Shown: positions 1 to 52,334 of the stretch, piece after piece
How positions within the stretch are numbered: the first letter of the stretch is position 1
Layout of the letters: each line of letters starts with the position of its first letter
Assembly: GCA_029007865.1 (NCBI GenBank)
Contig: JAQXIQ010000078.1
Span: forward strand, 1-52,334
Source of the DNA: Bacillota bacterium
GTDB lineage: Bacteria > Bacillota > Clostridia > Christensenellales > QALW01
Reading direction: 5' to 3'
Length of the DNA stretch: 52,334 nucleotides
Position numbers and translations under genes: made by a program
The notes under the pieces: generated by a model
What the model was told of the DNA's origin: nothing
Database searches by the model: none
Seen by the model: the letters and a program-made list of their open reading frames with translations, nothing else

Positions 1-1470
1 CGCCGTGTCCGCGAGGCCGGAGTGTACAGCGAGGTCATCCCCTGCACCGAGCCGGTGGAAAAATACAACACCCCTGATCTTAAAGGCATAATCCTCACCG
101 GCGGCCCCAACAGCGTAGATGCCGAAGACTCCCTCAGATGCTCCCCCGAAGTCTTTAACCTGGGCGTCCCGATACTGGGAATATGCTACGGTATGCAGCT
201 TATGGCATACATGCTGGGCGGCTCCGTAAGCGCCGCGCAGGTGCCCGAATTCGGCTTCACTCCCATGACCGCCGCCGCTCACCCGCTCTTTGAGGGGCTG
301 GAGGGTGAAAACATCACCTGGATGAACCACCACGATATGGTCTCCTCTCTTCCCGAGGGCTTTGTTTCCATAGGCGTCACCGCGCACTGTCCCAACGCCG
401 CCATGGCCAACGATGCGGCCGGGCTTTACGGCTTCCAGTTTCACCCCGAGGTCAACCACACCAAAAACGGCTATCAGATGCTGCGCAACTTTATTTTCAA
501 TATCTGCCGCTGTGAGGGCGGCTGGAGCGCGGAAAACCTGGCTCAGGAGCTGATAGAGGGAATACGCGCTCAGGTGGGCAGCGGCCGGGTCGTAAGCGGT
601 CTTTCCGGCGGAGTGGATTCCTCCGTCGCCAGCGTGCTGGTGCACATGGCGGTCGGAGAGCGCCTCACCTGCATTTTTGTGGACCACGGCCTGCTGCGCA
701 AAAACGAGGCTCAGGAGGTCATGGACTTTTACGGCAAAAAGCTGGGGCTCAACATCATAATGGTGGATGCCAGAGAGCGTTTTCTGGACAAGCTCAAGGG
801 CGTTACCGACCCGGAGCGCAAGCGCAAGATAATCGGCGAGGAGTTCATCCGGGTTTTTGAGGAGGAATCCTCCAAAATAGGCGCCGACTATCTGGTACAG
901 GGCACCATATACCCCGATGTAATAGAAAGCGGCTTCGGCAAAGCCGCCGTTATAAAGAGCCACCACAATGTCGGCGGTCTGCCCAAGGATGTGCGCTTCA
1001 AGGGGCTGGTGGAGCCTCTCAGGCTGCTCTTTAAGGACGAGGTGCGCAAGCTGGGCGAAAGCCTGGGCATAGCCCATGAGCTCGTCTGGCGTCAGCCCTT
1101 CCCCGGCCCCGGCCTTGCCATACGCATCATGGGCGAAATAACTCAGGACCGTCTCCGCATAGTTCAGGACAGCGACTATATCCTGCGCCAGGAGATAGCC
1201 CGGGCCGGCCTTGACCAGTCCGTGTGGCAGTACTTTACCGTTTTCACCGGTGTCCGCTCGGTGGGCGTTATGGGCGACGAGCGCACCTACGACTACTGCA
1301 TAGCCATTCGCGCCGTCACCAGCAAGGACGCCATGACCGTGGAGTTCGCCGAGCTCCCCTACGAGCTTCTGCGCACAATCTCCGGCCGCATCATAAGCGA
1401 GGTCCCCGGCGTCAACCGCGTAGTATACGACATCACCAGCAAGCCCCCGGGCACCATCGAGTGGGAATAA
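1..1470 (+). CDS. guaA: GMP synthase (glutamine-hydrolysing), 5' end cut by the window edge
   Basis: The frame is open from nt 1 ([14 protein letters not shown]...). A class-I GATase segment ([10 protein letters not shown]) is followed by the ATP-PPase P-loop SGGVDSS and the C-terminal KPPGTIEWE dimerisation tail. Confidence 0.95.
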
Positions 1471-1489
1471 TACAAACTGGCTTATAAGT

Positions 1490-1536
1490 GCCCGGAAGCC
1501 CTTGTAAACAAAGGCCTTTCGGGCGTTTTATGTTTT
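1490..1536 (+). terminator. Intrinsic terminator after guaA
   Basis: GCCCGGAAG (1490-1498) pairs with CTTTCGGGC (1516-1524), followed by GTTTTATGTTTT. Confidence 0.6.
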
Positions 1537-1704
1537 GACGAAACCCATGCCGCAACATTTTTCAACAGGTGATGCTAAGATTTCTATAAGAAATAGTTGC
1601 GAGCGGCTACTACAACACTTAATGGCAAGATCTGTGGTTATAAATGGATAGCGCTGCCTGGGTGGTTACTAAAGAGGAAAATGGGTTCTTAATGCGCAAG
1701 AAGG

Positions 1705-2226
1705 ATGAGAAAGATGAATAAAAATGACATATTTCTAAACAAAATAATTGAAATAAAAAAGGCATTGAGTGCCGAACTGTACAACTGTGCTTTGGCGTTA
1801 TCTTTGACTTTGCCCGATGTGTGCGGAAAAATTGAGTTTCCAAACGAAGCATTGCCAGGAAATAGATATAAAAAATGGTTTTCCTCATATGCAACCACTT
1901 ATTTCACAACAAAAGCAACTAGTCTTCCATCGGAAGAAATTGTTGAATATGCATGGCTATCTGCGGAAGAATGTTGGGCACTACGCTGTGCTTTTTTACA
2001 TGCAGGCAATTTTGATGTTGATCATGTATCTCTTGCTAATATTCGCATTCACGCCCACAAAAGAGATGGCGAAAACTATAGCCATATGGTACGAGACTCG
2101 AAATACGTGGACTGGGATGTGATAAAACTGTGCAAAAACCTTTGTTCTGCTGCCGAACAGTATTACCATAGCGTTGAGGATAAAACGCCCTTTATTCTTG
2201 ATGAAGTGGGAATTGAAACATGGTGA
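1705..2226 (+). CDS. Hypothetical protein, possible HEPN-like fold (R-x4-H motif)
   Basis: This is the only long ORF in a ~1 kb AT-rich islet. A purine-rich RBS (AAGAAGGA) precedes the ATGs at 1705 and 1714. The motif ALRCAFLHAG fits R-x4-H. I recognise no named family. Confidence 0.5.
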   Translation: MRKMNKNDIFLNKIIEIKKALSAELYNCALALSLTLPDVCGKIEFPNEALPGNRYKKWFSSYATTYFTTKATSLPSEEIVEYAWLSAEECWALRCAFLHAGNFDVDHVSLANIRIHAHKRDGENYSHMVRDSKYVDWDVIKLCKNLCSAAEQYYHSVEDKTPFILDEVGIETW

Positions 2227-2416
2227 TGCCCACACAACCACTCGACACTGTCCCGTCAGCCGTTTTGAAACTTTTTCCAACGAATTTTTTGTTGAATGAT
2301 ATAATGAGCAGAGTAATTTCTCGCCCGCGAAAAAGCCCGTAAATAAAGGCTTTTCGCCGTGTTTGTGCCCTCTGTGGCAACAAAATGGCAACATTATTTG
2401 AATTATTGTAAAAGTA

Positions 2417-2457
2417 AAGAGCTAACTGTTTTTTGATAATGCAGTCAGCTCTTTTTT
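2417..2457. terminator. Bidirectional stem-loop between convergent genes
   Basis: AAGAGCTaACTG ... CAGTcAGCTCTT, flanked by an A-rich stretch on the left and TTTTT on the right. Confidence 0.55.
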
Positions 2458-2496
2458 GTCTGGCATTCTTTTTTAATATCACGGTTTGGGCTGCGT

Positions 2497-3408
2497 TTAT
2501 TGCTCCTTATGCCGGAGCAGATACTGCTCAATATAGTCCCAGGTGACCCCGTCGTATTTGTCGTTAAAAGCATAATTTTCCCTGTTAAAGCCGTGGTTTG
2601 CCCCGCTTATAAGCTCCAGCCTGCAGGAGGAATACAGCTCCGCGGCTTTCTCGCTGTAAGAGCTGGGCACCATTATGTCGGAAGTGCCGTGAAGAATAAG
2701 GACATCCCCGGAAAAGCTCCCGATATGGTCAAAAACATTATGCTCCTCCAGCTGCTTTTTGTATTCCGGGTCAACACCGATCGGGAATTTGCTCATCAGT
2801 TCCGGAATGTTGAACGCCGGATAGAGCAAAATCAGGCCCGATACGGCGGCGTCCTTTTCGTCGGCAACAACGGCGGATACCAGCCCTCCCTGGGATGTAC
2901 CAAAGAGATATATATCGCTCGCATAGCTCTGCCCGGCAAAATAATCAACCAGAAAGCGCAGCGTATCCATCTGGGTAAAAATAGTGCTGTTTTCAACGGC
3001 ATCGCTTCTTGAGCTGCCGCTGCCCGGAAAATCAAATGTATAGACCAGATACCCAAGAGCGGCGCTTCTTTGGGCATAGGAATTGAGCGTATCGGAATTG
3101 ACATTTGCCGAATGCGACATGATGATAAACGGATATGTATTTGTCCGGTCAAATTCGCCCAGGCTGTATAAATTGCCGTAAATCCCGTTCTCCCCCTGCA
3201 CCAGCCGCATTTCCCGTTTAATAACGGCCTCTTCACCTGTCGCTTGCGCTGTAGCTTCCCACGTTGCTTGTGCCGTTGCTTCCCCCGTCGCTTGCGCCGT
3301 TGCTTCCCCTGTTGCTTCCCCTGTCCCCTCCGACGGCTCCTGCGGCGCAGAGCAGCCGGCAAACAGCATCAAAACCGGTAACAAAAAGCATAAAAAGATG
3401 CGTTTCAT
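2497..3408 (-). CDS. Lipoprotein alpha/beta-fold hydrolase with an N-terminal GEATAQAT repeat linker
   Basis: RBS GGGAGG lies 4 nt before the ATG at 3408. The signal peptide carries a lipobox (LMLFAGC). The nucleophile elbow is GTSQGG, and the C-terminal HG..D / ANHGF motifs are typical of dienelactone-hydrolase/esterase-like proteins. Confidence 0.8.
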   Translation of the reverse strand: MKRIFLCFLLPVLMLFAGCSAPQEPSEGTGEATGEATAQATGEATAQATWEATAQATGEEAVIKREMRLVQGENGIYGNLYSLGEFDRTNTYPFIIMSHSANVNSDTLNSYAQRSAALGYLVYTFDFPGSGSSRSDAVENSTIFTQMDTLRFLVDYFAGQSYASDIYLFGTSQGGLVSAVVADEKDAAVSGLILLYPAFNIPELMSKFPIGVDPEYKKQLEEHNVFDHIGSFSGDVLILHGTSDIMVPSSYSEKAAELYSSCRLELISGANHGFNRENYAFNDKYDGVTWDYIEQYLLRHKEQ

Positions 3409-3634
3409 AGACCCTCCCGTAATCTTGAGCATACTATAAAAATTATAATCCTTTTGCGGAAAAAATCAACGGTTTTAATCCGCATATCATCCGCCGTTTT
3501 TGCGTTTCCGCATTCCTTGCCGCAAAAGCTTCATCAAATAAAAGCAAAAGCTTCATCAAATAAAACCGGAATTGCCGCCTGTTTACCCGGCGGAGAAAAA
3601 AGCTAATATATTGAAGTTTTATCACCAATAATCC

Positions 3635-3663
3635 TTGAAATGTTTTGTCAAATAATATATAAT
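3635..3663 (+). promoter_or_regulatory. Sigma-A type promoter for the guaA paralog
   Basis: TTGAAA (3635-3640), a 17 nt spacer, then TATAAT (3658-3663), about 50 nt upstream of the ATG at 3715. Confidence 0.6.
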
Positions 3664-3714
3664 GGTTTTATCGGTAAATACGATTCCGAAACAAACTAAC
3701 GGAGGAATTTAATT

Positions 3715-4695
3715 ATGCAAAGCAATGTACGCCCGGAGAATATGGAACGCATCAGCACAAAGGCCCTCGCAGAGGCTTTTATCGCACAGCAGATAGCGGA
3801 TATACGCCGTCAGGTAGGAGACAAAAAGGTGCTTCTTGCCCTTTCAGGCGGTGTGGACTCATCGGTTGTGGCCGCCCTTCTGATTAAGGCTGTGGGCAAG
3901 CAGCTGGTATGCGTCCATGTCAACCACGGACTTATGAGAAAAGGCGAAAGCGAGCAGGTAATCGAGGTATTCCGCAATCAGCTTGACGCCAACCTGATCT
4001 ATATCGACGCCACCGACCGCTTCCTTGACCTGCTGGAAGGCGTTTCCGACCCCGAAGCCAAGAGAAAGATCATAGGCGGAGAATTCATAAAGGTATTTGA
4101 TGAGGAGGCGCGCAAGCTGGAGGGCATTTCCTTCCTGGCTCAGGGCACCATCTACCCCGATATCCTGGAGAGCCACGGAGTAAAGGCGCACCACAACGTC
4201 GGCGGGCTTCCCGAGGATATGCACTTTGAGCTGGTGGAGCCCATAAAGCTGCTCTTTAAGGACGAGGTCCGCGTGGTGGGCTCCGCGCTGGGTCTGCCCG
4301 ATTCCATGGTTTACCGTCAGCCCTTCCCCGGCCCCGGCCTGGGCGTCCGCTGCACCGGAGCCATCACCCGCGACAGGCTGCATACCCTGCGGGAATCCGA
4401 CGCCATACTGCGCGAGGAATTCGACAGGGCAGGGCTTACCGACAAGGTATGGCAGTTCTTCACCGTCGTGCCCGATTTCCGCTCCACCGGCGTAAGAAAC
4501 GGCAAGCGCACCTTTGACTGGCCCGTTATCATCCGTGCCGTAAACACCGTTGACGCCATGACGGCCACAGTGCCGGAAATCGAATGGCCGGTGCTCAAAA
4601 GGATCACGGACAGGATTCTGGCCGAGGTTCCCGGAGCGGGCAGAGTTCTTTACGACCTGAGCCCCAAGGCGCCCGCCACAATAGAATGGGAATAA
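3715..4695 (+). CDS. GMP synthase ATP-pyrophosphatase/dimerisation domains only (no GATase domain)
   Basis: RBS GGAGG sits before the ATG. The 326 aa protein aligns by eye along its whole length with residues ~170-482 of the guaA product at 1-1470 ([38 protein letters not shown]). It begins directly at the PPase domain. Confidence 0.85.
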   Translation: MQSNVRPENMERISTKALAEAFIAQQIADIRRQVGDKKVLLALSGGVDSSVVAALLIKAVGKQLVCVHVNHGLMRKGESEQVIEVFRNQLDANLIYIDATDRFLDLLEGVSDPEAKRKIIGGEFIKVFDEEARKLEGISFLAQGTIYPDILESHGVKAHHNVGGLPEDMHFELVEPIKLLFKDEVRVVGSALGLPDSMVYRQPFPGPGLGVRCTGAITRDRLHTLRESDAILREEFDRAGLTDKVWQFFTVVPDFRSTGVRNGKRTFDWPVIIRAVNTVDAMTATVPEIEWPVLKRITDRILAEVPGAGRVLYDLSPKAPATIEWE

Positions 4696-4827
4696 TCATA
4701 TCTTCCGCGGCAGCGCCGTAATGCGCTGCCGCGGCGCAAAATAAGGCTTTTTCGCAGAGCGTACGGATAATAATCAGCGATTGTAAAAGCCCGCGCGCTT
4801 CAAAGAAAACCCCGCCGCGCGGTTCCC

Positions 4828-4852
4828 GATTGCAAAACGCAGTTTTACAATC
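4828..4852. promoter_or_regulatory. 25-bp near-perfect palindrome (candidate operator)
   Basis: GATTGCAAAAC-gca-GTTTTACAATC lies immediately upstream of the RBS of the 4883 gene. A third half-site, GATTGTAAAAG, is at 4779-4789. Confidence 0.4.
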
Positions 4853-4882
4853 GGCTATACATTATAAAGGAGGATGTCTTTC

Positions 4883-6187
4883 GTGAAAAAGAAAATATGG
4901 ATACCGATAATTATTACAGTTGTCCTGCTTGCCGTCCTCTTTGTCCCCATCCCCACCGGAATATACGATGACGGCGGCACAAGGGAGTATACCGCGCTGA
5001 CTTATAAGATTGTGGACTGGAACAGGCTTACCTTTGACGGCAAGTTTGACGAAACAAAAGTCTACTTCTTCCCCGACAACTTTAAGTCCGTCAGCGAGCT
5101 CTGGACGCAGGAAGAGCATAAGGCGGAACACAAATTAAACGCCGCCATTGTGGAATTGAGCGACACCGCCGCCGTGGTTGAGCCCCTGGAGAGCGAGCCC
5201 GAGCTCAGCAGCAGCGACAGGATCACCTTCAGCCTCAGCGGACTTGATGACATCGGCGCCAAAGTGGGCAGCATTGTGGAGATCACTTATACCGGTGGCA
5301 TTATGGAGTCCTATCCCGCACAGATCACGGCGGCACGCTGGAAGCTGATCGACAACCTCCGCAATACGGAATTCACCGGCCAGTGGCTGGATAAGTCCAC
5401 GGCAACAAAGTGCGAAGACGGCATTTTCCACAATATTATCATCACAAGGATCTATGCCGACTGCTTCTTTGCCAAGCCCTCCGTTTCCGCACCTTACAGA
5501 TATAAGTTCAACGGCACGCTCTCCGATGAGTGGTGCGTTGGGGATTGCATAGACTGCACATACGAAAACTCTTACGCCGACGTTGAAGCCAAGCGCACGG
5601 AGGCCGATATGCTCTCCGTCAGCGAAGGCACGGAATACGCCGTGGCTGATAAGCCGGTTATCTATCTCTATCCCGAGGAGGAAACCCGGGTTTCTGTAAG
5701 GCTTACCCCGGACGGCAGACTGACCTGCACCTATCCGGCTTACAACGACGGCTGGACGGTAACGGCGTCGCCCGACGGAACGCTCACCGACGCAGAGGGC
5801 CGCACCTATAACTACCTCTATTGGGAAGCGGAAACCCATGCCCGCTTCGACCTGTCCAAGGGCTTCTGCGTTAAAGGGCAGGATACCGCCGCATTCCTGG
5901 AGGACGCCCTTGAAAAGCTCGAGCTGACCCGGAGAGAAGCCAACGAATTTATCGTTTACTGGCTGCCGCAAATGCAGGATAATCCCTACAACATCATTTC
6001 GTTCCAGACCGATGCCTACACAAACACGGCCCCGCTTGAGATAACCCCCGCCCCGGATACGCTGATCCGCGTATTTATGGCCTGGCAGGCCTCCGATACC
6101 CCGACTGTACCGGAAGCCCAGGAGCTCTCCGCTCCCGAGCGCACAGGCTTCACCGTTATCGAATGGGGCGGAACCCGGATCAGGTAA
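4883..6187 (+). CDS. Membrane-anchored exported protein of unknown function
   Basis: RBS AAGGAGG (4867-4873) lies 9 nt before the GTG at 4883; the ATG at 4874 abuts the RBS. The protein has one N-terminal TM helix (IWIPIIITVVLLAVLFV) and GC-typical coding composition. I recognise no family. Confidence 0.7.
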   Translation: MKKKIWIPIIITVVLLAVLFVPIPTGIYDDGGTREYTALTYKIVDWNRLTFDGKFDETKVYFFPDNFKSVSELWTQEEHKAEHKLNAAIVELSDTAAVVEPLESEPELSSSDRITFSLSGLDDIGAKVGSIVEITYTGGIMESYPAQITAARWKLIDNLRNTEFTGQWLDKSTATKCEDGIFHNIIITRIYADCFFAKPSVSAPYRYKFNGTLSDEWCVGDCIDCTYENSYADVEAKRTEADMLSVSEGTEYAVADKPVIYLYPEEETRVSVRLTPDGRLTCTYPAYNDGWTVTASPDGTLTDAEGRTYNYLYWEAETHARFDLSKGFCVKGQDTAAFLEDALEKLELTRREANEFIVYWLPQMQDNPYNIISFQTDAYTNTAPLEITPAPDTLIRVFMAWQASDTPTVPEAQELSAPERTGFTVIEWGGTRIR

Positions 6188-6380
6188 GCCGGAGCGCGGA
6201 ACCCGAAAAGCCTTGCTCATGCTTTGACGCCGGCACTCTTGTCCGGCGGCGGCAAAACGGCAAAAAATAGCATGTACGCTCTGCGGATAATACAAATAAT
6301 GCAGCCGCACCGGAAGCTCTGCAAACAAATATGTTTATCGGTCTGCCGGAGCGCACCTGCATAATTCCGACCCGTTTACA

Positions 6381-6426
6381 AACACCCGAAGGCCCTGACA
6401 ATACCGGACTTTCGGGTGTTGTCTTT
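6381..6426 (+). terminator. Stem-loop terminator candidate
   Basis: AACACCCGAA (6381-6390) pairs with TTCGGGTGTT (6411-6420), followed by GTCTTT. The loop is long (20 nt). Confidence 0.4.
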
Positions 6427-6602
6427 AAAAACACCGGCTCCTTTATGTCATTGCCGCGCCCGCACCGCACACCCCGCACCGATGCCGCCCCGCGCTTTGC
6501 CGCCGCAATGTGCGCAGTATTTTTATTAAATCCCGTAAGGTTTTTGATTATTTCCCGTCTTATAAAGTGAATGAATCCCTAAGCGCCGATAGGAGGTACC
6601 GC

Positions 6603-7160
6603 GTGGACGATAATCAGATCATTGAGCTGTTCTGGCACAGAAGCGCAGACGCTATACCCGAAGCCGCAGATAAATACGGCGCTTACTGCTTCGCGATAGC
6701 CCGGAACATCCTGCACGATACCGAAGATGCCAATGAGTGCGTCAACGATACCTGGCTCCGTGCCTGGAATGCGATTCCGCCGCAAAGGCCCTATGCGCTG
6801 CGGCTGTTTCTTGCCAGAATAACCCGCAACCTTTCTTTTGACCGCTTTAACGCACGGAATGCCGGAAAGCGCGGCGGAGGCGAGATACCGCTCGTTCTGG
6901 ACGAGCTTGCGGAATGTCTTGACAACGGAACGGACGCAGAGGCCGCGTACGAGGCCCGGGAACTGCGGCAATGCCTCCGGCGGTTTGTTCGCTCGCTTCC
7001 GGAGCGGGACGGTAACGTACTGGTGCGGCGGTATTTTTTCGCAGATTCCGTGCCGGATATCGCAAAGCGGTACGGTCTGACACAAAACAATGTTATGGTT
7101 ATCCTCAGCCGTACGCGCAGAAAACTGAAAGCCGAGCTTTTGAAGGAGGGCTATCTGTGA
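6603..7160 (+). CDS. ECF-type RNA polymerase sigma-70 family factor
   Basis: RBS AGGAGG (6591-6596) precedes the GTG at 6603. Region 2 reads EDANECVNDTWLRAW and region 4 has an HTH (SVPDIAKRYGLTQNNVMVILSRTRRKLK). Confidence 0.85.
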   Translation: MDDNQIIELFWHRSADAIPEAADKYGAYCFAIARNILHDTEDANECVNDTWLRAWNAIPPQRPYALRLFLARITRNLSFDRFNARNAGKRGGGEIPLVLDELAECLDNGTDAEAAYEARELRQCLRRFVRSLPERDGNVLVRRYFFADSVPDIAKRYGLTQNNVMVILSRTRRKLKAELLKEGYL

Positions 7161-8584
7161 AGGCAAACGATTTATTTATTGCATTTGACGAACTGGATGA
7201 CGATATTTTGCAGCGAAGCGAAGCCCCCGTCCCCCGCAGAAAAACACCGATTTTCCGCAAGTGGGTGGCTTTCGCCGCCTGCATTATCCTTGCGGCAAGC
7301 CTAGCAGGCGTCACTTTTGCCGCAGAGGCCAGGGAATACAGCGATGCTGTAGAGTTTTTCCGGGAAAACGGGCTGTCAACAGACGGGCTCAGCCGGTCAG
7401 ATATCAAGGCGGTCTATCGGGACATTACCACCAAGCGCTTTACCTACGGCAAAACAGCCGAAGTCATTGTGCGGGCAGTACCCGGGCTGGAGATTTATCA
7501 GCCCGAAATTTCCCCCGAGGAGCTGGCGGCGCTGTGGGAAAAAGCCGTCCGCAGCCTGCATCCCGGAGACGGAATCAGCTACCGCACGCACACTCAGGAA
7601 AAGCTGGACGAGGCTCTGGGTTATTATGTGCACGACAAGAGCATACTGGAATGCTATCATGACAGCGAGCTGCTCTGGGCCGCGGAGTTTTCCGATTTTG
7701 TTGTGGAAAACAGCATATTCTTCTCCGGGACAACGGCAGTATGGGGGCACAGGAGCACATTGTCCGGCGAAAAATCCACGCATTCCTATGTGGCACGGGT
7801 GGATGAAAGCGGCAGCATCCTGTGGCAGCGTCAGCTTCAGCACGGTTTCCGGCACGAATATATCAGGCAGATACTGGACAACAGGGACGGTACATGGGCG
7901 GTTATCAGTCTGGGCGACTATGAATATTTATGCCTGAGCCTGTATGACAGCAACGGGAATGAGCTTAGCTTCCGGCAGACCGAGATCGGCAATCTGGACA
8001 TCCGTGGCGCCGTCCGCCTGGGCGAAGGCTATCTGGTGCAGCTTTGGAACGGTTCGGACGGCGAAACGGCCCGGCTTGTCAGACTGGACCGCGAAGGGAA
8101 CCTGCTGGATACCTTTACCTATGAGGCGGAGGATTGCATCTACACAATAAACTGTATGCTGGAGTTTGAGGGTCGGGTGTACCTGTCCGCATACGCAGTA
8201 CCCAAGCAATACGACAAAGGAGGACGGCACGAAATAGCCGATATTCTGAAATATATGGATGAAAAGAACCCGGAAATCTCCGATGAGGAGCTGACCGCTT
8301 TGCTGCGGGACAACTACACCGCGGTGCTGTTGGTGTGCGACCGCGAGAGCGGTGTGCCGGAAAAATTCTATTCAGTATACGGCTCCCTGGGCGGAGCGCT
8401 GAGCGTTAATGACGCAGGGGAACTGGCGTGGGATGTCGAAAACATAGTAAGCGCCTCCTCTTCCCCGCTTACCAGTGCATTCTCCATCCGAGGCACCTGC
8501 CGGGTGCTCCGCTGCACCTTTGACGGCTCGGGAAACCTGCTAAGCAAGGAGGACACCGGAGAAATCGCGCCGTATTTCAGATAG
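7157..8584 (+). CDS. Sigma-associated single-pass membrane protein (putative anti-sigma/sensor)
   Basis: Its GTG overlaps the sigma gene stop (GTGA). A short acidic N-terminus (FDELDDDILQ) is followed by one TM helix (WVAFAACIILAASLAGV) and a ~400 aa extracytoplasmic domain. Confidence 0.65.
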   Translation: MKANDLFIAFDELDDDILQRSEAPVPRRKTPIFRKWVAFAACIILAASLAGVTFAAEAREYSDAVEFFRENGLSTDGLSRSDIKAVYRDITTKRFTYGKTAEVIVRAVPGLEIYQPEISPEELAALWEKAVRSLHPGDGISYRTHTQEKLDEALGYYVHDKSILECYHDSELLWAAEFSDFVVENSIFFSGTTAVWGHRSTLSGEKSTHSYVARVDESGSILWQRQLQHGFRHEYIRQILDNRDGTWAVISLGDYEYLCLSLYDSNGNELSFRQTEIGNLDIRGAVRLGEGYLVQLWNGSDGETARLVRLDREGNLLDTFTYEAEDCIYTINCMLEFEGRVYLSAYAVPKQYDKGGRHEIADILKYMDEKNPEISDEELTALLRDNYTAVLLVCDRESGVPEKFYSVYGSLGGALSVNDAGELAWDVENIVSASSSPLTSAFSIRGTCRVLRCTFDGSGNLLSKEDTGEIAPYFR

Positions 8585-8671
8585 ATTAAATAAGGCGCGC
8601 GTCTCAAGCCCGTCAGAGGCTGCGCACGGCCTTTGCGCTCGCAGGCGATAGTTTGAATTTATAATAAAAAA

Positions 8672-8712
8672 GCCGCTGCCGGGCTGAAAACCCGGTTAAC
8701 GGCTTTTATTGT
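8672..8712. terminator. Bidirectional intrinsic terminator (copy 1), serving the 7157-8584 gene
   Basis: AAAAAA-GCCGCTGCCGGG-ctgaaaa-CCCGGTTAACGGC-TTTTATT. Confidence 0.7.
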
Positions 8713-8736
8713 TTGTATTGCCCGTTGATTTGTTTA

Positions 8737-8836
8737 AGTCCCGGCAGTCCCGGCGGCCTCGGAGCAGTCCCCTGCCGGCTCCGCATCGCTTGGCGTCACC
8801 GTCTTTTTACCCTTGAGGGAGGTAATCGCCACCACC
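8737..8836 (-). pseudogene. Orphan 3' fragment of the LPG-synthase-TM family gene
   Basis: The reverse strand reads VVAITSLKGKKTVTPSDAEPAGDCSEAAGTAGT*. This equals the C-terminus of the intact gene plus one extra AGT triplet. There is no upstream coding continuation. Confidence 0.7.
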
Positions 8837-8883
8837 GGTAGCCCCGGTATGCCAGTCCGGGCGGGTTGAGCTTATAACAAAAA

Positions 8884-8924
8884 GCCGCTGCCGGGCTGAA
8901 AACCCGGTTAACGGCTTTTATTGT
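8884..8924. terminator. Bidirectional intrinsic terminator (copy 2), serving the 8946-10055 gene
   Basis: Same hairpin as copy 1. The A-run on the plus strand gives a T-run on the minus strand. Confidence 0.7.
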
Positions 8925-8945
8925 TTGTATTGCCCGTTGATTTGT

Positions 8946-10055
8946 TTAAGTCCCGGCGGCCTCGGAGCAGTCCCCTGCCGGCTCCGCATCGCTTGGCGTC
9001 ACCGTTTTTTTACCCTTGAGGGAGGTAATCGCCACCACCAGCAATCCCAGTATTATAAACAGATAATAGGTGAAAAAGCGCCATATCATTGTACCCCAGA
9101 ACAATACGCCGCCGGAAAGCTCCTTGAATATTATATAAAACGCGCCCTCCGCAACCCCCATATTGCCCGGTGTGGGAATGAAGGTCACTGCGGCATAGAC
9201 ATAAAAGCTGAGGGTCATTACATCCAGCCATACCGTATTTTCCGCACCGAAAGCGCGCAGTACGAAGAACGGCACCGAAGCAATGGCCACCTGAGCCAGA
9301 AGCGACAGCACAAATGCGGATATAAAAGAAAACTTTTCTTTTGCCAGATAATAAAGGTTGCTCCTGTAATCCTCAAAATAACGGCACACCGTGCCGAAGC
9401 TTTTTTCGTAATCCTTAATGATGCGTATTTTGGAAAGGAGCCTGAGCACGCCCGAGACAATGCTCTTGGTAAGCCGCGGAAATATGGAAAACAGCACTAA
9501 CAGCACCGGCACCACGGAATAGCAGATAAGCCCGAATACAGCCGCCGCCTTCATGGGCGCGGCGGTCTCCAGCGCCGAGGAGCGCCAGATAAACAGCGCT
9601 ATCGCAGCCGCCATAAAGGAAACCTGATTGGTGAAAAAGCCCATAACCGGGAGCGCACCCGATACTCCCGCGGAGAGCCCGGCCTTTTTAAGATAGTACA
9701 TCTGAAACGGCTGCCCGCCCGTGCCCGACGGAGTGATAAAGTCATAATACTTGCCCATTACCGCCACCTCAAAGGACGCGGAGGGCATGTTTTTGCCGGT
9801 GCAGGCGCGTATCATAACAAAATACTTTAAGCTCTCGCACAGTATTATCAGCAAAAACGCGCCCAAAGCAAGCAGTATAAAATACCAGTGCTCCCCCAGC
9901 AGCCGCACGATCTCACCAAACGGCTTGCCCGGGTTTTCCTGATTGCCGAACTCGGATATAGCCATCAGGACAATTACCAATATGTTTATTCCTACGAAAA
10001 CAAGGGACAGCCATGTTTTCTTTTTCTTGGGTTTTACCTCAGCAGAATTATTCAT
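8946..10055 (-). CDS. Lysylphosphatidylglycerol-synthase transmembrane-region family (flippase-like) membrane protein
   Basis: A lysine-rich N-terminus (KPKKKKTW) is followed by ~8 TM helices. The GTGGQPFQ and PTPGNMGVAEGAF motifs are typical of this family. Confidence 0.7.
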   Translation of the reverse strand: MNNSAEVKPKKKKTWLSLVFVGINILVIVLMAISEFGNQENPGKPFGEIVRLLGEHWYFILLALGAFLLIILCESLKYFVMIRACTGKNMPSASFEVAVMGKYYDFITPSGTGGQPFQMYYLKKAGLSAGVSGALPVMGFFTNQVSFMAAAIALFIWRSSALETAAPMKAAAVFGLICYSVVPVLLVLFSIFPRLTKSIVSGVLRLLSKIRIIKDYEKSFGTVCRYFEDYRSNLYYLAKEKFSFISAFVLSLLAQVAIASVPFFVLRAFGAENTVWLDVMTLSFYVYAAVTFIPTPGNMGVAEGAFYIIFKELSGGVLFWGTMIWRFFTYYLFIILGLLVVAITSLKGKKTVTPSDAEPAGDCSEAAGT

Positions 10056-10331
10056 ATACCCCGATCCGTCATTAAATATCTGTCTGTATTAAGTATAACA
10101 TACAATACTTTGTTTGCCAATAAATATTTTTGCTCTTTTGCCCCACAGTCCGCAATTGCGGCAAAACAGGCCGTTTTTCCTCAAAAAAAGTGCAGTAAGG
10201 CGCACCCCGCGGGGGTGCGCCTCGGTTTTATCCGCAAAAGGCAAGCGATATGTCCGAATTAACGTCGCCTTTGTCCCGGGCTCAGGCAGGCGATTTTCCT
10301 GCCTCGAGCCTTGCTATGCTTATTTTTATCC

Positions 10332-12341
10332 TTAGTCCGTTTTCACCGCGATAACCTCATAGCCAAACGGCCCAAGCAGACGCCTGCCCGCGCTCACGCT
10401 CTGCCCCGTTATAACATCGGTTCCGTCAAACTCCAGCAGATATGTACCGTCCCGGTCGGTGCCGTTTATGGCGGTGATCACCTTTTTATATCTGCCCTCT
10501 CCCCTGCGCATTATCACGCTTACGCCCGGATCGGCGGTAAAGGTATCGTCCACCCCGGCAAGATGCGCAAAATACGCAAATATTTCCTCCAGCATTTTTT
10601 CGCCCTCGGCGTTCCCTATCTGCGGCAGGGCGGACAGCACGGCTATATGCCCCTTACCCGACTTCCGACAGGTCAGAAAGGCGAAGCCGTCCGTAATATC
10701 GCTTGTCATTACCCCCAGCACCTCCGTGCCCTCATGTGCTGTGCAGGCCGCGCCGTGCAGGCATGCGGGTGCCTCCAGCCCGAAGGCCTTGAGTCTGTTG
10801 CCCGAAGCGCTCATGGGATAAAAGAACTCCGCCGTTATTCCGGCCTCCTTTTCCAGCCTGCCCATACAGCAATCGGTGCTGACCGTGTGATGCTCCGTCC
10901 TTATCCCGGTAAGGGGGCCTATCAGCCACACTCCGCCCCTTCTTACAAACTCCAGTGCCCGGTCGGCATATTCGTCCGACACGTGAGGCAAAAACGGCGT
11001 AAAGAGCAGCTTATAGCCCTCAAGGGAGGCCGTCTGGGGCAGAATGTCCCTGCGCAGACCGCGGCGCTCCATTATCCCGTGCAGCCACAGCATCCGCACG
11101 GAATAATCCTCACCCTCCAGCAGCCGCTCCGTCATAAAATACGCCCGCGCCTCCGAGGAATATGTCATGGCAATCTGCGGCTTCTGAAATTCCGTAGCCG
11201 TAAAGCAGGGCTCCACCGCCGCGCGCAGCTTTTCCACCTTCTGCACCTGATAAAAGCCGGTGCTTGGCTTGTTCCAGGCCGTCAGCAGCGCGCCGTGAGG
11301 CTGTTCGCAGCCCGCCCGGTGCTGCCGGAAATGCCAGTAGGAAAACCCGAACGCGCCCGAAGCATAAGCCCCCAGCGCCTCTATCTCCACAAAGCCCGGC
11401 CTGTGGTGCCGCACCATGCAGTCCAGGTTCCCGGAATAATTCGGGCTGGTCTCGGTGACAAAAAACCTGTTGTCCCCGCGCATCCCCCGGTAAAGGTCAA
11501 AGTCAAAAAGCCATTTGCAGTAGCCGTTATCGTCGGTATAGCCGTTCATGGAGGTAAAGTCCAGCCCCTTAAACAGCGCCTCGGCGTCCAGCGCGAAATT
11601 GGTATGCACATCATGGGTGATGGGCGCGCTGCTATAGCGGCGTATTATTTCCGCCTGCATAAAGGCAAATTCATTTATCATCTGCCGCGAAAACAGCCTG
11701 TACTGGGTCTGAAGCGAGGAATTATGCGGATATGTCGTATGCAGAGGCTGCACGACCTGCTCAAAGGTGTCGTAATACTCACTCCATATCTCGGTGCCCC
11801 ACGCCTCATTGAGCGCCTCTACGGTGCCGTATTTGTCCCTGAGCCACTCATGCCACCTCTTGCCGCACTCGGGGCACATGCACTCGTCGGTCTGCGCCTT
11901 CATCTCATTGTCAAGCTGCCAGGCTATAACCCCGGGATGCCCCGCAAACGCCTTGGCCACAGCCTCGGTTATTATCGCGGCACGCATGCGCATTTCCGGG
12001 TTATTGGTGCAGACGTGCTGCCGCGCGCCGTGTATATACCGCTTTCCCTCGTAATTCACGGCCAGTCTTTCGGGGTGTCCGTCGGTAAGCCACACCGGCG
12101 GCGTGGGAGTGGGCGTGCACATGATAACGTCAATGCCGTTTTCGTGCAGTCTGTCCGCCACCCTGACAAAAAAGGATATATCTATCTCATCGGGACGCGG
12201 CTCCATCCTGTGCCACGCAAATTCCCCCATGCGCACGCAGTTTATCCCCGCCTGTTTCATGTATCGGATATCGCTGTCAATAAAGCTCTCATCCCAAAGC
12301 TCCGGATAATACGCAACGCAGTGATACAGCTTCTTTTCCAT
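10332..12341 (-). CDS. Glycoside hydrolase family 42 beta-galactosidase
   Basis: RBS AGAGGTG precedes the ATG at 12341. The protein shows AYYPELWDE, MGEFAWHRMEP, the WQLDNE catalytic motif and the CxC...C zinc cluster (ECMCPECGKRW). Confidence 0.9.
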   Translation of the reverse strand: MEKKLYHCVAYYPELWDESFIDSDIRYMKQAGINCVRMGEFAWHRMEPRPDEIDISFFVRVADRLHENGIDVIMCTPTPTPPVWLTDGHPERLAVNYEGKRYIHGARQHVCTNNPEMRMRAAIITEAVAKAFAGHPGVIAWQLDNEMKAQTDECMCPECGKRWHEWLRDKYGTVEALNEAWGTEIWSEYYDTFEQVVQPLHTTYPHNSSLQTQYRLFSRQMINEFAFMQAEIIRRYSSAPITHDVHTNFALDAEALFKGLDFTSMNGYTDDNGYCKWLFDFDLYRGMRGDNRFFVTETSPNYSGNLDCMVRHHRPGFVEIEALGAYASGAFGFSYWHFRQHRAGCEQPHGALLTAWNKPSTGFYQVQKVEKLRAAVEPCFTATEFQKPQIAMTYSSEARAYFMTERLLEGEDYSVRMLWLHGIMERRGLRRDILPQTASLEGYKLLFTPFLPHVSDEYADRALEFVRRGGVWLIGPLTGIRTEHHTVSTDCCMGRLEKEAGITAEFFYPMSASGNRLKAFGLEAPACLHGAACTAHEGTEVLGVMTSDITDGFAFLTCRKSGKGHIAVLSALPQIGNAEGEKMLEEIFAYFAHLAGVDDTFTADPGVSVIMRRGEGRYKKVITAINGTDRDGTYLLEFDGTDVITGQSVSAGRRLLGPFGYEVIAVKTD

Positions 12342-12375
12342 TATTGCACCTCTTGAGCACATTATTGTCGCAGAT

Positions 12376-12404
12376 ATGATAACATGGCCCGGTCTTGTTT
12401 TCAA
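12376..12404 (-). promoter_or_regulatory. Promoter candidate for the GH42 gene
   Basis: On the minus strand: TTGAAA (12404-12399), a 17 nt spacer, then TATCAT (12381-12376). Confidence 0.45.
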
Positions 12405-12459
12405 TGTGTTTTTGATAATTTTTGTGCAATATCATACAGGCCTTTGCAAAAAATTTTCG

Positions 12460-12572
12460 TTTTTTTACCTTGTTTTTGGGCATTTTTTCGCTGTTTTTGA
12501 GCGTTTTTTCGCTGTTTTTGAGCGTTTTTTCGCTGTTTTTTCACTGTTTTTGAGCGTTTTTTACTGCTTTTT
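12460..12572. repeat. Helically phased T5-6 tract array (21-22 bp tandem unit, 10.6 bp sub-period)
   Basis: T-tracts start at 12483, 12494, 12504, 12515, 12525, 12536, 12547, 12557 and 12568, with two more at 12460 and 12473. The unit is TTTTTTCGCTGTTTTTGAGCG. Confidence 0.9.
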
Positions 12573-12604
12573 CACTGCCCTTACGCTTGTTCCCGGCCGC
12601 AGCG

Positions 12605-12790
12605 TCAGTCAATAAGGGATTCCACAAACGCCTGCATTTCGGCTCTTGAGCGTATTTCCGAAGCCCTGCGCACCACCGCGCTGCGCTGCTCCGGCGCCAT
12701 TCTCCGGAACCGCTCCGCCGCCTCCCGGTTCTGCATAAGCTCCATGGCCAGCCCCTGCGGAATATCTCCGTCCGTAATCCTGTTATCCAT
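12605..12790 (-). CDS. Small hypothetical protein (61 aa)
   Basis: RBS GGAGGG lies 6 nt before the ATG at 12790. The predicted protein is helical and charged (MDNRITDGDIPQGLAMELMQNREAAERF...). The longer ORF in the track lacks an RBS. Confidence 0.5.
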   Translation of the reverse strand: MDNRITDGDIPQGLAMELMQNREAAERFRRMAPEQRSAVVRRASEIRSRAEMQAFVESLID

Positions 12791-12976
12791 TTGTTTCCCT
12801 CCGGTCAACTGTGGATTATTAGGCGCCCGGCCCTTTCCCGGCGCCGCTTTAACGCACTTAGTATTAGGCGTTTTGCTGCTGATTATTCCTCCCGCGGGGT
12901 TTACGGGCGCACTTCCGGCCGCGCCGGGGCGCTGCTGCCGGCGCCCTCCTGCCCGCATGCGACAAAAGATAAGAAA

Positions 12977-12999
12977 GCCCGGGGCATTTTGCCCCGGGC
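12977..12999. terminator. Stem-loop after potD
   Basis: GCCCGGGGC-atttt-GCCCCGGGC. On the minus strand it is followed by TTTCTTATCTTTT. Confidence 0.65.
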
Positions 13000-13021
13000 C
13001 GCATGGTACGTCTTTGAATCC

Positions 13022-14071
13022 TCAGTTGCTGGTGGTAACGGTCAGCCACAGCTTGTCGTAAGCGTCGGTTTTTTCTCCAAGGTCGATGAATATCTCGCAC
13101 TTTTTGAGATATTCCTCATCGGGATATATCTTGGTATTGTTCTTAATCTCGTCGTCCAGCTGCTCATAGGCCAGCTTATTGGGGGTGCAGTAGCCTATAT
13201 AATCGACATTGCGGAAGGCTATGTCGCCGCGGCAGAGGAAGTCAATAAACTTTTCCGCCAGTTCCTTGTTCTGGCTGGTCTTGGGGATGCATACCGCATC
13301 AAACCAGACGTTGGTGCCTCCCTCGGGCAGGGCGAAATCCAGGAAATCCGCCTCGCCCATGGCGATTATGGCGTCACCGGTGTACACAACTCCCAGGGCG
13401 GCATTGCCCTTTGCCATCATGCCCTTGACCTCGTCGACGTAATACGCCTTTACAATGCCGCTGTCGCGCTGCTTTATAAGCTCTGCCTTGGCCTCCTCCA
13501 GCGCCTTATCATCCCTCTCGTTGAGGCTGTAGCCCAGCTTCATAAGGGCTATGCCGATGCTGTCGCGGGAGCTGTTGAGCATATACACTTCATCTTTATA
13601 CTTCTCATCCCAGAGGATATCCCAGCTTGTCACGGGCTCCTTAACCTTTTCCGTGTTATAAAGAATGCCCACCGTTCCCCACATATACGGAATGCTGTAC
13701 TTGCCCCCCATATCATAGTCCATGTCCAGATATTTTCTGTCTATGTTGGCGATATTGGGTATATTGTTATGGTCCAGTTCGTGCAGCATATCCATGGCTA
13801 TCATGCGCTGCACGGTATAATCCGACGGAAATATCACATCGTAATTCGCGCCCGGAGCCTGCAGCTTGGTCAGCATACCCTCGTTATCGGTAAAGTAGCT
13901 TACCTTGACGGTGCAGTTATACTCCTGCTCAAACTCCTCCAGAATGGACTCATCCATATAATCGTACCAGTTGTACAGCCTGAGCACCGGCTTGCTTTCG
14001 CAGGCGGTAAACGCCATGCAGCAGCCCGCCAGCAGGCATACGGCCAACAATACAGATAAATACTTTTTCAT
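13022..14071 (-). CDS. potD: Spermidine/putrescine ABC transporter substrate-binding lipoprotein
   Basis: The lipobox is LLAGC. PotD-like sequence (LRLYNWYDYM, YSIPYMWGT) and its position in the potABCD operon support the call. Confidence 0.9.
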   Translation of the reverse strand: MKKYLSVLLAVCLLAGCCMAFTACESKPVLRLYNWYDYMDESILEEFEQEYNCTVKVSYFTDNEGMLTKLQAPGANYDVIFPSDYTVQRMIAMDMLHELDHNNIPNIANIDRKYLDMDYDMGGKYSIPYMWGTVGILYNTEKVKEPVTSWDILWDEKYKDEVYMLNSSRDSIGIALMKLGYSLNERDDKALEEAKAELIKQRDSGIVKAYYVDEVKGMMAKGNAALGVVYTGDAIIAMGEADFLDFALPEGGTNVWFDAVCIPKTSQNKELAEKFIDFLCRGDIAFRNVDYIGYCTPNKLAYEQLDDEIKNNTKIYPDEEYLKKCEIFIDLGEKTDAYDKLWLTVTTSN

Positions 14072-14097
14072 CTCCCACTAATCCTCTCTTTTCTTGT

Positions 14098-14889
14098 TTA
14101 GTACAGCTCTGTTATGTCTGTACGTTTATTTATTATAAGCATAAGTATGAAAATGCTTATAAAAATCATAACGGAAAGCGCGTTGAAATACGGCTTTACA
14201 CCCATCTTGGCGGCGGAATAGATCAGGGTGGACAGGGTGTTGATATCCGAGCCCTGAGTCACAAAATAGCTGACCGCAAAGTCATCAAGCGACATTGTAA
14301 AGGCAAGCAGGGCTCCGGTTATGATTCCGGAGCGTATCTGGGGCAGCACCACCCTGCGTATCGCCAGCATCGGGGTTGCTCCCAGGTCCAGCGCCGCCTC
14401 GTAATACTGCGGATTAAGGGTTTGCAGCTTGGGCAGTACCGACAGCACCACATACGGTATGCAAAACGCCGAATGCGCCAGAAACAGGCTGAAATAGCCG
14501 CCGCCCAGTCCCACATAAGCAAAGACCAGCATTGTGGAAATACCTGTGACTATGTCCGGGTTGACCACCGGAATATTGTTTACCGCTCCCCACAGCATAC
14601 GCGGCCCCTTCTTCATGGAGAAAAAGCCTATCGCCGCAAACGTCCCCACAACGGTGGAAAACAGCGACGCCAGAAGGGCTATGGAAAAGGTTACAAACAC
14701 CGCGTCCATGATGGTGGAATCGGTAAAGACATATTCGTACCATTTTAAGGTAAAGCCGCTGAAGCCGCCCAATATGCTTTCGTTAAAGGAAAACAGCGCC
14801 GTGTAGAGAATGGGGGTATACAGCAGGAGCAGCACAAGCACCAGATAGATGATCTTAAACGGTTTGCTTTTTGACCGCACCGGAAGCAC
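14098..14889 (-). CDS. potC: Spermidine/putrescine ABC transporter permease
   Basis: Six TM helices and the EAA loop (YEAALDLGATPMLAIRRVVLP). Confidence 0.9.
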   Translation of the reverse strand: MLPVRSKSKPFKIIYLVLVLLLLYTPILYTALFSFNESILGGFSGFTLKWYEYVFTDSTIMDAVFVTFSIALLASLFSTVVGTFAAIGFFSMKKGPRMLWGAVNNIPVVNPDIVTGISTMLVFAYVGLGGGYFSLFLAHSAFCIPYVVLSVLPKLQTLNPQYYEAALDLGATPMLAIRRVVLPQIRSGIITGALLAFTMSLDDFAVSYFVTQGSDINTLSTLIYSAAKMGVKPYFNALSVMIFISIFILMLIINKRTDITELY

Positions 14890-15688
14890 CTCTCTTTCTC
14901 CTTGCGGGATCCCGCATATTTACCGCATTGGTTATAAGCATGCCTATGATTATAAACAGCAGCAGCACCACCGACAGCGCGGAGCCTATACCCCAGGTCG
15001 AGGTCTTGCCGAAATAACGCTGTATGATGTCGCCGATAATGGTAACCTTGCTGCCCCCTATCAGGGTGGCTATGGCAAAGGTGGAGACCGCCGGCATAAA
15101 CACCATGGTTATGCCCGTAACGACGCCGGGCAGGGAAAGCGGAAACACCACCCGGGTAAAGGTGCAGCGCGGGGAGGCACCCAGGTCGCTCGCCGCTTCG
15201 ATATAGGAGGGATCCATCTTGGACAGCACGCTGTACACCGGCAGTATCATAAAGGGCAGATAGTTGTAAACCATGCCCAGCAATACTCCCCAGACGTTGT
15301 TCATGAATAGCCTTTCAAGAAAAGGTATGCCGCTGAGTATGTTCATTGTGGCGTATGTGCGCAGCAGGAAATTCATCCACATGGGCATTATGAACAGCAG
15401 TACTATGACCGCCGGCATCTTCAGCTTTTTGTCGGCAAGAAAATACGCCGCGGGATACCCTATAAGCAGGCATATCGCCGTGCACGCCACCGCCAGAACT
15501 ACGGAGCGCAGGAATATAAGCACATAGTTGATGTCCTTATCGGTGAATACCTGGGTAAAATTCGCCAGCGTAAACTCGCCCGTGCCGTAATTGAAAAACG
15601 CGTAATATACCACAAGCAGCAGCGGCGCAACTATAAAGAACACCATCCACAGGACATACGGGTATGCAAAATACTTACTGTTCTTCAT
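14855..15688 (-). CDS. potB: Spermidine/putrescine ABC transporter permease
   Basis: RBS GGAGGAG precedes the ATG at 15688. The EAA loop reads [21 protein letters not shown]. The gene overlaps both the potA stop and the potC start. Confidence 0.9.
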
Positions 15689-16790
15689 CCTGCTCCTCCG
15701 CCTCATCCGGGAACTCCTCTTCGTATATCTCGTCGGAATAGAGCTTCACGTCGGATTTTTTCATTATGTGTATGTCAAACGGGCGCACAAACAGGCCCAC
15801 CTCTGCCCCCACCTCGCGCATGGTGGTATCCTGTATCATCCATTCGTAGCCGTCGCATTCCACTATCATCTCGTAATGCACGCCCTTGAAGGTAGTGGAA
15901 ATAACGCGCCCCGATATCTGCCCTTTGTCCGGCTCCACCAGATAAATATCCTCCGGTCTGACCACCACGTCCACCGGCTCGTCGGGAGCAAAACCTTTAT
16001 CCACGCATTCAAAGCGCGCCCCGCCGAAGTAAACGTCGCAGTCGGCATGCATGACGCCGTCAATGATGTTGCTCTCGCCTATAAAGTCCGCCACAAAGCC
16101 GTTTTTAGGCTCGTTGTATATCATCTCCGGAGTTCCTATCTGCTGTATGCGTCCCTGCGCCATGACAACGATGGTATCGCTCATGGTCAGGGCCTCCTCC
16201 TGATCGTGAGTAACATAAACAAAGGTTATGCCCAGCTGCTGCTGCATGCTTTTCAGCTCCAGCTGCATCTCCTTGCGCATTTTAAGGTCCAGCGCGCCCA
16301 GCGGCTCATCCAGCAGCAGCACCTTGGGACGGTTGATAAGTGCCCTGGCAATGGCGATCCTCTGCTGCTGTCCGCCGCTGAGGGAATCCACCTTGCGCTT
16401 GTTATATCCGGGAAGGTCTATAAGCTCCAGCATCTGCCCCACGCGCTGTCTGATCTCGTCCTGCGGCACATGCTTTAAGGTAAGTCCGAAGGCAATGTTG
16501 TCCTCGACATTCATATGAGGAAACAGCGCATACTTCTGGAACACCGTGTTGACCTCCCGCTTGTAGGGCGGAACGCTGGAGACGTCCGCTCCGTCAAAAA
16601 GCACGGTACCGGCTGTGGGATATTCAAAGCCCGCTATTATGCGAAGCGTCGTGGTCTTGCCGCATCCGGACGGCCCCAGCAGGGTTATGAACTCCTTTTG
16701 CCGTATATAAAGATCTATATTGTCAAGCACGGGAGTTTCGTCAAAAACCTTGGTTATGCCCTTAAGCTCAATGAGTTTATTCTCTTCCAT
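15675..16790 (-). CDS. potA: Spermidine/putrescine ABC transporter ATP-binding protein
   Basis: Walker [10 protein letters not shown], signature LSGGQQQR, Walker B LLLDEP, and a C-terminal TOBE-like domain. Confidence 0.95.
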
Positions 16791-16811
16791 AACAAGCCCT
16801 CTCAGAATTTA

Positions 16812-17345
16812 TTAAAAGTTGGGCGGGGTGCTGACCCAGATAAGCTGTGCCGGCGTCTTGCCGGTGTTTTCTATATAGTGCGGCATGGCGGAGCGGAAGT
16901 AAAAGCTGTCCCCCTTGCGGCACTTTTTTTCCGCGCTGCCCAGATGCAGCACTATCTTGCCCGAGAGCACATACCCGAACTCCTCACCCTCGTGGGGATT
17001 GTCCGTATCCGTACAGCAGCCCGGGTTTATAACCACCATGATGGGCTCCATGCTGTTTTTCTGAGCCGACGGCACCAACCATGTTATTGAGCATTCCTCG
17101 CTCTCCTTGACCGGATAGTCGTTGACCCCGAAGACCAGCTTTTCCTCCGTGGTCTCGTTGAAAAAGTCCTTCAGGTTGGTGCCCAGGCATTCCAGAATGT
17201 CCATAAGCGTGGATATGCTGGGGCTGGTCTGGTCACGCTCCAGCTGCGATATGAAGCCCTTGCTCAGCTCGCACCTGTTTGCAAGCTCCTCCTGCGTAAG
17301 CCGATGCTGCAGACGCAGCTGCTTTATCTTTTCCCCTATACGCAT
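16812..17345 (-). CDS. XRE-family HTH plus cupin domain transcriptional regulator
   Basis: The N-terminal HTH reads IKQLRLQHRLTQEELANRCELSKGFISQLER. The C-terminal cupin reads GEEFGYVLSGKIVLHLG...PHYIEN. The gene lies 21 nt upstream of potA. Confidence 0.85.
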   Translation of the reverse strand: MRIGEKIKQLRLQHRLTQEELANRCELSKGFISQLERDQTSPSISTLMDILECLGTNLKDFFNETTEEKLVFGVNDYPVKESEECSITWLVPSAQKNSMEPIMVVINPGCCTDTDNPHEGEEFGYVLSGKIVLHLGSAEKKCRKGDSFYFRSAMPHYIENTGKTPAQLIWVSTPPNF

Positions 17346-17633
17346 GATGCGCCTCCGTAATATTAAACTTTGAGTTTATAAATTCTAAACCAAAAGACGG
17401 CTTATTATACATTCCCGCCGCTGCAAATGTCAAATGTTTTGCAAATATTTTTGTCCGGGTTTTCTCCCTGTTTTCCGCCATCCCTGCCCGCCTTTACCCG
17501 GCAGTTTGCGAAAACCCGCCATTTATCGCCCTTTTCGGACATCTGCAATCGGAAGCAGCGCCTGCGGCGCGGGTGTTTTGTTTAGCATTTGAATATAATT
17601 TGTTTACTCTTTCTAAACAAAATACAACGGTGC

Positions 17634-17664
17634 AAAAAAACAGAGGGCGCTCAGGCGTCCTCTG
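17634..17664 (-). terminator. Intrinsic terminator after ispH::rpsA
   Basis: The minus strand reads CAGAGGACGC-ctga-GCGCCCTCTG followed by TTTTTTT. Confidence 0.75.
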
Positions 17665-17709
17665 CGGTATTTGCTTTGCTTTTATTACATCGCTATGTAC
17701 GGCGCTGCT

Positions 17710-19668
17710 TTATTCCTCAACCGGCTCGACATCGTCCAGGATTTCGTCCTCAATGCCGTCCTCCTCGGGCAGCAAAGCCTTGATGCTAAGGCTGATGCGC
17801 TTGTTGGCGGCGTCGCAGTTAAGCACCACGGCATCCACCTCGTCGCCCACCTTGAGAACCTCCTCCACCTTTTTGATGTAGCGGTTCACAATCTCGGATA
17901 TGTGTACCATTCCGTCAATGCCGGGAGCGATGTTGACAAACGCGCCGAAGGAAGCAATACGCACAACGGTGCCGTGCACCACGGTGCCCTGCGCGAATCT
18001 TTCCTCGGCATCCGCCCACGGCTTGGGCAAAAGCTGCTTGCGTCCAAGAGAGATCTGCTCCTTCTCCCTGTTGAGAGAAAGCACTACGACCTCGACTTCA
18101 TCGCCTATGTTCAGGCAGTCGCTTACCTTGCCTATACGGTACCAGGCAATATCTCCGATATGCAGCAGACCGTCATAGCCGCCGATATCCACAAAGGCGC
18201 CGAAATCGGTGATCCTGCGCACAATGCCCTTTACGACATCGCCCTCATGTATATTGCTCCAGAACTTCTCCGCCTTTTCCGCCTGCTCCTTGGCCAAAAC
18301 CGCAGCACGGGAAGCCACTACTCTGCGCTTTTTGGTGTCCACCTCCAGCGCAGTAACGGTAAAGGTTTCGCCGGCAAACTTGGTAAGGTCCTTGACATAG
18401 CCCTTAACGCGGATCTGGGATGCGGGAATAAAGACGTGTATTCCGTCAAGCTCAGCCATAAGCCCGCCCTTTACCGCTTCCTTTACCGTAACTTCAAAGG
18501 GCTCGCCGCTGTTGATCTGACTGAGCATCTTATCCTTGAGCAGGCGCTCCTCAATGGCTTTCTTGGACAGAGTTACGTTGCCGTTGCCGTCGTTGACCTT
18601 TATGATCTCGACCTCTATCTCGTCTCCGGGCTTGACCACCTCTCTGGGGTCGGTGTCGCCATTGATGGTAAGATTCTCTTTGGATATAAAGCCGTCCGAC
18701 TTATATCCTATGTTGACGCCTACCTCGTTTTCGTCAACATAAATGACCGTTCCCTTGATCTGCTGTCCGGGTTTGATTCTGACCAGCGCTTTGCCCATCT
18801 CCTCAATAAAGTCAGAATCCTGTGTCTCGAGCTTATCCTGTTCGCTCATTCTAGTTACAACCTCCTTAATTACCCGGTCGGGCGTGGATGCACCCGCCGA
18901 TATCCCTATGACATTGATATTATTAAAATTGATTTTACCGAGCTCTTCCGAGCTCTCAATCGCATAGGTTCTGTTTTGTTCCTGCTTGCACAGTCTGTAG
19001 AGCTTATTTGTGTTGGAGCTGTTCCTGCCGCCGATGACTATCATGCAGTCGCATTTTCCGGCCAGCTCCTCCGCCTCCTGCTGTCTTGCAGATGTCGCTG
19101 CGCATATTGTATTATGCACTTCTACATTATAACCGCTTTTTGAAAGAAATTCAACGATTATTTGCCACTTTTTTTGATTTGTTGTTGTCTGGGCCACCAA
19201 ACAGATGATTTTTTCGTCCTTTTCCAGCTTTTGTGCCTCTTCAAGGCTGTTGATTACCTCCGCACTGCCCTCGCAGTACCCGTTTATGCCCACAACCTCC
19301 GGGTGCTCGCTCTCCCCGACTATGACTATCCTTTTGCCCTGCGTATATGCCGCCTCAACGGTTCTCTGTATTTTGGCAACGTACGGGCACGTCGCATCTA
19401 TAACGGTAATGCCCCTACCGGCAAGCGTTTCCCTGACCTGCTTTGCACATCCGTGAGAGCGTATCACTACGGCCTCCGTATTGACCTCCTCCGGGCTTGC
19501 CGCTGCCTTTACCCCGAGTTGCTCAAGCTCGGACACAACCTGCGGGTTATGTATTATGGGCCCCAGAGTTGAAAGCGAGGCGTACCGCCCGATACTTTCG
19601 TAAACCATATTGACGGCTCTCCTGACTCCGAAGCAGAAGCCCGCGCTGCGTGCAACCAGTATCTTCAT
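17710..19668 (-). CDS. ispH: Bifunctional 4-hydroxy-3-methylbut-2-enyl diphosphate reductase / ribosomal protein S1-like (four S1 domains)
   Basis: The N-terminus is LytB/IspH (MKILVARSAGFCFGVRRAV, three Cys ligand regions). The C-terminal ~370 aa carry four repeats of the S1 motif (G.V..I..FGAFV). Confidence 0.9.
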   Translation of the reverse strand: MKILVARSAGFCFGVRRAVNMVYESIGRYASLSTLGPIIHNPQVVSELEQLGVKAAASPEEVNTEAVVIRSHGCAKQVRETLAGRGITVIDATCPYVAKIQRTVEAAYTQGKRIVIVGESEHPEVVGINGYCEGSAEVINSLEEAQKLEKDEKIICLVAQTTTNQKKWQIIVEFLSKSGYNVEVHNTICAATSARQQEAEELAGKCDCMIVIGGRNSSNTNKLYRLCKQEQNRTYAIESSEELGKINFNNINVIGISAGASTPDRVIKEVVTRMSEQDKLETQDSDFIEEMGKALVRIKPGQQIKGTVIYVDENEVGVNIGYKSDGFISKENLTINGDTDPREVVKPGDEIEVEIIKVNDGNGNVTLSKKAIEERLLKDKMLSQINSGEPFEVTVKEAVKGGLMAELDGIHVFIPASQIRVKGYVKDLTKFAGETFTVTALEVDTKKRRVVASRAAVLAKEQAEKAEKFWSNIHEGDVVKGIVRRITDFGAFVDIGGYDGLLHIGDIAWYRIGKVSDCLNIGDEVEVVVLSLNREKEQISLGRKQLLPKPWADAEERFAQGTVVHGTVVRIASFGAFVNIAPGIDGMVHISEIVNRYIKKVEEVLKVGDEVDAVVLNCDAANKRISLSIKALLPEEDGIEDEILDDVEPVEE

Positions 19669-20354
19669 GTGTCCCTCTCCGTCTCCGCATCGTTTTTGCC
19701 TGCGGCGTCCCCGCCGTCCGGCGGCATAACCTTTGCCCCGCAGTCTTTATACTTTTCCTTTATCTTTTGAGGCATGATCTCATCCATGGCCGAGTAAAGC
19801 CTGTCGCACAGCTCGTCCAGCAGCCCGGAGTTTACCCGTCTGCCCGCGTATTGCTTCAGTTCTATCGGCTTGCCCACATGCAGCCGGTTTATCCGGAACA
19901 GCAGCGGACGGCGCTCAAAGACGCACGGCACTATGTCTGCGCCCGTTTTAAGCGCTATCAGAGCCACGCCGCTGAGTATGTCCTCCCGCCTGATAAGGGG
20001 ACTGTCCTTCACGCGGGTGCCCTGCGGGAATATGCCCAGCACCTTTTCCTCTCTGAGCACCTTTATGGCATGCTTCAGGGAGTCGATATCGCTTGTGCCG
20101 GTATTGACCGGAAACGCGCCCATTTTCTTAAACAGATACCCCAGTATCCTGTGCCGGAACAGCGTGGCCTTGGCCATAAAGAATATCTGCCGCCTGCAGG
20201 CTATTATCAGGGAGGGAATATCCATATAGGACTGATGGTTGCAGGCTATTATATATTTGCCCTCCCTGTTTATGTTCTCCCTGCCGTAAACCTTTACCGG
20301 CATGATAACGGGAGACAGGATCAGAAATATTCTGCGAATTACTCTGTAAAACAC
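19665..20354 (-). CDS. plsC: 1-acyl-sn-glycerol-3-phosphate acyltransferase
   Basis: The H-x4-D motif (NHQSYMDI) and FPQGTR block are present. A 4-nt overlap links it to ispH. Confidence 0.85.
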   Translation of the reverse strand: MFYRVIRRIFLILSPVIMPVKVYGRENINREGKYIIACNHQSYMDIPSLIIACRRQIFFMAKATLFRHRILGYLFKKMGAFPVNTGTSDIDSLKHAIKVLREEKVLGIFPQGTRVKDSPLIRREDILSGVALIALKTGADIVPCVFERRPLLFRINRLHVGKPIELKQYAGRRVNSGLLDELCDRLYSAMDEIMPQKIKEKYKDCGAKVMPPDGGDAAGKNDAETERDT

Positions 20355-20357
20355 GGT

Positions 20358-21017
20358 CTACTCCTTTATAAAGCTCAGTATATATTGCACCACCGCGTCT
20401 GCGTCCATGCCGGTGCTGTCCACAAGCACGGCGTCCCGGGCGCGCACGAGCGGCGATATCGCTCTGTGGGAATCGTCATAATCCCGTTTTTCAATGTCGG
20501 CAAGCACCTGTTCATAGGGCAGGGGCTCGCCCTTTGCCTCCAGCTCCGCACAGCGCCTGAGCGCCCTTTCCCTTGCCGAAGCCGTAAGAAAGAATTTATA
20601 TTTCGCGTCGGGCAGGACGTGAGTGCCTATGTCCCGTCCGTCCAGCACAAAGCTCTGCGACAGGGCTATCCTGCGCTGCAGGCTTACCAGGTACTCCCGC
20701 ACGCAGGGCACGGCGGAAACCCGGGATGCAAGCGCCGAAACATGGTGCTGCCTTATCTGGGCGCTGACGTCCCTTGAGTTGAGCAGCACCAGCTGCCTGC
20801 CCTCAATATATTTTATCTCAACATTGCAGCCCGGCAGCGCTTTTTGTGCCGTATCCGGGGTTATTTCCAGCCCGTTTTCGTACATATAAAGCCCTACCGC
20901 CCGGTACATGGCTCCGGTGTCAAGATATGCAATGCCCTTGGCCTTTGCCACGGCCTTTGCCGCCGTGCTCTTGCCGGCCCCGGACGGCCCGTCTATGGCC
21001 ACATGATATATGCTCAT
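20358..21017 (-). CDS. cmk: Cytidylate kinase
   Basis: P-loop IDGPSGAGKST; the length and remaining sequence are Cmk-like. Confidence 0.9.
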   Translation of the reverse strand: MSIYHVAIDGPSGAGKSTAAKAVAKAKGIAYLDTGAMYRAVGLYMYENGLEITPDTAQKALPGCNVEIKYIEGRQLVLLNSRDVSAQIRQHHVSALASRVSAVPCVREYLVSLQRRIALSQSFVLDGRDIGTHVLPDAKYKFFLTASARERALRRCAELEAKGEPLPYEQVLADIEKRDYDDSHRAISPLVRARDAVLVDSTGMDADAVVQYILSFIKE

Positions 21018-21070
21018 TTCCGCACTTCTCCTTACCGCTCCGTTTGCTCACCGCTTGATGTCCGCGCCGC

Positions 21071-21181
21071 CTTAGCTTTGCCTTGCGCGCCGCAAAACCG
21101 GTGCCGTCTTAGCTTTGCCCTGCGCGCCGCAAAACCGGTGCCGCCTTATCTTTGCCCTGCGCGCCGCAAAACCGGTGCCGC
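21071..21181. repeat. 37-bp tandem repeat, 3 copies
   Basis: The unit CTTAGCTTTGCCCTGCGCGCCGCAAAACCGGTGCCGC starts at 21071, 21108 and 21145, in the spacer between the HutP-family gene and cmk. Confidence 0.9.
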
Positions 21182-21195
21182 GCCGGGAACCGCCG

Positions 21196-21609
21196 CTATA
21201 TCGCCCGATGTCCCAGACCAATCGCTATATCGTTAAGGTGCAGCAGCCCCACGGCGAAATAAGCCGCCACCGCGATATGTCCGTCCCTGCGCGCGATGCC
21301 TATCTTGCCGCCCACGGACAGCCCCAGCGCTTTTGCGCTTATCTGGCTGAGCGCCTCGTGCGCCGCTCCTGCCACCGCTCCCTCCTGAATATGGCTTTCG
21401 CTTATTATTCCCTCGCGCTTTGCCGCCACCACGGCGCGCTCCACAAACTTGCTCATGGAGGTAATAAACTCGCCTCCGCAGTCCACCGCGGCGGCATAGA
21501 TCTCCTGCTGATTAAGCTGCTGCTTGAGCTGCTTTTCCTCGTCCCTGTCCTGGGTAAGGCTCATAAGCACCGCCGCTCTTGCAATCTCCCTGCTCCCCGT
21601 ATTAGGCAT
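21196..21609 (-). CDS. HutP-family protein (RNA-binding antiterminator-like)
   Basis: RBS GGAGGTG precedes the ATG at 21609. The ~137 aa protein resembles B. subtilis HutP from memory (SHIQEGAVAGAAHEAL..., C-terminal GLGHRAI compared with GVGINHI). Confidence 0.6.
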   Translation of the reverse strand: MPNTGSREIARAAVLMSLTQDRDEEKQLKQQLNQQEIYAAAVDCGGEFITSMSKFVERAVVAAKREGIISESHIQEGAVAGAAHEALSQISAKALGLSVGGKIGIARRDGHIAVAAYFAVGLLHLNDIAIGLGHRAI

Positions 21610-21695
21610 AGCCGTCCACCTCCGTATCATTTTGTTTTATGCTTACGTTTTTTATATTCTTAACGGCGGAGCCGTGACGCTTTTTTTGCGCCGGC

Positions 21696-22943
21696 TCAGT
21701 TTTCCGATATGCCAAACGCATATCTGCCCACGCTCTCTCCGGCGAGAAACCCGCTGGAAAAAGCTATCTGCAGATTGTAGCCTCCGGTAAACGCATCCAC
21801 ATCCAGCATCTCGCCCGCAAAGAAAAGCCTTTTAATCAGCCTTGACTCCATTGTGGAGGAGTTTACCTGGCGCACATCCACGCCGCCACGGGTGATTATG
21901 GCCTCGTTAAAGCCGCGGTAGGAAACCGCATGCACCGGAAAATGCTTCAAAACGCTCACCAGGCTCTCCCTTTCCTTTCTGGAGAGCTGATCCGCCCTTT
22001 TATCCCCATTCGCGCCGGAAAGCCCGATCAGCACCGGCTGAAGGCTGGAGGGCGCCAGCCCGGAGAGCATATTTTTTAATTTGCGTCCGCCGCAGCCGAG
22101 AAAGTCTCTTATCAGCCTGTTGTCCAGCTGCTCCGGGCTCAGCGCCGGTTTCAGGTCGATGTATATATCAAGACCCGCCAGCTCCTCCGGGGCAAGCACG
22201 CTGCTCATGGTCAGGGTCAAGGGCCCGGAAAGCCCGAAATGGGTGCACAGCAGCTCGCCCTGCCGCGAAAACAGCAGTTTTTTGCCCTTCTGCGCGTTCA
22301 GGGAGACATTCTTAAGGGTCAGACCCTGAAGCTGGGGCACATAGCTGTCCGAGGTGTTAAGCGGCACCAGCGCAGGCCTTAATTGCGTTATGCCGTGTCC
22401 GGCCCGCTTTACCATGGCAAGCCCCTGTCCGTCCGACCCGGTCTGCGGGTAGGAGCAGCCGCCCGTGGCCATTATCACGGCGTCCGCGCTTATCCGCCCC
22501 TTGTCCGTGATCACTCCGGTGACTTCGCCGTCCCCGGTCAGCAGCCCGGTGACCTCGGTTCCGGTGCGTATCTCCGCTCCGGCCGCCTCAAGCCCGCGCA
22601 CAAGCGCCCGTATAATGTCGCTGGACTTATCGCTCTGCGGGAATACCCTGCCTCCTCGCTCCGTCTTAAGGGGCACTCCCAGACGCTCCAGCATTTCTTT
22701 AAGCTGCCCCGGCGTAAACCTGTTTACGGCGCTGAATAAAAACTTGGGATTACGCGGCACGTTCTCAAGCAGCTCCGCCGCCGAGCAGTCATTGGTGACG
22801 TTGCACCTGCCCTTGCCGGTAATATAGAGCTTTTTGCCCAGCTTTTCGTTTTTCTCAAGCAGTACCGTCTCCCCGAAAGCCGACGCCCTGAGCGCCGCCA
22901 TCATGCCGGCAGGCCCGCCGCCCACAATGATAGTCTTCATCAC
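21696..22943 (-). CDS. HI0933/BaiN-family FAD-dependent oxidoreductase
   Basis: The N-terminal dinucleotide fold is IIVGGGPAGMMAA. The KGRCNVTN motif and C-terminal GGYNLQ.A.SSG are characteristic of the family. Confidence 0.85.
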   Translation of the reverse strand: MMKTIIVGGGPAGMMAALRASAFGETVLLEKNEKLGKKLYITGKGRCNVTNDCSAAELLENVPRNPKFLFSAVNRFTPGQLKEMLERLGVPLKTERGGRVFPQSDKSSDIIRALVRGLEAAGAEIRTGTEVTGLLTGDGEVTGVITDKGRISADAVIMATGGCSYPQTGSDGQGLAMVKRAGHGITQLRPALVPLNTSDSYVPQLQGLTLKNVSLNAQKGKKLLFSRQGELLCTHFGLSGPLTLTMSSVLAPEELAGLDIYIDLKPALSPEQLDNRLIRDFLGCGGRKLKNMLSGLAPSSLQPVLIGLSGANGDKRADQLSRKERESLVSVLKHFPVHAVSYRGFNEAIITRGGVDVRQVNSSTMESRLIKRLFFAGEMLDVDAFTGGYNLQIAFSSGFLAGESVGRYAFGISEN

Positions 22944-23797
22944 TTTCCGCCCGCATAAACATTATGCTCGATCCATATTTTTTCCAGCTCCGCAAAGCTT
23001 GCGCTTATCTGCTCCTTCTTTTTAAGCCCTATCGCCACTATCATGGCATTGACCAGGGAAAAGGGCGCCACCAGAGAGTCCACAAAGCTGGTCATGTTGC
23101 TCTTGGCGCACAGCGACAGGTCGCAGTGCTCGCACAGCGGAGAGGCGCTGCTGTCGGTAATGGCTATACATTTTGCGCCTCTGGAGGCGGCAAAGCGCAT
23201 ACCCTCGATGGTACGGTTGGAATACCGAGGAAAGCTGATGCCGATAAACACATCATTCTTTGTGATGTGTATGAGCTGCTCGAAAACATCGCTTATGCCG
23301 GAATTGACGGTGCGCACGTTGCGCATCATAAAGTCCAGATAGTACCCCATGAACTGGGAGAGCGGCGCCGCGGAGCGCACTCCCATGATATACACCTTGT
23401 CCGCGCCCAGCACCGCAGAGACGACCTGGTCAAAAACCGCCGGATCCAGCTCGCTGAGGGTGGTGCGTATGTTGTCGACATCTCCCTTGAGCACTTTGGA
23501 GAGCACCTCTTGTTCCTTGAGCTCGCCCGTCATTTCGATAAGCTGCACGGTGGTGAGCTTGTTGCGTATGACCTCCTGTATGGCGCGCTGAAGCTGAGGA
23601 TAGCCGTCGTAGCCCAGACTGTCCGCAAAGCGCACTACGGTGGACTCGCTCACTCCCACCTTGCCGCCCAGCCTGTTGGCCGTCATAAAAGCAGCCTTAT
23701 CGTAGTTCTGCATTATATAATCGGCAATGCGCTTATGCCCCTTGCTCATTTTTTTGTATCTTTCTTCAATTTTTGCAGTAAGCTCGGTCTTTTCCAT
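22940..23797 (-). CDS. MurR/RpiR-family transcriptional regulator
   Basis: An N-terminal HTH_6 domain (HKRIADYIMQNYDKAAFMTANRLGGKVGVSESTVVRFADSLGY) is followed by a SIS domain. Confidence 0.85.
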   Translation of the reverse strand: MEKTELTAKIEERYKKMSKGHKRIADYIMQNYDKAAFMTANRLGGKVGVSESTVVRFADSLGYDGYPQLQRAIQEVIRNKLTTVQLIEMTGELKEQEVLSKVLKGDVDNIRTTLSELDPAVFDQVVSAVLGADKVYIMGVRSAAPLSQFMGYYLDFMMRNVRTVNSGISDVFEQLIHITKNDVFIGISFPRYSNRTIEGMRFAASRGAKCIAITDSSASPLCEHCDLSLCAKSNMTSFVDSLVAPFSLVNAMIVAIGLKKKEQISASFAELEKIWIEHNVYAGGK

Positions 23798-24001
23798 TGC
23801 TGCGCACCCTCCAACCGCGGTTCCGTTTTCTCAAATTACCCGGCAGCGCTCTGCGCCGGGCCTTCCGTCCTGCCATTTAATATCCGGTAAACATTTTAAC
23901 GGCTAAGTGCCGAAAATGCAAGACAAATTTCGGAAAATTTCAGTTTTTATTGCTTGCCGCCCCTTTTTACAGGCAAAAGCGGCTGTTTTTATGCACGGAA
24001 T

Positions 24002-24634
24002 TCATTTTTTCCGATCAAGCCACTGCGGCAGAGCGCAGATATCCTTGAGCACTGGGCCGTATTTTTCCAGCTCCTCCGCCGCCTTGTGTCCTCCTGCCAG
24101 GAATACGGCGTCGGCATTTATGTGCTTTGCCACAAGCGCATCGTGCGGGGTATCCCCCACAAACAGAAAGCCTGCATGCGGATAATCCGCGGCCAGCCTG
24201 CGCGCCAGATGCTCCTTGCCGCTTGCGTGAATATCGTCGGTGCCGTACAGGCGCGCAATGCCGTGCAGGCCGGTCTTGCTTATCTGCCTCTCCAGATGGT
24301 CAAGGCGTGAGGCGGACAGCACGACGCTGACGTATCCCTCGCGGTTAAGCCTGTCCACGGTGTCCTGCGCCCCCGCCCTGAGCCCGCAGGAATCGCTCAG
24401 CGGCTGATATATCGACATATACTCCTCCGCCAACACCTCAAATGGGGTTTTATCAAAATCAAACCCTATGCTCCTGTAATACTGCCGCACCGGAAAGCCG
24501 AACACCTGTCTGTACTCCCCATCACTCAACATCGGCAGCCCGTGCCGTGCCAGCAATGTGTTTATGCTTTTAACGCACACATCAAAATCGTCAAACAATG
24601 TCCCGTTCCAGTCCCAGACGATATGGGTTATCAT
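24002..24634 (-). CDS. HAD-superfamily hydrolase (phosphoglycolate-phosphatase-like)
   Basis: Motif I is VWDWNGTLFDD (Asn replaces the second Asp). Motif III/IV is VGDTPHD. Confidence 0.75.
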   Translation of the reverse strand: MITHIVWDWNGTLFDDFDVCVKSINTLLARHGLPMLSDGEYRQVFGFPVRQYYRSIGFDFDKTPFEVLAEEYMSIYQPLSDSCGLRAGAQDTVDRLNREGYVSVVLSASRLDHLERQISKTGLHGIARLYGTDDIHASGKEHLARRLAADYPHAGFLFVGDTPHDALVAKHINADAVFLAGGHKAAEELEKYGPVLKDICALPQWLDRKK

Positions 24635-24800
24635 CTTTTTTCACCCTTCCCGCAGTCCGCGCATAAGCCGCGCAGGCCGCACCTGCCCTTTTTATCCATT
24701 ATAGCGCACCCAATGCCCGTTTGACCCGTACTGTGCCGTACTTTTCGCGCCCGTCGGTATTTTCTCACACATTTGTCAAAATGGCAAATGCAAAAAACTG

Positions 24801-24828
24801 TTGACAAATCCTTTGCCGCGTATATAAT
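24801..24828 (+). promoter_or_regulatory. Sigma-A promoter of the T-box leader
   Basis: TTGACA (24801-24806), a 16 nt spacer, then TATAAT (24823-24828). Confidence 0.7.
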
Positions 24829-24840
24829 AACACTAAAGGC

Positions 24841-25102
24841 TATGAAGGGGAGCTTAAACATCTCCATGCGCATTCCCAGAGAGCCGCGGCAAGGTGCAAG
24901 CGCGGCAGTGCGATGATGTTTCGGAACGCCCCGGAGCTTCCGACCGAAAGCTTTTTTTGCAAGTAGGCTCGGACGGGCAGCCCGTTACAGCAAAAAGCAT
25001 ACTTGTGCTTAAAGGAGTTCTGTACAAAGGCGTACGGTTCAGTTGGGTGGTACCGCGAGGTTACGGCTTCGTCCCAAGCTAAGGGATGATGCCGCTTTTT
25101 TA
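24841..25102 (+). promoter_or_regulatory. T-box riboswitch leader (tRNA-sensing attenuator)
   Basis: The Stem I AG-bay is AGAGAG (24878-24883). The distal loop carries GGTGCAA (24892-24898). The T-box sequence is AGTTGGGTGGTACCGCG (25041-25057). The terminator pairs GGCTTCGTCCC (25065-25075) with GGGATGATGCC (25083-25093), followed by GCTTTTTT. Confidence 0.85.
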
Positions 25103-25169
25103 TTACCCGGCAAGAGCCTGCGTCTTTTGTTTTTCCGGCACTGCTAAGCACCGAAAGGACGGATACGAC

Positions 25170-27239
25170 ATGAAAAGGAGCTGTTACTGCGGAAGCCTCC
25201 GGCTTTCCGACATAGGCAGGCACATAATTGCTCAGGGCTGGGTCCAGAGCAAGCGCGACATGGGCGGAGTTATCTTTATCGACCTGAGGGACCGAGAAGG
25301 CACGCTTCAGGTGGTCTTTGACGCCTCCAACCTTACAAGGGAGCATTTTGCCGCCGCCGAGCAGCTGAAAAACGAAAGCGTTATCAGCGTAGAGGGCGAC
25401 ATCCGCCACCGCAGCCAGGACACCTACAACCCGCGCATAGCCACGGGCGCCGTTGAGCTCAAGGCGGTCAGCCTGGAGGTGCTCTCCGAGGCGGAGCCCC
25501 TGCCCTTCCCGGTGGACGGTCATGCGCCGGTACGGGACGAGCTGCGGCTTAAATACCGTTTCCTGGACCTGCGCAGGCCCGCCATGCTGCAGAACCTCAG
25601 GCTCCGTCAGGCCATAGTGACCGCCGCGGAGGAATACCTGCGCGCGGACGGCTTCCTGCAGGTGGAAACCCCCATGCTCACCAAGAGCACGCCCGAGGGC
25701 GCACGGGACTATCTTGTCCCCTCCAGGGTGCATCCCGGAGAGTTTTACGCCCTGCCCCAGTCCCCGCAGGTGTTCAAGCAGCTGCTTATGCTGGGCGGGA
25801 TAGACAGGTACTATCAGGTGGCGCGCTGCTTCCGCGACGAGGACCTGCGCGCCGACCGACAGCCGGAATTCACCCAGATAGACATGGAGATGTCCTTTGT
25901 CGGGCAGGAGGATATCCTTGAATTTCTGGAAAAGCTGTTCCGCCACATCTTCAAAAGCGTAAGGGGCAGCTATCCCGAGCCCTTTGCCCGCCTCACCTGG
26001 CAGCAGGCAATGGATAAGTACGGCACCGACAAGCCGGATCTGCGCTTTGATATGCCCATAACCGACATCACCCATATAGCCCGCGGCTGCTCGTTTTCCG
26101 TGTTCCGCAGCGTCTGCGACGCCGGCGGCACCGTGCGTGCGCTCTGCGTCAAGGGCGGAGCCGCCTTTACCCGCGGCACAATAGAGGAGCTTACCGCCAA
26201 GGCTCTCTCCTACGGCGCCAAGGGCATGGCCTGGATAGCCATAAAGGAAAACGGCGAGTATAACTCCATACTGACCAAATACTTTACCCCTGCCGAAATG
26301 CAGGCCATAGTCTCCGAGGTTAAGGCGGAGCCGGGCGATTTCATACTGTTCGGCGCGGACAGCGTTGCGGCGGTGCGCCGGACTCTGGGCCAGCTGCGCC
26401 TGGACATAGCCGACATACAGGGCCTGCGCAGCAGCGAGGATTACAAATTCCTGTTTGTCACCGACTTTCCCATGTTTGAATACTCCGAGACGGAAAAGCG
26501 CTTTATGGCCATGCATCACCCCTTTACCATGCCCTACGCCGAGGATCTGCAGTACCTGTTTTCCGACCCGGCCAGGGTGCGCTCTCAGGCCTACGATGTG
26601 GTGCTTAACGGCACGGAGCTGGGCAGCGGCAGCATCAGAATACACCGCCGCGACATCCAGCAGACGGTATTTGAGGCTCTGGGCTTTTCGGACGACGAGA
26701 TACAGAAGCGCTTCGGCTTTTTCGTGGACGCCTTCAGATACGGCGCACCCCCGCACGGCGGCTTTGCCTTCGGGCTGGACCGCTTTACCATGCTGCTTGC
26801 CGGCGCGCAGTCGCTGCGCGACGTTATAGCCTTCCCCAAGCTCAAGGACGCCTCCTGCCCGATGACATGCGCACCGGGCACGGTAAGTGCGCAGCAGCTT
26901 GCCGAGCTTTCCCTTGCTCCCTCGGAGCAGAGCGAAGCACATTCAGCGCGCAGGGCCGCGGTGGAGGTGGACACGCGGCGCACCGCGGCGCTGTCCAAGC
27001 TGTCCGTTGACAGCTCGCAGCAAGCGGATATGAAAAAATCCCTTGAGGAAATGGCGGGCTTCGCCTCCCAGCTTTTGCAGGCCGGAGGCAGCGAGCAGTG
27101 CACGGAATTCGTAGGGCCTCTGCGCAACGTGCTGCGCGAGGACGAGGTCATCCCCTGCGCAGGCGGAGGCACCGACCTGCTCGCCGGAGCTCCGGAGGCG
27201 GCAGAGGGCTGCATTTTCGTACCCAAGGTGGTACAGTAA
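25170..27239 (+). CDS. aspS: Aspartate--tRNA ligase fused to a C-terminal GatC domain
   Basis: The ATG at 25170 lies downstream of the T-box terminator. The AspRS part has an OB anticodon domain, class-II motifs (FRDEDLRADRQPEFTQID; GLDRFTMLL...AFPK) and a GAD insert. The last 92 aa (26961-27236) carry GatC signatures (LSKLSV, LRNVLREDEV, FVPKVV). Confidence 0.9.
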   Translation: MKRSCYCGSLRLSDIGRHIIAQGWVQSKRDMGGVIFIDLRDREGTLQVVFDASNLTREHFAAAEQLKNESVISVEGDIRHRSQDTYNPRIATGAVELKAVSLEVLSEAEPLPFPVDGHAPVRDELRLKYRFLDLRRPAMLQNLRLRQAIVTAAEEYLRADGFLQVETPMLTKSTPEGARDYLVPSRVHPGEFYALPQSPQVFKQLLMLGGIDRYYQVARCFRDEDLRADRQPEFTQIDMEMSFVGQEDILEFLEKLFRHIFKSVRGSYPEPFARLTWQQAMDKYGTDKPDLRFDMPITDITHIARGCSFSVFRSVCDAGGTVRALCVKGGAAFTRGTIEELTAKALSYGAKGMAWIAIKENGEYNSILTKYFTPAEMQAIVSEVKAEPGDFILFGADSVAAVRRTLGQLRLDIADIQGLRSSEDYKFLFVTDFPMFEYSETEKRFMAMHHPFTMPYAEDLQYLFSDPARVRSQAYDVVLNGTELGSGSIRIHRRDIQQTVFEALGFSDDEIQKRFGFFVDAFRYGAPPHGGFAFGLDRFTMLLAGAQSLRDVIAFPKLKDASCPMTCAPGTVSAQQLAELSLAPSEQSEAHSARRAAVEVDTRRTAALSKLSVDSSQQADMKKSLEEMAGFASQLLQAGGSEQCTEFVGPLRNVLREDEVIPCAGGGTDLLAGAPEAAEGCIFVPKVVQ

Positions 27240-27320
27240 TTCCGGGCGCACTGTGCGCAAGCCGGCCACGCACCGCGCAAGCCGGCCGCATACTCCATCA
27301 AACAGAAACGGAGAACAGCT

Positions 27321-28766
27321 ATGAGTCAGATAACTTCCTACACAGTAACCCAGCTTATAAGCCAGAAGAAGCAAGGCCTTACCAGCCTTGATATAACCCT
27401 TGCCTATCTTGAGCGCATAAAGGCAAGCGGCAATAACGCCTATATCACCGTGACCGAGGAACAGGCGCTGCGGCAGGCAAAGGAGGCCGACGCGCGCACC
27501 GACGCCGGAGACTTAAGCGGCATCCCCTGCGCGATAAAGGACAACATCTGCACCAAAGGCATACGCACCACCTGCGCCTCCCGGATGCTGGAAAGCTTTG
27601 TTCCGCCATACAGCGCCACCGTTGCGGAGAAGCTGAATGCCGCGGGCTGCGTGACCCTGGGCAAGCTGAACATGGACGAGTTCGCCATGGGCTCCTCCAC
27701 CGAGACCAGCTATTTCGGCCCGACGCTCAACCCGCGCAATACCCTGTTCGTGCCCGGCGGCAGCTCGGGCGGCAGCGCGGCGGCGGTTGCGGCCTGCGAG
27801 GCTCCGTTTGCGCTGGGCAGCGACACCGGCGGTTCCATACGCCAGCCCGCCGCATTTTGCGGAGTGGTGGGCATGAAGCCCACCTACGGCCGCGTTTCCC
27901 GCAACGGGCTTGTGGCCTTTGCCTCGTCTCTTGACCAGATAGGCCCCATCACCCGCTGCGTGCAGGATAACGCCCTGATTCTGGACAGTATATGCGGGCT
28001 TGACCCCATGGACTCCACCAGTCTGGACTCACCGGCCGACTGCTCCTCCGATATCGGCAAGGATATAAAGGGTCTGCGCGTGGCTCTGCCGCCCGAGTTT
28101 CTCTCGCACGGCGTAAGCGATGAGGTGCGCTCTGCCATACTCAATGCGGCGCATACTCTGGAAGCCCTGGGAGCCGTGGTAACCCAGGAGCCCATGCCGT
28201 CGCTGCAGTACGCCCTGCCCGCCTACTATGTCATATCCTCCGCCGAGGCCTCCAGCAACCTGGCTCGCTTTGACGGCGTAAAATACGGCTACCGCACAAA
28301 GAATTTCGAAAGCATAGACGACATTTACAAAAACAGCCGCTCCGAGGGCTTCGGCAGCGAGGTCAAGCGCCGCATAATGCTGGGCTCCTTCGTGCTGAGC
28401 GCCGGCTACAGGGACGCCTACTACAAAAAGGCTCTCAGCGTGCGCACGGCGGTTATAAACGATTTTAAGCGGGTGTTCTCAAAGTGCGACTGCATACTCT
28501 CCCCTGTAGCACCCACTGCGGCATGGAAGCTGGGGCAGCACATGAGCGACCCCATGGCCATGTATATGGCGGATGTCTTTACAGTTCCGGTAAACATTGC
28601 GGGGCTGCCGGCGCTTTCTCTGCCCTGCGGGATAGGCGCAGGCAGTCTGCCCATAGGCGCACAGCTCATAGGCGACCGCCTGTCCGAAAGGCTGCTCTAC
28701 CGGTGCGGCTACGCCCTGGAGCAGGCGTTAAACATAACTTTTGACAAGGAGGACAAGTCCAGATGA
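27321..28766 (+). CDS. gatA: Asp/Glu-tRNA amidotransferase subunit A
   Basis: Amidase signature [12 protein letters not shown]; the sequence is GatA-like throughout. Confidence 0.95.
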
Positions 28767-30199
28767 ACGGTTACGAAATGGTCATAGGTCTGGAGACCCA
28801 TATCGAGCTTAAAACCAAATCCAAGATATTCTGCTCCTGTTCAACAGCCTTCGGAGCGGCGCCCAATACCCAGGTCTGCCCCGTATGCACGGGTATGCCG
28901 GGTACCCTTCCGGTGCTTAACGCCCAGGCTGTGGATTACGCCGTGACCGCAGGTCTTGCCACAAACTGCACCATTGCCTCCTTTTCCAAGCTGGACCGCA
29001 AGAATTATTTCTATCCCGACCTGCCCAAGGCATACCAGATATCGCAGTACGACCTGCCGCTGTGCAGCAACGGTTATCTCACGATCGAGACCCCGGAGGG
29101 TGAAAAGCGCATCGGCATAACCCGCATACACATCGAGGAGGACGCGGGCAAGCTCATCCACGGCAAGGAGGGCACCTATATCGATTTTAACCGCTGCGGC
29201 GTACCCCTTATCGAGGTGGTCAGCGAGCCCGACCTGCGCAGCGCCGCCGAAGTCAAGGCATACCTGCAGAAGCTGCGCGCCATAATGCTTTACATCGGCG
29301 TGTCGGACTGCAGGATGAACGAGGGCTCTCTGCGCTGCGACGTTAACCTTTCGGTGCGCAAAAAGGGCGAGCAGGCCTTCGGCACCCGCTGCGAAATGAA
29401 AAACCTGAACTCCTTTGTGTTTATCACCAAGGCCATAGAATACGAATTCCGGCGCCAGTGCGAGCTGCTGGAGCACGGCGGACGGGTGGAGCAGGAAACC
29501 CGCCGCTTTGACCAGGCGACCGGCAAGACCTACTCCATGCGCTCCAAGGAGGAGGCGGACGACTACCGATATTTCCCCGACCCGGATCTGCCGCCAATAG
29601 AGATCACTCCCCAGAGGCTGGAGCGTCTGCGCAGTGCCATTCCGCAGCTTCCCGACAAGCGCAAGCAGGATTATATACGCCTCTTCGGGCTCCCCTCCTC
29701 CTGCGCCGAATTGCTGGTGTCGGACAAATACGTCGCCGATTACTTTGAGCAGGCCGCTCCGCTGTGCCGCGATAAAGTCGAGCTTGCCAACCTGATAACG
29801 GGGGAGATATTCCGCCTTATGGGAGAGAATAACGCATCCGTAATCCCGGTAAGCCCCGCGCATCTTGCAAAGGCCGCGGACATGGCGTCGGAGGGCGAGA
29901 TCAACAGAGGCACCGCCAAAAAGCTGATAGCCGCTCTCTGGGAGGAAAACTGCGACCCGGCAGAATATGTGCGCAGGCATAATCTGCGCCAGATAAACGA
30001 CCCGGACACCCTGACGGAGCTGTGCCGCAAGGCCGTTGAGCAAAACCCGCAGGCACTCCGGGATTACCTGGGAGGCAAGCAGGCCGCGCTCCAGGCGCTG
30101 CTGGGCAAGGCAATGGGGCTGGCCTCCGGTCAGGCCAACCCGGCGCTGCTGCGGCAGAAGATGGACGAGCTGTTAAAGGAGCAGGCCGAGGGCAAATAG
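28763..30199 (+). CDS. gatB: Asp/Glu-tRNA amidotransferase subunit B
   Basis: A 4-nt overlap links it to gatA. The N-terminus [10 protein letters not shown]...[15 protein letters not shown] and the C-terminal YqeY-like tail are GatB-like. Confidence 0.95.
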
Positions 30200-30270
30200 C
30201 ACGTCAAGCTGACGCGGTTTATAAAATTTTCGGCTATGCGCTTTTTCCGGGCAGGAAGGAGCGACGGAAC

Positions 30271-30296
30271 GGGGACGGCAAACCGTCCCCTTTTTC
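30271..30296 (+). terminator. Intrinsic terminator after gatB
   Basis: GGGGACGG-caaa-CCGTCCCC followed by TTTTT. Confidence 0.85.
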
Positions 30297-30315
30297 TATC
30301 CTACCCTCCCCTTCC

Positions 30316-30345
30316 CTAATCTAATCTATCCTAATCTAATCTATC
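30316..30345. repeat. 15-bp tandem repeat, 2 copies (CTAATCTAATCTATC)
   Basis: Exact copies at 30316-30330 and 30331-30345. Confidence 0.9.
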
Positions 30346-30354
30346 CTTCCCTGT

Positions 30355-30571
30355 GTCTCCGGTTTGGCTCCGGTTTGTCTCCGGTCTGTCTCCGGTTTGT
30401 CTCCGGTCTGTCTCCGGTTTGTCTCCGGTCTGTCTCCGGTTTGTCTCCGGTTTGTCTCCGGTTTGTCTCCGGTTTGTCTCCGGTTTGTCTCCGGTTTGTC
30501 TCCGGTTTGTCTCCGGTCTGTCTCCGGTCTGTCTCCGGTTTGGCTCCGGTCTGTCTCCGGTTTGGCTCCGG
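30355..30571. repeat. 11-bp tandem repeat, about 19-20 copies (GTCTCCGGTYT)
   Basis: The array is uninterrupted with only T/C and T/G variants. It has no stop codon in any of the six frames, which explains the overlapping artefactual ORFs. Confidence 0.95.
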
Positions 30572-30758
30572 AAAGCAAAATAACGCCGCCCGGCACCGGA
30601 AAACCGTTTTCCCGGACGCTTAGACGGCGGAAAAGACACAAAAAACACAATATGCGGCATGCGGCATTGTGTTTAGCATAATTTATGCTATAATATATAC
30701 GGGAGCGCCGGACGGATCGCGCATTCCCAAAATTCCGCAGTGCTTTCATGAGGTTACA

Positions 30759-32339
30759 TTGGAAAACAAAAATGCTGCCCGCTTTGTAAAGGGCGCTGCC
30801 ATACTGGCGGCGGCGGGCGTAATATGCAAAATAATAGGCGCGGTATACCGGATACCGCTTACCAACCTTATCGGCACCGAAGCCATGGGGATATACTCCA
30901 AGGCTTATCTGCTCTACTCTCTGCTGTGGGTGGTTTCCACCTCGGGGCTGCCCTCCGCCATTTCCAAAAAAGTGGCGGAATACCGCAGTGCCGGAGACCC
31001 GGGAGGCGCCAGACGGCTGTTTCTGCTCTCCCAAAGGCTCCTGCTTGCGCTGGGGGCGGTCTTTACCCTGCTGATGATACTGTTTTCCGACGTCATTGCC
31101 CGCTCCCTGGGTATATCGGAGGGCGGAATCGCAGTAATTTGCATCGCGCCCTCCCTGCTGCTGGTGGCCGCCGCGTCCTACATGGGCTATTTTCAGGGAA
31201 TGCAGCAGATGCTTCCCACCGCCGTGTCCCAGGTCATAGGCTCGTCCGGAAAGCTGGCCCTGGGCATCACTCTGGCTCTGCTGCTGAGGGACAGGGGGCC
31301 TGTTTACGCCGCGTCGGGCGCCCTGCTGGGCGTTACAGTCAGCGAGCTGATATCGGTTATATATATACACGCCAAGTACCGCAGATGGGACAAAAAACAC
31401 CCCTGTCCGCCTCCTGAGGACTGCCGCAGGCCCGCAGCACTGCTCAGGGAGCTGATACGCCTCGCCCTGCCCATAACGCTGTGCGGCGCGGTAATACCCC
31501 TGCTCAACACTCTGGACGCTTATCTTGTGACCTACTGTCTTGCCTTCAAAGGTTACGCGGAAGCGCAGATAAATGCGATGTACGGCGTGCTCAACGGCAT
31601 GGTAAGCTGTCTTGTAAATGTACCGGGCTCCATCGCGCTGTCGGTTTCCGCCTCGCTGCTGCCGCTGGTAAGCGGGTGTAAGTACAAAAACGACAGCCGG
31701 GGCATAGCCTTTTCCTCCTCGTTTGCGGTAAAGCTGGCGCTTATTCTGGGGCTGCCCTGCGCCATCGGGCTGTTTGTGCTGGCCGAGCCCATAATAGGCT
31801 TTCTGTACCCGGTAAGCGCAGCCGTGACCGCCGCACAGCAGCAGCTTGCCGTAACCCTTTTGCGATGCGTCTGCCCCGCAATAATAGGCCTGTGTCTGAT
31901 GCATTCCCTGACCGGTGCGCTTCAGGGTGCCGGAAAGACCGGACTGCCCCTTATATCCGCAGCCGTCGCAGCCGTCATCAAGCTGGTTCTGGGCGCGGTG
32001 CTGATGCTGTTTACCCCCCTTGACATTATAGGCGCGCCCGTTGCCTCCAGTGTCTGTTTTCTTGTTGCGGGGCTGCTGAATGTGATATTTGCATACCGCC
32101 ACTGCGGACTGCGGCTGCGCCTGCGTGAGCTGCTCCCTGTTGCCGGAGCCGCCTCGGTAATGGCATGCGTATGTCTTGCCGCTCAGTTTTTAAGCCGGTT
32201 TGCGCTCAGCACCCCCGCTATGCTTATAACTGTTGCGGTGTGCGCATGCGTATACTTCGGTCTGCTTTACGCCTTCAAGGCTCTCTCCGCCGACGAGCTT
32301 GCACTGCTCCCCTTTGATTTCAGACGCCGCCGCAAATAA
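30759..32339 (+). CDS. MOP-superfamily flippase (MurJ/SpoVB-like polysaccharide or lipid II flippase)
   Basis: GAGG lies 5 nt before the TTG at 30759. The N-terminus FVKGAAILAAAGVICKIIGAVYRIPLTNLIG and ~14 TM helices fit the family. The ATG at 30669 would add 30 non-conserved residues and overlaps the promoter-like TATAAT at 30689. Confidence 0.8.
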   Translation: MENKNAARFVKGAAILAAAGVICKIIGAVYRIPLTNLIGTEAMGIYSKAYLLYSLLWVVSTSGLPSAISKKVAEYRSAGDPGGARRLFLLSQRLLLALGAVFTLLMILFSDVIARSLGISEGGIAVICIAPSLLLVAAASYMGYFQGMQQMLPTAVSQVIGSSGKLALGITLALLLRDRGPVYAASGALLGVTVSELISVIYIHAKYRRWDKKHPCPPPEDCRRPAALLRELIRLALPITLCGAVIPLLNTLDAYLVTYCLAFKGYAEAQINAMYGVLNGMVSCLVNVPGSIALSVSASLLPLVSGCKYKNDSRGIAFSSSFAVKLALILGLPCAIGLFVLAEPIIGFLYPVSAAVTAAQQQLAVTLLRCVCPAIIGLCLMHSLTGALQGAGKTGLPLISAAVAAVIKLVLGAVLMLFTPLDIIGAPVASSVCFLVAGLLNVIFAYRHCGLRLRLRELLPVAGAASVMACVCLAAQFLSRFALSTPAMLITVAVCACVYFGLLYAFKALSADELALLPFDFRRRRK

Positions 32340-32350
32340 GGCCTGCTCCG

Positions 32351-32425
32351 GCATATACGGCTCAATCATATACGGCTCAATCAAATATGGCTTAATCAAA
32401 TATGGCTCAATTATATACGGCTTAA
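32351..32425. repeat. 15-bp tandem repeat, 5 copies (CATATACGGCTCAAT and variants)
   Basis: Units start at 32351, 32366, 32381, 32396 and 32411, in the spacer between convergent genes. Confidence 0.9.
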
Positions 32426-32463
32426 TTATTAAAAGCGCACGCAATACGGCGCGCGCTTGACCT

Positions 32464-32919
32464 TTATTCCGTATCCGGGTTTGCGGCGGATTTATCCTGC
32501 CCTGCCCGCGCCAGAGGTCTTGCGTTCTTACCGCTGCGCACGCCGGCTCTGTCCGCCCCGTCCAGCATGGAGCACATCAGCATGGCCGGAATGCTCAGCG
32601 CCATCCACGCCAGCGTAAACTGAGGGCATATCTGACCGCAGATATTTAAGGGCTTATCGGAATAATCCCAGACGTTCATATCAAGCAGCTTGTTTACCAC
32701 AAGTCCGACGGCAAATTCCACGGCCGTTATCGCCGCACCCCCTGCGGCTCCGCGCAGCAGGAGGCTTTTATCCTTCATGCGCCGGTTTACCGCGCCCAGA
32801 AGCAGCAGGCAGGCTCCTCCGGTAAGCGCCATGGTGTAATGAGTCCTGCCCCTGTAGGCCAGCTCTATGGCGCAATAGGCCAGACCTCCGAATACAAAAA
32901 TACCTGCCCGTTTAAGCAT
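32464..32919 (-). CDS. Small polytopic membrane protein (resembles the putative ABC-transporter type IV / DUF1113 family)
   Basis: GGAAAGGA precedes the ATG at 32919. The protein has four TM helices and the motif NVWDYS...CPQFTLAW. The longer ORF has no RBS. Confidence 0.55.
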   Translation of the reverse strand: MLKRAGIFVFGGLAYCAIELAYRGRTHYTMALTGGACLLLLGAVNRRMKDKSLLLRGAAGGAAITAVEFAVGLVVNKLLDMNVWDYSDKPLNICGQICPQFTLAWMALSIPAMLMCSMLDGADRAGVRSGKNARPLARAGQDKSAANPDTE

Positions 32920-33167
32920 AAAAACCGCGTCCTTTCCTATAAGCGCAAAGCGCTTTACGGTTATTTTGCCACGCCCGGGATAAATTATACGCGCGTTTGC
33001 TATGCCGGGGCTGTAGCTCTGTCTGACGGCAAGCGGAAAGACAGAAAAAAAATCTCCGTCACTCTTTTGTAACGGAGAGTTCCGCATCAAAACGGCGCAG
33101 ATCCGGCCAAAGACCGTCAGCGCCTGGAATAATACGGTTTTATTTCACGCACAGGAAGAATACAGGG

Positions 33168-34127
33168 CTATTTTACGATAATATAGCTCTCGTTATAATC
33201 AAAAAGTCCGGTATTAAGGTACCTTTCGCCGGTATCGGGAAGCACCGCAACTATCATTTTATCCTCGTTGCCCGGCATTCTGGAAAGCTGTGTGGCGGCA
33301 TATATGACGGCTCCGGAGGAAATACCGGCCAGAATGCCGTCATTAGAGGCTATGCCCACGCAGCAGCCATAAGCGCAGGCGCTGCTGACCGGATAAACCT
33401 CGTCGATGACATTTATGTTTACAAGCGGAGGCATCTCGCCGGTGCTTATGCCCCTGATGCCGTGAGGCACGGGCATTTTGTTGCTCAGCAGCATCTGCCC
33501 CTCCTCGGCCTCCACCGCCACTACCTGGACGCTTTTCTTTTTTCTCTTGAGCGCCTCGCCTATTCCGGTAATGGTGGCTCCGCTGCCCACTCCGGCCACC
33601 AGAATATCCACCGCTCCGCCGGTATCACGCCATATCTCGGAGGCTATGGGCCTGTATGCCGCCACGGCGGCGGTATTATAAAACAGCCTTGGGCGGAAGG
33701 CGTCCGGATTGCTGCGGCACAGCTCGTCCGCCTTGCGGTTGGCTCCCATCATGCCCTGACTGCCCGGAGTAAGCACCACCTGCACTCCGTAGGCATGCAG
33801 CAGAGAGTAGCGCTCATTATCCTCGGTATCCGCCATAACTATTACTAACTTGTAGTTCTTTGCGGCGCAGACCACTGCAAGACCGACTGCCGTGTTCAGG
33901 TTTGCCGCTTCGATTACAAGCTCGTTATGCTCGCCCAGCTTGCCCTGCTTTTCCGCACGTTCTATGGAATAAAGCGCCGCGCGCACCTTAATGCTGCCGC
34001 CGGGATTTTCGCCCTCCAGCTTGGCATAAATATTGCGTTTTATATGGGACATATCGCAGTAGGAATTGAGGCGCACAAGCGGAGTATTGCCTATGCGATC
34101 CAGTATACCGTCAAATAATCTCGCCAT
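33168..34127 (-). CDS. Cysteine synthase / PLP-dependent beta-synthase family protein
   Basis: IGNTPLVRL, NPGGSIKVR (PLP lysine) and GVGSGATITG (phosphate loop). Confidence 0.8.
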   Translation of the reverse strand: MARLFDGILDRIGNTPLVRLNSYCDMSHIKRNIYAKLEGENPGGSIKVRAALYSIERAEKQGKLGEHNELVIEAANLNTAVGLAVVCAAKNYKLVIVMADTEDNERYSLLHAYGVQVVLTPGSQGMMGANRKADELCRSNPDAFRPRLFYNTAAVAAYRPIASEIWRDTGGAVDILVAGVGSGATITGIGEALKRKKKSVQVVAVEAEEGQMLLSNKMPVPHGIRGISTGEMPPLVNINVIDEVYPVSSACAYGCCVGIASNDGILAGISSGAVIYAATQLSRMPGNEDKMIVAVLPDTGERYLNTGLFDYNESYIIVK

Positions 34128-34270
34128 TGCTGCTCCGTTCCGCCGCTGCGCATAAATATTTGTATGCAGCGCAGCCCCTGCAGCGGCAGTACGGGGATGC
34201 GCATGGAATTACGGTTTTATTGAAGGCTCAAACGGCTCGCGCTTTTATTGCGCAGCACCGCCTTCCGCCT

Positions 34271-35215
34271 TCAGGCGCGCACGGCGCATATGGCCGCCCA
34301 ACCCTCCTGCTGCAAAAGCTTTTCTGCGGCAAAACCGTTTGCGTTAAGGCAGCGGACTACCTCCTCCACCCTCTCGTCGATGATGCCGGAAACGATATAC
34401 CGTCCGCCGGGCGCCAGCAGCGCCGGAACGTCCGGAGTAAGCCGCATGACTATATCCGCCACGATATTTGCCGTGACGATGTCGTACTTGCCGGTAACTC
34501 CCGCCGCAAGATCGGCCTGGCGGAAGTCTGCCCTGTCCTGCACGCCGTTGCGCAGCGCCGTCTGCTGAGCGACGTTTACCGAGTTGAGGTCAATGTCCAC
34601 CCCAAGGGCTTTATCGGCGCCCAGCAGCAGTGCCGCAACGGCAAGTATTCCGCTGCCGCAGCCCACATCCAGCACGCTTTTGCCCTTGCAGTCCATACCG
34701 TCCAGCAGCGTCAGACACAGCTTTGTGGTGGCGTGGCCTCCCGTGCCAAAGGCGCTGCCCGGGTCTATGCTGAGCACCTTTCGCCCCGAAGCATTGTCAT
34801 AATCCTCCCAGGAGGGACAGACCGTCAGCCTGTCGCCTATCTCGATGGGATGAAAATACTTTTTCCAGGCGTTGGCCCAGTCCTCCTCGTTAACGGTGCC
34901 CGTTTTTACGCTCAGGGGGCCAAGGTCCAGCTCGGTTTCCCGCTTTTTGAAGTCCGCCAGCACATTCCTGATAAGCAGCACGGTCTCTCTGCCCTGCTCG
35001 TTATCCGCAAGATAGACCTTTACGGTGACGCCCTCCCCGCGCTCAAGCAGGGAGTCGTCGACATAGTCCCACAGCTCGCGGTTATGCTGCATAAAATCCG
35101 TCAGGTCGGCTTTGTCCTCCACCGCCCAACAGTTGACCCCGCATGACAGAAGCACGCCTCCTACGGCCTCGCAGGCCTGATGAGTAGTTGCTATTGACAG
35201 CTCAAACCATTCCAT
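34271..35215 (-). CDS. prmA: Ribosomal protein L11 methyltransferase
   Basis: RBS GGAAGGAAG precedes the ATG at 35215. The protein shows MEWFELSI, IDPGSAFGTGGHATT and the SAM motif VLDVGCGSGILA. Confidence 0.9.
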   Translation of the reverse strand: MEWFELSIATTHQACEAVGGVLLSCGVNCWAVEDKADLTDFMQHNRELWDYVDDSLLERGEGVTVKVYLADNEQGRETVLLIRNVLADFKKRETELDLGPLSVKTGTVNEEDWANAWKKYFHPIEIGDRLTVCPSWEDYDNASGRKVLSIDPGSAFGTGGHATTKLCLTLLDGMDCKGKSVLDVGCGSGILAVAALLLGADKALGVDIDLNSVNVAQQTALRNGVQDRADFRQADLAAGVTGKYDIVTANIVADIVMRLTPDVPALLAPGGRYIVSGIIDERVEEVVRCLNANGFAAEKLLQQEGWAAICAVRA

Positions 35216-35443
35216 ATTGTATCTTCCTTCCGTGCAATCGCGCGGCGGAAACCGCCGCGGGGTGAAATCCTTCAGTGCATAATTACAAAGAGGTGTTTTA
35301 CTGCGGATTAAATATCCTTTGCGATATTTTAACAGAAAAAAGCATGCTGCGCAACCGCAACATGCCCTAAAAAGCCGCATAAGTATCATTTTTCAAAAGC
35401 CGCTGCTGAGCACGGCCGCCTCAGGCTTCCGTTTGGCCGTATG

Positions 35444-36565
35444 TTATTTGCCGCCGAATATACCGCGCTTTTTTTCCGTCGTTTCCTGTCCGGAGACGCT
35501 CTGGTCAAAGGCGCGCAGCAAATCCTTCTGCTTTGCGGTGAGCTTGCGCGGGACGTCCACTCCCACGGTGACATACATATCGCCGCGGTCGGAGCCGCCC
35601 AGCCTCTTTATGCCCTTGCCGCGCAAACGGAACACCGTGCCGGGCTGCGTGCCCTCCGGTATTTTGTATTTTATGTTCTCCTCTAACGTCGGCACCGTTA
35701 TCTCGGCACCCAGCGCCGCATTTGCAAAGCTGACTGCGATCTCCAGATATATATCGCTGCCGCTGCGCTTAAACAGCTTGTGCGGCTTGACGGTGAAATA
35801 TACGTACAGATCGCCCGCCGCACCGCCGCGCCTGCCCTGCTCGCCTTCGCCGCGCAGGGTTATTGCCTGACCGTTGTCTATTCCGGCAGGCACGTTTACG
35901 CTGATGCGTCTGCTTCGCCTGATGCGGCCCTTGCCGGCGCACTTTTTGCACGGAGTTCGTATTATCTTTCCGCTGCCGTGACAGACCGAGCATTGCTGCG
36001 AAGAGGAAAAGCTGCCGAACACCGTGTTCTGAGTGGTGCGTATCTGTCCCGTTCCATGGCAGGTCTGACAGGTCTCCGCCGTCGTGCCCTTTGCCGCTCC
36101 GCTGCCGCCGCATTCGTCGCAGGACTCCTCGCGGGTAAGGTTTATTTCCTTTTTGACGCCGAATGCCGCCTCCTCAAAGGTAAGGTCTATATCCACGCGC
36201 AGGTCGCGTCCCCGTTCCGGGCCGTTGCTCCTGCGCCCGCCGCCACCGAAAGCGCCTCCGAAAATATTTTCAAAAATATCCTCAAAGCCCGTACCGGAAA
36301 AGCCGCCTGAAAAGCCGCCGGCTCCGCCGAAGCCCGCCTGCGGATCCGCAGTACCGAACTGGTCGTACCGCGCACGCTTCTCCGAGTCCGACAGCACGGC
36401 GTATGCCTCATTGACCTCCTTGAATTTTGCCTCTGCCTCCGCATTGCCCGGATTGAGGTCCGGGTGATACTTCTTGGCGAGTTTCCTGTATGCGCTTTTT
36501 ATCTCATCCTCGCCGGCCGTTTTGGAAACGCCCAGCACCTCGTAATAATCTCGTTTTTCCGCCAT
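35444..36565 (-). CDS. dnaJ: Molecular chaperone DnaJ
   Basis: J domain with HPD, a G/F-rich region, and four CxxCxGxG zinc motifs. Confidence 0.97.
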
Positions 36566-36684
36566 AAAATCTCCTGCCTTTTACCCTCCGTTTTACGCCT
36601 TATGCCGTGCAGCTGCTTTTGCACGGACGCGCCCGGGCTCAGGCCGCAGGTTCTGTCTCCGGCTCCTGCCCCGAATACCTCAAA

Positions 36685-36711
36685 ACGAAGCCGTGCTTTC
36701 ACGGCTTCGTC
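36685..36711 (-). terminator. Stem-loop between dnaK and dnaJ (attenuating terminator)
   Basis: The minus strand reads ACGAAGCCGTG-aaag-CACGGCTTCGT followed by TTTTGAGG. Confidence 0.6.
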
Positions 36712-36730
36712 TGAAGAATCAAAACGGATA

Positions 36731-38590
36731 TTATTTGTCGTCGTTTACTACCTCATAGTCGGCGTCGTAAACCTTTTCTCCGTTGTCGGCTGCGCCTGCG
36801 CCCGCATTGCCCTGCTGAGCGCCCTGTGCGCCGCCCTGCTGCGCCTGCTGCTGAGCCGCCTGCTGCTGATAGATCCTGCCGAATATCTCGTAAGAGACAT
36901 TTGTGAGCTTCTCTGCCGCTGCCTTGATAGCCTCGATATCGGTGCCCTCAAGTGCCTTCTTGGTGCTTTCCAGCTCCGCATTGATCTTGGCGGTGTCGTC
37001 GGCGGAGAGCTTATCGCCCAGCTCCTTAACGGTGTGCTCGGTCTGATACACAAGGTTATCCGCCTTGTTTCTCTCCTCAATGGCCTCTTTGTTCTTCTTG
37101 TCCTCCGCCGCGAAGCGCTCCGCCTCTTTTACTGCCTTGTCTATCTCGGCCTCGGAAAGATTGGTGCTGGCGGTAATGGTTATCTGCTGCTCCTTGCCGG
37201 TGCCCAGATCCTTGGCGGAAACATGTACTATGCCGTTTGCGTCAATATCAAAGGTGACCTCGATCTGCGGAACTCCTCTGGGAGCGGCCGGAATGCCGTC
37301 CAGATTGAAGTTGCCTATGGTCTTGTTGTCAGCCGCCATCTCGCGCTCGCCCTGGAGCACATGGATGGTAACCGAGGTCTGTCCGTCCGCGGCGGTGGAG
37401 AAAATCTGGCTCTTCTTTGCCGGGATGGTGGTGTTTCTCTCAATCAGCTTTGTGCATACGCCGCCCAGGGTCTCAATGCCCAGGGAAAGCGGCGTAACGT
37501 CCAGCAGCAGCACGTCATGTACCTCGCCTGCCAGAACGCCCGCCTGAATGGCCGCGCCTATGGCAACGCACTCATCGGGGTTGATGCCCTTGTAAGGCTC
37601 CTTGCCGGTAGCTTCCTTGACTGCGGCCTGAACCGCGGGGATCCTTGTCGAGCCGCCCACCAGGATGACTCTGTCTATCTGGGAAAGGCTGAGTCCGGAA
37701 TCCTTGAGCGCCTTGTTTACGGGGTCGATGGTGGCCTTGACAAGGTCGCGGGTCATCTCGTCGAACTTGGCCCTGGTAAGAGTCATATCAAGGTGTACCG
37801 GCTCGCCGTCCGCCACAGTTATATAGGGCAGGCTGATATTGGTGCTCATCACGCCGGAAAGGTCGATCTTGGCCTTTTCCGCAGCCTCCTTGAGACGCTG
37901 CATTGCCTTTCTGTCCTTGGAGAGGTCCACGCCGTTGCTCTTTTTGAACTCGTCCACCATCCAGCTTATGATGCGGTTATCGAAATCGTCGCCGCCCAAA
38001 CGGGTATTGCCGTTGGTGGCCAGCACCTCGAATACGCCGTCCCCTATCTCCAGGATGGAAACATCGAAGGTTCCGCCGCCCAGGTCATAAACCAGTATCT
38101 TGTGGTTGCCGTCCTTGTCAAGACCGTAAGCCAGAGAAGCCGCCGTAGGCTCGTTGATAATGCGCAGCACCTCAAGTCCGGCTATCTTGCCGGCATCCTT
38201 GGTGGACTGACGCTGAGAATCGGAGAAGTATGCCGGAACGGTGATTACCGCCTGTGTTACAGGCTCGCCGAGATAGCTTTCCGCGTCCGCCTTGAGCTTC
38301 TGCAGTATCATAGCGGATATCTCCTGCGGAGTATACTCCTTGCCGCCCATCCTGGCCTTGTAATTCGTGCCCATCTCTCTTTTGATGGAAATCACGGTGC
38401 TGTCGGAATTTACCACGGCCTGGCGCTTTGCTATGGCGCCCACCAGACGCTCGCCGTCCTTATTGACCGCCACCACCGAAGGGGTTGTACGGCTGCCCTC
38501 GGAATTGGGGATTACTACCGGCTCGCCGCCCTCCATAACAGCTACGCAGGAGTTTGTTGTACCTAAATCTATACCAATAATTTTGCTCAT
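36731..38590 (-). CDS. dnaK: Molecular chaperone DnaK (Hsp70)
   Basis: [18 protein letters not shown] and an unmistakable Hsp70 sequence throughout. Confidence 0.98.
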
Positions 38591-38657
38591 AATAAAGCCT
38601 CCTAAAACTATAATAATCTGATTAATTTATATCCCATGCCGCTTCCGGCATTTGATA

Positions 38658-39275
38658 TCACTCTGTGACCTTTACCATCGTATAGCGTATGACCTTGTCT
38701 CCCATGCGGTATCCCTTCTGGAAAATCTCCGCCACAACGCCGCTTTCCTGACCCTCCTGAGCCGGGGCCTGCATGACCGCCTCATGCAGATTCGGGTCGA
38801 ATTTCTCCCCCACCGTGCCAAGCTCCTGTATTTCAAGGTCGGCAAGGGTCTTGTCTATCTGTCTGCGCACCAGAATCAGCCCCTCGGTAACCGGGTCGCC
38901 CTCCTTGGCATGGGCTATTGCGCGGTCTATGTTGTCAATTACGGGCAGAAAGGCCTTTACCGCCTCCAGTCTGCCCTCCGCCAGAGCCTCCGCCCTTGCC
39001 GTAAGGTTGCGCTTGCGGTAGTTTTCAAAATCCGCCTGCGTCCTGCGGGCAATATCGATATAATAATCTATCTTGGCCTGCAGTTTTGCCTTTTCGTCAT
39101 CCTGCGGCTTTTGCTCCTCCGCCTCGGAGGGATCCATGTACTGGCTCTGCGCGTCCTGCGCCGTATTTGCACCGTTTTGCGCGCTCTGCGGCTCCTGTGC
39201 GGCGCTCTGCTGCTCATTTGCCGCATTAACGCTCTCATCGGGCGTCATGTTTTCGTCATTTTTGTTCTTGCTCAT
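38658..39275 (-). CDS. grpE: Nucleotide exchange factor GrpE
   Basis: RBS AAGGAG precedes the ATG at 39275. The GrpE core reads DFENYRKR...VIDNIDRA...GYRMGDKVIRYTMVKV. Confidence 0.93.
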   Translation of the reverse strand: MSKNKNDENMTPDESVNAANEQQSAAQEPQSAQNGANTAQDAQSQYMDPSEAEEQKPQDDEKAKLQAKIDYYIDIARRTQADFENYRKRNLTARAEALAEGRLEAVKAFLPVIDNIDRAIAHAKEGDPVTEGLILVRRQIDKTLADLEIQELGTVGEKFDPNLHEAVMQAPAQEGQESGVVAEIFQKGYRMGDKVIRYTMVKVTE

Positions 39276-40386
39276 CGTTATTCTCCTTACCGTTTTGATC
39301 AAGCAGCTTTCCGGAACTGCTGAGCACCTCGGAAAGCGAGGCCTTCATATAGGAAAGCACCTTTATTACCTTGTCGTATTTCATCCTGACCGGGCCTATG
39401 ACGCCGATGGTTCCGGCGGCTCTGCCCCCTATCTTATAGCTGGCGGTAACCACGGAGCAATCCTTGAGATGCTCGCTGCGGTTCTCGCTGCCTATGGTCA
39501 CCTTGAGCTCCACGCCGTCGGACTGCTCAATCGCCCGGCCTATCTCTCCGGAATCCAGCAGCTGCAGCATTTCCCTTGCCTTGCCCACGTCGTTGTACTC
39601 AGGATGGCTCAGCAGCCTTGCCGCGCCGCCCACCTCCACGGAGGAATCTCCGGCAAGCAGGTGATCCCGTATTATATCGGTGACCTGAGAGAATATCTCG
39701 CGCTGTCCCCTGAGCTCCTGCATTATCTCGGAGTGAATGTCCAGATCCTCCGGCGTTATCCGCCTGCCGGAAAAAATACCGTTGAGGCTCTTACTGACGT
39801 CCTCCAGCTGCTGGGGCGTAACCTCGGTATTGAAGCTGACGGGCGTATCCCTTATCACGCCCGCGTCGGTGACAAGCACCGCAAGGGCCGTGCTGGGGGT
39901 TATTGGCACGAGCTGCAGGTGCCTTATGGTCACGGAGCTGAGCCTGGGCACCATCACCACCGAAACATAATCGGTGGCTTCGCTTATGGCGGAGGCCGCC
40001 GCCTTTAATACCGTTTCTGTCTGCACCATGCGCTCGTCGTAATAATCGCAGGCAAAATCCATCTCCGGAGAGGTGAGCTGCGACATTTCCATCAGACTGT
40101 CGACATACATCCTGAACGCCTTGTCCGACGGAATGCGTCCCGCCGAGGTGTGCGGCTGATCCAGATAACCCATGGTCTCCAGCTCGTTCATCTCGTTGCG
40201 CACGGTAGCCGAGCTGATGCTCATGCCCATGTGCTGGGCTATGGTCTTGGAGCCTACCGGCATGGCGGTGGAAATGTAATCGTCAATTATAGTCTTGAGG
40301 ATCTTTTTTTTGCGCTCCGAAAGCTCCGTAACCGACGCATCTCCCTTCTGCCTGAGCCTATCCGCTCCCGAATTGTTAGCACTCAA
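39256..40386 (-). CDS. hrcA: Heat-inducible transcription repressor HrcA (start codon uncertain)
   Basis: LSERKKKILKTIIDDYISTAMPVGSKTIA and an HrcA C-terminal domain. The only canonical in-frame start upstream of the winged helix is the TTG at 40386, inside CIRCE. Confidence 0.9.
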   Translation of the reverse strand: MSANNSGADRLRQKGDASVTELSERKKKILKTIIDDYISTAMPVGSKTIAQHMGMSISSATVRNEMNELETMGYLDQPHTSAGRIPSDKAFRMYVDSLMEMSQLTSPEMDFACDYYDERMVQTETVLKAAASAISEATDYVSVVMVPRLSSVTIRHLQLVPITPSTALAVLVTDAGVIRDTPVSFNTEVTPQQLEDVSKSLNGIFSGRRITPEDLDIHSEIMQELRGQREIFSQVTDIIRDHLLAGDSSVEVGGAARLLSHPEYNDVGKAREMLQLLDSGEIGRAIEQSDGVELKVTIGSENRSEHLKDCSVVTASYKIGGRAAGTIGVIGPVRMKYDKVIKVLSYMKASLSEVLSSSGKLLDQNGKENNDEQEQK

Positions 40387-40402
40387 GGCCTTCGAGTGCT
40401 AA
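40376..40402. promoter_or_regulatory. CIRCE operator (HrcA binding site)
   Basis: A perfect TTAGCACTC-N9-GAGTGCTAA. Confidence 0.95.
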
Positions 40403-40411
40403 CATGAGCAA

Positions 40412-40440
40412 AGTATATAACTGTTATTTGTTTTTGTCAA
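40412..40440 (-). promoter_or_regulatory. Sigma-A promoter of the hrcA-grpE-dnaK-dnaJ operon
   Basis: On the minus strand: TTGACA (40440-40435), a 17 nt spacer, then TATACT (40417-40412), just upstream of CIRCE. Confidence 0.75.
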
Positions 40441-40636
40441 TAGTTTTTATACATTTTTCCATGAACAATTTATTAACACTTTTGAACAATTTATCCCTCT
40501 GCGCCGTCAAAAAGCGCGGGATAACACCTGCGCCGAACCGGCTTGCCGGCAGGCGTTCCGCAAACAAAAAAGCGCAATATTTCCGCAGGTTTCCGTGTTA
40601 TGTTTTAATCTTTGACAAAAACAAATTTTATTGGTA

Positions 40637-40665
40637 TTGACATTATGTTTTTGCCAAGGTAAAAT
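40637..40665 (+). promoter_or_regulatory. Sigma-A promoter for the small-membrane-protein pair
   Basis: TTGACA (40637-40642), a 17 nt spacer, then TAAAAT (40660-40665). Confidence 0.6.
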
Positions 40666-40810
40666 ACAAAAGAGACAGATACCGCAAAGCCGGGAGGCTG
40701 CTGCGCGGCGTTAAGCCGGAATGCGGTATCGGAAAAGCAAAGGAAAAATGCTTTTCGTCGGAAAACAGGTACAATATCCGTGGAGTATCGTAAAACAAAA
40801 GGAGGGGCTT

Positions 40811-41092
40811 ATGAAAAAAAGAACAAAGACCGTTATTTATATATGTGTTTCCGCAATATGTGTTTTGGCGGTTTGCGTGATGCTTTGGTACGTCATGTCC
40901 TATACCCTGACAAGTGAATACAACGACTTATGGATAATAGGCAAGACCCGGGAACAGATCGAGGAACGCTACGGCCGGCTTACGGAACACGGACGCTTCG
41001 AGGGCTACAGACTGGGCTCCACGTCATATTACGCCATAGAGTTTAACAGCCGGGGCACAGCCGAAAGCGTTTACATTTATCGCGAGCCGTAA
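40811..41092 (+). CDS. Small membrane-anchored protein (93 aa), unknown function
   Basis: RBS AGGAGG precedes the ATG at 40811. An N-terminal TM helix (VIYICVSAICVLAVCVMLWYV) is followed by a ~60 aa soluble domain. Confidence 0.65.
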   Translation: MKKRTKTVIYICVSAICVLAVCVMLWYVMSYTLTSEYNDLWIIGKTREQIEERYGRLTEHGRFEGYRLGSTSYYAIEFNSRGTAESVYIYREP

Positions 41093-41104
41093 TGAGGTGC
41101 TTAT

Positions 41105-41398
41105 ATGAAAGCTAAAATATTCAACGCGCTTCGCGCGGTATTAACGGTTTTATCGTATTTTGCGTTTGCCTGTTTTGAAATGGGCGTTTCCGGTCATGTC
41201 AGAGGTCTGCTCAGGCAGGAAGGCAGCATGATCGCACTTGTGCTTTACGCGGCGGGTATGCTTATCGCCGTGGCGGGCATCTATCTGCTTTTGCTGTACA
41301 AAAAGCCCAACAAGGCGGCAAGGACGGCCGTCGCCTCCTCTGTGCTTATGGCAGTCCAGGTGCTTGTAACACTGCTGTGCAGTATTAAACCTTATTAA
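41105..41398 (+). CDS. Small integral membrane protein (97 aa, ~3 TM), unknown function
   Basis: GAGGTG lies upstream of the ATG at 41105, 12 nt after the previous stop. The composition is hydrophobic. Confidence 0.6.
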   Translation: MKAKIFNALRAVLTVLSYFAFACFEMGVSGHVRGLLRQEGSMIALVLYAAGMLIAVAGIYLLLLYKKPNKAARTAVASSVLMAVQVLVTLLCSIKPY

Positions 41399-41420
41399 AA
41401 ACACGGAAGCACAGCTTCCG

Positions 41421-41520
41421 CCGAACTTCCGCAGACAGCGCCTAACTTTCGCAGACGGCGCCGAACTTCCGCAGACGGCGCCGAACTTTCATAGACAGCG
41501 CCGAACTTCCGCAGACATAT
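41421..41520. repeat. 20-bp tandem repeat, 5 copies (CCGAACTTCCGCAGACGGCG and variants)
   Basis: Units start exactly at 41421, 41441, 41461, 41481 and 41501. Confidence 0.9.
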
Positions 41521-41522
41521 AA

Positions 41523-41548
41523 AGCCGCACGCTTTTTTGCGTGCGGCT
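41523..41548. terminator. Stem-loop between convergent genes (recN side)
   Basis: AGCCGCACGC-tttttt-GCGTGCGGCT. Confidence 0.6.
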
Positions 41549-41627
41549 AAACTGTTATTACGGATTACTATTACGGAAAACCCGGCATTCTGCGCGCCCT
41601 GCGCCCCTCGCCCGGGTGCGGCAAGGG

Positions 41628-43328
41628 TCAACCCTGCCGGAGCTGCAAGCGGAACTCCTCGGCTCTTTTGAGCATCTCCCGCGCGTGAGCCACGGCGATA
41701 TCGGTGACTTCGCCTCCGGCAAGCCGCGCGATCTCCCTCTCCCTGTCCATTCCCTCCACGGTCTCGGTCCGGGTCACGGCCTTGCCGCCGTCCTCGCTTT
41801 TGCTTACAAAAAAGTGCGCGGACGCCATTGCGGCGATCTGCGGCAGATGCGTTACGCACAAAACCTGGTGCGAAGCCGCTATCACCGCCATTTTTTCCGC
41901 GGTGACCTGTGCCATTTTACCGCTTATTCCGGTATCTATCTCGTCAAAAACCATGGTTTCAATTTCGTCGCTGTCCGCCATTATGCTCTTAAACGCCAGC
42001 ATAAACCTGCTCATCTCGCCCCCGGATATGACCTTTACAAGAGGCTTGAGCGGTTCCCCAAGATTGGCGGAAAACATGAACTCCGCCTCGTCAAAGCCGT
42101 CCGCCCTGTAGTTAGCGGTTTCCTCGCGGGGCATATCCTCAAAGCGCACTTTGAACACCGCGCTTTTCATGCCCAACACTTTAAGCTGAGTGTCCAGCTC
42201 GGACTCCAGGCGTGTGGCCGCCTCCCTGCGCAGGCGGCTAAGCTCCGCGCAGGCCTTATACAGCCTGCTGCGCGCCTCGGCGCACTGAGCCGTCAGCCTG
42301 CGTACCGTCTCCTCCGCGTTTGCCAGCTCCTCAAGCTGCAGACGCGCCGCGGCGGCAAAGCCGTTTACCTCCGCAATGTCCGCGCCGTATTTCCTGCAAA
42401 GCTGCTTTATAAGCTGCAGTCTGTCCTCCACCTGCTCCAGGCGTGCCGCGGGATCCTCAATGTCCTCCGCCCCGTCCAGCTCCGAGGATATGTCCTCCGC
42501 CTCGTAGCAGACGCTGCGCAGCCGCTCCAGCAGCGGCTCAAAGCTGCCGTCGCGCCGGGATATTTCCTCAAGCGCCTTGACCGCCACGGCCAGCGCCTCG
42601 CAGGCGCCGCCTTCCTCACCGTTGAGCGCCTCATGCGCAAGCTGAAGGTTCTGCGATATATATTCGGCGTTTGCCAATCTTCTTTTTTCCTTTTGCAGCT
42701 CCTCCTCCTCGCCCGGAGTGAGCCCGGCGGCCTCGATCTCATCAATCTGGAACCTTAAAATGTCCATTCTGCGCTCGCGCTCCCCGGGGCTGCCCCAGTC
42801 GGCGTGCAGGCGGCCGTAAATATCGGAATATTCGGCATAGCACTCGCCGCAGAGCCTGAGCGCATCCTTCAGCCCGCTCTGGGCATAGCTGTCCAACAGC
42901 TCCAGATGGCTCTCTTTGCGCAGCAGGGTCTGGTGCTCATGCTGGCCGTAAATGTCCACCAGATACCGCATGGCCCGCTTCAGCGCAGAAAGCGTGACCG
43001 TCCTGCCGTTGGCCTTTATCATGCTGCGGCCGTCCGCCGTTACGGTGCGCCGGATTATAAGAGTGTCGTCCGGCTCGATATCCAGAGCCTCGGCCACCCT
43101 GGCCGTATTTTTATCCCTTACGCAGAACACGCCCTCAATCTCCGCGGCGGAGGTGCCGGTGCGCACTAACTCCCTGTCGGTGCGGTCCCCCAGCAGCAGG
43201 TTAAGGGAATCCACCATTATGGACTTTCCTGCGCCGGTCTCACCCGTTATTACATTAAAGCCGTCGGAAAAGCAAACCGTGATATTGTCTATCAGAGCGA
43301 CATTTTTTATGCTGAGACTGTAAAGCAT
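41628..43328 (-). CDS. recN: DNA repair protein RecN
   Basis: Walker A GETGAGKS, long coiled coil, C-terminal SGGEMSR signature. Confidence 0.95.
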   Translation of the reverse strand: MLYSLSIKNVALIDNITVCFSDGFNVITGETGAGKSIMVDSLNLLLGDRTDRELVRTGTSAAEIEGVFCVRDKNTARVAEALDIEPDDTLIIRRTVTADGRSMIKANGRTVTLSALKRAMRYLVDIYGQHEHQTLLRKESHLELLDSYAQSGLKDALRLCGECYAEYSDIYGRLHADWGSPGERERRMDILRFQIDEIEAAGLTPGEEEELQKEKRRLANAEYISQNLQLAHEALNGEEGGACEALAVAVKALEEISRRDGSFEPLLERLRSVCYEAEDISSELDGAEDIEDPAARLEQVEDRLQLIKQLCRKYGADIAEVNGFAAAARLQLEELANAEETVRRLTAQCAEARSRLYKACAELSRLRREAATRLESELDTQLKVLGMKSAVFKVRFEDMPREETANYRADGFDEAEFMFSANLGEPLKPLVKVISGGEMSRFMLAFKSIMADSDEIETMVFDEIDTGISGKMAQVTAEKMAVIAASHQVLCVTHLPQIAAMASAHFFVSKSEDGGKAVTRTETVEGMDREREIARLAGGEVTDIAVAHAREMLKRAEEFRLQLRQG

Positions 43329-43339
43329 AAGGCCCTCCG

Positions 43340-43789
43340 TCAGTGCATCAGTTCCTGAATGAGTGCGGTGATAGGCGCAACCTTCTCATTGCAGCTTACC
43401 ACAATTATTACTGTGTCGTCCCCTGCCACGCAGCCCAGGATGTCCTCGTTGCTCAAGCCGTCGATCACCACCGCCACGGTGTTGGCGCTCCCCTGCATGG
43501 TTTTCAGCACTATGATATTGTTTGCGCTGCGCACATTCAGCACAGTGCTTGCGAATATTTTATGCAGGCGCTCCTGCTGTTCCTGTCTTACGCCGCTTTG
43601 TACGCTGTATCTGTACCGTCCGTCGGCGCACGGCGTTTTTATCAGGTTCAGCTCCTTGATATCGCGCGAGACCGTAGCCTGCGTAACATCATAGCCCTCC
43701 CGCTTGAGTATCAGGGCAAGCTCCTCCTGAGTCTGGACTACGCTGTCGCGGATTATCTCAAGTATCCTGAAATGTCTGGCAGATTTCAT
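43340..43789 (-). CDS. argR: Arginine repressor
   Basis: The N-terminal winged helix reads QEELALILKREGYDVTQATVSRDIKEL. The C-terminal GTIAGDDT-like motif reads GCVAGDDTV. Confidence 0.93.
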   Translation of the reverse strand: MKSARHFRILEIIRDSVVQTQEELALILKREGYDVTQATVSRDIKELNLIKTPCADGRYRYSVQSGVRQEQQERLHKIFASTVLNVRSANNIIVLKTMQGSANTVAVVIDGLSNEDILGCVAGDDTVIIVVSCNEKVAPITALIQELMH

Positions 43790-43828
43790 ATATATACATC
43801 CTTATCCCGTAATTTTAATATCGCCGCT

Positions 43829-43917
43829 GCGGAGTTCCCGCACCCGGGAATTCGCCTTGTTGGTTTCCGCATCCTCTGCGGGCTGTGTAGCGGAGTCCCC
43901 GCACCCGAGAATTCGCC
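43829..43917. repeat. Two copies of a 28-bp hairpin-forming element, 61 bp apart
   Basis: GCGGAGTTCCCGCACCCGGGAATTCGCC (43829-43856) and GCGGAGTCCCCGCACCCGAGAATTCGCC (43890-43917). Confidence 0.85.
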
Positions 43918-43969
43918 CGGCGTCCCGGACGCCGGTGCCGCGCACTGCGTCGCGGTGCTCCGGCTTGTT

Positions 43970-44794
43970 TTATTTAACGCTCCACTCGCTCAGCTTGGAG
44001 TTGAGACGCTGATAAAAGCTTTTGTCGGTCACCCGTATGAACCCTGCGGTAAACGGCGCTTTTTCCACTGTAAAGCCGTCCGCGCCACAGAGGGAAAGCT
44101 GGACTCCGTCAATGGCTATGACGCCGCTGCCCTCCGCCGTCTGCACGCGCAGAGTATCCCGAGAGGAAAATACATAAGGCCTTGCGCGCAGGGTATGTGC
44201 GCTTATAGGCGTCAGCAGCATGACCTCGGCGCCGGGAGCCGCTATGGGGCCGCCTGCCGAAAGGTTATAAGCCGTAGAGCCGGTAGGTGACGCCACCAGC
44301 ACGCCGTCGGCATAAAAGCTGTCCACCGCGTGGCCGCCCGCCGTTACGCGCACGTTTATCATGTGCTCGTCTGTGCGCCTGTGCAGAGCGATCTCGTTAA
44401 GGGCGTAAAGGGGTTCCCCCGCAACGGTACATTTAAGCAGCATGCGCTGCTCCACCGTATAATCTCCCGCCGCAAGCCTTGCCACCGCGCCATCCAGTTC
44501 GGAGAGCTCCACCTCGGAGAGAAAGCCCACTCTGCCTAAGTTTATGCCCAGCACCGGCACCGAATACACGGCGCACAGCTTGGACACCATCAGCAGGGTG
44601 CCGTCGCCGCCCAGGACAAACACCGCCTCGCACCTGCGGATAAAGCTCACCGTATCCATGCACTCTTCCAGACCCGGAGAACACCTCAGCAGCGGCTCAA
44701 AGCCGTACTTTTCAAGCAGTCCGGCCATTTTCTGCGCGCAGGACATATCGGCATCCTTATCGGTATTAACATATATGCCTATAACCTTAAACAT
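43970..44794 (-). CDS. nadK: NAD kinase
   Basis: The ATG at 44794 opens MFKVIGIYVN. The GGDGT motif (VLGGDGTLL) and NxGxLGFL-like INLGRVGFL are present. Confidence 0.92.
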   Translation of the reverse strand: MFKVIGIYVNTDKDADMSCAQKMAGLLEKYGFEPLLRCSPGLEECMDTVSFIRRCEAVFVLGGDGTLLMVSKLCAVYSVPVLGINLGRVGFLSEVELSELDGAVARLAAGDYTVEQRMLLKCTVAGEPLYALNEIALHRRTDEHMINVRVTAGGHAVDSFYADGVLVASPTGSTAYNLSAGGPIAAPGAEVMLLTPISAHTLRARPYVFSSRDTLRVQTAEGSGVIAIDGVQLSLCGADGFTVEKAPFTAGFIRVTDKSFYQRLNSKLSEWSVK

Positions 44795-44802
44795 TGTTTT
44801 CA

Positions 44803-44838
44803 ACTCCACGAAAGACTCCACGAAAAACTCCACGAAAG
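44803..44838. repeat. 12-bp tandem repeat, 3 copies (ACTCCACGAAAG)
   Basis: Units start at 44803, 44815 and 44827, immediately upstream of the nadK start. Each unit reads CTTTCGTGGAGT on the coding strand, so it contains a GGAG. Confidence 0.9.
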
Positions 44839-44881
44839 GCATTATACTACAAAATGCATAAATATACAAGGTTGAATTTAA

Positions 44882-46729
44882 TTATCCGTCAATTTTGGTC
44901 GTTGCCGTGCGTTTTCCGGCCGGCAAGCCCGTTGTCTGCGCCCGCAGCCGCGCAAATATCCTGTTTGCTATGCCCTGCGCATCCAATCCGCAGGTCTTCT
45001 GTTGAGCAGACACGGGAGCGTGCAGGGCAAAACCCTTTTCTCCGCTTATGCACAGCAGGCGGGAGGCGTCAATAATGGCGGATACCGCTTCCCCAAGTCC
45101 TCCGGGCGCCGCATTGTCCTCCGCGACGCATACCACGGGTGCAGTAATGGAGCGCAGCAGCTCCGTATCGATGGGACTTATAAAGCAGGCGTTGATAACG
45201 CAGGCGCTTACCCCCCGCTCCTCCAGCAGCTCGGCTGCCCCGACCGCCTGCCCCAGCAGCGCGCCGAAGGCGATTATGACGGCGTCGGCGCCGTGCCGCA
45301 CGGTCTGCCATCTGAAAAGCTCGGTGTGCCCGATGTCGGCGTCCATTCCGCAGCCCTTGGGGTAGCGTATGGCGCACGGCCCGGGAAGGGTCAGCGCAAG
45401 CTCCAGCATATCACGCAGCTGGCTGTTGCACGCGGGAGCCATTACGGTTATTCCGTACTGCCTCAGAATGGCTATATCGTATGCTCCCTGATGCGTGCGT
45501 CCGTCCTGTCCGACAAACCCGGCTCTGTCCACGCACAGCGTTACCGGCAGCCTGTTAAGCATTATATCATGGAAGATCTGGTCCGCGCCTCTTTGCAGAA
45601 ATGTGGAATAAATGGCGGCAAACGGCCGCATTCCGCCCTTTGCCAGTCCTGCGGAAAGCCCTAACGCGTGCTGCTCGGCAATGCCCACGTCAAAAAAGCG
45701 CTCCGGAAAGCTTGCGGCAAAGCCGCTCAGCCCCGTGCTTCCCGTCATTCCGGCAGTAACGGCGCATACGCGTTTGTCCCGCCCGGCAAGCTCGGTAAGC
45801 ACGCTGCCGAAGCAGGAGGTAAAATCCTGTTTGCTGCTTTTGGGTGCCCCGGACGGCGCCACGCCGTGGAATGCCGCGGGGTTTTGCTCCGCCTCCGCGC
45901 TGCCTTTGCCCTTTTTTGTGCGGACATGTACTATAACGGGCACCGTTTCCTCTTTTGCGCGCCGCAGTATGTTTTTAAGCTCGCGGATATTGTGACCGTC
46001 CACAGAGCCGATATATTTTATGCCCATGTTGTCAAACACGGTATTGCCTATAAGAATATAGCGGAAAAGGTTTTTAATGCTGAGCGCGGCGCGGAACAGA
46101 TATCCGCCCACCAGCGGAATACCCTTCAAAAAGCGCTCCAGGCCTCGCTTGAGCCCGGCATATCCGCGCGCCGTCCTGAGCTTTACCAGATGCCTGGAAA
46201 TGGCGCCGACATTGCGGGAAATGGACATTTCGTTGTCGTTGAGCACAATTATCAGCGGAGTCTTGTTGTAGCCCAGGTCGTTTACCGCCTCCAGATTCAT
46301 ACCGCCTCCGAAGGCTCCGTCCCCCACTACGGCCACTATATGAAAATGCTCTCCCTTGATGTCCCTTGCCCTTGCAAGGCCCAGAGCCGTGGATACCGCT
46401 GTAGCGCTGTGTCCCACGACAAATGGGTCATGCTCGCTCTCGTCAGGGTCGGGAAAGCCGCCCGTACCGTTTTCCGAGCGCAGATGCTCAAGGCTCCGCC
46501 CGGTGAGCAGCTTGTGCGTATAGGTCTGATGCCCCACGTCGAACACCAGGCGATCCTTGGGGGAGTCAAAGACGCAATGAAGCGCAAGCGTCAGTTCCAC
46601 CGTCCCCAGGTTTGAGGCCAGATGACCGCCGTTTGCGCTTGTAGCCCGCAGCAGCTCCTCCCGTATATTCCGGGCAGCCTCTGCAAGCTGTTCATCATTC
46701 ATCGCCTTGATTTCTGCAATGCCGTACAC
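44882..46729 (-). CDS. dxs: 1-deoxy-D-xylulose-5-phosphate synthase
   Basis: The GTG at 46729 overlaps the upstream stop (TAGTG). The protein shows GGHLASNLGTVELT, DVGHQTYTHKLLTGR and the TPP motif GDGAFGGGM...LNDN. Confidence 0.95.
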   Translation of the reverse strand: MYGIAEIKAMNDEQLAEAARNIREELLRATSANGGHLASNLGTVELTLALHCVFDSPKDRLVFDVGHQTYTHKLLTGRSLEHLRSENGTGGFPDPDESEHDPFVVGHSATAVSTALGLARARDIKGEHFHIVAVVGDGAFGGGMNLEAVNDLGYNKTPLIIVLNDNEMSISRNVGAISRHLVKLRTARGYAGLKRGLERFLKGIPLVGGYLFRAALSIKNLFRYILIGNTVFDNMGIKYIGSVDGHNIRELKNILRRAKEETVPVIVHVRTKKGKGSAEAEQNPAAFHGVAPSGAPKSSKQDFTSCFGSVLTELAGRDKRVCAVTAGMTGSTGLSGFAASFPERFFDVGIAEQHALGLSAGLAKGGMRPFAAIYSTFLQRGADQIFHDIMLNRLPVTLCVDRAGFVGQDGRTHQGAYDIAILRQYGITVMAPACNSQLRDMLELALTLPGPCAIRYPKGCGMDADIGHTELFRWQTVRHGADAVIIAFGALLGQAVGAAELLEERGVSACVINACFISPIDTELLRSITAPVVCVAEDNAAPGGLGEAVSAIIDASRLLCISGEKGFALHAPVSAQQKTCGLDAQGIANRIFARLRAQTTGLPAGKRTATTKIDG

Positions 46730-47295
46730 TATTTATCGCCCTTATCGGCAACAGACATTATCCTGCCTATGGTAAAGACAATGCTCTTGCTCTTTTTATG
46801 CGCCACGGTCTTGCCGAAGGCCTTGCCGCCTATGGTCAGGCACGCCACGCATGCGCTTATAATAATGGATATCCACAGCCGGAGCGTCTCACTGCTTCCC
46901 GACGCCGCCGACATAATCATATACACTATGGCCGTTGTGGCGGCACCGGTGACAATGCCGCATATATCCCCTATGACATCGCAGCAAATGCTGGCCACCT
47001 TTTCGTTATTGCGGATAAGCCGCAGTGCCGACTTTGCGCCCTTGACCCTCCGGCTGGACATTGCCACCAGGGGCGCAGGGTCGCAGACCGTCACGGCGGT
47101 GCCTATAATATCGGCAAATATGCTTATGGCTATAAGCAGCAGCAGTATCAGCACCGACAGCAGGATGGATGCGGAATTTGTAACCGATTCGGCCAAAAAG
47201 GAAAAAACAACGGTGAGAGCAAAAGACATGGCGGTAACAACGGCAGTCCACCGCGCTCCCGATAGCTTTTTATGGTGTTTTTCTCTGTCCTTCAT
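46729..47295 (-). CDS. oapA: Four-TM membrane protein, proposed OLE-associated protein A
   Basis: The 188 aa protein has four predicted TM helices. It lies directly downstream of the structured ORF-free RNA region and is translationally coupled to dxs. This is the ole-oapA-dxs arrangement known from Firmicutes. Confidence 0.6.
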   Translation of the reverse strand: MKDREKHHKKLSGARWTAVVTAMSFALTVVFSFLAESVTNSASILLSVLILLLLIAISIFADIIGTAVTVCDPAPLVAMSSRRVKGAKSALRLIRNNEKVASICCDVIGDICGIVTGAATTAIVYMIMSAASGSSETLRLWISIIISACVACLTIGGKAFGKTVAHKKSKSIVFTIGRIMSVADKGDK

Positions 47296-47299
47296 TGCA

Positions 47300-47894
47300 A
47301 AAAGTTCTCCAAAATGAGGTGGCAGCCTGCCCTGTAAACCTTGCGGCTTAGGTCGAGCCGGATTTCCCTGCGGACTGCTCCCCGTCGCCGATGAAGCGGT
47401 TTCCCTTTAAAGTCCGTACGGCAAGATCGCTCCGTGCCGCGCTCGATAACCACTCAGACCGCACTATAATCCATGGCAGGCATATTCAGTCTAGGGGATT
47501 TCCCCGACAGCAGAAATTGCCTCTAGCCTCTTTTGCAGCAAGGATTTCAAAGAGCGATCGCCTCGCGCGACATGGCCGTGACGCACGGACGTTGTTCCCT
47601 TTTCCCTCATTGCCACTTCAAGGCAGGCTACACTGTACACAGCGGCCTCGCCACCGCATAGCAGGTTCTTCATACCCAGTAACACCTCCCGTGAGGCAGT
47701 TACCCAAATATGTCTCCACGGAGGCTGGGTCAACGCCCGCATGCCATTGCGGATCGCCCTTCCTCCTTAACTCCCAGCACAGACCCCAAACTGGGCGTTC
47801 AAAGCCTGCACCAGAAACTTCATCGATATGCCCTTTGACGATAGTTTAACCCCGCCTTCAAGACAATCAATGCTGACTAGAATACTGTACCACC
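47300..47894 (-). ncRNA. ole: OLE (ornate, large, extremophilic) RNA candidate, ~595 nt
   Basis: The ~690 bp GC-rich gap has no credible ORF and carries its own consensus promoter. It contains many short GC hairpins (e.g. GGGGAAAUCCCC, CCUCACGGGAGG). The length and position, immediately upstream of a 4-TM protein-dxs-nadK-argR-recN cluster, match the described OLE locus. Confidence 0.6.
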
Positions 47895-47900
47895 GTAACT

Positions 47901-47929
47901 ATTATAACACAGTGCCGGAAAAATTTCAA
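47901..47929 (-). promoter_or_regulatory. Consensus sigma-A promoter driving the OLE-like RNA
   Basis: On the minus strand: TTGAAA (47929-47924), a 17 nt spacer, then an extended -10 TGtTATAAT (TATAAT = 47906-47901). Confidence 0.75.
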
Positions 47930-47985
47930 CTCCGGGAACAGAAATATTTAACAATATACCGACATTGCAGCCGGCGCCGCGCTCT

Positions 47986-49140
47986 TTACACAAGCTCCTG
48001 ACGCTTCTCCCGGCTGTGGAACCTTACCGACAGTATAAGCCCTATTGCCGCCATACTTGTCACAAGGTTCGTGCCTCCCTTGCTTATAAAGGGCAGAGGT
48101 ATCCCGGTAATGGGCATAATGCCTATGGTCATGCCGATATTTTCAAAGATGTGGAACATAAACATAAACATGATGCCGTAGATTATAAGCGCGCCGAATT
48201 TATCCTGCGTGCGGCGCGCCAGCAGCCACATCCTGAAAATCAGCAGCGCATATATGACAAGCAGTATAAAACAGCCCACAAACCCGAAGGTCTCGGCAAT
48301 GGCAACAAATATAAAGTCGGTCTCTATGACGGGTATATAGTTTAGCTGGCTCAGCGCTCCCACGCTGAAGAGTCCCTTGCCGGCAAACCCGCCCGAGCCT
48401 ATAACGGCAATGGAACGGTTGAGCTGCAGGAATTCGTCGCCTTCGCCGCCGTTTACAAAGTAGTTGATTATCCTGGAGCGCTGTCTGTCCCCCATCAGCA
48501 CGAACCAGGCAAAGACGCAGAATGCGGCGCCCGCCAGCCCGAAAGCCCCCAGATAGCGCAGCTTGACCCCGGACATAAAGGCCATGCCCACAAAAGCCAC
48601 GACATATACTATGGTAGTGCCTATGTCCATCTGATACAGCAGCACGGCAATAATGGCCACAAACGCCCCGGCCGCCGGCAGGACGTCCACAAAGCGTTCC
48701 ATGGGGCGGTCGGCAAGGAATTTTGCGCACACCAGTATCATGGCCAGCTTTACTATCTCCGAGGGCTGCAGCGTAATGCTTCCGCTGGAGTTAAGATATA
48801 TCCAGCCCTGAGTTCCTCCGCGGGTTTTGCCGAAGAACACCACCAGCAGCAGCAGTCCCACGCCGGCCGCCAGCACCAGATACCAGATCTTTGAGTACAG
48901 TCGGTAATCGATTAGCATAAGCAGTACCGTTACCGCAAGTCCCACCGCAAAGAATATCGCCTGCAGCCCCACCACGGAAAAATCAAGGTTGGCCATGATC
49001 TCGCCGAAGGTGAGCTCCTCCCCGGTAAACGGGCTGGCCGTGGCTATGGTTATGGCAATAAGGCCTATCATAAACAGCAAAAGCACTATTATAGGCAGAA
49101 TATATTCTATATTTTCAAAACTTTTTTTATCAAACCGCAT
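47986..49140 (-). CDS. rodA: FtsW/RodA/SpoVE-family peptidoglycan glycosyltransferase
   Basis: The protein has ~10 TM helices and SEDS motifs (PSEIVKL, ETDFIF, GIPLPFISKGGTN). The gene lies downstream of minDE. Confidence 0.88.
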   Translation of the reverse strand: MRFDKKSFENIEYILPIIVLLLFMIGLIAITIATASPFTGEELTFGEIMANLDFSVVGLQAIFFAVGLAVTVLLMLIDYRLYSKIWYLVLAAGVGLLLLVVFFGKTRGGTQGWIYLNSSGSITLQPSEIVKLAMILVCAKFLADRPMERFVDVLPAAGAFVAIIAVLLYQMDIGTTIVYVVAFVGMAFMSGVKLRYLGAFGLAGAAFCVFAWFVLMGDRQRSRIINYFVNGGEGDEFLQLNRSIAVIGSGGFAGKGLFSVGALSQLNYIPVIETDFIFVAIAETFGFVGCFILLVIYALLIFRMWLLARRTQDKFGALIIYGIMFMFMFHIFENIGMTIGIMPITGIPLPFISKGGTNLVTSMAAIGLILSVRFHSREKRQELV

Positions 49141-49224
49141 GTTTTGCCCTAAAATAATTATTTGTTTTTATTCTATCATAAACAAGGGCAAAAATCTACA
49201 TGTAATTTGTTAATTATTTTGCAT

Positions 49225-49497
49225 TCAGGAAGCCAGCGGCGCCTCCACGCTCTTTGGGGAAAAGGATACGTTCAGCGTAAGCACGGTGCTGCCGCCCTCG
49301 CGCCTGCTGGAAATTGCAAAGAGCATATCCTCCTGTGAATTCATCTCGCGCAGCAGTATTTCCCGCACGGAGCCCTGTATCTGCTCCATGACCGACGAAG
49401 ATACGCACAGTCTGTCGCCGGCTATGACCTCCTTGAGTCTCTTTTTGACCGTTCCCGCGCTTCCGCGCCTGCGGAATATCTTTTTTAACAGCTTCAT
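49225..49497 (-). CDS. minE: Cell division topological specificity factor MinE
   Basis: RBS GGGAGG precedes the ATG at 49497. The 90 aa protein has an N-terminal amphipathic/basic segment (MKLLKKIFRRRGS...KKRLKEVIAGDR). Confidence 0.85.
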   Translation of the reverse strand: MKLLKKIFRRRGSAGTVKKRLKEVIAGDRLCVSSSVMEQIQGSVREILLREMNSQEDMLFAISSRREGGSTVLTLNVSFSPKSVEAPLAS

Positions 49498-49511
49498 ATG
49501 TACGCCTCCCG

Positions 49512-50306
49512 TCAGCCTGCGGCCTTTACGCCCAGCAGCTTCTGCACCCATGCGCTCATCCCGTGCTTTCTGTCCGGTATTTCCCTCAGCCCGGCCAGCT
49601 TCTGGGCAATTTTTCTGTATTCCTGTCCGGCGGCGGACCGCACGGAATAGATAAGCGGCTCTCCCAGGTTTGCCGCCCTGACCACAAGCGGATCCTCCGG
49701 CACTGCGCCAACCGCTTTAAGTCCCAGTATCTCCTCTATGTCCTCCACGCTCATCATCTCCCTTTTGCGCACAAGGTCGGCCCGCACCCTGTTTACCACC
49801 AGGCGCACGCCCTCCACCTCACTGGCCGCAAGTAACCCCGCCACTCGGTCGGCGTCGCGCACCGACGCAATCTCAGGAGTGCACACAAGCACCGCCTCCT
49901 CAGCGCCCTCCACGGCATTGCTGAAGCCCTGCTCAATTCCCGCAGGGCAGTCTATCAGAATAAAATCATAGCTGTCCCGCACTTCCTGTATCAGGTTTTT
50001 AAGCTGTCCCTCCTTCAGCGCATCCTTGTTGCGCGTCTGGGACGCCGGCAGCAGCGCCAGCCTGTCGTTGCGCTTATTGCGCACCACCGCCTGTCTGAGC
50101 CTGCATCTGCCCGCAAGCACATCCACAACATCATACACTATCCTGTTCTCCACCCCCATCATCAGGTCCAGGTTCCGAAGCCCCAGGTCGGCGTCGATAA
50201 GCAGCACGTTTTTGCCCTGCTCCGCAAGAGCGGCGCCGATGTTTACCGTCGCCGTGGTCTTCCCCACGCCGCCCTTACCCGATGTAACAACAATTGCCTT
50301 ACCCAT
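49512..50306 (-). CDS. minD: Septum site-determining ATPase MinD
   Basis: The ATG at 50306 opens MGKAIVVTSGKGGVGKTT (deviant Walker A). IDCPAG and a C-terminal amphipathic helix are present. Confidence 0.93.
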   Translation of the reverse strand: MGKAIVVTSGKGGVGKTTATVNIGAALAEQGKNVLLIDADLGLRNLDLMMGVENRIVYDVVDVLAGRCRLRQAVVRNKRNDRLALLPASQTRNKDALKEGQLKNLIQEVRDSYDFILIDCPAGIEQGFSNAVEGAEEAVLVCTPEIASVRDADRVAGLLAASEVEGVRLVVNRVRADLVRKREMMSVEDIEEILGLKAVGAVPEDPLVVRAANLGEPLIYSVRSAAGQEYRKIAQKLAGLREIPDRKHGMSAWVQKLLGVKAAG

Positions 50307-50665
50307 AACACTAATCCTTTCTTTTTTTGCATCCCGGCTGATAGCGCCGCCGCAGGAACGCTCATTCCGGCGTATTTTGCGGCTCCGCCCGCTCCGCTTT
50401 ACTAATACCAATTCCTTCCTTTTATCCGTTTTCCTTTGAGTTGTTTTGCCGAATTATTACTCTTTGCGGCGAATGCTACGCATAAGGTTATTCTTGCGCT
50501 TGGGACAGCGTATAATATCGGGCCTTGCGGCAAAAAAAATGCAGAAAGCATATCGCCTTCTGCATATAACACATTATATATGGGTTTGCACAGCACAATC
50601 CGAGCGTTTTAAGCTTATACCCCCGAAGCCAAAGGCCACACAAACAGTTCTTATGAAATAAAAGT

Positions 50666-50690
50666 GTCCCTCCCCGTTATGGAGAGGGAC
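50666..50690 (-). terminator. Intrinsic terminator after the secreted beta-helix protein gene
   Basis: The minus strand reads GTCCCTCTCC-ataac-GGGGAGGGAC followed by ACTTTTATTT. A second hairpin with a T7 run lies at about 50538-50570. Confidence 0.75.
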
Positions 50691-50707
50691 AGCGTTCGGA
50701 TACATAA

Positions 50708-52063
50708 TCAGCTGATCGGAATAATGGTTCCGTCTATGGTCAACACCAAATCAATTGCTGCAGAATACAGGCTGATATAGCTGCCGAGATCCTCGTCGGC
50801 TATCTCTGCGCCGTTGGCAAAGTATGTGCAGCCATCCAGTGTAACCTTGCAGCCGCCTGCTCTGACAGAGAGGAGATACTGCTTGTTGCCGGTGGTCTGA
50901 TTTGCCTCGATACGGCAGTTCTTAAAGGTCAGATCAACACTTGCTGTATCCGTATTGATAACAACGGTAGCAAAGTCGTTCCAGCCGTCAGCGTTATAGC
51001 CCTTATCGTTGTTGCCTATAAGGGTGCAGTTTTCAAAGGTGGCCTTTGTGCCTGCGGACCAGGTCTGGAACGCGCACCAGCCGGTGATAGTGGCATTCCT
51101 GACAACAACATCGACATTGTCGTTGTCGCCTGCAATGTTAAGCGCATAATAGTTAGCAGAAACCGAGGAGTTGTCCACAACTATGGTAACATCGGTGGTA
51201 CCGTAAACCGAAACGCCGCGGGTGTATGCACCGCTGATCGGGCCCACGACATCAACACCGGAAAGGGTGAGGATTATAGGCTCGGTGTTGTCGGTAATAT
51301 TGATAACGCGGTCTTTATTATCGGGAGCAAGCAGCTTGCCGTTTTCGGAGCCGTATATAGTAACATCGCTTTTAATCTCAATTACATCAGGCATCTGAAT
51401 AGGCGCAGTCAGTACAACATCGTTACCGCTTGCAAGAGCCTCGGCCAGTTCGCCGGCAGTAGCTACGGGGATTGCATACTCGGCGTCCTTATCATACTGA
51501 TTATTCGTGCTGTCAGACTCCACGGTATCCTGAGTTGCGTAAACGGTAATGGCAATGTTATCAATGGACTTGCCCTGATACTCGTTGCCGGCATCTTCCT
51601 TCATGTGACCCTTTATGGTCAGCGTATCGGATGCGCCAACTGCAAGAGCATGGTCGGCGTCAAGAGCGGTAGTCCCGGAAGTATTGGTAATCGTCCACTC
51701 GATAGCTTGGTTAAGTTCGGCGTCGCCCTGAATGCCGGTGATAACAATCTTATATTTGAGTGCAAGATTACCGTTGTTCTTTATAACGATGGGCTGAAGC
51801 TCATAGGTACAGCCCGGCTCCCAGAGGATTTCATCCTGCTCTCTGCCATCCGCGGCTACCCAGCCCAGTGTCTCGCCCTCAAGGCTGTTGCCTCTCTCGT
51901 CAAGCAGCAGGATCTCCAGCGTTCCTGCCTGAATCTTGTTAACTGCGGTGGATGCCGAATCGGTAAACCACGCAAAGGTGGTGCCTACCAGCATCGCCAC
52001 GCAGACAAGCATCGCCATAACGGAAAGCAGCAATGCACGCTTTGTCGCTTTTGTGTTTGTCAT
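50708..52063 (-). CDS. Secreted protein with a SipW-type (TasA/camelysin-like) N-terminal region and a right-handed beta-helix domain
   Basis: RBS GGAGTG precedes the ATG at 52063. The N-terminus is MTNTKATKRALLLSVMAMLVCVAMLVGTTFAWFTDSAS...AGTL. The C-terminal half has repeated N.T/I..C/N turns (VRNATITGW, FENCTLIGNN, FKNCRIEANQ). Confidence 0.75.
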   Translation of the reverse strand: MTNTKATKRALLLSVMAMLVCVAMLVGTTFAWFTDSASTAVNKIQAGTLEILLLDERGNSLEGETLGWVAADGREQDEILWEPGCTYELQPIVIKNNGNLALKYKIVITGIQGDAELNQAIEWTITNTSGTTALDADHALAVGASDTLTIKGHMKEDAGNEYQGKSIDNIAITVYATQDTVESDSTNNQYDKDAEYAIPVATAGELAEALASGNDVVLTAPIQMPDVIEIKSDVTIYGSENGKLLAPDNKDRVINITDNTEPIILTLSGVDVVGPISGAYTRGVSVYGTTDVTIVVDNSSVSANYYALNIAGDNDNVDVVVRNATITGWCAFQTWSAGTKATFENCTLIGNNDKGYNADGWNDFATVVINTDTASVDLTFKNCRIEANQTTGNKQYLLSVRAGGCKVTLDGCTYFANGAEIADEDLGSYISLYSAAIDLVLTIDGTIIPIS

Positions 52064-52334
52064 TCTAAACACTCCTTTTTTTATTTTTTCGGCGTTTGGT
52101 TATTTAGCCGCTCCGGATAATGCCGCCAAAACCGGAGGCGCGCTTACGGCTATTTTACACCGTTTGCCGGTCTGCACGTTACCAAAAACGTGTGAATACC
52201 CCGGGAGGCTTGCATCCTCGAACTGTGCGAGCGTGCACTTATGCGATTCAACCGCCGCTTTTGGCTGTCTTTTCTGCGACTGTCCAAGTGCCGTTTTCGT
52301 TTTCTGTAATTGTATAGTTTGCTCTTTCGTTATG

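Follow-up and report, generated by a model that had tools for sequence, protein, structure and literature searches.

The indirect route to Asn-tRNA-Asn includes a mischarged and potentially toxic intermediate. Asn-transamidosomes, as known from Thermus thermophilus (3KFU), Pseudomonas aeruginosa (4WJ3) and the dynamic complex of Helicobacter pylori, unite the same three activities as the system described here. How bacteria with a weakly associating, GAD-containing AspRS bar Asp-tRNA-Asn from translation is debated (PMC3367201). Within the amidotransferase GatCAB, GatC is a helper subunit for GatA folding and GatB binding (PMC2330236). On the clostridial side, an NT-box controls the tRNA-dependent amidation operon of Clostridium acetobutylicum, according to passages in PMC4574755 and PMC4206432 that cite Saad 2012/2013. 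The locus studied here lies in a stretch of 52,334 nucleotides from a Bacillota bacterium, analysed as a whole and referred to below as the window. It would place four functions on three genes, namely an Asn-specifier T-box leader, aspS~gatC, gatA and gatB. Taken together, the evidence makes it probable that this is a T-box(Asn)-controlled AspRS-GatC fusion of single origin, whose tethered GatCAB makes Asn-tRNA-Asn.

An open frame runs without interruption from 25086 to 27239 on the plus strand, both in the ORF list and in the raw sequence. Within it, the aspS~gatC ORF (25170-27239, 689 aa) encodes a complete AspRS, then a linker and then a GatC domain, and the frame ends with a TAA at 27237-27239. 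Between the AspRS C-terminus (...AFPKLKDASCPMTCAPGTVSAQQLAELSL) and the GatC tail there is not one stop codon, which bears out the single uninterrupted frame proposed in the first-pass annotation of this DNA. We take the ATG at 25170 as the real start because the N-terminus of the protein, MKRSCYCG, agrees with the homologue consensus MKRTxYCG. In the sequence, a Shine-Dalgarno-like AAAGGA (25154-25159, plus strand) is found 10 nt 5' of this codon, and the alternative upstream ATG, at 25086, falls within the T-box terminator.

The AspRS moiety (residues 1-582; 25170-26915, plus strand) is of the bacterial type and comprises an OB-fold anticodon-binding domain, a class II catalytic core and a GAD insertion, as delimited by NF001750, TIGR00459, Pfam and PDB alignments. 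The protein exceeds the cutoffs of the bacterial-type models NF001750 (815.6 bits, cutoff 443) and TIGR00459 (719.7 bits, cutoff 373.85), and it stays below that of the archaeal-type ND model TIGR00458 (235 versus 368), as expected for a bacterial-type AspRS. Pfam assigns tRNA_anti-codon to residues 22-104 of the fusion protein, tRNA-synt_2 to 123-558, GAD to 312-406 and GatC (PF02686) to 616-684. AspRS chains retrieved by a PDB sequence search, that of the P. aeruginosa transamidosome (4wj3_M) among them, cover residues 1-582/594, and no chain covers the GatC tail. The enzyme is predicted to be non-discriminating, charging Asp onto tRNA-Asn too, a prediction drawn indirectly from the Asn-specifier T-box and the linkage to gatAB. 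Its anticodon-loop residues differ between the fused clade (Met31 and Glu/Asp84) and unfused AspRS (Lys/Leu31 and Gly/Ala84), as does the 82-89 loop, both comparisons being confounded by phylogeny. In P. aeruginosa AspRS, the residues that we take to be diagnostic of the non-discriminating type are His31 and Gly82.

The last 92 residues (598-689; 26961-27239 on the plus strand, including the TAA) form the GatC domain, defined by PF02686, TIGR00135, phmmer and dN/dS. That this tail is a GatC homologue had been proposed from its residue pattern, and the profile search agrees: PF02686 scores 25.4 bits with the whole protein and 29.4 bits (E 9e-7) with the tail alone, above the gathering score of 23. 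The TIGR00135 gatC model aligns its positions 7-92 of 93 with residues 603-688 at 30.6-36.2 bits, and here the window's tail falls short of the cutoff of 47.1 bits. All 16 orthologous fusion ORFs contain a detectable GatC, with best E-values of 3.7e-22 (Pfam) and 4.7e-26 (TIGR00135); as scored by these profiles, the match of the fusion tails to GatC is far beyond chance. With the tail as query, phmmer returned 65 matches, mostly free GatCs together with some 5'-truncated fusion fragments; the free GatC-sized proteins are 29-46% identical to the tail, and no full-length fusion occurs among the cluster representatives of these matches. One repeat-protein match, P0173, looks artefactual, and P0121 (3750 aa) may be a second of this sort. 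Across orthologues, dN/dS is 0.05-0.16 in the core, 0.10-0.30 in the tail and 0.23-0.66 in the linker. Purifying selection thus acts on the GatC tail, and this lends indirect support to its predicted function as a GatC that would stabilise GatA and bridge it to GatB.

Directly 3' of this tail, the sole gatC of the operon, are gatA (amidase subunit; 27321-28766, plus strand; PF01425, 504 bits over profile positions 1-444 of 445), whose translation shows a GGSSGGS motif, and gatB (kinase/transamidase subunit; 28763-30199, plus strand; GatB_N 419.7 bits, GatB_Yqey 113.4 bits). Both are intact. Their direct succession and the overlap of gatB with gatA had been described correctly, the start of gatB and the stop of gatA overlapping by 4 nt, but the spacer between aspS~gatC and gatA is 81 nt rather than 82. 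In many loci a strong GGAGG precedes gatA. The claim that the operon has no separate gatC holds for the whole window: tblastn with the tail and the AspRS core found no second gatC, aspS or asnS in its 52 kb, and asnA/B, glnS and tRNA genes are likewise absent from it.

Upstream of the fusion gene we found a T-box leader, a tRNA-sensing riboswitch (24833-25079, plus strand), with an Asn specifier, a new observation here. Its match to Rfam RF00230 is full-length (model 1-219) and scores 86 bits (E 2-4e-19), below the gathering score of 93. For the leaders of orthologous loci the range is 86-129 bits; seven of 11 lie above 93 (96-129) and one, in locus L004, equals it at 93.0. The structural features of a T-box are present, comprising a specifier-loop codon followed by a purine, GGGUGGUACCGCG with a UGGN bulge, and a terminator with a U-run. 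The Asn codon AAC occupies positions 24925-24927 of the specifier loop and is followed by G. Every one of the 12 T-box leaders examined, from two orders, carries AAC and then a purine in this loop, 10 of them as the string GAAC; the operon is therefore predicted to be induced by uncharged tRNA-Asn. The specifier loop of the C. acetobutylicum NT-box reportedly contains overlapping GAA and AAC codons. In the leaders examined here, the T-box bulge reads UGGU or UGGC, which fits the discriminator G73. The intrinsic terminator (25065-25101, plus strand), read from the sequence, follows the conserved GGGTGGTACCGCG T-box core and consists of the arms GGCTTCGTCCC (25065-25075) and GGGATGATGCC (25083-25093) and then TTTTTT (25096-25101); 10 of its 11 positions pair, one as a G-U wobble, with one U-U mismatch, and its 5' arm shares sequence with the antiterminator.

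The Asn-specifier T-box independently supports a role of the operon in Asn-tRNA-Asn synthesis, and it strengthens the same proposal in the first-pass annotation, which had not mentioned the leader. Asn-specific regulation is not universal, since a T-box is missing from 7 of the 16 GTDB fusion loci, which fall into two subclades. A hisS-aspS arrangement was looked for in these T-box-less subclades and was not found; their upstream genes are divergent.

How widely AspRS proteins with a GatC tail occur could be answered by survey, as had been suggested. Among the matches listed, the architecture is present in about 230 distinct protein clusters of 676-771 aa, with sequences from NCBI, ENA, JGI and Logan assemblies. 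The best 120 matches to the window's protein are all 685-721 aa long, and about 110 further clusters, obtained with L010 as query, are 676-771 aa long and carry precomputed GatC Pfam assignments. We compared 18 genomic loci, made up of 16 GTDB fusion loci and two cultured isolates; they belong to Oscillospiraceae-like and Peptostreptococcales Clostridia, which puts the carriers in two orders. The fusion operon with gatA and gatB is also found in the cultured Fusibacter paucivorans and Acetoanaerobium pronyense. Cultured carriers of the fusion comprise these two and strain NSJ-31. In the GTDB fusion loci gatA comes directly next in 15 of 16 and gatB follows in 14 of 16, the short contigs of L012 and L007 ending earlier, and neither gene lies within about 6 kb of an unfused AspRS (0 of 64 loci). 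The AspRS cores of the fusions are monophyletic in an NJ tree. The fusion probably arose once, in a forerunner of a broad group of Clostridia, and has since been held by purifying selection.

A single origin could also have been a near-neutral event. If a stop codon was lost between adjacent aspS and gatC genes, the fusion might have been kept for co-expression and 1:1 stoichiometry without any channelling, the AspRS and GatCAB moieties acting independently on a leash. Other Clostridia have operons in which aspS and gatCAB are separate genes, as stated in a passage of PMC4206432 that cites Saad 2012; moreover, the linker has no conserved motif, and the Asn T-box was lost from, or never present in, two subclades. 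However, fission of the fusion was seen neither in the 18 loci nor in the roughly 230 clusters listed, and together with a single origin and persistence in two orders this suggests at least a mild benefit. Transamidosome biology, in addition, supplies a direct rationale for proximity (PMC3367201). We regard the near-neutral account as unlikely.

The linker itself bears on whether GatC stays attached. It spans about residues 583-597 (26916-26960, plus strand), as delimited by the alignment of 16 fusion ORFs, dN/dS and pLDDT. At about 14-15 residues here and about 14 to about 26 in relatives, it varies in sequence as well as in length and shows no conserved motif among the 16 aligned ORFs. Fully extended, 14-26 residues would reach about 50-90 Å at most. 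An AlphaFold2 monomer model of moderate quality (mean pLDDT 69.9) has residues 581-596 below 50, i.e., a linker predicted to be disordered, and two N-terminal helices in the tail. Such a linker could be protease-accessible, and residues 598 and 600 of the window's protein are encoded by GTG, so that GatC might be released by proteolysis or made by internal initiation and the enzyme would be an ordinary GatCAB. The GTG at 26961, which had been put forward as a source of free GatC, has no Shine-Dalgarno sequence, however, and four loci (L005, L007, L012 and L063) offer no in-frame ATG, GTG or TTG at all between the start of the linker and the end of the first GatC helix. No conserved internal start for free GatC was found across the orthologous loci, and a start codon with a Shine-Dalgarno sequence occurs at the GatC boundary in none of the loci compared. 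Internal initiation is rejected on these grounds. A stop codon plus a Shine-Dalgarno sequence, as before gatA, would have been a simpler way to free GatC, yet it has re-evolved in none of the 18 loci. We consider release of free GatC by either route quite improbable. Because there is neither a stop codon nor a conserved internal start, the sequence shows AspRS and GatC to be translated as one polypeptide.

A different possibility concerns the window's lineage only, in which the GatC tail might be decaying while a functional GatC is encoded elsewhere in the genome. The window's copy is a derived, diverged member of the family. It has the lowest GatC scores in the set (25 bits), retains 20 of 31 clade-conserved positions, and carries H647F and R667G at sites that are invariant or nearly so across the clade; compared with P0001, identity is 96% overall, 97% in the core and 92% in the tail. 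Against decay, all 92 codons remain in an intact frame, the protein keeps the motifs N653-V-x-R-x-D658 and V684-P685 along with its hydrophobic helix positions, the 52-kb window holds no other gatC, and the gatA and gatB downstream are intact. Decay of the tail seems to us an improbable explanation. Finally, that aspS and gatC are truly separate genes, joined here by a missed stop or frameshift in sequencing or assembly, is scarcely credible and is effectively ruled out by conservation: the lone break in frame, in the tail of a relative (L001, CP091722.1), sits in an A9 homopolymer, with the other frame restoring the tail and the nearly identical fragment P0122 intact, whereas the ORF is continuous in 15 of the 16 independent GTDB loci (690-701 aa), in the two cultured isolates and in the roughly 230 clusters listed, with no start codon and Shine-Dalgarno sequence at the boundary in any locus.

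In the favoured reading, a T-box-controlled fusion with a tethered GatCAB, uncharged tRNA-Asn would pair with the AAC specifier and stabilise the antiterminator, as in the T-box family generally, and the operon would be transcribed. Its first product would be a bacterial-type, GAD-containing AspRS with a flexible linker of about 14 residues and a C-terminal GatC. Since GatC is needed by GatA and is fused to AspRS, every GatCAB made from the operon would be joined covalently to an AspRS subunit, and since AspRS is dimeric, we infer a particle of the composition (AspRS-GatC)2·GatA2·GatB2. Asp-tRNA-Asn would be formed by the AspRS moiety and converted by amidation into Asn-tRNA-Asn by the tethered GatCAB, the tether holding the mischarged intermediate close to the amidotransferase and setting the subunit stoichiometry. 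Such tethered channelling of Asp-tRNA-Asn is plausible in view of the covalent AspRS-GatC link and the known role of GatC. Because transamidosomes with a bacterial-type GAD enzyme are weak and dynamic (PMC3367201), the tether would add stability.

The stronger proposal, that GatC exists in this clade only as an appendage of AspRS and that the complex is an obligate, covalently tethered Asn-transamidosome activated by a tRNA-Asn riboswitch, stands in our judgement at about even chances. If it is true, this would be the first natural case of a synthetase and a tRNA-dependent amidotransferase as one molecular entity, and GatCAB would be reserved for asparagine in these organisms, with glutamine supplied via GlnRS. 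Retention of the fusion across two orders makes it a Rosetta-stone system, providing independent evolutionary evidence for physical contact between AspRS and GatCAB, and a natural fusion allows channelling to be compared directly between a fused enzyme and its split form. The conserved Asn-specifier T-box links expression of the operon to tRNA-Asn charging. There is also a practical consequence for annotation. NCBI labels the fusion proteins plainly as 'aspartate--tRNA ligase', and pathway reconstructions may therefore wrongly call gatC missing.

Several known systems resemble parts of this locus. The curated NCBIfam model NF009460/PRK12820, 'bifunctional aspartyl-tRNA synthetase/aspartyl/glutamyl-tRNA amidotransferase subunit C', describes the same architecture. 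The model has 723 positions and aligns with residues 5-658 of the window's protein, from AspRS through the linker into GatC; the score of 628.7 bits is far below the cutoff of 1379, and all 16 orthologues stay well short of it too (best E 2.6e-202), so the clostridial clade represents a lineage different from the source of the model. UniRef names relatives 'Multifunctional fusion protein'. The novelty of the fusion was thus overstated in the first-pass annotation, the architecture being already annotated in NF009460, in UniRef and in the clusters listed; the part that stands is that no characterising paper came to light, as a full-text literature search, together with reading of reviews and related papers, turned up no account of such a fusion in nature, a passing mention in primary papers being possible.

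Like free-standing GatC (PF02686/TIGR00135), the fused tail has about 92 aa, N-terminal helices, an NVxRxD motif and a C-terminal [FY]xVP[KR], and both are encoded directly upstream of gatA-gatB. Unlike free-standing GatC, the window's copy lacks its own start codon and continues from the C-terminus of AspRS. In Mycobacterium smegmatis, GatC is likewise covalently joined to a pathway partner, in a gatC-gatA fusion polypeptide; according to the title of PMC7541841, however, this is a mistranslation-causing mutation from forward genetics, joining GatC to GatA, and not a conserved natural architecture. The operon of C. acetobutylicum resembles the window's in being clostridial, in combining an AspRS (there an extra one) with the amidotransferase, and in having a tRNA-Asn-responsive T-box, which there has an 8-nt specifier loop, as far as the relevant passages of PMC4206432 and PMC4574755 tell. 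GatCAB is described as a unit in those passages and the proteins are apparently separate, whereas gatC is part of aspS in the window. Asn-transamidosomes share with the system proposed here that Asp-tRNA-Asn is kept from translation, and the window's AspRS is of the bacterial GAD-containing type, as in P. aeruginosa and H. pylori (PMC3367201). The known complexes are non-covalent and tRNA-dependent, those of the bacterial type being weak and dynamic (PMC3367201); in the window, a peptide bond would join the partners.

The AspRS-GatC fusion is real, conserved and functionally coherent, with AspRS and GatC carried on one polypeptide. The open reading frame of the fused gene spans 25086-27239 on the + strand, and its protein starts at the ATG at 25170, which has AAAGGA 10 nt on its 5′ side and encodes an N-terminus (MKRSCYCG) that agrees with the MKRTxYCG consensus of 15 orthologues. 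The ATG at 25086 was rejected as a start, as it falls within a terminator hairpin. According to both the ORF list and the raw sequence, the 689-residue product contains no internal stops. Pfam places a tRNA_anti-codon domain at residues 22-104, tRNA-synt_2 at 123-558, GAD at 312-406, and GatC (PF02686) at 616-684. GatC, with a gathering score of 23, is matched at 25.4 bits when the full protein is the query and at 29.4 bits (E 9e-7) when the tail is taken alone. The TIGR00135 (gatC) alignment covers residues 603-688 and model positions 7-92 out of 93; its score of 30.6-36.2 bits stays under the cutoff of 47.1. The NCBIfam aspS equivalogs match the fusion at 815.6 and 719.7 bits. The gatA gene (27321-28766) begins 81 nt past the fusion stop and overlaps gatB (28763-30199) by 4 nt, both being full-length by Pfam. 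The operon has no other gatC, and tblastn with the tail and the AspRS core as queries found no second gatC, aspS or asnS in the whole window. The first-pass annotation, which had described a continuous AspRS-GatC frame followed by gatA and gatB and no separate gatC, was accurate for the coordinates it gave.

The fusion is neither an artefact nor rare. The best 120 database matches to the full protein are all 685-721 aa long, and a GatC Pfam domain is precomputed for nearly all of them. Their sources are Oscillospiraceae, Clostridia, Candidatus Faecivivens and strain NSJ-31, and they go under the names 'aspartate--tRNA ligase' (NCBI) and 'Multifunctional fusion protein' (UniRef). Searching with the most basal fused sequence (L010) added about 110 clusters, every one carrying GatC and measuring 676-771 aa, among them the cultured Fusibacter paucivorans and Acetoanaerobium pronyense and one Peptostreptococcales MAG; both cultured species have the same order, AspRS~GatC, gatA, gatB, with no separate gatC at the fusion locus. 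Of 80 loci obtained by scanning GTDB species genomes, 16 are fused-length (L001-L015 and L063). Their ORFs (690-701 aa; one copy, L001, is broken) end in [FY]xxVP[KR], and GatC is matched in all 16, with best E values of 3.7e-22 (Pfam) and 4.7e-26 (TIGR00135). GatA is encoded within about 10-200 nt 3′ of the fusion in 15/16 loci and gatB comes next in 14/16; two loci, L012 and L007, lie on short contigs that end before the full gatA-gatB readout. The other 64 loci, mostly from Lachnospiraceae, show 50-54% identity; the five that were translated encode AspRS of 589-593 aa, and neither gatA nor gatB lies within about 6 kb of any of the 64. In a neighbour-joining tree of AspRS cores without tails, the 17 fused sequences group in a single clade from which all unfused ones are excluded, a grouping that fits one ancestral fusion event within the limits of the sampled sequences.

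The sole broken copy belongs to the closest GTDB relative, an Oscillospiraceae MAG chromosome (L001, CP091722.1), in which the sequence encoding the GatC tail is frameshifted at an A9 homopolymer (about 7855-7865). The other reading frame gives a complete tail nearly identical to the intact database fragment P0122, and the frameshift is probably a long-read consensus error, which could cause annotation as a truncated aspS. In a 216-aa database protein, P0141, the OB fold that binds the anticodon (roughly the N-terminal 110 residues of AspRS) runs directly into a linker and GatC, the catalytic core being entirely missing; either an assembly error or a genuine deletion derivative could account for it. 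Three Clostridiaceae MAGs (L008, L009 and L013) have a gatA-like gene only 30-33% identical to the window GatA (47-66% at other loci), NSTRKD in the tail where the window has NVFRED, and no T-box; the system may be diverging in this subclade.

The window itself is ordinary chromosomal DNA of an uncultured Oscillospiraceae-like Clostridium, whose AspRS is 70% identical to its closest GTDB counterpart. Neighbours include guaA, a GH42 β-galactosidase, an ABC transporter, cmk, hrcA-dnaK-dnaJ, recN, NAD kinase, dxs and an ispH-S1 fusion; no tRNA genes were found in the window. The latter fusion (17710-19668, − strand, 652 aa), the second natural one here, joins IspH/LytB (residues 3-274) to four S1 RNA-binding domains, an arrangement known in Clostridia. 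Two GMP-synthase-related genes lie close together (22-1470 and 3715-4695, both +), one with GATase and GMP_synt_C and the other with an NAD_synthase-like ATP-PPase and GMP_synt_C only, without a glutamine amidotransferase domain. The only Rfam match at gathering threshold is a full-length OLE (Ornate Large Extremophilic) RNA at 47303-47909 (−; RF01071, 476.8 bits, model 1-616/616); directly 3′ of it is a 188-aa ORF (46729-47295, −) with a weak CNNM-type transmembrane match (26.9 bits, cutoff 28.4), followed by dxs and NAD kinase. The spacer between gatB and a MurJ/Polysacc_synt-like gene (30669-32339) is mostly occupied by an 11-bp tandem repeat, TGTCTCCGGTT (30354-30571, 19.8 copies, 92% matches), which gives rise to spurious repeat-peptide ORFs on both strands and is preceded by 2.2 copies of a 15-bp repeat (30315-30347).

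Across seven locus pairs from three subclades, dN/dS (Nei-Gojobori) was 0.05-0.16 for the AspRS core, 0.10-0.30 for the tail and 0.23-0.66 for the linker. The GatC tail is thus under purifying selection and, judged by its sequence, appears to be a working GatC domain made as part of AspRS. The linker, whose length is about 14 residues in the window protein and reaches about 26 among relatives, has no conserved motif in their alignment, and AlphaFold2 gives residues 581-596 a pLDDT below 50. The predicted helices at 602-608 and 615-636 occupy the expected place of the GatC N-terminal helices, but are only indicative because the mean pLDDT is 69.9. Release of free GatC from the fusion by proteolysis is conceivable, though improbable. 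Its production from the internal GTG at 26961, as had been proposed, is not supported: this codon lacks a Shine-Dalgarno sequence, no start position is conserved among the loci, and in four of them (L005, L007, L012 and L063) the stretch between the start of the linker and the end of GatC helix 1 contains no ATG, GTG or TTG in frame, whereas gatA often has GGAGG just past the fusion stop codon. The window tail is a derived copy that keeps 20/31 clade-conserved positions, including N653-V-x-R-x-D658 and V684-P685, and replaces two otherwise invariant or nearly invariant residues, having Phe647 (His in 38/38 relatives compared) and Gly667 (Arg in 37/38), both shared with the 96% identical database protein P0001 (tail 92%, core 97%). 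P0001 also lacks a precomputed GatC Pfam call. The window tail (26961-27236) contains three Cys residues, at 644, 662 and 681.

The main addition of the present analysis is the link to an asparagine T-box. A full-length T-box leader lies at 24833-25079, between aspS and a divergent HAD-hydrolase gene (24002-24634, −); it scores 86 bits (E 2-4e-19), slightly under the Rfam gathering score of 93, and the terminator after it pairs 25065-25075 with 25083-25093 ahead of a T6 run (25096-25101). Orthologous leaders at L001-L007, L010, L063, L081 and L082 score 86-129 bits. Compared in register, the eight nucleotides on the 3′ side of the specifier loop read GAA-G-AAC-A in eight leaders, GAC-G-AAC-A in L001, GAA-A-AAC-A in L007, GAA-U-AAC-G in L005 and UCG-G-AAC-G in the window; an AAC (Asn) codon followed by a conserved purine is therefore present in 12/12. 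The UGGN bulge, UGGU or UGGC, fits a G73 discriminator. No T-box was found in two subclades, L008/L009/L013 and L011-L015, where only short upstream spacers adjoin divergent genes. The aspS~gatC-gatA-gatB operon is predicted to be regulated by tRNA-Asn. Such control of the whole operon is the best available evidence that the fused AspRS would accept tRNA-Asn, and it suggests that GatCAB in the carrier organisms is devoted to asparagine. GAA and AAC codons reportedly overlap in the C. acetobutylicum NT-box loop; a GAAC string occurs in 10/12 leaders here. That NT-box, an 8-nt-loop T-box controlling the tRNA-dependent amidation operon, provides the precedent (PMC4574755; PMC4206432, citing Saad 2012/2013).

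GatA requires GatC for folding and for GatB binding (PMC2330236), and ND-AspRS, GatCAB and tRNA-Asn form transamidosomes, those with bacterial-type, GAD-containing AspRS being dynamic and weak (PMC3367201). In the fused system, GatCAB would assemble on the tail of every AspRS subunit to give a (AspRS-GatC)2·GatA2·GatB2 particle, and the tether would raise the local amidotransferase concentration where Asp-tRNA-Asn is made. A PDB sequence search found no chain covering the tail; 4wj3_M, the P. aeruginosa transamidosome enzyme, is among the AspRS chains of known structure that come closest. Fused and unfused AspRS cores differ at 18 fully discriminating alignment columns. Within residues 27-31 of the anticodon-binding domain, fused enzymes have D30/M31 whereas unfused ones have N30 and K or L31; at residues 82-91, fused enzymes have a one-residue insertion and a D-E-E-T-Y-N-P-K loop in place of S-G-A-V-N-E-N. 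These differences may be tied to tRNA-Asn acceptance, a comparison confounded by phylogeny.

A literature search, with several key subscription papers outside its reach, found no paper describing or testing an AspRS-GatC fusion. The architecture is already present in NCBIfam, UniRef and precomputed Pfam. The automatic UniRef name and precomputed domains make the clostridial fusions visible in databases, and NCBIfam holds NF009460/PRK12820, a 'bifunctional aspartyl-tRNA synthetase/aspartyl/glutamyl-tRNA amidotransferase subunit C'. The match to this 723-position model runs across the window linker into the GatC region, yet the window protein reaches 628.7 bits, where the cutoff is 1379, and its orthologues all fall far below that cutoff. 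Curators therefore know the architecture from another lineage, and the present clade, which lies outside that equivalog, is a diverged form of a known, apparently uncharacterised architecture.

Follow-up and report, generated by a model that had tools for sequence, protein, structure and literature searches.

The 690-bp gap between rodA and the gene for a 188-aa membrane protein almost certainly encodes a full-length OLE RNA, and the gene directly downstream almost certainly encodes its membrane partner, OapA. Both lie within the window, the 52,334-nucleotide stretch of Bacillota DNA that was analysed, and the locus is an ordinary member of a known family. Thousands of ornate, large, extremophilic (OLE) RNAs are already known. 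To our knowledge, they are among the largest and best-conserved bacterial non-coding RNAs, and we know of no biochemical activity in the whole family.

Identification of the OLE RNA

47303..47909, minus strand: OLE RNA gene (extent of the match to Rfam model RF01071)

An earlier reading of this DNA made from the sequence alone (the sequence-only reading) had proposed an OLE-type RNA in a 690-bp gap, a length that agrees with the end of rodA at 47986 and the start of the 188-aa ORF at 47295. The Rfam covariance model, which that reading had named as the check, bears out the proposal on the minus strand. The RF01071 match runs from 47909 to 47303 with 476.8 bits (gathering score, 50 bits) and an E-value of 6.5e-137, and covers positions 1-616 of the 616 in the model without truncation. 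This bit score is among the highest of the OLE loci scored here, and the OLE of a close relative (locus L081) scores 475.3 bits. The RNA is of the full-length type, as model positions 199-370 are all matched and the corresponding helices form. A small optional hairpin at model positions 424-435 is absent; the family consensus gives these positions in lower case, a mark of poor conservation.

Base-pairing gives a second line of evidence, with 140 of the 154 model pairs canonical in the window OLE. Across 40 OLE sequences, 83.6% of the model base-pair cells are standard, compared with 41-45% when the partners are slid by 1-3 columns; the structure in this test was projected from the window's own model alignment, which favours the unslid register. 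Two-sided changes occur at 109 of the 154 pairs in the same 40 sequences, and none of 500 shuffles reaches the observed values. Approximately a quarter of the 600 nt of OLE is invariant across distant lineages. The three strings quoted as hairpins in the sequence-only reading, GGGGAAAUCCCC, CCUCACGGGAGG, and GCCGUACGGAC, are all present; GGGGAAAUCCCC and CCUCACGGGAGG each correspond to a hairpin in the OLE model, whereas GCCGUACGGAC spans the junction between two adjacent stems and does not form a separate hairpin.

Conserved helices and predicted protein-binding segments

47888..47894, minus strand: 5' strand of the P1 helix, GGUGGUA, which pairs with 47324..47318
47318..47324, minus strand: 3' strand of the P1 helix, UGCCACC, which closes the whole RNA (sequence and pairing test)
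47817..47830, minus strand: conserved single-stranded segment CAUAUCGAUGAAG before P5 (J4a/5; conservation in 40 OLEs)
47419..47439, minus strand: P13 hairpin with a GCGA (GNRA) tetraloop at 47430..47427 (alignment to the model)
47381..47398, minus strand: P14.1 hairpin with a GCGA tetraloop at 47388..47385 (alignment to the model; GGCGAC invariant)

The closing helix P1 is not marked as paired in the Rfam model; in the 40 sequences, 97.8% of its cells are paired and five of its seven pairs show compensatory changes. The single-stranded segment CAUAUCGAUGAAG contains the palindrome AUCGAU, and positions 83-92 of the window OLE are invariant in all 40 OLEs. Palindromic OapA sites on OLE have been described (2025 review). 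The k-turn bound by OapC in Halalkalibacterium halodurans was mapped to J4a/5 plus J5/6 (PMC9723947), and the joining-region segments around P5, AUCGAUGAAG and GAGUUAAGG, are present here as candidate k-turn sequences that are invariant or nearly so.

The P13 hairpin, CGGCA-C-GGA[GCGA]UCU-UGCCG, has one unpaired C in its 5' strand and compensatory changes in all eight of its pairs (helix 16 of the covariation test). In H. halodurans, P13 is the docking site of OapB, which requires the GNRA loop and a one-nucleotide bulge, and P14.1 is a weak secondary OapB site (PMC7936274). The P13 hairpin of the window carries both the GNRA loop and the single-nucleotide bulge, and is a predicted OapB-type site. 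No oapB (KOW) or oapC (L7Ae) domain was detected in the ∼60 ORFs of the 52-kb window; ∼40-55% of OLE-carrying species are without one of these two genes (PMC11332333).

Promoter, RNA ends, and transcription

47901..47929, minus strand: sigma-70-type ole promoter with a -35 TTGAAA, a 17-nt spacer, and an extended -10 TGtTATAAT (promoter scan)
47307..47317, minus strand: 3' tail UCAUUUU, which abuts P1 and leads into GGAG, the ribosome-binding site (RBS) of oapA (sequence)

The ole promoter, which lies where it had been placed before, matches the consensus at 11 of 12 positions and carries the TG extension. Promoter-like sites in the region number three, compared with 1.5 ± 1.3 in shuffles; since this count alone is not significant, the promoter call rests on position and quality. 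The transcription start is predicted at ∼47894-47896, where RNA polymerase would start from a near-consensus promoter ending ∼7 nt ahead of P1. The sequence-only reading treated this promoter as a distinguishing feature of the locus, and that part of the claim is rejected, because an own promoter is a published OLE property that recurs across loci. Of 76 loci, 68 have a promoter-like match (score ≥9) no more than 85 nt ahead of the conserved 5' motif CAGUAUUCUAGUCA; in most of these, loci with ispA upstream included, 13-25 nt separate the end of the -10 box from that motif. The proximal promoter of the H. halodurans OLE is active, with expression raised more than 100-fold (PMC3413148).

The mature RNA is probably shorter than the Rfam match, because the first 15 nt at the 5' end of the match overlap the -10 box, and would run from ∼47894 to 47311-47318 (∼580-595 nt). 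At the 3' end, the U-tract after P1 has just four U's, with the oapA RBS immediately behind it; many OLE loci have a T-rich stretch in this place. A discrete RNA of ∼590 nt would either terminate at this short tract or be processed back to it. Between 47303 and 47295 the scan for terminators found no such site on the minus strand, and some transcripts therefore probably read through into oapA-dxs-nadK-argR-recN. A minor possibility, considered unlikely, is that P1 and the following U-tract act as a leaky terminator, in which case the level of the oapA-dxs mRNA would depend on whether the entire 590-nt RNA folds correctly.

The membrane partner OapA

46729..47295, minus strand: oapA, 188-aa OLE-associated membrane protein (CNNM similarity, DxxxD motif, hydropathy, predicted fold, and synteny)

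The oapA ATG at 47295 lies on the same strand as the OLE model match, which ends at 47303. The sequence-only reading had described the product as an OapA-like protein with four transmembrane helices and proposed a homology search, and the protein does belong to the OLE-associated OapA family. It shares with that family a length of ∼190 aa, four predicted transmembrane helices, the DxxxD motif, weak CNNM/DUF21 similarity without CBS or CorC domains, a predicted fold nearest to CorB (7M1U/7M1T), and obligate adjacency to ole. The CNNM (PF01595) match scores 26.9 bits, under the cut-off of 28.4, and is the only domain found; no NCBIfam model matches the 188-aa protein. Hydropathy places hydrophobic segments at residues ∼16-38, 43-70, 100-129, and 137-161, and the AF2 model (pLDDT 78) has long helices at 13-40, 44-70, 97-130, and 136-167. 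The DxxxD motif is D106-V-I-G-D110, and residues D106, G109, and D110 and the motif T154-x-G-G-K-A-F show no variation among 25 homologues.

The top six PDB matches of the AF2 model (Foldseek) are all CorB (7M1T, 7M1U) or CorC (7CFF, 7CFG), with probabilities of 0.69-1.00, TM scores of 0.31-0.56, and a best E-value of 6.8e-3 at TM 0.48-0.56, which are weak matches in absolute terms. Searches of PDB sequences with the 188-aa protein and with a profile of 25 sequences returned only a chance match to C. elegans humpback-2. Sequence comparison thus reveals no relative of OapA among solved structures, and the link to CorB/CorC is visible only at the level of the predicted fold. Sub-threshold CNNM similarity, a DxxxD motif absent from CNNM domains, and a CorB/CorC-like fold are all reported for OapA (PMC11332333). 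OapA proteins are further characterised by lacking a proline that CNNM domains typically conserve. The CNNM-family Mg2+ transporters MpfA, CorB, and CorC have membrane domains that are distant homologues of that of OapA and resemble it in structure, but OapA differs from these transporters in having four helices rather than three, the DxxxD motif, no CBS-pair or CorC_HlyC domain, and an RNA partner. The occurrence of MpfA is anticorrelated with that of OLE across Bacillota (PMC11332333).

Genomic association supports the same assignment. Homologues were found at 80 GTDB loci, and OLE lies directly upstream on the same strand in all 75 that can be tested (70 by nhmmer and 5 by Rfam), the other five contigs ending before the OLE position. 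The best match among GTDB species representatives (locus L001) is 49% identical, so the species of the window is not one of the representatives searched; comparison of the window protein with the H. halodurans OapA is by features only. An identical protein is recorded at NCBI as MDD6204312.1 with the label "hypothetical protein".

Gene neighbourhood and host

49512-50411, minus strand: minD (TIGR01968, 341 bits)
49225-49551, minus strand: minE (weak match, 33.3 bits)
47986..49140, minus strand: rodA, SEDS family (PF01098, 248.8 bits)
44882..46729, minus strand: dxs (TIGR00204, 625.9 bits; cut-off 465.95)
43970..44869, minus strand: nadK, NAD kinase, 12 nt after dxs
43340..43789, minus strand: argR, arginine repressor (TIGR01529, 142.3 bits)
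41628..43328, minus strand: recN, DNA repair protein (TIGR00634, 524.3 bits)

Family matches agree with the earlier assignment of dxs, nadK, argR, and recN downstream of oapA, and the predicted stop/start overlap is also present: the GTG start of dxs overlaps the oapA stop by one base (ATAGTG, 46731-46727), and translation of the two genes is therefore probably coupled. The tlyA gene, which was also said to be missing, is absent between dxs and nadK, as the 12-nt spacing leaves no room for it; in nearly all other loci with both genes, tlyA lies between them. Upstream, a weak terminator-like hairpin follows rodA (47975..47958), and no other was found.

The sequence-only reading regarded the presence of rodA and minDE in place of xseAB-ispA, together with the loss of tlyA, as notable differences. 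Both facts are correct, but they do not carry that weight, since neighbours vary and the relatives are alike. Neighbourhoods typed by tblastn show that lineages vary greatly in which gene precedes ole. Loss of tlyA and the junction with minD-minE-rodA are common to the closest metagenomic relatives of the window, which were found through metagenome matches and not among GTDB representatives, and are therefore a clade trait. Relatives with 70-74% OapA identity have the same arrangement and an equally high-scoring OLE; retention of the arrangement at this distance points to purifying selection after the rearrangement. The minDE-rodA context and the loss of tlyA are thus lineage-specific synteny, an inherited rearrangement. 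In this lineage, the ole-oapA-dxs-nadK-argR-recN block has come to lie directly behind the cell-division and cell-shape genes minD-minE-rodA, and we consider it unlikely that this linkage is selected and not accidental. If it were selected, it would give independent genomic support to a recent suggestion of contact between the OLE particle and the peptidoglycan wall, with the particle reporting on the state of the envelope.

The NCBI record is labelled Firmicutes/Bacillota, and such a host is in keeping with two products encoded in the window, an IspH-S1 fusion and a SipW-type signal peptide protein; the host is presumably an anaerobe. A diderm (Negativicutes) host, prompted by the label 'Selenomonadales bacterium' of the nearest GTDB locus, was considered and set aside on the basis of the NCBI label and the absence of outer-membrane and LPS genes from the window.

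Alternative interpretations

A different role for the region would be that of a long cis-acting 5' leader of oapA-dxs-nadK-argR-recN, similar to an attenuator or riboswitch and never released as a separate functional RNA. The compact junction is in keeping with this, as the RNA and oapA are not separated by a terminator hairpin, the oapA RBS lies only 7 nt past P1, and P1 with its U-rich stretch, which recurs in other loci, resembles a terminator or attenuator. However, the one studied species of the family has a discrete, very stable, and abundant RNA that gives a single northern band and acts in trans as a ribonucleoprotein (RNP) with OapA, OapB, and OapC (PMC3413148, PMC9723947). Invariance of about one quarter of the RNA across distant lineages is also far beyond the needs of a leader, and a discrete RNA can coexist with co-transcription. 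An exclusive leader function is accordingly given very little credence.

The two remaining alternatives, that the gap is protein-coding or that the locus is a decaying remnant, are each dismissed with near certainty. A 152-aa ORF (47391-47849, plus strand) and an 83-aa ORF (47491-47742, minus strand) are both open in the window, but neither has a Pfam match, both frames are interrupted by additional stops or by frameshifts in relatives whose homologous DNA is 78-86% identical, and substitutions track base-pairing and not codons. The window is 55% G+C and so yields many spurious long ORFs. Neither ORF is accepted as a gene, in line with the sequence-only view that the gap holds no plausible ORF. 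Decay into a non-functional OLE, following the loss of xseAB-ispA and tlyA in the rearrangement, would have a precedent in the defective ole genes reported in organisms without OapA (PMC11332333), and the missing hairpin 424-435 could be taken as its sign. That hairpin is poorly conserved family-wide, however, whereas a bit score among the highest, the intact conserved segments, the 140 canonical pairs, an intact oapA with every invariant residue kept, and the relatives with the same arrangement and an equally strong OLE all speak for a functional locus.

Comparison with known OLE RNAs

The full-length OLE RNA of the window resembles that of H. halodurans C-125 in all 616 model positions, helices P2-P14.1, the GNRA loop and bulge of P13, and the J4a/5 and J5/6 segments. 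The two loci also share a proximal promoter and the order of oapA, dxs, nadK, argR, and recN downstream. They differ in host, an uncultured gut-type Bacillota known as a metagenome-assembled genome (MAG) here and an alkaliphilic Bacillus there, and in the upstream genes, which are xseA-xseB-ispA in H. halodurans and minD-minE-rodA in the window. The window also differs in the absence of tlyA and of hairpin 424-435, and in a very short ole-oapA gap with the RBS 7 nt after P1. Variant 1 (TANB77) and variant 2 (RF39) OLEs likewise come from uncultured gut Bacillota represented by MAGs only (Fernando and Breaker 2024, PMC11332333). In contrast with these variants, the window RNA is unreduced: it retains P7, P8, and P9, and the tip of its P13 still carries an intact OapB site.

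Proposed function and significance

Function is assigned by homology and is transferred from one model species, H. halodurans, which belongs to a different class (Bacilli). By analogy, the RNA would be abundant, stable, and dimeric, and OapA dimers would bind it 2:1 and anchor it to the cell membrane (PMC3413148, PMC11332333, PMC12265935, PMC7936274, PMC9723947). The RNP would aid tolerance of stresses such as short-chain alcohols, cold, excess Mg2+, and poor carbon sources, and OapA, as a distant relative of the CNNM/MpfA Mg2+ transporters, would probably supply an ion-handling activity. From homology only, we infer that the locus may specify a membrane-bound stress-response RNP.

The function of OLE is no more testable through this case, because the organism is uncultured; each OLE-carrying lineage adds small comparative data. 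The present case adds, from an uncultured gut-type Bacillota, a full-length OLE whose neighbouring OapA is publicly labelled "hypothetical protein", and a very compact ole-oapA junction. Its clade-specific neighbourhood shows that the stable core of the locus is only ole-oapA(-dxs) with its own promoter.

Identification of the OLE gene

A minus-strand gap of 690 bp separates rodA from an ORF of 188 aa, identified below as oapA, the gene of the membrane-protein partner of OLE RNA.

47986-49140, minus strand: rodA, the upstream neighbour
47929..47901, minus strand: ole promoter, TTGAAA, 17 nt, TATAAT preceded by TG; 11/12 matches
46729-47295, minus strand: oapA, 188-aa ORF

A whole-window scan with Rfam 15 at gathering thresholds returned a single match, RF01071 (OLE), at 47909..47303 (-) with 476.8 bits (E 6.5e-137; gathering score 50). 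The alignment spans model positions 1-616 of 616 with no truncation. The sequence-only reading, which had placed an OLE-type RNA on this strand of the gap and proposed a search with the Rfam OLE model, is thus confirmed. All the hairpin strings quoted in that reading are found in the sequence; two are hairpins of the model, but the third (GCCGUACGGAC) is the junction of P13 with the next stem. Two ORFs inside the gap, of 83 aa and 152 aa, are rejected as genes, as neither has a Pfam match and both frames are broken in the homologous DNA of the nearest relatives; the gap was rightly described as lacking a plausible ORF. With ∼2,800 OLE representatives known in GTDB genomes (PMC11332333), the window OLE is a new but unremarkable member that does not depart from the family definition, and a lineage-specific neighbourhood accompanies this otherwise ordinary RNA.

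Fold and conserved elements

When the model structure is projected onto the window sequence, 140 of the 154 base pairs are canonical. Covariation was assessed in an alignment of the window OLE with 39 other OLE RNAs (alignment A2). Across these 40 RNAs, standard pairs occupy 83.6% of cells as compared with 41-45% after a shift of the 3′ partners by 1-3 columns, both-sided changes occur at 109 of 154 pairs, and none of 500 shuffles reached the observed values. The structure was taken from the window's own model alignment, which favours the unslid register; despite this caveat, so large a difference and so many compensatory changes are as expected of a real conserved fold. The P1 helix, which lacks annotation in Rfam, pairs 47894-47888 with 47324-47318 and is 97.8% paired over the 40 sequences, with covariation at five of its seven pairs.

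Reduced OLE variants 1 and 2 belong to the TANB77 and RF39 gut lineages (PMC11332333). In contrast with these, the window OLE keeps P7-P9 and is assigned by its sequence to the 'full-length' type. The tip of P13 consists of a GCGA tetraloop and a one-nucleotide bulge, and GCGA is also present on P14.1. The OLE-binding protein OapB of Halalkalibacterium halodurans requires the P13 tetraloop and one-nucleotide bulge (PMC7936274), and the window P13 has both. The segments flanking P5, which in H. halodurans refold into the k-turn bound by OapC (PMC9723947), are invariant or nearly so in the aligned OLEs. The window OLE departs from the consensus only in lacking the hairpin of model positions 424-435, which is small and weakly conserved.

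Promoter and 3′ end

The best promoter-like site of the region is 47929..47901, and the TTGAAA-17-TGtTATAAT element reported upstream of the RNA is therefore upheld. The first positions of the Rfam OLE model align onto the -10 box, and transcription would start at ∼47894-47896. In H. halodurans, OLE expression is >100-fold higher when the promoter is included, and the mapped 5′ ends lie close to where P1 begins (PMC3413148). The 85 nt preceding the conserved CAGUAUUCUAGUCA were scanned in 76 loci, and 68 of these have a -35/-10 pair with a score of ≥9, although single matches mean little because many of these genomes are AT-rich. It is the recurring position that carries the argument: in most promoter-bearing loci 13-25 nt separate the end of the -10 box from CAGUAUUCUAGUCA. 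A match is present also where ispA lies directly upstream. An own promoter is consequently rejected as a distinguishing feature on the basis of the 68/76 loci and the published expression data (PMC3413148), and the claim that independent promotion sets this locus apart does not stand.

The oapA gene begins 8 nt past the 3′ end of the OLE model match, and a terminator scan found no separate terminator hairpin ahead of it; part of the transcripts therefore probably read on into oapA-dxs-nadK-argR-recN. The U-tract after P1 would mark the 3′ end of the discrete RNA, whether by termination or by trimming. Over the OLE loci, the 12 nt that follow P1 have a mean T fraction of 0.51, as compared with 0.26 for the next 48 nt. 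A T-rich stretch follows the P1 3′ strand in many loci, including L081, L086, L001, L030, L004, and L016, and is strongest in the nearest relatives of the window (CCACC-UUAUUUUU). The window tract is only UCAUUUU (47311-47317, minus strand) and is followed without a break by the ribosome-binding site of oapA. Judging from the sequence, P1 and the U-tract look like an intrinsic terminator in which the whole 590-nt RNA would serve as the 'hairpin'.

The OapA protein

In Pfam the 188-aa product matches only CNNM/DUF21, with 26.9 bits, just under the cut-off of 28.4; in NCBIfam it has no match. Published OapA behaves alike: in PF01595 searches it forms the cluster that ranks immediately behind true MpfA proteins (PMC11332333). 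The protein contains four hydrophobic segments and a DxxxD motif (D106-VIG-D110), which is said to set OapA apart from CNNM domains (PMC11332333); D106, G109, and D110 do not vary among 25 homologues with identity down to 39%. The six best PDB matches of an AlphaFold2 model (mean pLDDT 78.4) are only the membrane domains of CorB (7M1T, 7M1U) and CorC (7CFF, 7CFG), with weak E values (6.8e-3 at best), repeating the CorB/CorC-like predicted fold reported for H. halodurans OapA.

The strongest test of identity is genomic. Among 80 GTDB loci encoding homologues of the protein, single-sequence nhmmer places an OLE directly upstream on the same strand in 70, and Rfam adds five (224-258 bits). OLE is thus upstream in 75 of 75 testable loci; the remaining five contigs end short of the position. 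Together with the motif, the hydrophobic segments, and the CNNM score, this adjacency bears out the proposal that the protein is OapA-like, for which a homology search had been suggested. The exact sequence is deposited as MDD6204312.1, 'hypothetical protein PUC05_04910', from a 'Firmicutes/Bacillota bacterium' MAG. Automatic calls of oapA often start too far upstream, within the OLE RNA, and several other homologues are called at 230-325 aa; database lengths are inflated for this reason. In the metagenomic locus L085, the called ORF (318-1028; protein P0005, 236 aa) starts at 318 and the OLE reaches ∼442.

Gene neighbourhood

Downstream of oapA lie dxs, nadK, argR, and recN, and upstream lie rodA, minE, and minD. 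The dxs GTG start overlaps the oapA stop, as had been reported with the downstream order, and translational coupling of oapA and dxs is probable; nadK begins 12 nt past dxs. The commonest order in the 80 loci is spoIIIAH-asp23-nusB-xseA-xseB-ispA-[OLE]-oapA-dxs-tlyA-nadK-argR-recN-spoIVB, which agrees with the xseAB-ispA-ole-oapA-dxs-tlyA-nadK-argR-recN neighbourhood described in the sequence-only reading. The 5′ boundary of the locus is not fixed: the immediate upstream neighbour is ispA in ∼25 loci, tmk in nine, and xseA in three, and others include lon-engB, thrS, nrdD-nrdG, dacA-rluB, and a DUF819 gene.

Neither rodA nor minDE occurs within 10 kb in any of the 80 GTDB loci. The order minD-minE-rodA-[OLE]-oapA-dxs is found in the nearest metagenomic relatives, whose OapA proteins share 74% and 70% identity with the window protein (L081-L084, JGI metagenomes; L086, NCBI GCA_054298635.1). 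In relatives with long enough contigs nadK-argR-recN follows without tlyA; in L085 nadK comes directly after dxs, and the L081 OLE scores 475.3 bits. The absence of tlyA between dxs and nadK recurs in one unrelated locus, L038. The two differences first described, rodA/minDE upstream and no tlyA, are real, but the arrangement is common to the nearest metagenomic relatives. The rearrangement is therefore old enough to span organisms with OLE RNAs ∼86% identical, and both ole and oapA are intact after it. The OLE particle has been proposed, on other grounds, to be functionally tied to wall synthesis (PMC12265935); that the minDE-rodA linkage, with its single apparent origin, reflects such a tie is improbable.

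The closest GTDB relative of the window OLE and OapA is L001 (QALW01000021.1, 'MAG: Selenomonadales bacterium CIM:MAG 469'), with lon and engB upstream.

9271-9864: L001 OLE
10001-10552: L001 oapA

Negativicutes are reported as the only Bacillota class without OLE (PMC11332333), so that either the NCBI label is loose or L001 is an exception. After recN, L085 has spoIVB and spo0A, where the window instead has the heat-shock cluster genes hrcA and dnaJ. The hrcA-recN gap (40387-41627, 1.2 kb) contains only short plus-strand ORFs of 78, 123, and 97 aa, none with a Pfam match.

Other genes on the contig

The aspartyl-tRNA synthetase ORF at 25086-27239 (+) carries an in-frame C-terminal GatC domain (Pfam GatC, residues 644-712, 25.3 bits) and is followed by gatA and gatB (27321-28766, 28763-30199); it looks like a fusion of AspRS with GatC, in which part of the transamidosome would be covalently linked. 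A 652-aa ORF at 17710-19668 (-) joins IspH (LytB) to four S1 RNA-binding domains and is a further isoprenoid-pathway gene besides dxs. Two GMP-synthase-like genes lie 2 kb apart (22-1470 and 3715-4695, both +), one a full-length guaA and the other, of 326 aa, with the ATP-pyrophosphatase and C-terminal domains only and no glutamine amidotransferase domain. Directly upstream of minD, a 454-aa protein (50708-52072, -) combines a signal peptide of the SipW-dependent type (TIGR04088) with an N-terminal camelysin/TasA-like Peptidase_M73 match and a right-handed beta-helix region.

Proposed action

The full-length OLE gene has a strong promoter, and oapA is intact. By homology with the H. halodurans system (PMC3413148, PMC11332333, PMC12265935), the RNA would dimerise and be held at the membrane by OapA, a distant CNNM relative that may move or sense divalent ions, and the resulting particle would make cells more tolerant of alcohols, cold, excess Mg2+, and poor carbon sources.
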